Assembly (NCBI GenBank): GCA_964480775.1
Contig: CAYZRF010000009.1
Location: 30,001-62,000, forward strand
Reading direction: 5' to 3'
DNA length: 32,000 bases
Source of the DNA: an uncultured Nitrososphaerota archaeon
Lineage (GTDB): Archaea > Korarchaeota > Korarchaeia > Korarchaeales > Korarchaeaceae
Position 1 is the first letter of the stretch. Each line of letters starts with the position of its first letter. The translations under genes were made by a program, and so were the position numbers. This document shows, in pieces, positions 1-32,000 of the stretch. Under the pieces are notes generated by a model. The model did not search any database. It saw only the letters and a program-made list of their open reading frames with translations, and had not been told where the DNA came from.

Positions 1-82
1 TCACGAAAAACTATAAACACCTCCTTGTTGCACTCACTCTCCACCCCTCAGTTTCAAAGCATGATGGTGCGTCTTCGCATTT

Positions 83-1021
83 TTATCCACGAAAACTACT
101 TTGTTTCTCCTTAAGAAAGGCCTCAAGCTCTTCCAAGGTTGGAAGGGCTTCTTGGGCTCCTATCTTAGTGGTTGCTAGAGCTCCAGCATGATTCGCCATA
201 AAAACAGCTTCGTTTAGGTTTTTTCCTGAAGCCAAAGCAAATGCAAGAGCACCACAAAAGGCATCACCAGCACCTGTTGTATCAACGGCTTTAACACTAA
301 CTCCTGGGATAATTTTATGCTCATTCTTATCAACAAGCAGGGCTCCTTTTTTCCCAAGCGTTATAACTACGGCGTTTATACCAAATCCTAATAATTTTCT
401 TCCCGCCTCTATAGCAGAATCTAAATCTTTTACAGGTATTCCAGTGAGAATTTCTGCTTCTACCTCGTTTGGAACAATTACATCCACTGATTCTAATAGC
501 TCCTTAGGTAAGGACCTTGCGGGGGCAGGATTCAGAATTACCCTAAGGCCAATCTGTTTTGCGAGCGTAGCAGCATATTGAACAGTTTCTGTTGGAATCT
601 CTAATTGAAGAAGGAGCACAGATGTCCTTTTCATTAGATCCTTTATCCTATTAACATCTTCAGGTGAACACCGAGAATTGGCTCCAGAGGCTACAGCTAT
701 CAAATTCTTTCCAGCCTGATCAACCATTATAAGAGCGACTCCTGTATGTGCATTTTTGTCAATTGTTAGATAATCCACATTTACGCCTTTATCCTTGAAG
801 TTCTTCAGAAGTATTCTTCCAAAATCATCGTCTCCTACCCTACCAACAAAATAAGACTCTGCTCCCAACTTTGAAGCTGCGACTGCTTGATTTGCACCTT
901 TTCCTCCTGGAGACATCTTAAATTTCCCGCCAATTACAGTTTCTCCAACTACTGGGAGTTTTCTTAGTTTTACAATGAGATCCATGTTAGCAGAACCTAC
1001 TACAACAATCCTAGGACCCAA
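83..1021 (-). CDS. rbsK: Ribokinase (PfkB family)
   Basis: 312-aa ORF with a TTG start. N-terminal 'IVVVGSANMDL...SPGGKGANQAVAASKLG' and C-terminal 'VDTTGAGDAFCGA' are the two PfkB/ribokinase signatures, in the expected order and spacing. Confidence 0.88.
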   Translation of the reverse strand: MGPRIVVVGSANMDLIVKLRKLPVVGETVIGGKFKMSPGGKGANQAVAASKLGAESYFVGRVGDDDFGRILLKNFKDKGVNVDYLTIDKNAHTGVALIMVDQAGKNLIAVASGANSRCSPEDVNRIKDLMKRTSVLLLQLEIPTETVQYAATLAKQIGLRVILNPAPARSLPKELLESVDVIVPNEVEAEILTGIPVKDLDSAIEAGRKLLGFGINAVVITLGKKGALLVDKNEHKIIPGVSVKAVDTTGAGDAFCGALAFALASGKNLNEAVFMANHAGALATTKIGAQEALPTLEELEAFLKEKQSSFRG

Positions 1022-1232
1022 GGAACCACCGGCATTCCTTTCACGAAGAACTCAAAAAAGTGTTGCAGTTTGAAATACTTGTTGACACAATCCGCATTTT
1101 AAACCTATTTGAAGCTCCTAAAGACAGTTTAATAGTAGTTTAGGCCCAAAATTCAGATTATTTTCAAGTCTAGAATGGAAACAATCTCACTAACCAAAGA
1201 GATTAATTAATTTCTCAAAAGTTGGAATTTAG

Positions 1233-2576
1233 ATGGCTGATATCCTTATCAGACGTGGAATTGTAGTTCCCATGACTGAGAGAAAGATCTTGAAAGAAAC
1301 TTCAATTGCGGTAAGAGAAGGAAGAATTGTTGCTATGGGACCAGACGACACCATTAGAAGGGAATTTCCATCGGATATAGAGATAGATGCGTCCGATCAC
1401 ATAGTAATACCTGGTCTCATCAATACTCACACCCATCTCGCAATGACATTATTCAGAGGGGTGATGGATGGAGTTTCAGGCATGGAATGGCTCGACAGAG
1501 CGTGGTCCATAGAATCAAATCTCACTAGAGACGATGTATACTGGGGATCCTTGTTAGGTTGCTTAGAGATGATAAAAGGAGGAACCACCTGTTTTGCGGA
1601 TCACTACTTCTTCATGGATACAGTGGTAGACGCTGTTAAGGAGTCCTTTATTAGAGCTGCCTTAGCTCAAGCAATAATTGAAGAAGGAGGGCCTATGGGC
1701 ATAGATACCACGCTTGAGGGAAGTTTAAACTTTGCAAAGCGATATGATGGAGCGGCAAAGGGAAGGATAACTTGCATGCTTGGTCCACACTCTGCTTACA
1801 CTTGTAGTCCGGATCTATTGAAGGAAGTAAGAGGACTATCAGAGGAAACAGGTCTAAGGGTTCACATACACTTATCTGAAGGTATGTCTGAGTTAAGGAT
1901 TGTAAAAGAAAAGTATAAAACAACTTCAATAAGGTTACTCAACCAAATAGGACTTCTTAACCCAAAATTGCTGGCAGCTCATGTAGTCTTTGCCGATAAA
2001 GAGGAAATTGAGCTTTTGAAGGAAAAAAATGTCAATGTGAATCACAATCCGATTTGTAAGATGAAAGGGGGTCATGGGGCCTCGCCAGTCGCCAAGATGC
2101 TTAAAAAAGGGATTAATGTTTCTTTGGGCACAGATGGAGTCGGAAGCAACAATAATCTGGATTTGTTGGAGGAGATGAAGTTTGCAGCTTTACTGCAACC
2201 ATTAGTTGAACGGGACCCTAAGGCCATATCTGCTTGGGACGTGTTAGAGATGGCAACGATAAATGGAGCGAGAGCTTTAGGCATAGAAAGAGATGTAGGA
2301 AGTATAGAGATAGGCAAAAAGGCAGATTTAGTAATTATAAGGAGAAGGGTACCCCATATGGTTCCATTGCATAATATCCCCTCTTTGTTAGTGTACTCTG
2401 CTAATGGAAATGATGTAGACACCGTTATAGTTGATGGCAAGATTGTGATGAGTAATAGGAAGGTTCTCACAATAGATGAAGAGGTTGTTATGAGAGAAGC
2501 TCAGCGAGTGTTTGAGAAGCTGCTTGAAAGAAGCGGCTGGAAGTCCATTATGGAGGGGATTCCGGAGAAAATCTGA
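1233..2576 (+). CDS. mtaD: Amidohydrolase of the COG0402 type (5'-methylthioadenosine/S-adenosylhomocysteine or 5'-deoxyadenosine deaminase-like)
   Basis: 447-aa ORF with an ATG start. Metal-ligand motifs occur in canonical order: 'INTHTHLAM', 'HIHLSE', 'HNP', 'GTDGVGSNNNLD'. Substrate cannot be fixed from sequence alone. Confidence 0.75.
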   Translation: MADILIRRGIVVPMTERKILKETSIAVREGRIVAMGPDDTIRREFPSDIEIDASDHIVIPGLINTHTHLAMTLFRGVMDGVSGMEWLDRAWSIESNLTRDDVYWGSLLGCLEMIKGGTTCFADHYFFMDTVVDAVKESFIRAALAQAIIEEGGPMGIDTTLEGSLNFAKRYDGAAKGRITCMLGPHSAYTCSPDLLKEVRGLSEETGLRVHIHLSEGMSELRIVKEKYKTTSIRLLNQIGLLNPKLLAAHVVFADKEEIELLKEKNVNVNHNPICKMKGGHGASPVAKMLKKGINVSLGTDGVGSNNNLDLLEEMKFAALLQPLVERDPKAISAWDVLEMATINGARALGIERDVGSIEIGKKADLVIIRRRVPHMVPLHNIPSLLVYSANGNDVDTVIVDGKIVMSNRKVLTIDEEVVMREAQRVFEKLLERSGWKSIMEGIPEKI

Positions 2577-2653
2577 GGTTGTCATAAAGAGAACAAAAAG
2601 ACCCAAATCACAATAATCAACCTCTGAACTCAATTAAGCTGCTTTTCGGATAG

Positions 2654-3457
2654 CTACCAAAATCCTATGGCTTTGACTCCATTCTTCTTTATCCAAAGGT
2701 TGACTAGCTTCATTGCAAGTATAGCAAAAATTAGCATAATTGCGCACACTATTATCGAGAAGAGGAGGGCCTCCCTCACTAACTCGGGCGGGGCTGAGGA
2801 TATTGCAACCTTCACCAGATGAGAAGGAGCTGTGTATGGAATGCACAGGTAAATTAGCCCCGTTCTTTTTGGAAGAGAGTGAACTGGAATCATCATAAGT
2901 CCGATAACACCTAAATTTAGTATTTCAAGCAAATTGCCAGGTATACTTGTTCTCATAGAAATGGCAGCAATTGTAAAACCATAAGAAAGGCTCTCTATGG
3001 CAAGTAAGGTCATACCTGTAATTAACAAAGATATTTGATCCACTGTTAGCAGATCAACATTGAATGCTCCTCTAACTAACGCTGCCATGAACAGAAGGGA
3101 GGACGCAATTACGGTGGACCCAGTAACAAGTCTTCCGAGCAAAGTCTTGAAGGGGGAGAACCCCCTAAGCAAGTGTTCTTCCACCATACCTATAGAGATG
3201 AAAAATCTCATCCAACCACCTACAAGCGAGGAGAAATTGGATATCATACTCCAAGCTACTATCACCCAAAAGGCACCCTTAACAACCGTAGTTAGTTGTT
3301 CTTTAGGTACAAATAGCAGAGATCCAAGTACAAACAGGAACACCCAAGCAGCTTCAGAAAGTATCATGTTCAAGAATGACCATTTGTACCGCCAAAGCCT
3401 AATGGTATGGAGGTATAAGACTGCTTTCATTCGAACTAGGGCAGGTTTTAACTTCAT
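2654..3457 (-). CDS. ABC-2 type transporter permease
   Basis: 267-aa ORF that is almost entirely hydrophobic helices. Its start overlaps the upstream permease stop by 4 nt (ATGA). It is the last gene of the ATPase-permease-permease unit. Confidence 0.75.
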   Translation of the reverse strand: MKLKPALVRMKAVLYLHTIRLWRYKWSFLNMILSEAAWVFLFVLGSLLFVPKEQLTTVVKGAFWVIVAWSMISNFSSLVGGWMRFFISIGMVEEHLLRGFSPFKTLLGRLVTGSTVIASSLLFMAALVRGAFNVDLLTVDQISLLITGMTLLAIESLSYGFTIAAISMRTSIPGNLLEILNLGVIGLMMIPVHSLPKRTGLIYLCIPYTAPSHLVKVAISSAPPELVREALLFSIIVCAIMLIFAILAMKLVNLWIKKNGVKAIGFW

Positions 3458-4266
3458 ATGGCTCCCTTCCTCATAGCTTTTCTCTCTCCCGCCCGAATGA
3501 ACAGTCCCGAGGCTGAGTTATAGATAATAGACATAGCTACGAGGGCACCGATAAGCAACGTAATTTTCCTAAGTTCTGGAGAACCCATAACAGCCGATAG
3601 TCTAGCGAGTTCAATCGTGTATGTAGATGGAAGGGCTTTGGAAATTATTCTAGCCCATCTTGGTAGGAGATATGCGGGATAAAATGCTCCAGAGAAGAGA
3701 AGGATGAGTGGGTTTAGCCAGCCTAAGACGTTTGATTCCTCTTTGATGGAAAGTAAGAACGACGTGAAAAGAGCAGAAAATCCCAGTAAAGGTAACATAC
3801 CTAAAGTTACAGCAAGAATCATAATGCTAAGCCTAAACAACCCCCCGCAGAATCCTTCCATTACAAAGATAAGAGGAGCAAACTCGACAAGTTGAATGCT
3901 CGCGTTTAGCAAGTATCTAGGCACATAGCTTAGAACCAGTATTATCGAAGTTCTATTAGGAGATAGAAGTATGTACGGTAGTGTTCCTATCCATCTGTGT
4001 TCCAAAACACTTCCACCAATCCCCCACATAACATCTAGAGATACCATGGTTGCCAGAGTAGAGGCAATAAAGTACATCAGTGGATTCACCGATACACCTA
4101 CGTTTTGTTTGAAGGATTCTGTGCTACCGAACAGGTATCCCATGCCTAATATTAGTGCTAAAGTCAGATACGGCCAGATGAGCATGGAAAAGAAGGCTAG
4201 CCTGTTATTCTTGAAGAAGTATATGTCAAGCATAACGCCAGACTTGAATAATGTTCTCAGAGCCAT
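3454..4266 (-). CDS. ABC-2 type transporter permease
   Basis: 270-aa polytopic membrane ORF starting 10 nt downstream of the ABC ATPase stop. Paralogous in layout to the next permease. Confidence 0.75.
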   Translation of the reverse strand: MALRTLFKSGVMLDIYFFKNNRLAFFSMLIWPYLTLALILGMGYLFGSTESFKQNVGVSVNPLMYFIASTLATMVSLDVMWGIGGSVLEHRWIGTLPYILLSPNRTSIILVLSYVPRYLLNASIQLVEFAPLIFVMEGFCGGLFRLSIMILAVTLGMLPLLGFSALFTSFLLSIKEESNVLGWLNPLILLFSGAFYPAYLLPRWARIISKALPSTYTIELARLSAVMGSPELRKITLLIGALVAMSIIYNSASGLFIRAGERKAMRKGAI

Positions 4267-4276
4267 CTTGGCTCCC

Positions 4277-5296
4277 TCAGAATCCCTTTCTTCCCGTTAA
4301 CTGGATGAATACATCCTCTAGATTAGGTTCTTTTACCTCTACCCTTCTGATCTTGCATCCATTCCTATGTAGAATATCCAACACCGTTGAGGTTATGTCT
4401 TCCATCCCTTCTGGGGGCTGAACGACTTTTAGCCTCACCAGCCCATTTTCAGGAAAGGCTTCACATGGAGCATCTATTAGCGATCTTACTGTTTCTATAA
4501 GTGAAGCAACAGAAACTTTGGCTGGTGGAGCTGCAATGATCTCCAATGAGATCTTACCCGCTAAACGTCTTTTTAGTTTCTCTACTTCATCGAGAGCTAC
4601 TATCTTACCCTCATTTATGATGGCCACCCTATCGCACAAGATCTCAGCTTCAAACATGTTGTGAGTCGTTATGAGCACGGTTTTTCCATCTTTATGAGCT
4701 AACTTTACTAAAAGCTCCCTCAAAGTTCTCGCTGATGGAGGATCTAACCCCAGTGTTGGTTCATCGAGAATTAATACTTCGGGATCCGTTATCAAAGCTC
4801 TAGCTATGCTTAACCTGGCTTTCATTCCTAAAGAATACTCTTCATATAGCTTGTCCGCCACTCCCAAGCTAGTTAACCCAACGATTTCGAGACATCGTTG
4901 TACACTTGTCCTTAACTCTTCGCCATCAAGCCCATAGAGCATTCCAAAGTAAGAAAGGTTTTCTCTCCCTGTAAGCTTCCAAAAGAATCCTTTCTCAACT
5001 GATAACGAAACCCCAATTAATTTTCTAACTTCAGGAGCTTCTTTTACGACATCATAACCCAATATTCTAGCTTCTCCACTATCTGGAAGAAGAAGTGTAC
5101 TGAGAATCTTGACAGTCGTAGTTTTTCCGGCACCGTTTGGTCCTAGAAGACCGAAAACTTCTCCTCTTTTTACCAAAAAGGAGACTCCTTTTAGGGCGTG
5201 GACTTCTTGTCTCTCCCTTCTAATCAGCCCCTTTCTTAGATAGGTCAAGTAGATCTTTCTAAGATCTCTTGCTACTATCACATCTTGTTCTAACAT
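4277..5296 (-). CDS. ABC transporter ATP-binding protein (ABC-2/DrrA-like) with a C-terminal extension
   Basis: Walker A 'GPNGAGKTT', ABC signature 'YSLGMKARLSIA', Walker B 'LILDEPTLGLD', H-loop 'TTHNM'. About 100 extra C-terminal residues. Confidence 0.9.
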   Translation of the reverse strand: MLEQDVIVARDLRKIYLTYLRKGLIRRERQEVHALKGVSFLVKRGEVFGLLGPNGAGKTTTVKILSTLLLPDSGEARILGYDVVKEAPEVRKLIGVSLSVEKGFFWKLTGRENLSYFGMLYGLDGEELRTSVQRCLEIVGLTSLGVADKLYEEYSLGMKARLSIARALITDPEVLILDEPTLGLDPPSARTLRELLVKLAHKDGKTVLITTHNMFEAEILCDRVAIINEGKIVALDEVEKLKRRLAGKISLEIIAAPPAKVSVASLIETVRSLIDAPCEAFPENGLVRLKVVQPPEGMEDITSTVLDILHRNGCKIRRVEVKEPNLEDVFIQLTGRKGF

Positions 5297-5542
5297 TGAA
5301 TATCCCCTGTTTCGAAGCCCTATTAAGGCATAACTTGTGTCCCAATTTTAACAGTTAGTCACTAAACATCATTACTTTAAGTTAACTAAGTACTCAAATC
5401 TTATGATCTTCTCTGTTACGTAGAGTTCTCAGTTGATATTTGGCAGTCAAACCCATTTTCATGGCAAAATCTGTAGCTGTGATAAGTGATCTATCGTTCA
5501 AACATTAGACTCGCATAAATTACTGCAACTGGGTTAATCGAA

Positions 5543-6892
5543 TTAGTAAACCAGTAGTTGTTTAAGGCTTGGATTTAGCTCGATGGCTCTTTGCGTTAGA
5601 TCTCTTGCTGCTTCAATACCCAAAGATATAATTGAACCTACATCGTGCTTAGTGAGAGATCCTTTCTTAACCACAATCTTGCCATCAACTATAACGGTGT
5701 CTACATCATTTCCATTAGCATTGTAGACCACATTGGCACGAGGGTCAAACCTAGGGTTCATATGGGGCTTTTTCATATTTATTAGAATCAAATCTGCTAT
5801 TTTTCCTTTTTCTAAGGAGCCTAGCTTGTCTCCTAAGCCCAATGCCTTAGCAGAGTCAATAGTTGCCATTCTTAACAGATTTTTAAATCCCATTGCTGAA
5901 GGATTTCCAGTAAGTTGCCTCTGAGTCATGGCTGCTGCTCTCATCTCTTCTATCATATCTGCTGGCCTGGCGTCAGTTCCTATTAGGACCCTAATTCCCA
6001 ATTCTAACATTTTTGTAGCTTTTGCGTAGCTTCCTCCCAAAGCATATGTTGAGGGGCAATAAACAACATTTGTGCGGGCCTGAGAAAGAAGTTTTAGATC
6101 TTGTTCGTCTACATGTATGCAGTGTGCAGCAATCAGATCTGGTCCGAGGATTTTAAGCTTATGAAGTAGGTCAACGGGGCTTCTAGCTCCCTTCCCCCAT
6201 GCTCCTCTAACTTTACTAACTTCCCTTCTCGATTGGGAGAGATGCATATGGATCTTGACGTTTTGTTCACTTGCTATCTCTCTTAGTTCCGCTAACCAAT
6301 CAGGACTAACCGTATCTGGAGCATGAGGGGCTAAGCAAGGGATTACTAGCGGATGCTTCCCCTTCCATCTCTTAACAAAGCTAACTCCCTTCTCAAATTC
6401 GGCTCTTCCAGTCCAAGGGCCATCTTCTGTCATTATTGTGTGTCCTAAGACACCTCTGATTCCTAACTCCGTCGTAGCCTTAGCTATTTCTTCCATAAAG
6501 AAGTAATGATCAACTATACAAGTAGTTCCAAAGAGAAGAGCTTCTGCTGCCCCCATAAGAGCTGCTTTATAACAATCCTCAGGAATCCAAGCTTTTTCCA
6601 TCGGCCAATAAACTTTGTACAACCTGTCTTTTTGCTCTCTACCAAGCCTCGATATAATACACATTGCTATGTGGGTGTGGGCATTGATAAAACCCGGGAG
6701 GACTATCATATCGCTAGCATTGATCTCTTCTTTTGCATCATAAGATGCTATAATCTCTTTTGAAGGACCTATATCTAAGATCCTATTTCCTTCAATCGCT
6801 ATAGCTGCGTCCTTCAAAATCCTATCATTCGAGTCCATAGTCACTACATATGCATTTTTGATGAGGATATCACACATTGGGCGGTTCTTCAT
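5543..6892 (-). CDS. Amidohydrolase family protein (second COG0402-like deaminase/chlorohydrolase paralogue)
   Basis: 449-aa ORF with 'INAHTHIAM', 'HMHLSQS', 'AAHCIH', 'GTDARPADM'. Same fold family as 1233..2576 but divergent around the last metal and substrate motifs. Confidence 0.7.
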   Translation of the reverse strand: MKNRPMCDILIKNAYVVTMDSNDRILKDAAIAIEGNRILDIGPSKEIIASYDAKEEINASDMIVLPGFINAHTHIAMCIISRLGREQKDRLYKVYWPMEKAWIPEDCYKAALMGAAEALLFGTTCIVDHYFFMEEIAKATTELGIRGVLGHTIMTEDGPWTGRAEFEKGVSFVKRWKGKHPLVIPCLAPHAPDTVSPDWLAELREIASEQNVKIHMHLSQSRREVSKVRGAWGKGARSPVDLLHKLKILGPDLIAAHCIHVDEQDLKLLSQARTNVVYCPSTYALGGSYAKATKMLELGIRVLIGTDARPADMIEEMRAAAMTQRQLTGNPSAMGFKNLLRMATIDSAKALGLGDKLGSLEKGKIADLILINMKKPHMNPRFDPRANVVYNANGNDVDTVIVDGKIVVKKGSLTKHDVGSIISLGIEAARDLTQRAIELNPSLKQLLVY

Positions 6893-7008
6893 AGGCTAAA
6901 AGATAATCTTTGACGCTAAAGCTAAGGGTTGATACTGCTATCCAAAAGGTCCATGACCCCCCATCTTTTTCAATTAAATCTCAAAGCATGTTAGCGGAGG
7001 GTTAGCCC

Positions 7009-7875
7009 TTGGAGTTTGAAGTGAATTGGGCTCGTAAGTTTTATGGCAAGAGGATGAAGTCGATTTCGGAACTTTTCGAGGTTGAAAAGGCTATTATAGG
7101 AATGGTTCATTTGCCACCGCTACCGGGTTCTGTTGCCTACGAAGGAGAAAGCATGGACTCAATTATTGAATTCGCCCTTAAAGACGCAAGATTGCTTCAG
7201 GAAGGGGGAGTAGACGGCCTTATAGTAGAGAACATGTGGGATTTACCTTATTTTGTTGGAGAAAATGTTCCTCCAGAAGAGATAGCATCAATGGCGGTAG
7301 CTACGAGGGAAGTAATTAAAGAATCCTCAGTTCCTGTTGGAGTCAACATCGTACACAACGGGTGGAGAGGAGAGCTTTCCATAGCCGTTGCTTCTGGAGC
7401 CAAGTTCATGAGAGTTTGTTTACTGGCTGGAGCTCTTGTTTGGGACACTGGAGAATTTGATCATGGAGTATGTGCTAAGCTACTTAGGATGAGAAAGTTC
7501 TTGCATGCAGAACATGTTAAGCTCTTTGCAGATGTGACTAAGAAGCATGCGGTCATGTTTCCTGGAATAGATCTGAAGAAGCACGCAGAATGGTTAAATT
7601 TTTACATGGCTGATGCTCTTATAGTAACAGGAACAATGACCGGAAAGTCTCCAAGTGTAGAAAAAGTCAAGAAGGTTAGGGAGTACCTGCCAGACAGGCC
7701 TATACTGGTCGGAAGCGGAGTTAATCCTTCAAATGTCAGGGATTTCTTTAGGTACGCAGATGGTGCCATTGTTGGCACGTACTTCAAAGTTGGCGGCTTA
7801 ACCCAAAATCCTGTGGAATTAGATAGAGTTAAACGATTGATGGAAGAAGTAAGGCGTATAAGAAGGGGGGAATAG
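7009..7875 (+). CDS. BtpA/SgcQ family TIM-barrel protein
   Basis: 288-aa ORF. 'IIGMVHLPPLPGS' near the N-terminus is the hallmark of the BtpA/SgcQ family, followed by 'DGLIVEN'. TTG start at 7009 is preceded by GGAGGG (6996-7001). An in-frame ATG at 7054 is an alternative start. Confidence 0.75.
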   Translation: MEFEVNWARKFYGKRMKSISELFEVEKAIIGMVHLPPLPGSVAYEGESMDSIIEFALKDARLLQEGGVDGLIVENMWDLPYFVGENVPPEEIASMAVATREVIKESSVPVGVNIVHNGWRGELSIAVASGAKFMRVCLLAGALVWDTGEFDHGVCAKLLRMRKFLHAEHVKLFADVTKKHAVMFPGIDLKKHAEWLNFYMADALIVTGTMTGKSPSVEKVKKVREYLPDRPILVGSGVNPSNVRDFFRYADGAIVGTYFKVGGLTQNPVELDRVKRLMEEVRRIRRGE

Positions 7876-7978
7876 GTTTCTGAATGAATTCTTTCTTATC
7901 CTAGGAGACATAGACGTCGACATCATCTTATATGGAGAAAGCTATCCAGGAAGGGGAAGCATAGCCGTATCAGATGAT

Positions 7979-8821
7979 GTGAGAATCTGTAGCGGGGGTG
8001 TTGGCGCCAATATCGCTGTAGCTCTAGCGAAACTGGGGGCAGAAACCCGACTTACTGGGGCAATAGGAGACGATTCATGGGGTAACCTTGTAATTAGAGA
8101 AATGACAGAGAAAGGGGTTAATTTAAATCTCCTACAGATAAAAAAGGGTGAATTAACAGGCTTTATGTTTATTTTTGTTGATAAAGAAGGAGAGAGAACA
8201 ATCCTAGGATATAGGGGTGCAAACAAGAGATTTAGGGCCACAAGAGAGGTTTTGGAGGTAGCTTCCAGAGCGTCACATGTTCACGTATCAGGTTATTCTT
8301 TAATGGACTCAGAAGAATTCCCTCATGCATTTTCACTACTTAAGACTGCAAAGAAGTTTGGTAGGACCACTTCAGTTGACATTGAAGGCATTGCATTTCA
8401 AGGAAAAGCAAAAGTCCTTCAATTAAAGGGACTCATTAATTATTGCTTCTCAAACGAGACAGAAGCAAAAGCTCTGTGTGGAAAATTTGACAACAAAAGG
8501 TTTGAATCTTTTAGGAAAGAATTAGGGGCAGAAGTATTTGTAGTCAAAACAGGCAAAGAAGGGTGTCTTGTACTATGGGACTGCGGCATAGAATTGGTAT
8601 CTGCCATGAAAATAAAGGTAAAAGATACAACTGGCGCGGGAGATGCTTTCAACGCAGGTTTCTTATTTGGAATTTCGAAAGGTCTGAGTCCTAGCTCAGC
8701 ATGTAGGCTAGGAAATGCTGTGGCTGGGTATAAATGTGAAGGAGAAGGAGCCCAGCACCTTCCGAGCATAGAACAGTTAGTTAAAAGGTGGCCAGAATTG
8801 AAATCTATGCTATTAAAATGA
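7979..8821 (+). CDS. PfkB-family sugar/nucleoside kinase (5' end problematic)
   Basis: 280-aa ORF from GTG 7979 with 'GGVGANIAVALAKLG' and 'DTTGAGDAFNAG'. The same frame is open back to 7862 and encodes the conserved PfkB N-terminus 'FFLILGDIDVDIILYGESYPGRGSIAVSDD'. There is no ATG/GTG/TTG in that stretch, so the true 5' end probably lies near 7880-7890 (see finding). Confidence 0.7.
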   Translation: MRICSGGVGANIAVALAKLGAETRLTGAIGDDSWGNLVIREMTEKGVNLNLLQIKKGELTGFMFIFVDKEGERTILGYRGANKRFRATREVLEVASRASHVHVSGYSLMDSEEFPHAFSLLKTAKKFGRTTSVDIEGIAFQGKAKVLQLKGLINYCFSNETEAKALCGKFDNKRFESFRKELGAEVFVVKTGKEGCLVLWDCGIELVSAMKIKVKDTTGAGDAFNAGFLFGISKGLSPSSACRLGNAVAGYKCEGEGAQHLPSIEQLVKRWPELKSMLLK

Positions 8822-8854
8822 TCAGGGTCAAACACTCTTATTCTTGTTGCAGAA

Positions 8855-8873
8855 GCATTAATGTGATTAATGC
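8855..8873. promoter_or_regulatory. Perfect 8-bp inverted repeat (GCATTAAT-gtg-ATTAATGC) between the two PfkB kinase genes
   Basis: Read directly from the sequence. Centred about 63 nt upstream of ATG 8927. It could be an operator or a hairpin. Confidence 0.3.
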
Positions 8874-8926
8874 ACTAATAATTGGTAAGCTGTATCTATC
8901 CTCTTCTGCTAGTTTTGGGTGATAGA

Positions 8927-9874
8927 ATGAAAGCGTGCAGAAAGAAGTTTCTAGCGTTAGGCCACCTCACAATAGATGAGTTATTTCACGAAGGAAAGAA
9001 AATTAGAGAGAGAATGGGTGGCTCTGTTGCATATGGCTCTTTAGCTGCTGCCTCCATGGGATGGAAAGCAAGCATAGTTTCAGTTATTGGAGAAGATATG
9101 CCAGAGAGCTTTCTTCATAAGCTTCATTCCAGCGGAGTTGATCTTTCTAATGTAAGGATGAGTGGTAAGCACAGTACAAGATTTCAAGTCGAAGTATCAG
9201 GTTCAAGAAGAGTTCTTTCGAAGCCAAGAAGCGCTCCAGCTTTACAATCCTTCGACATTCCAAGAGATCTAAAGGACTATGACATCTTCTTCTTTGGTCC
9301 AATAGGAGGAGAAATTGGTGTGGATCTCATAGATAAAATCAGAAAAGAAGCAAAAGGTATTTTTGCCGTCGATTTGCAAGGTTTCCTAAGGAAATTTAGT
9401 CCTAGTGGGGAGATGATTTTGGTAAAGAACGAAGATGCTCTCATAGCCTGTTCTTATTGTGATGTTGTTCACCTAGGCTTAGAAGAATATTTTGCTCTAA
9501 CAGGAACAGCAAAGTTGTATAAAGGAATAGAAATGCTTCTAGACGTGGGAGCCATAGTAATTTCCATAACTATGGGAGAAAGGGGAGCTATAGTTGCTGA
9601 CAAAGAGAAAATCCTTCACATACCAGCAATTAAACCTAAGAGAGTAGTAGATGATGTTGGAGCTGGAGACGTATTCTTAGCAGTTCTTTCTGTGTGTATA
9701 GCAGAAAATAAGGGTCTTGTGGTTTCTTCAGCTATAGCGACTGCCGCCGCATCTCTATCAATAGAACTCGACGGACCACACCTACTTAACAAGAACGAGA
9801 TAGATAGAATGTCAAAGATCGTTATACCCTTGATAACTCGCGCTTCTGATAACTTTCAATTTTCGAATTTATAG
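8927..9874 (+). CDS. PfkB-family carbohydrate/nucleoside kinase
   Basis: ATG at 8927 is preceded by GGTGAT (4-nt spacer). The track ORF starts at TTG 8882. 'GGSVAYGSLAAASMG' and the variant second signature 'DDVGAGDVFLAV' are present. Confidence 0.75.
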   Translation: MKACRKKFLALGHLTIDELFHEGKKIRERMGGSVAYGSLAAASMGWKASIVSVIGEDMPESFLHKLHSSGVDLSNVRMSGKHSTRFQVEVSGSRRVLSKPRSAPALQSFDIPRDLKDYDIFFFGPIGGEIGVDLIDKIRKEAKGIFAVDLQGFLRKFSPSGEMILVKNEDALIACSYCDVVHLGLEEYFALTGTAKLYKGIEMLLDVGAIVISITMGERGAIVADKEKILHIPAIKPKRVVDDVGAGDVFLAVLSVCIAENKGLVVSSAIATAAASLSIELDGPHLLNKNEIDRMSKIVIPLITRASDNFQFSNL

Positions 9875-9988
9875 GTGGTTATTGGTGAGTTTCTCTTCTC
9901 ATTGAATTTACTTATAACTAAAAGACAATATAGGAGAGAGGAAACTGAATATTGCAAGCTTTTAGGTGAACAGGCGAGTTGTAAAGTG

Positions 9989-10450
9989 ATGTCAATACCA
10001 ATCGAGATCGTTGAGGTTGAGGGAGAAAGCTGGTGTACAGTACTTAAACAAATGGCTAAACAACTGGTAGATAAAGGATATGTCAAGGAATCTTATGTAA
10101 ATGCCCTTATCGAGAGAGAAAAGAACTATCCCACTGGAATTAAAATCCCTTCAGGGATCAATGTTGCCATACCTCATGCCGATATAGAACATGTCTTGAG
10201 ACAGGCACTAATAATTGGTGTACCTAAGAATCCCGTTATCTTCCACAACATTGAGGAGCCGAAGGAAACTATTAGCGTAGAACTCATTCTTCTACTTGTT
10301 ATTAAAGAACCAGAGGGTTATGTTAGCTTTCTCTCAAAGTTAACTCGACTCTTTCAGGATAAAGACTTTATAACATTTGCAAAGGGGAAATTATACAAAA
10401 AACTTGCTGATCTAATAGTAGAACGATGTCTTAAAGGAAAAAGTAAGTGA
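9989..10450 (+). CDS. PTS EIIA component, fructose/mannitol/Ntr (EIIA-2) type
   Basis: 'ALIEREKNYPTGIKIPSGINVAIPHA' matches the EIIA-2 core, including the phospho-His in 'AIPH'. A 153-aa product from ATG 9989 fits the domain size. The track ORF from GTG 9875 adds 38 non-conserved residues. Confidence 0.75.
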   Translation: MSIPIEIVEVEGESWCTVLKQMAKQLVDKGYVKESYVNALIEREKNYPTGIKIPSGINVAIPHADIEHVLRQALIIGVPKNPVIFHNIEEPKETISVELILLLVIKEPEGYVSFLSKLTRLFQDKDFITFAKGKLYKKLADLIVERCLKGKSK

Positions 10451-10593
10451 TCTCGATTTCTGCCAAGGCAAAACCCTCCTCATAAAACATCTGTTTGAAA
10501 TTAGCCTTCTTTTCTGTTTAAATCAGGTTTACAACATTAGATTGCTTCTCTTAGTTATAATTTAAAATAGAGGCGCTTTATTCATCTTTCAAG

Positions 10594-11856
10594 ATGCGAG
10601 TTTCCTTTCCATATGGAGAAAAGATCCTAAAAGCCGAGATATCTTGCGAAGTACTTGTTTCAAAAGAGATGCCAACAATCAAGAATCTTGAGCAAAGCAT
10701 TTGTGACTCGCTTGAGAAACCGATTAATTCTCAACCCCTTCCTAAGCTCGTTAAGAATGCTAAAAATGTGTTGATAATAATTCCTGATATTACAAGAGCA
10801 TGCCCGACTGAAATACTCTTAAGAAATGTTATTTCAGTTATTGAAAGATGTTCTAATGCGGAGATTAGAATACTGATTGCCACGGGACTCCATAGACCCG
10901 TTAATGAGATGGAAAAGGAGAGATTAGTCGGAAAGGAAATAAAGAGCAGATACGAAGTTTTAAATCACAGTGCAGACGGATCTGAGGACTTAATTGATCT
11001 GCAGAAGAAGACATTCTATGGTACTCCAGTTGAGGTCAATAGATACGTAATGGTTAGCGATGTAGTTGTAGCAATCGGGCTTATAGAGCCCCACTTCTTC
11101 GCAGGTTATAGCGGAGGAAGAAAAGCATTGCTCCCTGGCGTTGCAAGTGCAAGCGCTATTTTCAACAATCATGGATACAAAATGATAGGGCATCAGTTCT
11201 CTAGGTGCGGGATATTAGATGGAAACCCTGTTCATCAGGATATGATGGAGTTTATGAAGGTTACAAAGCTTGATTTTATTGTAAATGTTATATTAGACAA
11301 GGACAAAAGAATTTCTGGAATATTTTCTGGAGATCCCATGGTTGCTCATCTCACTGGAGTTAGAGAATTGGACAAGTATGTTAGAATACCTTATGAAAGA
11401 GAGGCTGAAATAGTAATAACCACTAACGGTGGCTATCCTCTTGATAGAGATATTTATCAGACTGTAAAAGGCATGGATACAGCGTCATATGTGGTCAAAA
11501 AGCAAGGCGTGATAATAATCGCATCAGAGTGCAGAGACGGTTTAGGAGGTCACGAAAGTTTTCTCAAAATCTTGGAAGGAACAAGCAATCCAAAGGAAAT
11601 CCTGGAACGAATTAAAACATTAGAACCCATCTATGACCAATGGGAAGCCCAAGTTTTGGCCAGAGTCCTGTCCAAGGCACGCGTTATTGTTGTCACAGAA
11701 AATATATCTGAGAAGACACTCAGAACTCTACAACTAATGCATGCAGATAATTTAGAAGAAGCATTAGAAATAGCTTATGGCATTGTTGGAAGAGATGCTA
11801 CAGTAGTATCAATTCCAGAAGGTCCCTACATAATTCCCAGCAAGTCTACAATATAG
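10594..11856 (+). CDS. larA: LarA-like nickel-pincer-dependent 2-hydroxyacid racemase/epimerase
   Basis: 420-aa ORF. It has 'PDITRACP', 'ATGLHRP' and 'EPHFFAGYSGGRKALLPGVASASAIFNNH'. The H-x9-K-x15-H spacing is that of the LarA catalytic His, NPN-tethering Lys and Ni-binding His. A TATA-like 'TTATAATTTAAAATA' lies about 30 nt upstream. Confidence 0.8.
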   Translation: MRVSFPYGEKILKAEISCEVLVSKEMPTIKNLEQSICDSLEKPINSQPLPKLVKNAKNVLIIIPDITRACPTEILLRNVISVIERCSNAEIRILIATGLHRPVNEMEKERLVGKEIKSRYEVLNHSADGSEDLIDLQKKTFYGTPVEVNRYVMVSDVVVAIGLIEPHFFAGYSGGRKALLPGVASASAIFNNHGYKMIGHQFSRCGILDGNPVHQDMMEFMKVTKLDFIVNVILDKDKRISGIFSGDPMVAHLTGVRELDKYVRIPYEREAEIVITTNGGYPLDRDIYQTVKGMDTASYVVKKQGVIIIASECRDGLGGHESFLKILEGTSNPKEILERIKTLEPIYDQWEAQVLARVLSKARVIVVTENISEKTLRTLQLMHADNLEEALEIAYGIVGRDATVVSIPEGPYIIPSKSTI

Positions 11857-11893
11857 ACATTAGTAGAAGTAGAAAATTCCTTATAACAAGTAG

Positions 11894-12337
11894 CTAACTA
11901 ACCAATATTTCGCCAACGACCTCAACTGGAATACAATGCTCTATACTCCTGGAGATATGACAGTAAGCTATTGCTAAGTCTAAACACTTTTTCGCGCCCT
12001 CAACATGCTCTTTCGGAGCATATCCTTTAACCTTAACCTTCATTTTTTTCAGCAAGTAGGCCCCTTTGACAAGTTCTACGTCAGACTCAGCCTCTAAATT
12101 AATGTCTTTTATCTGAATTCCTCTTTTCCTTATGAACCAAAGGAACGTTGTTAGGACACACCCACCTACCGAGGCCAAGAACAATTCATCTGGGCACACT
12201 CCTTCTCCAAATCCACCAAAGTCCTTAGGTGTATCTATTGTAAATGACTTTCCTCCCTCTGTTACTACAGAGGCACCAGTTCTACCATCCCACTGGATTT
12301 TAACCCTAAATTTCAATTTTTCTGCGAGTCCTGCCAT
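11894..12337 (-). CDS. OsmC/Ohr-family thiol peroxidase-like protein
   Basis: 'PDELFLASVGGCVLT' and 'AIAYCHISRS' correspond to the two conserved Cys regions of OsmC/Ohr. ATG at 12337 is preceded by GGAGGGGGAG. The track ORF begins 5 codons earlier at GTG 12352. Confidence 0.75.
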   Translation of the reverse strand: MAGLAEKLKFRVKIQWDGRTGASVVTEGGKSFTIDTPKDFGGFGEGVCPDELFLASVGGCVLTTFLWFIRKRGIQIKDINLEAESDVELVKGAYLLKKMKVKVKGYAPKEHVEGAKKCLDLAIAYCHISRSIEHCIPVEVVGEILVS

Positions 12338-12441
12338 GTTCTCCCCCTCCACCCAAGCATCAAATTAATTTAAGGGTAAATTCTCATAGCTGAAAAAGAC
12401 AGACTACTTTGTAAGACAGTTACTCCTATAGTATCTAAGTT

Positions 12442-13539
12442 TTAGCTTTTAAGAACCTCTGGATCTTCTAATTTCTTCTTTATTTTTCCTAAGAACTCAG
12501 AGGCTGGAACTCCATCAACAACTCTGTGGTCAAATACAAGGGATATATGTATGGTCGGTTTCGCACATAATTTATTCTCTACCACAGCAAGACTATGTGT
12601 AAGTGTTCCTACTCCCAAAATTGCTGATTGAGGAGGGTTTATTATTGGTATAAAGAATTTAACGTCTTTAGCTCCCAAGTTAGAAACCGTAAAGGTGCCA
12701 TTGGCTACATCCTCAGGAGACAAACCCTCTTCTCTAGCCTTTTTTGATAGATTTTCGATCTCGTTGCTGATCTCGACGAGCGATTTCTTGTCGGCGTTCT
12801 TTATCACAGGAACCACAAGACCTTGGGGCAAACTTACTGCCACTCCTACGTTTATATCTTCATATACTATTATCCTGTCTCCTTCTACACTGGAGTTTAG
12901 CATTGGATCTTCCCTTAGAGCTAAGGCGACGGCTTTAACTATCATGGCCGTAATAGAAATTTTCTTTCCATCTCTTGTTAGTCTTTTTCTCATTTCTAGC
13001 ACTTTGGTCATATCTACCTCAGCGATTATAGCAACACTTGGGATGGTTTGATGACTTTCAGTCATCCTTCTGGCTATTGTTTTTCTCATTCCTTCTATTC
13101 TAACTATTTTCATTATCTTTGGACCTTTTTCCTCCTTCTGTGCCATTTCAAGAGCTCTGATAACATCTTCTCTAACAATTCTTCCACCAGGGCCAGTACC
13201 CCTTATTTTTGAGATATCTAAACCATATTCCTTAGCTAATCTTCTTGCAGCAGGTGATATTTTGATCTTCTCCTTTGGAGGCAACTCTTCGCTCATTTCT
13301 TCGCCAGGAGCTGCGATTATAGCTATCGTCTCCGTAACAGGAACTTCATCTCCCTCTTTTGCTATTATCTTTCTTAATATGCCAGAGGCAGGGGCTTCTA
13401 CGGAGAAAATGGTTTTTTCGCCCTCAACTTTGACTATCGGTTCTCCCTCTTTAACTTCATCTCCCTCTTTTTTGAGCCATTCCACTATCTTTCCTGTCTC
13501 CATTCCAGGATCTATCCTTGGTAGGATCACTTTCTTCAT
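12442..13539 (-). CDS. 2-oxoacid dehydrogenase E2 (dihydrolipoamide acyltransferase), single lipoyl domain
   Basis: Lipoyl domain 'VKVEGEKTIFSVEAPASG', subunit-binding domain 'ISPAARRLAKEYGLDISKIRGTGPGGRIVREDV', catalytic 'DHRVVDG'. GGTGAT SD lies 3 nt before the ATG. Confidence 0.9.
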   Translation of the reverse strand: MKKVILPRIDPGMETGKIVEWLKKEGDEVKEGEPIVKVEGEKTIFSVEAPASGILRKIIAKEGDEVPVTETIAIIAAPGEEMSEELPPKEKIKISPAARRLAKEYGLDISKIRGTGPGGRIVREDVIRALEMAQKEEKGPKIMKIVRIEGMRKTIARRMTESHQTIPSVAIIAEVDMTKVLEMRKRLTRDGKKISITAMIVKAVALALREDPMLNSSVEGDRIIVYEDINVGVAVSLPQGLVVPVIKNADKKSLVEISNEIENLSKKAREEGLSPEDVANGTFTVSNLGAKDVKFFIPIINPPQSAILGVGTLTHSLAVVENKLCAKPTIHISLVFDHRVVDGVPASEFLGKIKKKLEDPEVLKS

Positions 13540-13549
13540 TATATCACCG

Positions 13550-14521
13550 CTATACTATCTCTTTAATGGTTTTCACTATGTCATCACTCCAAACCATATA
13601 TTGTTTTTCCAACGGAGGAGAAAAGGGTATAGGGACGTCAGGGGATGTAACTCTCATTATTGGCGCATCTAAGTAATCAAATGCTCCCTCCACTATGGTT
13701 GCTGTGAGTTCTGCTGTCACACTTCCTGTTTTGTGATCGTCTGCGGCTACTACAGCTCTGCCAGTCTTCTTAACAGAATCTACGATTGTTTTTCTGTCTA
13801 GTGGGCTCAAAGTCCTTGGATCTATGACTTCAACGCTAATTCCATCTCTTTCAAGCTCTTCAGCTGCTTTTAATGCTTCAACAACCATTCTAGAAACAGC
13901 TACCACCGTAACATCTTCTCCCTCCTTTTTTATGTCTGCAGAGCCTAATGGAATCTCATAAGGTTCTTCTGGCACTGGTCCTTTGGATCTGTATAGAAGG
14001 CCACACTCTATAAACAGAACTGGGTTATCATCCCTTATAGCGCTTATTAGCATTCCTTTGGCATCATAAGGCGTAGAAGGTAGCGCCACCTTAAGCCCTG
14101 GTACGTTCATGTACCAAACAGGGAAGAACTCAGAGTGTTGAGACGCATGAGCTCTTCCTAAGCTATATTGAGTTCTAACAACTATTGGGACTCTTAGCTT
14201 TCCTCCAGAGGTAAAGGACATTTTAGCTGCCTGGACCACCAGTTGTTCGGTGGCAATCGGCAGAAAGTCCATGTACATTATCTCGGCTACTGGCCTTAAG
14301 CCCATAAGAGCTGCTCCTATTGCTGCTCCAACTATCGCTGCCTCTGAGATGGGGGTATCCCTGACCCTCTCCTGACCGAACTCGTCCAATAGACCTTTTA
14401 ATACTTTAAAGGCGCCCCCATAAACCCCAATGTCTTCTCCAAGAAGAAAGACATTTTGATCTCTTTGCATTTCCTGCCTTAAAGCTTCTCTTATTGCTTC
14501 TGCATAGGTGATTTCCCTCAT
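13550..14521 (-). CDS. 2-oxoacid dehydrogenase E1 component, beta subunit
   Basis: 323-aa ORF with typical E1-beta/transketolase-like motifs ('GEDIGVYGGAFKV', 'RVRDTPISEAAIVGAAIGAA'). The start overlaps the E1-alpha stop by 4 nt. Confidence 0.9.
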   Translation of the reverse strand: MREITYAEAIREALRQEMQRDQNVFLLGEDIGVYGGAFKVLKGLLDEFGQERVRDTPISEAAIVGAAIGAALMGLRPVAEIMYMDFLPIATEQLVVQAAKMSFTSGGKLRVPIVVRTQYSLGRAHASQHSEFFPVWYMNVPGLKVALPSTPYDAKGMLISAIRDDNPVLFIECGLLYRSKGPVPEEPYEIPLGSADIKKEGEDVTVVAVSRMVVEALKAAEELERDGISVEVIDPRTLSPLDRKTIVDSVKKTGRAVVAADDHKTGSVTAELTATIVEGAFDYLDAPIMRVTSPDVPIPFSPPLEKQYMVWSDDIVKTIKEIV

Positions 14522-15546
14522 CTAAATGTCACCTCCTCAAGAATGTCGAAAGGTGGAAAATCACTTCTTTTAGAAAATTCCACGGCTTCTTCTATCTCTT
14601 CTCTAACCTCGCGCTCAAGTTTTTTGAGTTCTTCGCTGGATAGTATTCTGAGTTCCAATAACAATCTTGAGAACCTATTTATGGGATCTAGCTCTTGCCA
14701 TCTTTTTTCCTCTTCTTTAGATCGATACTCAGCTTTGTCATAAACTCCATGGCCTTTCATTCTGTAGGTTAAAAACTCAATTAACGTCGGACCTTCTCCT
14801 CTTTCTGCTCGCTCTTTCGCCTTTATAGCAGCCTTATAGACCGATAGAACGTCATTTCCGTCCACGATCATACCTGGAATCCCGTATGCAATAGCCCTAA
14901 AAGCAACTCTTCCGCAAGTAACTGCCTTGTTCGCAGGCATCGATATCGCATATTGATTATTTTCACATGCAAAAATTACAGGAAGCTTCCAAAATGAAGC
15001 AAGATTAAGGGCTTCGTGCCAAGCACCAGTGTTTGCCGCTCCATCGCTAAAGAAAGCTACTGAAACTCCTGATTTTCCGCTGTATTTTAAAGCCAAGCCC
15101 GCTCCTACAGCAATAGGCACGCTGCTACCAACTATTGCTGATGCCCACATCGCTCCTTTTTCAGGATCTATGCATGCATGCATAGATCCGCCAAGCCCTT
15201 TGCAAACACCAGTAACTTTGCCAAACAATTCGGCCATCACTTCTTTTGGAGAAATATCCATTGCTAGGGCGTGACCATGACCTCTGTGTGTGCTAAAAAC
15301 ATAGCCATTTCCCTTTATCGCAGAACAGACTCCAACTGCTATTGCTTCCTCGCCAAAATAGAGGTGAGCCGCTCCCTTTAAGGCAGCTTCGTATACATAG
15401 AGTTTTTCTACTTTTTCTTCAAATATCCTTATCTCTAACATTTTTCTGAGCATTTGAATCAATTCACTTTTCTCTAATCCTATTTCGTAAATTTCCGAAG
15501 GATCTATCCCTTTTATTTCCTCTATTTCCCATTCTAGTTTAGTCAA
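14518..15546 (-). CDS. 2-oxoacid dehydrogenase E1 component, alpha subunit (TPP-binding)
   Basis: 342-aa ORF with a TTG start. The TPP motif is 'FFSDGAANTGAWHEALNLASFWKLPVIFACENNQYAIS'. Substrate (pyruvate, branched-chain or acetoin type) is not assignable by eye. Confidence 0.88.
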   Translation of the reverse strand: MTKLEWEIEEIKGIDPSEIYEIGLEKSELIQMLRKMLEIRIFEEKVEKLYVYEAALKGAAHLYFGEEAIAVGVCSAIKGNGYVFSTHRGHGHALAMDISPKEVMAELFGKVTGVCKGLGGSMHACIDPEKGAMWASAIVGSSVPIAVGAGLALKYSGKSGVSVAFFSDGAANTGAWHEALNLASFWKLPVIFACENNQYAISMPANKAVTCGRVAFRAIAYGIPGMIVDGNDVLSVYKAAIKAKERAERGEGPTLIEFLTYRMKGHGVYDKAEYRSKEEEKRWQELDPINRFSRLLLELRILSSEELKKLEREVREEIEEAVEFSKRSDFPPFDILEEVTFR

Positions 15547-15751
15547 GACCTTATCCCAAGGTGATTTCAGGCCTTTACTATTATATTTTTGTGATAATGG
15601 TTTTCAGCAACCATTAACTCGAAGGTAAAGGTAAAAAGATCCAAAGGATACATTGATCGTCCTTACAGTTAAAAGTGCTTTAACAGGAATGATAATGTAG
15701 GATACTAGGTAGAAGAACGAGGCCCCGAGATGATGTCAAGGAGGGACAGAG

Positions 15752-16027
15752 ATGGCTAGGGTGGAAACGACTGTAAAGCTCCTGAACAAGGTAGGACTAC
15801 ATGCCAGACCAGCATCGTTATTTGTTCAAGCCGCAAAGAAGTTTAAGTCTCAAATCAAAGTCAAGAAAGATGGAAATGAAGTTGACGCAAAGAGCATCCT
15901 AGGAGTTTTATCCTTAGGGGCTGAATGCGGACATACCATAACAATTACTGCAGAAGGACCTGATGCAGAAGAAGCGATTAATGAGCTTGTCTCTTTGGTT
16001 AAGAACAAGTTCGGGGAGGAAGAGTAA
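15752..16027 (+). CDS. ptsH: Phosphocarrier protein HPr
   Basis: 91-aa ORF. 'NKVGLHARPAS' contains the His15 site and 'AKSILGVLSLG' the Ser46-like region. AGGAGGG SD (15739-15745) lies 6 nt upstream. Confidence 0.9.
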   Translation: MARVETTVKLLNKVGLHARPASLFVQAAKKFKSQIKVKKDGNEVDAKSILGVLSLGAECGHTITITAEGPDAEEAINELVSLVKNKFGEEE

Positions 16028-16029
16028 CA

Positions 16030-17751
16030 GTGGAAAAACTAAAAGGAATACCAGCATCGCCAGGCATAGCAATTGGAAGGGCCTTCATATTCAAGAGTGA
16101 AAGGAGGGAGGTTGTGAAAAAAGAGATTCCTCCCGAGCTTATTGATACGGAAATAAATAGATTTAATCAAAGTTTAGGGAAAGCAAAAGAATTTCTAACA
16201 GAATTGATGGAAAAAGTTAGAAGAGAGGTAGGAGAGGAGGAGGCGAAGATTTACGAGGCTCAACTAATGATGCTTGAGGACGAATCTTCATTTATCGAAC
16301 CAGTGAAGAAGATGATTTCTAATAAGAAAGTTTGCGCAGAGTTTGCCGTTGAAAAAGTTCTCGATGAGATTATTGCCATATTCAAGAAAATGGATAACGA
16401 GTACATGAGAGAACGCGCAACTGACGTTAAAGACGTAAAAGAACTCGTAATAAGCTTTCTGTCTGGAAAAAAGAGAGGAGTCAAAGAATTAACAACAAAG
16501 TGTGTTATAGTAGCAAGTGAACTCTTACCGAGCGACATAGCTGCTCTTAACAAAAGAATGGTCTTGGCGTTTGTGACAGAGACTGGAGGATCTACCTCTC
16601 ATGTCGCGATAATAGCTAGGACTCTTAAGATTCCAGCAGTGGTAGGGATAGAGAACCTGTCTAACAGGGTTAAAGAAGGAGACATGCTTATCGTTGATGG
16701 ATATGAGGGATTATTATTACTCAATCCAACAGAGGAGATTGTGTCTCTCTATCAAAAGAAGAAGAAAGAAGGGGAAGTAATGTTCGTTGAACTGGTTAAA
16801 GAAGCAAAACTACCAGCAACTACAAAAGATGGATTTAGATTTAAGGTCTTTGCTAATGTTGGCAATTTGGAAGATGTAAAAAAAGCAATTGAGTATGGGG
16901 CTGAAGGCATAGGTCTTCTTAGGACGGAATTCATGTATACGGAAAGAGAAAATATGCCTACCGAAGAAGAACTCTTTCAAACCTTTCTCGAAATAAGCAA
17001 GTTAATGGGCGACAAACCAATCATCATCAGAACTTTGGATATCGGGTGTGATAAGCCGCTTCCATATCTTGAAATGCCCAAGGAAGCAAACCCTTTCCTT
17101 GGCTGGAGGGGTATTAGATTAACTCTAGAAAACCCTGAGATACTAAAAATCCAGTTTAGAGCGGTCTTGAGAGCTTCAACAAAAGGGACCTTCAAGATTA
17201 TGTTTCCCATGGTAACAACGTTGGAGGAAGTCGTAAAGGCAAAAGAAATTTTAAAAGAAGTCTCAAAAGAGTTAAGTATCGAAAAAATCTCTTTTAAAGA
17301 AGTTAAAGTAGGAACTATGATCGAAACTCCAGCTTCAGCTATGATTGTAGATATCCTTGCTAAGGAGGTGGATTTCTTTAGCATTGGAACTAATGATTTG
17401 GTTCAGTATCTAATGGCTGCAGATCGAGGAAACGCAAGAGTTTCAGGACTCTATAGGCCTTTTCATCCAGCAGTTTTAAGGATGATACACAAAATAATTG
17501 AGGATGCTCATAAAGCTGGAAAAGAAGTTGGAATGTGTGGAGAAATGGCATCAGATCCAAAAGCAATTCCTATCCTTGTAGGAATGGGTTTGGACGAGTT
17601 TAGCATGAGTCCGTCTTCGATTCCGAGGGCTAAAAAAGTGATAAGGTCCATAAGTAAAAAGGAGGCTGTTAACCTCCTGCGAGAAGTCTTAAAGGCTAAG
17701 ACTATTTCAAATGTATTAGAAAAAGTTTCAAAATTTAGAATTGAGTTTTGA
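16030..17751 (+). CDS. ptsI: PEP-protein phosphotransferase (PTS Enzyme I)
   Basis: 573-aa ORF with a GTG start 2 nt after the ptsH stop. Phospho-His motif 'GGSTSHVAIIARTLKIPAVVG', PEP-utilising C-domain 'IGTNDLVQY' and 'GMCGEMASDP'. Confidence 0.92.
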   Translation: MEKLKGIPASPGIAIGRAFIFKSERREVVKKEIPPELIDTEINRFNQSLGKAKEFLTELMEKVRREVGEEEAKIYEAQLMMLEDESSFIEPVKKMISNKKVCAEFAVEKVLDEIIAIFKKMDNEYMRERATDVKDVKELVISFLSGKKRGVKELTTKCVIVASELLPSDIAALNKRMVLAFVTETGGSTSHVAIIARTLKIPAVVGIENLSNRVKEGDMLIVDGYEGLLLLNPTEEIVSLYQKKKKEGEVMFVELVKEAKLPATTKDGFRFKVFANVGNLEDVKKAIEYGAEGIGLLRTEFMYTERENMPTEEELFQTFLEISKLMGDKPIIIRTLDIGCDKPLPYLEMPKEANPFLGWRGIRLTLENPEILKIQFRAVLRASTKGTFKIMFPMVTTLEEVVKAKEILKEVSKELSIEKISFKEVKVGTMIETPASAMIVDILAKEVDFFSIGTNDLVQYLMAADRGNARVSGLYRPFHPAVLRMIHKIIEDAHKAGKEVGMCGEMASDPKAIPILVGMGLDEFSMSPSSIPRAKKVIRSISKKEAVNLLREVLKAKTISNVLEKVSKFRIEF

Positions 17752-17859
17752 TCTTCTTATTGGGTTATCTAGCCGAGCATTCATTTTTAAAGCTAGATAT
17801 GCAAGCAAGTACAAAACAGTTGAAGCATTGTTTATTACGAGAGCAATGTACAATAAGCT

Positions 17860-18108
17860 ATGCCTAAATTTCATGTACGCATCCAAAGAGAAGAGTGCAT
17901 TATGGATGGTGTTTGTTGGTCGTTGTGTCCTGATGTATTTGAAGCTAATTCTGAGGATGGGAAGTCCCAAATAACGAAAAAATATAGGATAAATAACAGG
18001 ATAGATGATGGAGAGGTTCTAGAGAATTTGGAAGCTTGCGTTAAAGAGGCTTCTATGGCTTGTCCTGTACAGATAATACGCGTTGAGGAATTCGGAGACA
18101 ATGATTAA
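17860..18108 (+). CDS. Single-cluster [4Fe-4S]/[3Fe-4S] ferredoxin, Pyrococcus furiosus Fd type
   Basis: 82-aa ORF. 'CIMDGVCWSLCPDVFE' and the distal 'ACPVQII' parallel P. furiosus Fd 'CIGDAICASLCPDVFE...ACPVSAI', including Asp in place of the second Cys ligand. Confidence 0.8.
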   Translation: MPKFHVRIQREECIMDGVCWSLCPDVFEANSEDGKSQITKKYRINNRIDDGEVLENLEACVKEASMACPVQIIRVEEFGDND

Positions 18109-18131
18109 ACGTAGAACTCATCATAAGGGCT

Positions 18132-18153
18132 AAAAGTTCTAGAAAATAAGAAC
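18132..18153 (+). terminator. Hairpin downstream of the ferredoxin gene
   Basis: 'AAGTTCT-agaaaata-AGAACTT' (7-bp stem) lies 24 nt after the stop and is followed by the T-containing 'gaaaatctttaatttt'. Weak evidence. Confidence 0.2.
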
Positions 18154-18293
18154 TTGAAAATCTTTAATTTTCCATTTAGAGAGCCGAGTTCTAACAGATG
18201 TGTTAAGATTATTAACTTATTACTAATCGCATGTAGAAGCCAATAAGCCAAAGACCCAGATAGAAACCGAACATGGGAATTGATTAATGGCGG

Positions 18294-18309
18294 AAATTTA
18301 AATAAAATA
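18294..18309 (+). promoter_or_regulatory. TATA-like box upstream of the giant surface-protein gene
   Basis: 'AAATTTAAATAAAATA' is centred about 25 nt upstream of GTG 18328. This fits an archaeal promoter producing a leaderless or short-leader mRNA. Confidence 0.3.
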
Positions 18310-18327
18310 GGGGAAAAGTGATCAAAT

Positions 18328-18438
18328 GTGCCAGATGTAGAGAGAGGTGTTGATATAAGACTTCTCGTTGTATCTTTGGTGCTATTTTTATTTGTACTTA
18401 ATTCTTTTTCCTTATACGTCTATACTTACGCGCAGTCT
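18328..18438 (+). other. N-terminal signal peptide / signal anchor of the giant protein
   Basis: A charged n-region ([11 protein letters not shown]) is followed by the hydrophobic '[24 protein letters not shown]' and then 'QSSS'. Confidence 0.6.
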
Positions 18439-21400
18439 TCTTCTAGAGGAAATTTTGGACCCTCTCTTAGTATTAACCCTAGAAATCAAGGCCATATTCC
18501 CTTTCTTCAAAGGATCGAGGACATCTCAATTGAAGTCGATCTAGATGCACCTCAAGAGGTTGGAGAGTGCTCTCCTTCTACTTTTATCATAGAAGTTAAG
18601 AATACAGGGAATGAGACGGCAAAAAACCTGAATGTAACTAATGTAATGCCTGAGGGATTCTTTTATCAAGAAGGCAGTTCTTCAATAAATGGAACCCCCC
18701 ATGAGCCCACCCAGAGTGGTAGAAATCTTACTTGGAGCATAGGAGATGTTACTCCTAACCAGACTTTTATCTTAGAATTTAACTTAACTGCTGGATGTGA
18801 AGCACATACCGGGGCAGTAGACAAGGCCGTTGTAGAATATTCAAATGGGACTCACACAGATTACAGGGAAGATGAATCGTTGGGAATTAAAGTCCTTCAT
18901 CCTTCTCTTGTCGTTTACAAAGAACCTATTGTGATTCCAGCCCATAAAGGGGACATCGTGAACTGGACCGTCAGGGTCAAGAACGAGGGATTTTTCGCAG
19001 CCTCAAACGTGACGATTTTAGATTCTTTGGGGAGTGGTCTTTCCCTTAATTCTTCGAATCCATCTTATAACGGTTCTTTCCCTAATGGGACCATCTATTG
19101 GACCAATATCTCCCTAGATGTGGGTGAAGAGTTTGTTATTCAGCTCAAAGTAAAAGTTGTAGGTTGCGAGAATCTTACCAACGAAGTTAGAGCCTATCCC
19201 ACGTGCAATGGTCAAGTTTGTAGAAGGGTTGATGGGGTCCTAACAGAGCTTCCAAACACTCTTGCTTCCATAGAGTTTCTCAAAAGAGTTCCAAACATAC
19301 AAATTACTTCATCCACATTAAATCCAAGTCTAATAGGACCATGTAGTCCCTCAAACTTCACAATTTTCTTGGAAAATCAAGGAACCGGAGCTTCTTATTC
19401 AACCAACGTTACACTTGAATTGAGAGGTGGATTACAGTATGTAAACGGGAGCGGAAATCCAACTCCTACTGTTAATGGCGAAGTCTTAACGTTTCATATA
19501 GGTACAATAGAGCCTGGAGGAACCAGTAAGATATCCATGAACTTGTCCATCCCTTGTGGGACAAGCGGGACAAAACAGATTTTGATTCATATGAGATATT
19601 TCGATGAATGTGATAATCTTTGGCTCCCTCCAAGCACTTACCTTGGTGTTGATACATCTTCGCCATCGGTAAGCGTCAGCAAAACTGGACCTCATGAAAT
19701 AATCAACACAAGTTCTGGAGAGGTTTATACGGTAGATGTGGCTTGTAACGGCCTTAATCTCTGTCAAAACGCCCATGTGATTGTTAATGATTCAATACCT
19801 TCAATGCTCACTTACGTGAACAGCACCCCTCCGGGAAATTACGATCCAGTCAAAAACACCGTAACCTGGAATCTATCTGCAGGGAACTATACACTAAACA
19901 TCACATTGAAGCCCTCTCCTTCAGCAGGATGTGGGGATCATGGGATGAACGAAGTTACTGCAACGCTATTCTGCTGTAAAAATTGTAGCATTTCGGATTC
20001 CTCTTCCATATCCATAAGAGTAACCTGTTCTGAAATTCCGTCAGATTGTTTTCAAATAAGGTCATTCTCAAATCAGTCCTCTGTAGAACCCTGTAAAGGG
20101 TTGAACTACACCTCGACCATCAATTTTCTGGTCGATGGTATAAATTCCACTCGTTCCAACATGATATATTTCCATTACAATGAAAATGGGTTGAAGGAGG
20201 AGTACGTTGGTCCAGCTTACCTCTACCTTCCAAACGGGACTCAAGTTGCATTAGGTCCGCCTTTGCAGAATTCAACATGCCTGAGCTGGAATCTCAGCTC
20301 TTTGAACTTCATAGTCAATTCCGGAGACTCCATAAACATAACGTATGTCCTCAGAGTGAAGTGCAACGCTTCTTCATACATTCACGACGTCCAAGGATTC
20401 TCAATGACAGCAAGGGACTCTGCTGGAAACGACCTTAATTGCTCCGGTGTTGCGAGATGGGCAGCCTATATCTTGATCATAAGGGCCTCTATGTCGATTT
20501 CTGAGGAAATACCTCCCCTTCTGGACTTGTGTAGGGAGAGAGAGTATGAGGTGAGAGTAGAAGGTGCCACCAGCGCAAATCCGGGGTATAATGTTACCGT
20601 GGCAAAATACGTTCCTCCTAACTTCATTTATAACTCTACTACAGAAGTAGAGTTCTCGAACGGAACTATAGTCCAAGTCACTCCTTATTTTGAGAACAGA
20701 TGGCTAATTTGGAATAAATCAATCGTTTCCCAGCTTTCTAAGGTTGACTGTGATTTTTGGATAAGAGTAAATATGACTGCATGCTACAACAGGACCCCTG
20801 GCTTCCACTTTAAGGCAAATCTTACATGGGATGATTACTGTTTATATATTGGAGGGTGTACACCGGATTGTACTTGTAGACGTACGGACATATATGACAG
20901 CGGTTCAATTCTCATCCTGAAACCTGAGTTCGTTATACTTAAGACTCCAGAGGTTATTTATGCTATACAACAAGAAGTAAAATGGAGGATTCAGCTCTCA
21001 AATGTAGGAAACGGCTCTGCATATTCACCAGCTTTCAAGCTTGTCGATCTCCTTGGAGAGGGTCTCGTATGCGTTGGAACTGACTTGCCAACTGGTTGGT
21101 CTGCAACTATCTCGCCTGACAGAAGAAACGTGACCTTTACTGCTCAATCCCTTGACGCAGGGGAGACTGTCGAGTTTAACTTGACCGCTAAGATGGTTAA
21201 GTGTGAGGGACTAACGAACAATGTCTCTGCTTTGTGGGGATGCTGCGGTAAATGGTTCCAGATGGATTTCGATAACTCTTCCGTAGAGGTCCCATCGGCA
21301 GCAGTATCAATCACAGATCACTTAGAACCGCAAGCAGCCAAACTTTGTTACGATCAAAAAGTAACAGTTAAGCTGAAGAACGTAGGTAAAGTTGCCATCT

Positions 21401-24400
21401 ATAACTGTACCTTAAACTATACGCTTCCAAATTGCTATGTCTACAATAGCAATGTCCAGGCCTATGTGAACGGAACTCCATTTAATCCAAATCTCTCAGG
21501 CAATAGATGGGCGCTCTGGAACTTCACGCAAACAACATTCGATGAAATTCTTCCGAATGAGTTTACAGAAATCGTTTTTAACGCAACAGCAACGTGTCCA
21601 TGCGACATAGATAATTCTGGTGGCTACTCAGCAACGTTACTTTCCTATGCCAAAGCCTGTGGACAAGTCGTCGGTCCATTCAATTACACTGGAACTGCGC
21701 TTTACACAGTAGATGCTCCGGACATCTACCTTGTAGTCCCATCCTATATCTGTGGGGAGGCCGGAGATATTGTATGGTGGAATTTAACAATTAGAAATAG
21801 AGGAAGTGCTACTGCAGAGCTTGTTAATGTTACGGTCGAGATTCCGGCAAGCGTTTCAGTGATATCTACGATTCCTGCTCCAGACTCAGTTGCAGGCAAC
21901 ATTTACACCTGGTTAACTCAGTCAGTTGGTGGTAAGGTTCCTGACATACCCCCGAACGGGGAATTTGAGATAGACATGCGCGTTAGGGTTGATGATTGTG
22001 ATCCTCAAGATTATCTTAAAGTGAAGATAGAAGATGGTTGCCCTGGATGTTTCTTTGAAAGGGAATGGTACAATAATACTACCTATGTCCACAGTCAACC
22101 ATTCCCACCCGAAATACATCAAGACTTAGAACCTGTTAACGCGTGTGGAAATGCAACATATAAAGTGCAAGTAGCAAACGAAGATCCCTGTCTCTCGTTG
22201 TACGCAACTCAACAAGGCGCAAATTATGTCCTAACTTTCCTCGATTATCTGCCAACCGGGATATCATACAGAGGCGAGTCAGGCGACTGGGATGTCCTAT
22301 TCCATGATAATGAGACGGGATCAAACACTAGCATGAATGCCAATACGATTTTTTCTTATGATCAGGTTAATAACGTCATAAACTGGACGATCGTCCTCTC
22401 ATCTTTTGAGATGACACCTGGAGATTATTTCATATTCACCTTCAACGTTACATCTCAGATCTGTGATCTTTCGTCAGGAAATAACGTGTTTCAGGCTACA
22501 AAGTTCAAAGATTCTTGCGGATATGATATTTCAGCAAGTAACACCGCTAGAGCACCGATTTTATTACCAGATCTATCGATATCCAAGACTCCTAGCGTTC
22601 AATACGGTGATCTTTACGATCAGGTTTGCTGGAACATACGGGTCACCAACAACGGTAACGGCACTGCCTACAATGTTACAATATGGGATGTACTCTGCCA
22701 AGCTTTGTCTTTTGATGAGAATGCTCAAGCATCAACAACGCCCTGGGACCTAGTTTATCTCCCTGGGGTTAATGCGTCCGGGGCTGAGACGACTATAGTC
22801 TGGAAGAATAGAGTTATACCACCTGGAGGTTATGTCACATTAGTCCTATGCGCAAATATCTCGGCTTGTCCTGTTCCTCCACAACACCCATACGATGATG
22901 CTTATGCGAACTGGGGGTGTGACTCCTACTGTAATTACTCAACTCCAGTCCATGCTCATGCCGATGTCTACATGTATGGAGTTCCAAGTCCACTCTCGAA
23001 GTCTCCGACGTCATTTAATGTTTGTGGAAATGAAACGATAGAAATTTCAGTAACCAACGCAGGCGCGACGATGTTTGGAATATGCATAAATGAAACGCTT
23101 CCGTATGGTCTTGATCCCATTTTCATTGACACCTCAGGAAATGTTCTTGCAAACGTTACCTTAGGGACGACTACCTACTATAACGTGCCGAGTAACTATA
23201 CTGTAAGTGTTTCAGGGCTGTACGAAAGAATAATTTGGAATCTAACGAAAATTAATGTTTCACAAGGTCAAACACTATATTTGAGATTTAGGGTTCATGC
23301 AAATTGTAGTTTTGATTTCTCTACTGAGACAGTTAACATCACGTATTGGGACTCCTGTGGAGAAGTTTATTCTATGGAGAGAGAAGATCTCCTCAGGCCC
23401 CTCAGACCAGATTTATCGATAAGCTATAAGACTAAAACCCAGCCAGCTGGTAGACCCGATAGATTTGAACTTGTTGAGTGGGAAATTCATGTGATAAACT
23501 CTGGAGACGGGGATCTTTACTTCTTAAACGTTTCAGACAAGTTGGGATCTCAATTCAAATTTATTTCATCATCACCCTCTCCAGATTGGGTTGATGACCC
23601 ATTAGACCCTCACATCCTAAAGTGGAGTTTTGACTGGAGTAGCAGTCCGTTATCTCCTGGAGATGAATACGTAATAACTATCAGGGCGAACCTTACTGGT
23701 TGTGCAGAGCCCGGATGGAACAATGCATCTCTAGTTTGGGGTTGTGATTCTGTAGCTTGTGCACCAATTTCTTGGGCAAATAGCTCCGTTGAGAGAGCAA
23801 AACCCGACCTAGTTGTTTCTTATTCATCTCCGCCCTTCTTGATCTGTGGAAATACTACTGTCAATTTCTACGTTACAAATATTGGTGATGGGTCTGCTTT
23901 TGGATTTAACTCCAGCCAGCCATTTAAATTGAGATATCTCTTCCCTGTAAGAGCTCCAAATCTTGATTGCATGAAATATGTTTCCGGAAGCACGAACATC
24001 TCGTTCTCAAACGGGACCATAATACATCCAGAGCCTCAGATATTGATGGTTGGGGGAGAGAAGTTCCTTGAATGGAACCTGTATTGGATACAAGTTGGAC
24101 CTGGAGAACGGATAAATGTCAGCTTTAAGGTCATTGCCTCTTGCTGTTTCCAAAAAGGAGACAATGGTTCGGCATATGCTAGCTGGTATGACTTATGTGG
24201 TAATTTCGGTGAAGACGAGGATATAGATGCGGCCTCTCAAATACTAATTCCGGACATTTCCTTGAGTAAAACGCCAACCACTGTTGGGGCAGATCGTTGG
24301 GATAACGTCTCTTGGCTTATCGAAGTGCGGAATGATGGGAATGGAACTGCTAATTTTGTGAACGTCACGGAAGTATTTGGATCGGGACTTACATATATCA

Positions 24401-27234
24401 CAGATAATGCCTCTCAATACAGAGTTTATTCAGACCATAACAAGGTTGTCTGGAACTTAACAGAAATACCTGCAGGAGATAGGATTCTCATAGTATCGTG
24501 GGCAAATGTCTCAGGATGTAGTGGACTGACAAACGATGTTTACGCAAGCTGGGGATGTATTGGGGCAATTTGTCAGGAGAAGAATAGCTCAACAACAGTT
24601 TATTTGATTTGGCCAAACATATCAATAAGCAAAAAACCGGTTGGGGGTACTTGCCCAGTTAGAGTTGAGCCAGGAGATGTTACCACATTTGAGATTTTGT
24701 TAAATAATTCTGGAACAAAAGGCACGGGGTATAACCTCACAGTAGAGGACGAAATGCCTTCGTTCATGGAGTTTTTAGACGCAAGCGATGGAGGTACTTA
24801 CAACGCTAGTACCCACAACGTCACATGGAAGATCTCAAAGCTAGGAAATGAGACTATGATGTTAACCTTGACTATGCGTGTTAAACCTGGAACTCCAGAC
24901 GGAGCTGCTGAAATTAACAACGTTACTGTCACTTACTTTGACGCCTGTGGCAATACTAAGAACCCAGACACTGGCGCTCCTTATTGGGACAAAGCAGAGT
25001 GTAAGATGATAACTGTTGCTGCTCCAGAGTTAAGAATCAATAAAACAATATCAGAAAATCCAATAAATGCTTGTCATAACGTCAGCGTCATTTTAACAAT
25101 TAGAAACATTGGACATGGAACTGCATATTCTGTAAATGTCTCAGATATTCTTCCACCAGGAATAGAGTATGTCAAAGGATCAACCGAGGTAAGAAACTCT
25201 TCTACAGGTGCCATAATATCAACGGCAGATCCTGTGGTAACCACGATGGGAACTTCTGGGAGAACTAACCTTACATGGCCTCTTAATTTAAAGATGAACG
25301 GAAAGGAGAATATAACCATAAGCTTTAATCTAACTGCTGGGTGCGGGCTTAAAGCAGGGTTAGAAGAGTTTTCTGTTGTTGGTAAGGATGGAGGAGGGTT
25401 CATTAAGAGAGACAGTGGTTCTATGGATATTTTGGTCGTAATACCAGTTCTTGAAGTCGAAAAAGAGCCAGAATCACAGACAAAGTCCCTCGGGAGCGTT
25501 GTAGAATGGACGATAACCGTCAGAAATGTTGGAAACGGGACCGCACACAACGTGACGTTAGTAGATCAGCTTGGTCCAGGTTACGAATTTGTTTCTGCAA
25601 ACGGTTCTTACAGCATATCAGGAAACACAATAACGTGGACTAACATCTCTTTGACTTCAGGATCCTCTCAGAGCTTTAACATTAAGGCGAGGATCTCCAA
25701 GTGTTCTGGTCTAAAGGAGCACGTTGAAGCCAGTTGGTGGTGTAGAAACGTATCTTGTGCCTCATCCGAGGCAGAGGCAAGGGTTTCTCTTAGAGCTCCC
25801 AAATTAACGGTTGAAAAGCAATTCAATGCCAGTTTCGTTAAGATAAGAGAGCCAGTTCTTGCAACGATCAGGGTCAGAAACGTTGGAAATGAAGGGGGAA
25901 CAAATCTAATGGTTTTTGAACCTCTACAAGAATGTTGGACTTTCCTTGGAACGGTTAGTGTTCTGGACGAATCGGGTAGGCCAGTTGGATACAAAGAAGA
26001 AATCACTACAGAGGGAGTGGTTTGGAGGATAAACTCCTTAGGCAAAGGAGAGGAGGTCGAGATAAAATTCGTTATAACTTATGATTGCAATTCGCTTCCA
26101 GGATCAAGACGTCAGCACAACTTCACAAACTGTGTTCTAGCAAATCTTACAGGAAGTTGTGGTCCAGTGTCGGCGACCAATTGTTCATGGATTGTCGTGG
26201 AACTCCCATCGAGAACACCGACACCTACTCCGACTCCCACTGTTACTCCGACTCCAACACCCACAGCCACACCAACCCCAACACCGACACCTACTCCGAC
26301 TCCCACTGTTACTCCGACTCCAACACCGACGCCTGCCCCACCGATCAAACTGAAGGTTTCAAAAGCCTCTAAGAAGATCATAATGTGGGGAGATCTGGTA
26401 AACTACACGGTTATAGTAAGGAATGAAGGAAATACCAACCTAGTAAACATAGCGGTGACAGACAATCTTCCTTCTTACCTTGAATACATACGTGGAACTT
26501 CTACGATAAATGGTCATAAATCTGAACCAAAAATTGAGCAAGATTCGCTTATTTGGATAATTTCGTCTCTAGCTCCAGGAGAAGAAGCCATCATAAAGTT
26601 CAGTTGTAGGATGCTTGAATACCCAAGAGGAGGCATCATAATCAATCCTGTGAATGTAAGAGGGTTCGAGACGTACGCACGGTCTCTAATATATGCCCCA
26701 ATTTCATTACTTCTATTAATACCGTTATTTGTACTGACAACAAGGAGGAGACCTGTAGTTGTCGACTTTGAATATCTAAAAACGCTATTCAAAGCAACGG
26801 ATTTCTTCCTTCCGTTTCTCTTCGGAAAAATTATAATCTCAAAATCTACATTTGAAAAGGCTACAAGAGATAAGAAAATCAGCAACATAGTTGAAGAACT
26901 CGTTTCAAGAGGTCTAATTCAAGTTCACGAACTATCACAAGAAGCTAGGGAACTCTCAGAAGAAATTACAAGCATCTATCAGGTAGAAAAAGAGGAAGGC
27001 GATGCTATAGCACTATCACTTCAATGCGAAGCTGAGAAAGCTCTGTTAGGTAGAATTAAGACAAGAGAGGTTGCTATTTCATTGGGTATAAGAGCGTTGG
27101 GGTGTGGAGGTTCGATATTTTATCTAATCGAGAAGGGCTTGATCACCAAAGAGGAGGGGCGAGTCCTTCTCGATTTTTTAGTTTCTGAGGGATATCTTAC
27201 AAGTTCCGAAGATATAAGTTTGGGAGGGGTGTGA
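18328..27234 (+). CDS. Giant (2968 aa) DUF11/CARDB-like repeat surface glycoprotein with PT linker, C-terminal TM anchor and cytoplasmic PIN-like tail
   Basis: Uninterrupted 8.9-kb ORF with a GTG start. N-terminal signal/anchor. About 20 Ig-like modules carry the DUF11 core '[VI]xWx[IV]xVxNxGNGTAxNVxVxDxL'. By my hand count there are roughly 115 N-x-S/T sequons. Cys-rich. PT-rich linker, TM helix, then a 163-aa tail. Confidence 0.9.
26215..26343 (+). repeat. Pro/Thr-rich linker containing a perfect 47-nt direct repeat (26215-26261 and 26281-26327, 66-nt period)
   Basis: 'acaccgacacctactccgactcccactgttactccgactccaacacc' occurs twice, identically. The region translates to [43 protein letters not shown]. 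Confidence 0.95.
26686..26742 (+). other. C-terminal transmembrane anchor of the giant protein
   Basis: '[19 protein letters not shown]' is followed by the stop-transfer residues 'RRR'. Confidence 0.75.
26743..27231 (+). other. Predicted cytoplasmic PIN-like domain (COG2405/DUF3368-type), probably catalytically degenerate
   Basis: The 163-aa tail resembles the family consensus as I remember it. The matching segments are '[30 protein letters not shown]' and '[44 protein letters not shown]...[13 protein letters not shown]'. The usual DD pair is GR here. Confidence 0.55.
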
Positions 27235-27235
27235 A

Positions 27236-27700
27236 ATGATAAGTCTAGATGAGAAAGAATTAGAGAATATGAAAAAAGAAAGGTTAGATAAGCTCATAAA
27301 AAGATCGGAGGAAGTGAGAAGAACTCAAAGAACTCGCAAACTGATAGCGTCCGTACTTATCATAGTTTCTGTGTTTCTAGTAGTGGTTTCGTGGGTGATA
27401 CTAGGGTTCACATATAAATACACCATAGCAGGAGCTATTGGTTCTGTCTTACTTGGAATAGGGTTTTATCTACTTTTCACTGAGCCAGGGCTTAAGCCCA
27501 AAGCGACTTTGATAGATGAAGTACAGTTAGCAGTAACACAATATGAAGGAAAAAGATTGAAGGAAGAAATCAGAGCCGCCATTGGAAGACATAGAGATGA
27601 ACCGCACTTAGCTGCAAGACTTGAATCCATTCTTTCTACTAAAGATGGAGAAGAGCTTACTAAGGCATTAAGAGAGTTAATAAGCGCCTTTAAGGGCTAA
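27236..27700 (+). CDS. Small membrane protein with a 2-TM hairpin and charged helical N- and C-terminal regions
   Basis: 154-aa ORF. ATG lies 1 nt after the giant gene's TGA and 6 nt after GGGAGGGG. Two hydrophobic helices: 'LIASVLIIVSVFLVVVSWVILGF' and 'IAGAIGSVLLGIGFYLLF'. I recognise no family. Confidence 0.7.
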   Translation: MISLDEKELENMKKERLDKLIKRSEEVRRTQRTRKLIASVLIIVSVFLVVVSWVILGFTYKYTIAGAIGSVLLGIGFYLLFTEPGLKPKATLIDEVQLAVTQYEGKRLKEEIRAAIGRHRDEPHLAARLESILSTKDGEELTKALRELISAFKG

Positions 27701-27921
27701 TTGGACTATAATGGCCTCCTAGCATTTTTATTCTGCTAAAAACTTAGGATGTTTAGAAATTTAGCCGTCATATAGCCCAATCTATGGCAAGTTGATTAGA
27801 GACCGAGAACATCTCTCTTACAACCCGAATAACGCGTTATAATTGACTATGTCAAAAAATAATTGACATTATACCTTTAGAATCAAAAAAGAAGGAGAGA
27901 TATCATAAAAATATGTTGTCA

Positions 27922-29022
27922 TTAAATCGATTCGAATCTGTCCTTTAATTTCTCCAACACTTCTGGTAGAGTTGTATATTCCATTTCTGTAGATCCAAGT
28001 CTATGCGGCATAAATGGTCCATGCCTCCTGAGATAATCGGCAATTTCGTTTGCAATTTTCCTTGCCCTGTCAAATGAAACGTCAGAAAGTAAGTCACTAG
28101 GTCCGATCAGTTTGCCATTCTTAACGTTAAACCCCAGACCCACAACTCGCGGAGGGCCATCAAATCTACTCGGTCTAGCGTCTTTAAGCGAAACAGGCAT
28201 TAATGGACCATGATGCGAACCCCTCATCCAGCCAGCAACGAGATGGGACATGGCAAATGGTTCTAAAATCTCTCCCAACGCAGGGAATTGGCTTTGTGCA
28301 CGTACAATTGCTACTGGATCATCCTTTCCGACGTATTTTCCTGCTATGAGGCTTAATTTTGTCGTACTAATGGCTGCTGCAATATCCTTCTTCTCTCCCT
28401 TTGTATAGACCCTTCTCACGATATATCTGCTGGGAGTACCAATAAGGGCCAGTATATCATACATCTCCTCGGGACTTGATAACTCAACCTTTTTCCCTTC
28501 ATGAACATCCAAAACCTCGAAGATGAAGCCATCATGAAGTTTAGGCGAGATTACCAGTCCGGCTGTGTTGAAAGGATCGGCAAATATCTTGAACATGGGC
28601 AGGTTGAAGGCTCCGGGTTCTGTTTTATCAGCCATAAATACGACAAATGGCTCCGCTGGTCTTTCTTCGATTTCTATCTCGGCAAAGCCAGGTCCCATTC
28701 CACGTAAATTTCCTGAAAAGGCATCTGAAAGCAAATCTTGGCCAGCTCCATATAATCCAAGCTCTTTCGAGACATCTGTTGCTTTCTTGAAAATCTCCCA
28801 AGCGAGACTGTGTATATCTGAGGAATTCTCTCCTTTCTTGTGAGTCATTATGAGTTGTAAGTCGTCTCCTACCGCAGTCACGAAATAGTCAACTACTTCT
28901 CTTTTTCTCTTGGCTTCTGCTAACAAAGTCCGAGCAACTTCTAGCAGTTGATCTGGAACGATGTGATGTCCCGCTAAACTTCCAATATCGGCCTTAATTA
29001 CAGAAATCGTTATCTTGGCCAT
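27922..29022 (-). CDS. fbp: Fructose-1,6-bisphosphate aldolase/phosphatase (class V FBPase)
   Basis: 'MAKITISVIKADIGSLAGHH' is the characteristic N-terminus of the archaeal bifunctional FBP A/P, and the length is right at about 366 aa. ATG 29022 is preferred over the track's GTG 29052. Confidence 0.9.
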   Translation of the reverse strand: MAKITISVIKADIGSLAGHHIVPDQLLEVARTLLAEAKRKREVVDYFVTAVGDDLQLIMTHKKGENSSDIHSLAWEIFKKATDVSKELGLYGAGQDLLSDAFSGNLRGMGPGFAEIEIEERPAEPFVVFMADKTEPGAFNLPMFKIFADPFNTAGLVISPKLHDGFIFEVLDVHEGKKVELSSPEEMYDILALIGTPSRYIVRRVYTKGEKKDIAAAISTTKLSLIAGKYVGKDDPVAIVRAQSQFPALGEILEPFAMSHLVAGWMRGSHHGPLMPVSLKDARPSRFDGPPRVVGLGFNVKNGKLIGPSDLLSDVSFDRARKIANEIADYLRRHGPFMPHRLGSTEMEYTTLPEVLEKLKDRFESI

Positions 29023-29115
29023 TTTTCGATCCCTGAACAATAGTTCATGCACCTAAAAAAGGATTTGTCATGTTGAAGTAATCTGTTAGCAAATATTCGG
29101 AAATCTGTCTTAAGG

Positions 29116-30960
29116 TTGGTATATCGGAATGATTATGATTATAATGGCTTTTATGTAGTTATCTGTGACTTGAAGTTAGTAAGGATAACAGCAGTGTTCC
29201 TTATTTCCGCTCTTGCAATTTGTGGAGTGGTAGAGCCCATAGCTTCCTCGCTTTCTCAAGAATTTAGGATATTTCATGGCTTAGACGTCAAAAAACCAAT
29301 ATTGATTGTTTATAGAGACAAGTTTTCAATGCCTGCCAATCTAATGGCTCTTTCCATAAGATATTATGCAGTTAGGCCAGAGGATCTTAGAAACATAGAT
29401 ATATTCGATTTTTCAGCCGTTATATTTGATTATGGTGTCGGGCACGAAGACGTCAGCGGCTGGATCATATCAAACAATTGGAAACTCATAAAGTGGCTTG
29501 AAAATGGTGGAGCTTTTTTAGATTTCACATCTGGAGAAAGAGTTGTTTTCTTTGATTTAGAAATAGCTATTCCCGAAAATTTTGAGGTAAAGATAGTAGA
29601 AGATCACCCACTTCTGCATTGCCCTAATGTTCTAACTGATGTATCACCCGTGGCGCAAGTTGCATTCACTGGAGGCTCTGATCTGCAGAATTTTAAGGTT
29701 ATAATGGAAGCAGGAAGCAAGCCAACCTTATTGGTAAGGGAAATAGGGAGAGGGAGAGTTGTAATTTGTGGTCTTTACGGGGTTGGACCTTGGTTTAAGG
29801 GAGGTTTTATTGAAAATGCTCTTTATTGGGCTACAAAAGGCCAATTTTGGTCATCAACAGTATATGCGATGAGAAAAGATACTGAACACTTTGCTGTCCT
29901 CTATCCTCCTTTTGCGAACAAGTCAATACCGTTAATTTTGCCTTATTTGGATCAGGTGTACAATCTATTGGCCAAACTCTCAAGAAGACATCCATATAAT
30001 GGAGATAGAATTGTATTGGACTTTACCAAAGACATTTACTGGAGACTTGGTATGCCGGTGTCTGCTCTAGGAGGAAACCCGACTTTCATCGATATATGGA
30101 TGCTTCCTGAGGTTGGAGGCGATCAAGAAAGGCTGATCTCTGTAATCTTCCATGAGATGGGTCATGTTTTCTTAGGAAGTTACGATTTCTTGTATGGGGA
30201 CTTCTCGGAAATGCTTGCTGAGGTATCAAAGCTCTATCTACTCGAAAACCTTGGATTCAATGAACTTTTTGAGAAAGAGGTGAACGAGGCTTTAACTGCG
30301 CTTGAGATCTACGAAATAAATGGCGCAAATTTCTCCGAAATAAATGTGGAGGTCCTTACAGGTATGATGTTTAAGTTAAAGGAGGAGTACGGGTGGGAAC
30401 TCTTCTCAAGATACTTCAATCTTGTGGATAGATACGCTGTTTTTCCAAGGATTTCCTTCGATAGAAAAGTAAGTGCATTCGTTTATTTAATTAGCATAGC
30501 AGCTGGAGAGGACTTAAGTGACAAATTCAAAGAGTGGGGTTTCCCCATTATAAAAGCTCGGATCTCGTGTAATTTAGACAAGGTTTGGGGGCAGACAGGA
30601 AAGCCCATTAGAGTAGTTGGAGTTTTGGAGCCCCCAGTTGTGGGAGTAATTTTCATTGATTACAGAGTGGAGGGATCTAATAGATGGAAAGTGTTAGGAG
30701 TGACATCTACAGATGAATATGGATATTACAAATTTGAGTGGACGCCTTTTATTGAAGGGAGGTATGAGATAAGAGCTAGATGGGTGGAAGGTGTTGACAA
30801 CGAATTAGCGAGGTCTGAAATAAAATCCCTCACCACAGCCAAAAGCTTTCCTCTTAGTGAGCTGGGGGTTGGAAAGGTATTAATTCTTCTACTAAATCCT
30901 TTAGGTGCCTCTATCCTTTTGCTTTTCCTTCTTTTCATACACAAGAAGTTAAAACGCTAG
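29116..30960 (+). CDS. Membrane-anchored extracellular protein with an HExxH (gluzincin-like) motif and a C-terminal Ig-like domain plus TM anchor
   Basis: 614-aa ORF (TTG start, uncertain). N-terminal hydrophobic anchor 'ITAVFLISALAICGVV'. 'VIFHEMGHVFLG....FSEMLAE' (HExxH with a downstream Glu). 'YGYYKFEWTPFIEGRYEIRARW' is a beta-sandwich-like segment. C-terminal 'VLILLLNPLGASILLLFLLFIHKKLKR'. Confidence 0.6.
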   Translation: MVYRNDYDYNGFYVVICDLKLVRITAVFLISALAICGVVEPIASSLSQEFRIFHGLDVKKPILIVYRDKFSMPANLMALSIRYYAVRPEDLRNIDIFDFSAVIFDYGVGHEDVSGWIISNNWKLIKWLENGGAFLDFTSGERVVFFDLEIAIPENFEVKIVEDHPLLHCPNVLTDVSPVAQVAFTGGSDLQNFKVIMEAGSKPTLLVREIGRGRVVICGLYGVGPWFKGGFIENALYWATKGQFWSSTVYAMRKDTEHFAVLYPPFANKSIPLILPYLDQVYNLLAKLSRRHPYNGDRIVLDFTKDIYWRLGMPVSALGGNPTFIDIWMLPEVGGDQERLISVIFHEMGHVFLGSYDFLYGDFSEMLAEVSKLYLLENLGFNELFEKEVNEALTALEIYEINGANFSEINVEVLTGMMFKLKEEYGWELFSRYFNLVDRYAVFPRISFDRKVSAFVYLISIAAGEDLSDKFKEWGFPIIKARISCNLDKVWGQTGKPIRVVGVLEPPVVGVIFIDYRVEGSNRWKVLGVTSTDEYGYYKFEWTPFIEGRYEIRARWVEGVDNELARSEIKSLTTAKSFPLSELGVGKVLILLLNPLGASILLLFLLFIHKKLKR

Positions 30961-31155
30961 TCGCTGGTTCCTTAGCTAATAGAATATTTTTAGACAGAGA
31001 ATCTTTCTTATATGGGGGGATGAGCCTTAACTCCCGGCACTGACCTTGGGAATGAGGAAGCCGGCATTGAGGCGACCCTTCTTCCGACTTCCCAGCCAAA
31101 TCTGAACTTGACTTCCTTTTAGAATTACCTAGTACTAACAAAACATGGTGATTGG

Positions 31156-31857
31156 GTGACTCTGCTAGTAGGTGTTAGGTGTAGAGACGGAGTTGTTGCT
31201 GGTGCTGATTCTAAAATCCTTAGAGGGGGCGAGGTAGAGTACTCAGATAAGATTTTTGAAAAGAACAACGTGGTCATGGGAATTGAAGGACTTACTGGAT
31301 TGAGAGATGATTTTCTACTGCTTTTAGATGCTGAGATCGCAAGGAGAGGGGAGAAGATAACAAAACTGTACGAAATGAAGGTCGTCGTTGAAGACATAAT
31401 TTCAGATCTTACTAAGAGATATGCAAGCAGGGTTGGTGATTCTTCCCCAATTGGGGTCCTTTTGGCTGGTCTAGAGAAAATAACTGGAGGGAAGGCTATC
31501 CTATACTTTATACATGGAATAGGATACGGTGAGAGGGTTAACTTTATCTGCAGCGGACACGGCGGGCCTTACGCGACCGCTTTGGCGAAATATCTTTTAT
31601 CACCCGGTCTTAGCGTTGAAGAGAACGCAAAGTTGATAGCTTTCGTGATATCTTGGGTTAGCGAAGAGCTTGATGCAACGGTTGGTGGAAGACCGCTTGT
31701 GGCGATGATAAAAGACGAAGATGCTAGCATAACATATCTAGACGATAGCGTAATAGATGATATGATGGATAAAGCCCAAATTGCTAAGAAAGAGCTTAGA
31801 AAACTCTTTCCACTTGGATTTTCTGGGAATGATGGCCCTAAAGGAGTGAATAGATAG
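31156..31857 (+). CDS. Proteasome beta-type Ntn-hydrolase homologue without a propeptide
   Basis: GTG start 3 nt after GGTGAT. 'M-TLLVGVRCRDGVVAGADSK' aligns with the mature proteasome beta 'TTTVGIKCKDGVVLAADKR' (Thr1, Asp17). 'SDKIFE' is Lys33-like, and 'CSGHGGPYA' and 'DATVGG' are also conserved. Confidence 0.75.
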   Translation: MTLLVGVRCRDGVVAGADSKILRGGEVEYSDKIFEKNNVVMGIEGLTGLRDDFLLLLDAEIARRGEKITKLYEMKVVVEDIISDLTKRYASRVGDSSPIGVLLAGLEKITGGKAILYFIHGIGYGERVNFICSGHGGPYATALAKYLLSPGLSVEENAKLIAFVISWVSEELDATVGGRPLVAMIKDEDASITYLDDSVIDDMMDKAQIAKKELRKLFPLGFSGNDGPKGVNR

Positions 31858-31886
31858 AATAGTTGGGGAAAACGAGTTTCAGAAGT

Positions 31887-32000
31887 TCAAGGCATGTCCC
31901 GATTTAACTTGAGCTTGAGTTCTTCCAGTCTAACAAACAGCTCCACTATTGCGCTCATCATCAAAACCTCTCTTGCATCGGCTGGAGGATCAACTGAGTA
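31887..32000 (-). CDS. 3' end of an unidentified CDS running off the right edge
   Basis: Minus-strand frame is open from 32000 to a TGA at 31887-31889 (..YSVDPPADAREVLMMSAIVELFVRLEELKLKLNRDMP*). Too short to classify. Confidence 0.3.
   Translation of the reverse strand, partial: YSVDPPADAREVLMMSAIVELFVRLEELKLKLNRDMP

Follow-up and report, generated by a model that had tools for sequence, protein, structure and literature searches.

A Korarchaeota-like locus with the predicted cytoplasmic half of a Gat-type sugar phosphotransferase system and no EIIB or EIIC gene within 32 kb

The described phosphotransferase systems (PTS) closest to the locus analysed here are GatABC and the sgcXBCQAER operon of E. 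coli, the soluble-only sets of bacteria and the fructose PTS of haloarchaea. To our knowledge, the E. coli sgc operon is a putative PTS whose own function has never been tested. The haloarchaeal fructose PTS was the only archaeal PTS transporter known to a 2008 survey (PMC2405797). In a bacterial survey (Barabote and Saier 2005, as quoted in PMC8100219), 21% of genomes had soluble PTS proteins alone, and Brucella has a described permease-less PTS (PMC2937029). A literature search by title or abstract retrieved no relevant paper on PTS in Korarchaeota.

We analysed a 32-kb stretch of DNA, referred to here as the window. Judged by their predicted products, its PTS genes are the cytoplasmic phosphoryl-transfer half of a Gat-type (PF03611; Asc-Gat superfamily) sugar PTS. 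The archaeal host that the initial annotation had proposed is supported from several sides: the sole relative found in the GTDB species-representative genomes is 'Thermoproteota archaeon isolate Kor4', relatives bear the name Candidatus Korarchaeota, PolB and a RadA-like gene are present in a syntenic relative and the window carries a gene for an archaeal-type FBP aldolase/phosphatase. Relatives are denoted below by L numbers. The features of the locus, in order of position, are as follows.

7009..7875, plus strand: BtpA/SgcQ-family protein (PF03437 and TIGR00259 above cut-offs)
7979..8821, plus strand: PfkB_a, a PfkB-family sugar or sugar-phosphate kinase (PF00294, 174 bits)
8882..9874, plus strand: PfkB_b, a second, divergent PfkB-family kinase (PF00294, 87 bits)
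9875..9988, no strand: spacer between PfkB_b and EIIA, where L009-L011 hold an FGGY kinase, a 78-aa ORF, EIIC-GAT' and EIIB'
9989..10450, plus strand: standalone EIIA of the PTS_EIIA_2 (Gat/Fru/Mtl) class (PF00359, 94.5 bits)
10594..11856, plus strand: homologue of LarA-type nickel-pincer hydroxyacid racemase/epimerase (PF09861, PF21113)
11894..12337, minus strand: OsmC-family protein, conserved beside the PTS cluster in every relative
12338..12441, no strand: spacer between OsmC and E2, where L003/L004, L015, L006 and L008 hold EIIB, EIIC-GAT and a small membrane protein
12442..15546, minus strand: E2, E1-beta and E1-alpha of a 2-oxoacid dehydrogenase (by Pfam and synteny)
15547..15751, no strand: spacer between E1-alpha and ptsH, holding ribulose-phosphate 3-epimerase (RPE) in L003, L015, L006, L008 and Kor4
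15752..16027, plus strand: ptsH, encoding HPr, 91 aa (PF00381 and TIGR01003 above cut-offs)
16030..17751, plus strand: ptsI, encoding Enzyme I (EI), 573 aa, GTG start (three Pfam domains, TIGR01417)
17860..18108, plus strand: small single-cluster ferredoxin, 3' of ptsI

The products of ptsH and ptsI are general PTS proteins, for which PEP-dependent phosphotransfer is predicted. HPr scores 114.8 bits against PF00381 (Pfam) and 103 bits against TIGR01003 (NCBIfam; cut-off 47.9) and shares 86-92% identity with its counterparts in relatives. Both motifs previously attributed to it can be read in the protein: GLHARPAS (nt 15794-15817) with His17, the equivalent of His15, and KSILGV (nt 15890-15907) with Ser48, the equivalent of Ser46. 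The KSILGV serine motif is common to all archaeal relatives; the Pfam scan detected no HprK among the window ORFs. EI matches PF05524, PF00391 and PF02896, each above its cut-off, and TIGR01417 with 634 bits (cut-off 341.7), and all three parts of the enzyme were found, namely the HPr-binding N-terminal domain, the mobile His domain and the PEP-binding TIM barrel. Its His191 sits in GGSTSHVAIIAR (GGSTSH) and Cys503 in GMCGEM, the two ptsI motifs of the initial annotation, and LLRTEF, IRTLDIG, MIETP and GTNDL were read as well. The ptsH stop and the ptsI start are 2 nt apart, with a GGAGG-like sequence ahead of each gene. EI is 73% identical to that of L003. In a midpoint-rooted neighbour-joining tree of the top 120 hits, it groups with EI of Kor4, L003, L005, L013 and named Korarchaeota, separate from Firmicutes sequences.

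The third component, EIIA, has His63 in AIPHA, so that both this motif and the PF00359 domain bear out the earlier description of the gene. Among NCBIfam models a GatA-like one matches best, at 74 bits (under the cut-off of 139); in the PDB, the nearest entry is 1XIZ. The protein shares 68-69% identity with its counterparts in L009-L011 and only 30-35% with the EIIA of L003. The longest EIIA ORF runs from a GTG at 9875, and this 191-aa form is the one recorded by gene callers. EI, HPr and EIIA are all intact, as had been claimed, and none of the catalytic motifs named earlier is missing. EIIA lies within a co-directional run, BtpA-PfkB-PfkB-EIIA-LarA, that opens with the BtpA gene. PfkB_a is syntenic in L003, L010 and L019; PfkB_b shares 56% identity with its counterpart in L003 and 64-65% with those of L019/L020. 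LarA scores 441 bits against NF033504 (cut-off 460), has a TTTAAAATA box ~28 nt 5' of its ATG and lies directly 3' of EIIA in the window as in L009-L011. The E2, E1-beta and E1-alpha genes stand between the EII genes and ptsHI in every related lineage. The ferredoxin gene also follows EI in Kor4, and follows E1-alpha in L009 and L020. A tRNA scan found none.

The statement that no EIIB or EIIC is encoded in these 32 kb withstood every search that we applied to the window. Twenty-three ORFs were taken as genes and cover 92% of it; the 22 long ones were scanned against Pfam. Pfam, tblastn and custom HMMs all failed to reveal a GatB-type EIIB (PF02302) or a polytopic EIIC (PF03611) in the window, the EIIB search by HMM covering six frames. 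Queried with the EIIB, EIIC, RPE and FGGY kinase of relatives, tblastn returned no match to the window, and custom HMMs of the same four families gave at most 8 bits over all stop-to-stop frames. No remnant of these genes or of the small membrane protein was detected in the window. Membrane transport is limited to two weak ABC-2 permeases (2654-3457 and 3454-4266) and an ABC ATPase (4277-5296), in line with the earlier remark that the only permeases are of ABC-2 type. The three spacers gave the same result: no remnant of the FGGY kinase/EIIC-GAT'/EIIB' block was found in 9875..9988 (tblastn, HMM, local alignment), none of EIIB/EIIC-GAT in 12338..12441 (tblastn, HMM) and none of the RPE gene in 15547..15751 (tblastn, HMM). 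EIIB' is missing right beside EIIA, which resembles a deletion more than the relocation of a module and speaks against a split system. The junction at 9875..9988 is seen also in an independent assembly, L018. Two Logan assemblies match the window at 100% identity, one of 1174 bp over 15633-16806 (SRR15988953) and one of 3464 bp over 8368-11831 (SRR15988952); as these assemblies are independent, the order PfkB-PfkB-EIIA-LarA without EIIB/EIIC is no artefact of a single assembly. An EIIC-GAT profile search of a protein collection retrieved no cluster member on the source contig, at an imperfect recall that missed the EIIC cluster of L003. The closest EIIC candidates in that collection come from other organisms: P0168 from GCA_037917685.1, an assembly with an EI of its own, and P0165 from the L009 lineage.

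Comparison with relatives indicates how this arrangement may have come about. In L003/L004, L015/L016, L006 and L008, the order is OsmC, (EIIA) EIIB, EIIC-GAT and small membrane protein, followed by E2, E1-beta, E1-alpha, RPE, HPr and EI. In L009-L011, an orthologue of the window EIIA directly follows a divergent EIIC-GAT' and an EIIB' and precedes LarA, and EIIB' and EIIA' adjoin also in L013 (Thermoproteota/Korarchaeota-related) and L012 (Njordarchaeales), so that an EIIA without EIIB would be the derived state. Since EIIB and EIIC-GAT occupy the same locus in relatives, the permease-less condition points to derived gene loss and not to a dedicated design. We infer that the local absence of EIIB/EIIC arose by deletion from a complete cluster. 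Further pieces are missing elsewhere. L009 retains EIIC', EIIB' and EIIA' and has neither HPr nor EI at the locus. In L005, HPr and EI are present, but no EII gene lies within ~5 kb on their upstream side or 10 kb on their downstream side. In L019/L020, the closest relatives, EIIA, HPr and EI are gone, BtpA, both PfkB genes and LarA are kept, and 26-35 nt of the EIIA 3' end survive as a remnant in which CGA has become TGA; the relay would therefore be dispensable in this subclade, which, going by these gene contents, sheds its PTS genes piecemeal. Alignment of the window PfkB_b-EIIA spacer with the L019 spacer or with the L010 EIIB' region scored no better than shuffled sequence, and a loss of EIIB'/EIIC' shared with L019/L020 is about equally parsimonious as an independent one.

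Is the remaining relay maintained? Selection was measured by pairwise dN/dS and Tajima relative-rate tests, the only usable measures, since no relative is close enough to leave synonymous sites unsaturated (dS 1.3-2.2 even for the nearest). For both EI and EIIA, pairwise dN/dS comes to about 0.07, and for HPr to about 0.03. LarA and OsmC have similar values; those of the dehydrogenase genes and FBPase are two to five times lower. Set against 126 homologues, EI keeps the prevailing residue at every column with 97% conservation or more and departs from it only once, by a conservative change, at columns with 93% or more. The ~2.45 kb of relay coding sequence has neither stop codon nor frameshift; by our estimate, unselected coding sequence of that length would stay intact only through ~1% neutral divergence. 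EI has nonetheless accumulated more private substitutions on the window branch than on its sisters (44 v 24, 51 v 32 and 48 v 28, ~1.5-1.8x); of nine relative-rate comparisons, six gave chi-square values of 3.4-5.9 and three gave 0.5-2.8. These additional substitutions affect variable positions. No significant rate excess is seen in HPr or EIIA, nor any such asymmetry in the adjoining dehydrogenase genes. Taken together, the window relay looks selected. The faster EI, along with the complete loss of the relay in L019/L020, does count against a split PTS.

We propose that the window encodes a working relay that feeds an EIIB and EIIC encoded outside it, that is, a split sugar PTS, and we give this explanation about an even chance. 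A permease encoded elsewhere was among the possibilities raised by the initial annotation, and it remains the leading one: the relay is intact and Gat-type, and split arrangements occur in relatives, with EII genes lacking HPr/EI in L009 and HPr/EI lacking EII genes in L005. Because the relay is intact and looks selected, it most likely still works, supplying an EIIB/EIIC elsewhere. Based on family knowledge, PEP would phosphorylate EI at His191, the phosphoryl group would pass to His17 of HPr and from there to His63 of EIIA. In relatives, EIIA would then hand it to a small GatB-like EIIB, on its Cys, from which it would reach a sugar or sugar acid entering via the EIIC-GAT permease. The phosphotransfer, the distal permease and its substrate are all putative. 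BtpA/SgcQ and the two PfkB kinases, intact and co-directional in the window, are typical downstream partners of Gat/Sgc-type PTS operons, as in E. coli sgc.

A different explanation, tentative and in our view unlikely, is that the genome contains no EIIC and that phospho-HPr or phospho-EIIA controls something else. Candidate targets are the co-directional BtpA, PfkB, PfkB and LarA, or the PEP/pyruvate balance at the 2-oxoacid dehydrogenase, and such a relay would be an archaeal functional analogue of the bacterial soluble-only sets, whose occurrence in bacterial genomes and in Brucella is a point in its favour. Also consistent with it are the local absence of EIIB/EIIC without remnants, the fact that EI, HPr and EIIA are intact and conserved although divergence from all relatives is saturated, and the EIIA-LarA adjacency conserved in two lineages. 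However, the components are of the sugar-transport type and not of the Ntr type, and the window ORFs include no target, regulator, PRD-domain protein or HprK. L019/L020, moreover, deleted EIIA, HPr and EI and yet retain BtpA, the PfkB genes and LarA, which indicates that those genes do not need the relay. Slightly more doubtful is the fuller proposal that the relay, kept under purifying selection after the loss of every PTS permease, serves as a PEP/pyruvate sensor controlling sugar or hydroxyacid metabolism, either through BtpA, the two PfkB kinases and LarA or through the neighbouring 2-oxoacid dehydrogenase.

Two specific forms of regulation had been suggested, and neither fits the ancestry of the window relay. 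The analogy with PTS-Ntr breaks down at each component: EI scores 444.6 bits against the EI-Ntr model NF008283 (cut-off 583), HPr 55.9 bits against the NPr model NF008146 (cut-off 119) and EIIA, which is GatA-like, 23.4 bits against the PtsN model TIGR01419 (cut-off 138.7). EI has no N-terminal GAF domain, and its match to NF008283 begins only at profile position 170. A kinase-coupled PTS would involve DhaK, DhaL and DhaM, and no genes for them are present in the window; no Dha domain was found in any window ORF, and DhaM came up only where parts of EI and HPr matched it below threshold.

That the genes are a recent relic seems quite improbable to us. Under this explanation, the EIIB/EIIC block was lately deleted, and EI, HPr and EIIA are functionless and have not yet decayed, one step on a path that L019 and L020 have finished. 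The series of losses would accord with it (L009 without HPr/EI, the window without EIIB/EIIC, L019/L020 with only an EIIA remnant), as would the moderately faster EI on the window branch. The open ~2.45 kb and the retention of all near-invariant EI positions argue against decay, as do the confinement of the extra EI substitutions to variable positions and the absence of a significant rate excess in HPr and EIIA. With the nearest relative at dS >1, it is unlikely that the interval before the first disabling mutation has been caught, unless the deletion is very recent.

A contig chimeric from two related populations, with EII genes lost at the joins, would explain why L003-type HPr and EI meet L009-type EIIA and LarA in the window, but is very hard to credit when every window gene is 56-93% identical to each known relative and none is near-identical (so that the window is a distinct lineage), when two independent Logan assemblies, from two runs, match at 100% over E1-alpha-upstream/HPr/EI and PfkB_a/PfkB_b/EIIA/LarA, and when the backbone of the window is common to L019 and L020.

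What are the implications for PTS in Archaea? The view that these proteins are rare in archaea, and known mainly from haloarchaea and Thermofilum, has to be revised: EI or EIIC-GAT homologues are named from assemblies of Korarchaeota, Odinarchaeota, Njordarchaeales, Bathyarchaeota, Thermoprotei, Desulfurococcaceae and Asgardarchaeia. Bacterial-type PTS clusters are not limited to the two groups, and the Gat-type sugar PTS is widespread in Korarchaeota-like archaea, recurring in many of their assemblies. The subclade offers a natural dissection series, from complete clusters through EII genes without HPr/EI and a relay without permease to a bare pseudogene scar, and this series could show which PTS parts persist, and why, after transport is lost. 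If a distal EIIBC exists, the system is an ordinary split sugar PTS. If instead there is no permease genome-wide and the relay is still selected, the locus would offer a handle on PTS-based regulation in Archaea, and a relay that senses PEP/pyruvate would make this the first archaeal PTS with a regulatory role in place of transport.

Among known systems, GatABC of E. coli resembles the locus in several respects. The window EIIA is of the PTS_EIIA_2 class with GatA as its best NCBIfam match, the relatives hold a GatB-like EIIB (PF02302, NF007643) and an EIIC (PF03611/TIGR00827), EI and HPr are of the standard general type and PfkB-family kinases lie near the window EIIA. In contrast to GatABC, all matches to Gat equivalog/subfamily models are under the curated cut-offs, the window is without EIIB/EIIC, the host is archaeal and 2-oxoacid dehydrogenase genes are interspersed among those of the cluster. 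The E. coli sgcXBCQAER operon resembles the archaeal relatives in its parts, with SgcA as EIIA_2, SgcB as EIIB, SgcC as EIIC-GAT, SgcQ as BtpA-family and SgcE as RPE-family protein. Identities to the sgc products are 33% for the window BtpA (SgcQ) and 23% for the window EIIA (SgcA), and for L003 41% for EIIC (SgcC), 33% for EIIB (SgcB) and 28% for RPE (SgcE). Unlike sgc, the window keeps only SgcQ-like and SgcA-like parts and no counterpart of SgcR or SgcX, and ptsHI belong to the archaeal locus. With the soluble-only bacterial PTS (PTS-Ntr, Brucella), the window shares EI, HPr and EIIA without a local permease, although it differs from PTS-Ntr in an EI without GAF, in an EIIA and HPr that are not PtsN/NPr and in the lack of rpoN linkage; unlike the soluble-only sets, it appears to have arisen from a transport PTS that lost genes. 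The haloarchaeal fructose PTS (Haloarcula marismortui pNG700, Haloferax volcanii) likewise places bacterial-type EI, HPr and EII in an archaeon, but is of the Fru class, as opposed to the Gat class of the window lineage, and belongs to another phylum, and the window is without EIIB/EIIC. Set beside these systems, the window locus is no new kind of PTS but a known one in the course of being taken apart.

Based on comparisons of the window with the loci of its relatives, we propose a reading of the HPr, EI and EIIA genes to which we give about an even chance. The starting state would be an ordinary Gat-type sugar-PTS relay (the soluble proteins HPr, EI and EIIA); the permease genes beside it would have been lost in the window's lineage, and the relay would now hand on to EIIB and EIIC encoded elsewhere. 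The initial annotation had offered a regulatory PTS or a split one: the split option now leads, and the Ntr and Dha types fall away. The window is gene-dense, 92% coding by ORF listing and Pfam/NCBIfam scans.

Genes of the window (coordinates, strand, product)
83-1021, minus: ribokinase-like PfkB, passing TIGR02152
1233-2576, plus: amidohydrolase
2654-5296, minus: two weak ABC-2 permeases and ABC ATPase
5543-6892, minus: amidohydrolase
7009-7875, plus: BtpA/SgcQ
7979-8821, plus: PfkB_a, the first of two PfkB-family kinases
8882-9874, plus: PfkB_b, the second
9989-10450, plus: EIIA_2
10594-11856, plus: LarA-like
11894-12337, minus: OsmC
12442-15546, minus: 2-oxoacid dehydrogenase E2, E1-beta, E1-alpha
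15752-16027, plus: HPr
16030-17751, plus: EI
17860-18108, plus: ferredoxin
18328-27234, plus: DUF11-repeat protein, 2968 aa
27236-27700, plus: 154-aa ORF
27922-29052, minus: class V FBP aldolase/phosphatase (FBPase)
29116-30960, plus: M60-like protein
31156-31857, plus: proteasome-like ORF

The left third (83-6892), with its ribokinase, two amidohydrolase-family genes and ABC-2-type exporter-like set, shows no link to the PTS genes. The 2968-aa ORF (at least 11 DUF11 repeats, with CARDB and DUF7507 matches) and the 154-aa ORF after it lie between the ferredoxin and FBPase genes; since these two genes are adjacent or nearly so in four related loci (L003, L009, L015, L020), 18328-27700 is a lineage-specific insertion of ~9.4 kb carrying a giant surface-type protein gene.

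Every motif and coordinate initially reported for HPr, EI and EIIA was confirmed, and EI and HPr pass curated general-PTS models (NCBIfam). The likeness to PTS-Ntr did not survive: EI lacks a GAF domain, and EIIA and HPr fall far short of the PtsN and NPr cut-offs. A Dha-type PTS was ruled out, DhaK and DhaL being absent from the window, which also holds no HprK. The Ser46-type motif is common to all archaeal HPr homologues examined and their Firmicutes relatives, and is uninformative alone. The longest EIIA ORF opens at GTG 9875, directly after the PfkB_b stop, and gene callers logged this 191-aa form (P0138); homologues show nothing equivalent to its 38 extra residues, and a start at ATG 9989 agrees with the family alignment. 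Directly 3' of EIIA, in the window as in L009-L011, stands a homologue of LarA-type nickel-pincer racemases/epimerases (10594-11856), scoring 441 bits against the lactate racemase model (cut-off 460). A putative TATA-like box of its own lies ~28 nt before the ATG; the cofactor-synthesis genes LarB, LarC and LarE were not found in the window.

Is the transporter side truly missing? Pfam scans covered all 22 long ORFs, the relatives' bona fide EIIB, EIIC-GAT, ribulose-phosphate 3-epimerase (RPE), FGGY kinase and small membrane protein served as tblastn queries, and HMMs built from these proteins were run on every stop-to-stop frame. None of the five was found in the window by tblastn or HMM (best score at most 8 bits), and the claim of no EIIB/EIIC in 32 kb thus holds for every frame. 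The relatives have two EIIB/EIIC sets, both missing here, at positions equivalent to 9875-9988 and 12338-12441; they carry RPE, also lacking, at the equivalent of 15547-15751.

Gene orders in relatives (slashes separate blocks; primes mark the L009-L011-type set)
L003/L004 (EI 73% identical) and L015/L016 (EI 70%): OsmC / EIIB, EIIC-GAT, small membrane protein / E2, E1-beta, E1-alpha, RPE / HPr, EI / FBPase, M60
L006 and L008, named Korarchaeota (EI 51-53%): cupin, OsmC / EIIA, EIIB, EIIC-GAT, unknown / E2, E1-beta, E1-alpha, RPE / HPr, EI
L009-L011 (EI absent at locus): BtpA, PfkB_a / FGGY kinase, 78-aa ORF, EIIC-GAT' (minus strand) / EIIB', EIIA', LarA / ThiS-like, class II aldolase, AFOR / OsmC, E2, E1-beta, E1-alpha / ferredoxin / FBPase
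L013: EI, HPr, EIIA', EIIB' / EIIC', FGGY
L019/L020: BtpA, PfkB_a, PfkB_b, 251-bp spacer, LarA, OsmC, E2, E1-beta, E1-alpha, 104-bp spacer, ferredoxin, FBPase, M60

Upstream of OsmC, L003/L004 additionally have PfkB_a, PfkB_b, EIIA and cupin; L015 stops just past OsmC, and L016 is partial. In the window, EIIA' and LarA occur together with HPr and EI, its EIIA being 68-69% identical to EIIA' of L009-L011 and just 30-35% to the EIIA of the L003/L004/L015/L016 and L006/L008 groups. The small protein directly upstream of EIIA' in L009-L011 is a divergent GatB-like EIIB: it has a Cys motif (ACGS), a match to NF007643 and an alignment over the full length of the PF02302 profile (E 5e-5 to 2e-3). The EIIB'-EIIA' pair adjoins EIIC-GAT' also in L013 (a Thermoproteota/Korarchaeota-related assembly) and L012 (a Njordarchaeales contig). 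In L010 and L011 (860-1795 in each), PfkB_a is broken into two fragments of 90 and 124 aa and PfkB_b is missing, with EIIC', EIIB' and EIIA' kept; in the window, by contrast, the permease is lost and both kinases are intact. In L005 (JGI GBSed_10000921; EI 70% identical), ptsHI lies beside an MFS transporter, an ABC permease, a RuBisCO large-subunit homologue and adenylosuccinate synthase, with no EII gene in ~5 kb of upstream and ~10 kb of downstream sequence. Every related lineage, including those whose EI is only 51% identical, has the dehydrogenase genes (with RPE in most lineages) in the interval from the EII genes to ptsHI, and loci stripped of all PTS genes still keep them; no E3 gene adjoins them. 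This linkage may reflect plain ancestry or a tie between PTS-made pyruvate and pyruvate oxidation.

The nearest relatives known, L019 and L020, came from a LarA-anchored scan of JGI metagenomes (identity to the window: E1-beta 93%, BtpA 91%, FBPase 90%, E1-alpha 85%, E2 84%, LarA and OsmC 77-78%). Their locus has no PTS genes whatever. The 251-bp PfkB_b-LarA spacer (L019:2923-3170, L020:921-1168) contains a pseudogene remnant, 26-35 nt from the 3' end of EIIA', in which an in-frame CGA has become the stop codon TGA. The spacer's local alignment scores 37 against the window EIIA gene (shuffled 19 +/- 2.5) and 30 against L010 EIIA' (18.5 +/- 2.0), values that none of 300 shuffles reached in either case, so EIIA' was once present there and then deleted; LarA was retained. 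The loci form a loss series: EII genes without HPr and EI in L009, a relay without EIIB and EIIC in the window, and nothing in L019/L020. The spacers of the window and L019/L020 are unalignable, and shared or independent loss of EIIB'/EIIC' needs about equal numbers of events.

Might the relay have been retained without a permease, for regulation? We think this unlikely. The idea is not far-fetched, as soluble PTS proteins only were present in 21% of genomes in a bacterial survey quoted in PMC8100219; however, the components are of sugar type, and the closest relatives have lost the relay entirely; both points speak against a conserved regulatory role.

That the genes are a recent relic seems to us decidedly improbable. 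Among 126 homologues, window EI deviates at no column conserved at 97% or more and shows one conservative change, L376F, at columns conserved at 93% or more, a record as good as, or better than, that of permease-bearing relatives. Pairwise dN/dS, with dS saturated against every relative (1.3-3.0), is ~0.07 for both EI and EIIA' and ~0.03 for HPr, matching LarA and OsmC and two- to fivefold higher than for the dehydrogenase genes and FBPase. Tajima relative-rate tests found equal branches for E1-alpha, E1-beta, E2, OsmC and HPr and no significant excess for EIIA' (17 v 9 and 10 v 9). EI has a moderate excess, ~1.5-1.8 times more private substitutions on the window branch than its sisters (44 v 24, 51 v 32, 48 v 28). 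Nine comparisons, which are not independent of one another, gave chi-square values of 3.4-5.9 (six of them) and 0.5-2.8 (three); all extra changes fall at variable positions. By our estimate, ~2.45 kb of coding sequence free of constraint would be expected to have gained a stop or frameshift once neutral divergence reached roughly 1%. As all three genes are intact on a branch whose dS is of order 1, we infer that the relay either works or did so until very recently. An assembly artefact is scarcely credible, as sibling runs yielded two independent Logan assemblies that match the window at 100% identity over 15633-16806 and over 8368-11831 (PfkB_a, PfkB_b, EIIA and LarA), so that the permease-less arrangement is real.

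The archaeal host context stands. The sole match in species-representative genomes (GTDB) is 'Thermoproteota archaeon isolate Kor4' (EI 69% identical); EI relatives at 68-73% are metagenomic contigs, those at 51-54% are named Candidatus Korarchaeota, and Odinarchaeota and thermophilic Firmicutes come next at ~50%. A neighbour-joining tree groups window EI with these archaeal sequences, and in the lineage with the EIIA orthologue the EIIC is named 'Candidatus Korarchaeota archaeon'. An EIIC-GAT profile search of a large protein collection missed the cluster of one of its own queries, L003 EIIC, and its negatives call for caution.

What might the relatives' system carry? All equivalog-model scores lie under their cut-offs, hence no substrate is assigned. 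The FGGY pentulose/xylulose-type kinase, class II aldolase/epimerase and LarA that the L009-type cluster has in addition may point to a pentulose, sugar alcohol or sugar acid. The set of components seen in relatives (EIIA_2, GatB-like EIIB, EIIC-GAT, BtpA/SgcQ, PfkB kinases and an RPE-family epimerase) is that of the Gat family, and its composition matches the sgcXBCQAER operon of E. coli.

Follow-up and report, generated by a model that had tools for sequence, protein, structure and literature searches.

A giant CLIPPER/DUF11 surface protein of a probably korarchaeal lineage continues past its membrane anchor into a PIN-like domain

In the 32,000-nucleotide stretch of archaeal DNA analysed here (the window), the gene for a giant anchored surface protein continues, without a stop, from its transmembrane (TM) anchor into a PIN-type domain homologous to the COG2405/DUF3368 group, and this fusion is genuine rather than an assembly artefact. 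As judged from its residues, the domain would lie in the cytoplasm and is probably no longer a nuclease. Directly downstream follows the gene of a two-TM protein that accompanies the giant in its relatives. We propose, with a probability of roughly 55%, that the giant carries its PIN-derived tail as a non-catalytic docking or oligomerisation module, with the two-TM protein as its most likely ligand. The architecture is new and its component domains are known; its function we infer. The features, all on the plus strand, are as follows.

18328..27234, +, giant surface-protein gene, 2968 aa, from the open reading frame (ORF) list and translation
18328..18435, +, predicted Sec-type signal peptide, aa 1-36, hydrophobic core aa 13-31, ending ...YAQ/SS
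26215..26340, +, Pro-Thr-rich linker, aa 2630-2671, from sequence
26686..26742, +, single TM anchor helix, aa 2787-2805, second strongest hydrophobic segment of the protein
26743..26754, +, stop-transfer/juxtamembrane linker RRRP, aa 2806-2809 (RRR 2806-2808, P 2809)
26755..27234, +, PIN-like tail domain (COG2405/DUF3368/PDC-S70 type), aa 2810-2968 plus stop, 159 aa
27236..27700, +, co-conserved partner gene, 154 aa, orthologues directly downstream of the giant
27341-27409 and 27422-27478, +, the two TM helices of the partner

The giant is one uninterrupted reading frame, in which a signal peptide is followed by about 15 DUF11/CLIPPER-type Ig-like repeats, the Pro-Thr linker (with P/T/S-rich equivalents in two deeply diverged orthologues, L004 and L003), a last CLIPPER domain, the TM anchor and the PIN-like tail. 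Pfam DUF11 matches it over 15 stretches (E 6.7e-121), accompanied by DUF7507, DUF7619 and CARDB. The protein thus has what marks CLIPPER/DUF11 fibrillar-adhesin-like proteins, namely tandem repeats in a secreted and anchored chain, here with an N-terminal signal, a C-terminal TM helix and 116 N-glycosylation sequons. The signal-peptide cleavage site was placed from sequence only, with the start codon taken as in the ORF call. Only two strongly hydrophobic 19-mers occur in the whole protein, the N-terminal signal (aa 13-31, the strongest) and the anchor helix, and all orthologues have a TM-length hydrophobic stretch at the place matching the latter.

Exactly as the original prediction had it, 163 residues follow the anchor helix, and a single P separates RRR from VVVDFEY, which begins at aa 2810. 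Several features suggest that this tail is cytoplasmic. All 116 sequons of the giant fall in the ectodomain and none in the tail (P about 0.001), the orthologous tails likewise contain none against 3.4-4.2 per 100 aa outside, and Asn drops from 8% outside to 0.6% in the tail of the giant; the tail is also depleted in Cys, and the residues flanking the anchor follow the positive-inside pattern. The juxtamembrane linkers vary among orthologues (RRRP, RKKP, LRRH, GRRP) with a constant spacing of four residues to the first PIN strand, which suggests that the domain works at the membrane.

A missed stop or an indel near 26750 could in principle have merged two genes, that of a surface protein with an ordinary anchor and a small PIN-like one, and the RRR codons, AGGAGGAGA, do resemble a ribosome-binding site placed 6 nt before the GTA codon of V2810, with in-frame GTG (L004) and ATG (L003) codons at the VV(V/M) position. 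However, the window, L005 and L009 have no start codon at this position, so that an internal start is not conserved; an exhaustive phmmer search of 1.84 billion proteins returned no stand-alone protein of the fused subclade; and the frame is open over the junction, with differing codons, in six sequences from at least five samples. To such an artefact we give almost no credence. The Logan assembly of SRR15988952 matches window positions 26298..29208 with 0 mismatches, and the search for related DUF11 giants with the same tail yielded five further sequences with the fusion intact (tail identity 99, 84, 45, 30 and 29%). The fused set, all of it from metagenome assemblies, counts six with the window: L007, a 99% strain variant, comes from another metagenome, L009, a relative at 84%, from another run, and L004, L003 and L005 are deeply diverged orthologues. 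In frame, all five keep the junction of TM helix, basic residues, P/H and (V/A/I)V(V/M)D.

The giant is colinear with its orthologues along its whole length, at 59, 45 and 37-40% identity, and its tail is under purifying selection (dN/dS, omega, 0.16). Among deep orthologues, conservation of the tail does not exceed that of the ectodomain (43 vs 42% and 31 vs 36% identity). Two orthologues are affected elsewhere in the giant by an in-frame stop (L003) or a frameshift (L005), and two proteins that might have passed for shorter architectures, P0004 (327 aa) and P0005 (1122 aa), were traced by tblastn to gene-call fragments of these same colinear giants. Two others, P0003 and P0007 (3098 and 2078 aa, with six matching stretches each), were discarded as homologues, their scores being inflated by leucine-rich-repeat/plectin-like repeats. 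Genome and metagenome scans returned the same few loci and no further ones; the fusion, together with the partner gene, is conserved in a few hydrothermal lineages that are probably korarchaeal.

The original prediction of a complete COG2405/DUF3368-type domain after the anchor of a DUF11 giant is borne out by sequence, fold, topology proxies, conservation and selection. Profile and structure matches both point to this family. In hhalign the tail aligned with COG2405/DUF3368 over 159 columns (probability 99.5%, E 1.3e-22), the PADLOC PDC-S70 models matched it at E 6.6e-8 and hit all four fused tails scanned, and a profile match to the Nob1/VapC6 PIN structure 2lcq reached E 1.3e-4. The phmmer search returned stand-alone proteins of 125-178 aa (E 1e-5 to 1e-3, alignments of 120-150 residues), of which seven of the eight scanned carried PF11848, five of them over the Pfam cut-off. 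The expected direct hmmscan match did not appear, since neither a PIN nor a DUF3368 model in Pfam and NCBIfam matched the tail, PF11848 being absent at E<=1; the link to PF11848 stands through these intermediate sequences and the PADLOC profiles. PF11848.14, the model of which covers the C-terminal 46 aa, also appears in the precomputed annotation of the 99%-identical protein P0001. A phmmer search of PDB sequences with the tail found nothing meaningful, and a word-indexed homology search returned nothing for the tail alone and only clade members for a four-tail profile. A dPPR10 match in the PDB profile search was set aside as a repetition-inflated artefact.

The predicted structure agrees with the profiles. 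An AF2 model built from the multiple alignment (pLDDT 90.5, pTM 0.85) alternates strands and helices, and Foldseek retrieved the PIN fold with it: the top 50 matches were nearly all PIN domains, including VapC, Nob1 and 2mdt, at probability 1.00 and TM-scores of 0.5-0.68, yet with E-values of only 1e-3 to 1e-1. This model replaced a poor single-sequence one (pLDDT 61.6, with marginal VapC matches only). Our own HMMs, run on the window and the related loci, found no second copy of COG2405 and no additional partner gene.

The substitution of GR for the DD/DE of the family, pointed out in the original prediction, is real (G2908 and R2909), and a second catalytic position, occupied by E in the family, is K2844. 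Both changes, E to K/R and D(D/E) to G(R/K), occur in 6/6 fused sequences, while the Asp concerned is invariant in 13/13 stand-alone proteins. Because two acidic positions are replaced in every fused member, the tail is probably not a nuclease, which lends support to the earlier suggestion that activity may be lost. Of the conserved D, E, E, D active site of the COG2405 group only D2813 and E2890 are kept; these, with D2892, are the acidic residues retained in the tail, and some remaining metal binding or catalysis is therefore conceivable. The family tolerates variation, for Matelska et al. include in COG2405 proteins with no more than 2-5 residues of the active site (PMC5499597).

The partner gene starts 1 nt after the stop of the giant in the window, and its orthologues (37-97% identity) lie immediately 3' of the giant in L003, L004, L007 and L009; as called, the two genes share 4 nt in L009 and 23 nt in L003, and in L004 17 nt lie between them. 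The protein has a charged N-terminal helix, two TM helices and a helical C-terminal region of about 70 aa with invariant TLIDE and H.DE motifs; both of its ends, aa 1-35 and aa 82-154, are predicted to be cytoplasmic. Its dN/dS (omega) is 0.06, and homologues were found in the fused-giant clade only. Scans against Pfam, NCBIfam, PADLOC and PHROG gave no credible family, the candidate identities SLATT, DUF3040 and Cse2 all being sub-threshold. For the SLATT family of two-TM effectors there was no significant profile match: SLATT_5 reached E 0.03-0.04 in 3/5 orthologues, with 13.8 bits against a cut-off of 29.5, and RTasSLATT reached E 0.005, with generic two-TM families scoring equal or better. 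The locus lies in a neighbourhood of housekeeping metabolism, with no defence island.

To accommodate these observations we picture the giant as a type-I surface protein of fibrillar-adhesin-like build, heavily N-glycosylated, in a hydrothermal archaeon that is probably a korarchaeon; its ectodomain would form a stalk of CLIPPER/DUF11 repeats. Its cytoplasmic domain, four residues (RRRP) past the TM helix, would derive from a stand-alone COG2405/DUF3368 PIN-like protein of toxin type, the metal-binding pocket of which was remodelled in the fused clade by replacement of Glu with Lys/Arg and of Asp and its acidic neighbour with Gly-Arg/Lys. So altered, the tail was probably exapted for docking or oligomerisation close to the membrane. 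The ligand would most likely be the two-TM protein, through its cytoplasmic part; this protein, co-transcribed and co-conserved with the giant, is encoded directly downstream, and together the two might link the filament at the surface with a small complex in the membrane, be it for anchorage, for assembly or for coupling to the cell interior. SMG5 and Nmd4 are examples of inactive PIN domains that act as protein-binding modules, and Nmd4-Upf1 (8rd3) was among the Foldseek neighbours of the tail. Both the loss of catalysis and the binding of the tail to the partner are suppositions in this scheme. Of the two readings offered at the outset, docking or coupling and a polymorphic-toxin layout, the first is the one we favour.

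A further reading is one of outside-in transduction. A substrate, partner cell or virus would engage the 2780-residue extracellular stalk or load it mechanically, and the single TM helix with its rigid four-residue linker would pass this on to the PIN-derived domain, which would then gate or recruit the partner, or an RNA or protein ligand. We consider this reading unlikely; if true, it would make the giant, with its tail and partner, an archaeal receptor at the cell surface, assembled from an exapted module of toxin-antitoxin type.

Surface-coupled defence or abortive infection is likewise doubtful in our estimate. Here the giant would be an exposed sensor of virus attachment or mechanical load, and the PIN-like tail, active or activating, would with its partner form the effector, cleaving RNA or permeabilising the membrane. 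That the best curated-profile matches of the tail are the PDC-S70 models speaks for it; PDC-S70, however, is itself a candidate PIN-nuclease defence gene, enriched in Archaea, without experimental validation (PMC12988326). The three acidic residues kept in the tail have to be set against the two catalytic positions replaced in every fused member, and the resemblance of the partner to two-TM effectors against the fact that its SLATT-like matches lie far below threshold, on the TM segments, and are outscored by generic families. Nor does the housekeeping neighbourhood favour this reading. If either signalling or defence were correct, the giant would represent a new kind of archaeal surface receptor.

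We see slim prospects for regulated release, by which an intramembrane protease or a sortase-like enzyme would cleave the TM region upon shedding or engagement of the ectodomain and free the PIN-like domain as a cytoplasmic signal or regulator. All orthologues have a Pro at the outer TM edge (YAPIS, AFPLT, TIPSI, LNPIS), and this motif with the TM helix and the Arg cluster loosely recalls tripartite C-terminal sorting signals. However, known archaeosortase and exosortase signals sit at the extreme C-terminus, with no domain of 160 aa behind them, the window has no protease or sortase gene linked to the giant, and the constant four-residue spacing suggests a function at the membrane. The locus superficially resembles a polymorphic toxin, in which a repeat protein carries a toxin at its C-terminus as cargo and a small gene after it encodes the immunity protein: it too has giant repeats, a toxin-family C-terminal domain and a small downstream gene. 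This reading is nevertheless very improbable. The domain comes after a stop-transfer anchor and its RRR, on the wrong side for a cargo, and has neither the sequons nor the high Asn content of the exported part. All relatives have it as an orthologue under purifying selection (omega 0.16), with no swapping; its catalytic residues are degenerate; and the next gene encodes a two-TM protein that is conserved (omega 0.06), not a variable immunity protein.

What we describe is a PIN domain of toxin-antitoxin or defence type that appears to have been recruited, disarmed and retained by selection as the inner end of a surface filament of about 3000 residues with a clade-specific membrane partner. If it serves for docking, it would offer a concrete and testable way to learn how giant surface structures are anchored in, or coupled to, the cells of uncultured hydrothermal archaea that are probably Korarchaeia, and would be a clean prokaryotic case of a PIN toxin domain turned by exaptation to structural use.

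Archaeal surface proteins and CLIPPER-type proteins normally end at the anchor or a few basic residues beyond it, and for giant adhesin-like proteins a cytoplasmic domain is, to our knowledge, essentially undescribed; a literature search for PIN domains on the tails of archaeal surface proteins found nothing. With CLIPPER (DUF11) fibrillar-adhesin-like proteins the giant has in common the stalk of tandem CLIPPER/CLIPPER_2/DUF7619 domains, the signal peptide and the C-terminal anchor, to which it adds a folded cytoplasmic domain of 160 aa; in the passages of the CLIPPER survey consulted, anchors such as an OmpA-like domain are described and a cytoplasmic domain goes unmentioned (PMC12617251).

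COG2405 belongs to the VapC-like supergroup, with 2mdt (SSO1118) as reference structure, and its members typically form pairs with a UPF0175 antitoxin-like gene or an HTH/DUF955 partner (PMC5499597). The tail is homologous to COG2405/PF11848 over its full length of about 160 aa, helical extension at the C-terminus included, with the PIN fold in common and the first-strand Asp and the G-E-x-E motif kept. In contrast to the soluble, stand-alone proteins of about 160 aa that make up the family, paired with UPF0175 or HTH genes, it is fused to a 2968-aa anchored giant, lacks the invariant Asp, and has as its neighbour the gene of a two-TM protein instead of UPF0175: the small ORF upstream of the giant encodes a ferredoxin and is not UPF0175-like, and profile scans of the downstream gene gave no UPF0175 or HTH match. 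The membrane-associated PIN-TRAM proteins of PIN.COG4956 share with the giant a PIN domain tethered to the cytoplasmic side of the membrane (PMC5499597), but are bacterial members of another PIN subgroup with four N-terminal TM helices, a TRAM domain, mostly kept active sites and no giant ectodomain; the Pfam scan of the giant gave no match to them. With Nmd4 and SMG5, in which a PIN fold with a degenerate acidic site acts through partner binding, the resemblance is one of structural analogy within the superfamily only; these are soluble eukaryotic RNA-decay factors.

The giant surface protein of the window, its membrane anchor and the gene downstream of it (hereafter the partner) are placed as follows.

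18328..27234, + strand: ORF of the giant, a single uninterrupted frame of 2968 aa
26686-26742, + strand: TM helix of the giant (aa 2787-2805), by hydrophobicity
27236..27700, + strand: partner gene, 154 aa, starting one nucleotide after the giant's stop

A Pfam scan matched 15 DUF11 stretches in the giant (E 6.7e-121), and also DUF7507, DUF7619 and CARDB. According to a recent survey (PMC12617251), DUF11 and DUF7507 are now named CLIPPER and CLIPPER_2; they are CnaA-like domains, frequently with isopeptide bonds, that build the stalks of fibrillar-adhesin-like surface proteins in bacteria and archaea. Only two segments of the giant are strongly hydrophobic, a signal-like N-terminal one (aa 13-31) and the TM helix. 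Behind the latter, RRR, one Pro and VVVDFEY follow and the chain runs on to residue 2968; every feature of the original prediction lies at the coordinates it gave. Where the helix begins on its outer side (window 26695-26700, P2791 region), all orthologues keep a Pro, in the motifs YAPIS, YAPVP, AFPLT, TIPSI and LNPIS.

The Logan assembly of SRR15988952 is identical to window 26298..29208; since it possibly derives from the window's own reads, it rules out an assembler artefact only. Independent evidence for read-through comes from other samples, in which fused orthologues with the same tail, that is, the C-terminal PIN-like domain, were found at five loci: L007 (JGI metagenome), a strain variant at 99%; L009 (source run SRR21418557), with a tail ~83% identical to that of the window; L004 (QMVU01000066, Guaymas MAG B8_G17), at 43-45% tail identity; and L003 (ENA scaffold) and L005 (GCA_033582115.1), at about 29-31%. 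In each, the TM helix leads in one frame through 2-3 basic residues and P/H to (V/A/I)V(V/M)D(Y/F), and the read-through is thus real, with the frame common to six concordant sequences that differ in codons. By tblastn the orthologues are colinear with the entire giant at 59, 45 and 37-40% identity. Two database entries, P0004 and P0005, were rejected as short proteins; they are gene-call fragments of colinear giants, produced by a single in-frame stop replacing the Cys codon of a W-G/W-C repeat motif (L003:6505-6507) and by a frameshift (L005:~3034-3085), both far upstream of the tail. These interruptions reflect either errors in MAG assembly or sequencing or the onset of pseudogenisation.

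Direct profile scans of the tail against Pfam and NCBIfam gave no match, phmmer against the PDB gave nothing, and neither did a word-indexed homology search. An exhaustive phmmer search of 1.84 billion representatives returned 19 matches: the window's own protein, three fused orthologues, two false positives and 13 stand-alone proteins of 125-178 aa, with PF11848/DUF3368 present in seven of the eight stand-alones scanned (five of the seven passing the Pfam gathering cut-off). The false positives, P0003 (leucine-rich-repeat type, 3098 aa) and P0007 (plectin-repeat-like, 2078 aa), owe their E-values of 4e-9 and 3e-5 solely to six weak matches against residues 107-148 that were added together; repeats inflate whole-sequence E-values in this way. 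Profiles of the four fused tails and the 13 stand-alones aligned over 159 columns (99.5% probability, E 1.3e-22), a partly circular comparison as the stand-alones were chosen by similarity to the tail, while the phmmer E-values hold library-wide. In PADLOC, an independent curated library, five PDC-S70 models match the tail over nearly its full length (best E 6.6e-8), and all four fused tails match PDC-S70 models; PDC-S70 is an unvalidated single-gene PIN-nuclease defence candidate, mainly archaeal (PMC12988326). An AlphaFold2 model from a 17-sequence alignment (pLDDT 90.5, pTM 0.85) retrieved from the PDB by Foldseek nearly only PIN domains (Nob1, many VapCs, PAE0151/PAE2754, 2mdt/SSO1118), at probability 1.00 and TM-scores of 0.5-0.68 with modest E-values of 1e-3 to 1e-1, and the sequence profile reached the PIN domain of 2lcq (E 1.3e-4). 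Matelska et al. (PMC5499597), in their classification of PIN domains, use 2mdt as the reference structure for COG2405 and place COG2405/PF11848 in the VapC-like group as potential toxins with UPF0175 as exclusive partner family. Thus phmmer, profile-profile comparison, PDC-S70 and structure modelling agree on the PIN-like COG2405/DUF3368 identity first proposed for the tail.

The alignment shows that the tail retains the first-strand Asp (D2813) and the invariant Glu of the G-E-x-E motif (E2890), whose neighbour is still acidic (D2892). All fused sequences have Lys or Arg in place of the helix Glu of the "vY.E" motif (K2844 in the window), and the Asp of "liDD/DE", present in 13 of 13 stand-alones, is replaced together with its acidic neighbour by Gly and Arg/Lys in six of six fused sequences (G2908 R2909 in the window, the 'GR' from which loss of nuclease activity had been suspected). 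Judged from these positions, the pocket has lost two acidic and gained two basic residues, a state conserved clade-wide. Since this Asp is required for metal binding in PIN nucleases, the tail has likely lost nuclease activity.

Against L009, Nei-Gojobori omega is 0.16 in the tail (44.7 synonymous, 32.3 non-synonymous differences) and 0.24 in the adjacent ectodomain, and at 0.06 the partner gene is under strong purifying selection; against L007 the tail carries 2 non-synonymous and 7 synonymous changes. Together with the conserved read-through, these counts indicate that the tail is translated and under constraint. As to topology, the basic cluster directly behind the helix is consistent with the positive-inside rule. 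N-x-S/T sequons number 116 in the ectodomain (4.2 per 100 aa), while the 163-residue tail contains none (Poisson P about 0.001). The tail is also poor in Asn (0.6%, as opposed to 8.0% outside) and in Cys (1.2%, as opposed to 2.9%). Four diverged orthologous tails likewise have no sequon in about 670 aa, compared to 3.4-4.2 per 100 aa in the outer parts of these proteins. Indirectly but strongly, this points to a tail that never meets the glycosylation machinery and is thus cytoplasmic. The spacing between TM helix and first PIN strand is four residues in every orthologue, which implies that the tail must sit against the membrane's inner face. The codons of the stop-transfer RRR (window 26743-26763) read AGGAGGAGA, a string that is Shine-Dalgarno-like and 6 nt before the GTA of V2810. 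The VV(V/M) codons include an in-frame GTG in L004 and an in-frame ATG in L003; as a start codon is absent from this position in the window, L005 and L009, internal initiation giving a free PIN-like protein is not conserved, though possible in some lineages.

The partner opens with a charged N-terminal helix, followed by two TM helices and a ~70-aa helical C-terminal region. In L003, L004, L007 and L009 the gene next downstream of the fused giant is its orthologue (37-97% identity, with TLIDE and H.DE motifs invariant), and gene calls place these orthologues at an overlap of 23 nt (L003) or 4 nt (L009) or a gap of 17 nt (L004). Pfam, NCBIfam, PADLOC and PHROG gave no credible family, only sub-threshold generic two-TM matches; a SLATT-like assignment was rejected, its signals not being reproducible, and no relatives were detectable outside the fused-giant clade. 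Neither a UPF0175-like gene nor a second COG2405 copy was found near the giant, whose neighbours are metabolic (PEP-utilising enzyme, ferredoxin, archaeal class V FBPase, 2-oxoacid dehydrogenase components), together with a proteasome subunit. Three nearby genes deserve mention.

16030-17751, + strand: PTS Enzyme I-like gene, 573 aa
17860-18108, + strand: single-cluster 4Fe-4S ferredoxin, 82 aa (Fer4_15, E 2e-15)
29116-30960, + strand: ORF of 614 aa; Peptidase_M60 (enhancin-like) match at E 1e-5, borderline with 25.7 bits where the cut-off is 25.8

The first has all three PTS Enzyme I domains (PEP-utilisers_N, mobile domain, PEP-binding domain; E 8e-119), and its presence in a korarchaeal-like genome would be notable, as PTS-type Enzyme I is unusual in archaea apart from a few Thermoproteota and the haloarchaea. 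The ferredoxin gene lies in the gap between this PEP-utilising enzyme gene and the giant, and the third product may be another secreted or surface-active protein. A terminator-like hairpin with T-run (GAGGAGGGGCGAGTCCTTCTC GATTTTTT; window 27151-27180, +) lies within the tail coding region, ~60 nt ahead of the stop codon and a short way before the partner gene; it may be due to chance, since two such sites were found with 0.8 expected by shuffling. QMVU01, the WGS prefix of L004, also serves in GTDB as placeholder name for a genus and a family of Korarchaeia from marine hydrothermal sites (PMC10667645, PMC12787533), and if that name comes from L004's MAG, the fused-giant clade is probably korarchaeal, and by extension the window too.

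In the best-supported reading of this entirely computational evidence from a small, uncultured clade, a giant CLIPPER adhesin gene of the clade ancestor would have captured a stand-alone COG2405-type PIN protein at its 3' end; the captured protein would have lost its catalytic pocket and would since have been kept as a membrane-proximal cytoplasmic module. Most likely, this module docks the co-inherited two-TM partner or oligomerises the giant. Inactive PIN domains serving as binding modules have precedents in Nmd4 and SMG5, and the Nmd4-Upf1 structure is among the Foldseek neighbours of the tail. A defence or signalling device coupled to the surface is a possibility with weak support, and proteolytic release of the PIN-like domain is speculative. 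The polymorphic-toxin layout, one of two readings in the original prediction, is contradicted by topology, orthology and selection alike. An artefactual fusion is contradicted by the six concordant sequences.

While the CLIPPER and COG2405 families are both known, their combination, a CLIPPER giant with TM helix, degenerate COG2405 PIN domain and dedicated two-TM partner, is not. By phmmer, the fused architecture is confined to one orthologous group among the representatives searched; no description of it was found in the PIN classification (PMC5499597), in full-text literature searches or in the accessible part of the CLIPPER survey (PMC12617251). The Pro, TM helix and Arg cluster of the giant loosely resemble a tripartite sorting signal, but here the Arg cluster precedes a 160-aa domain. 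The nearest membrane-tethered PIN group, PIN.COG4956, differs from the tail in subfamily, topology and partners (PMC5499597).
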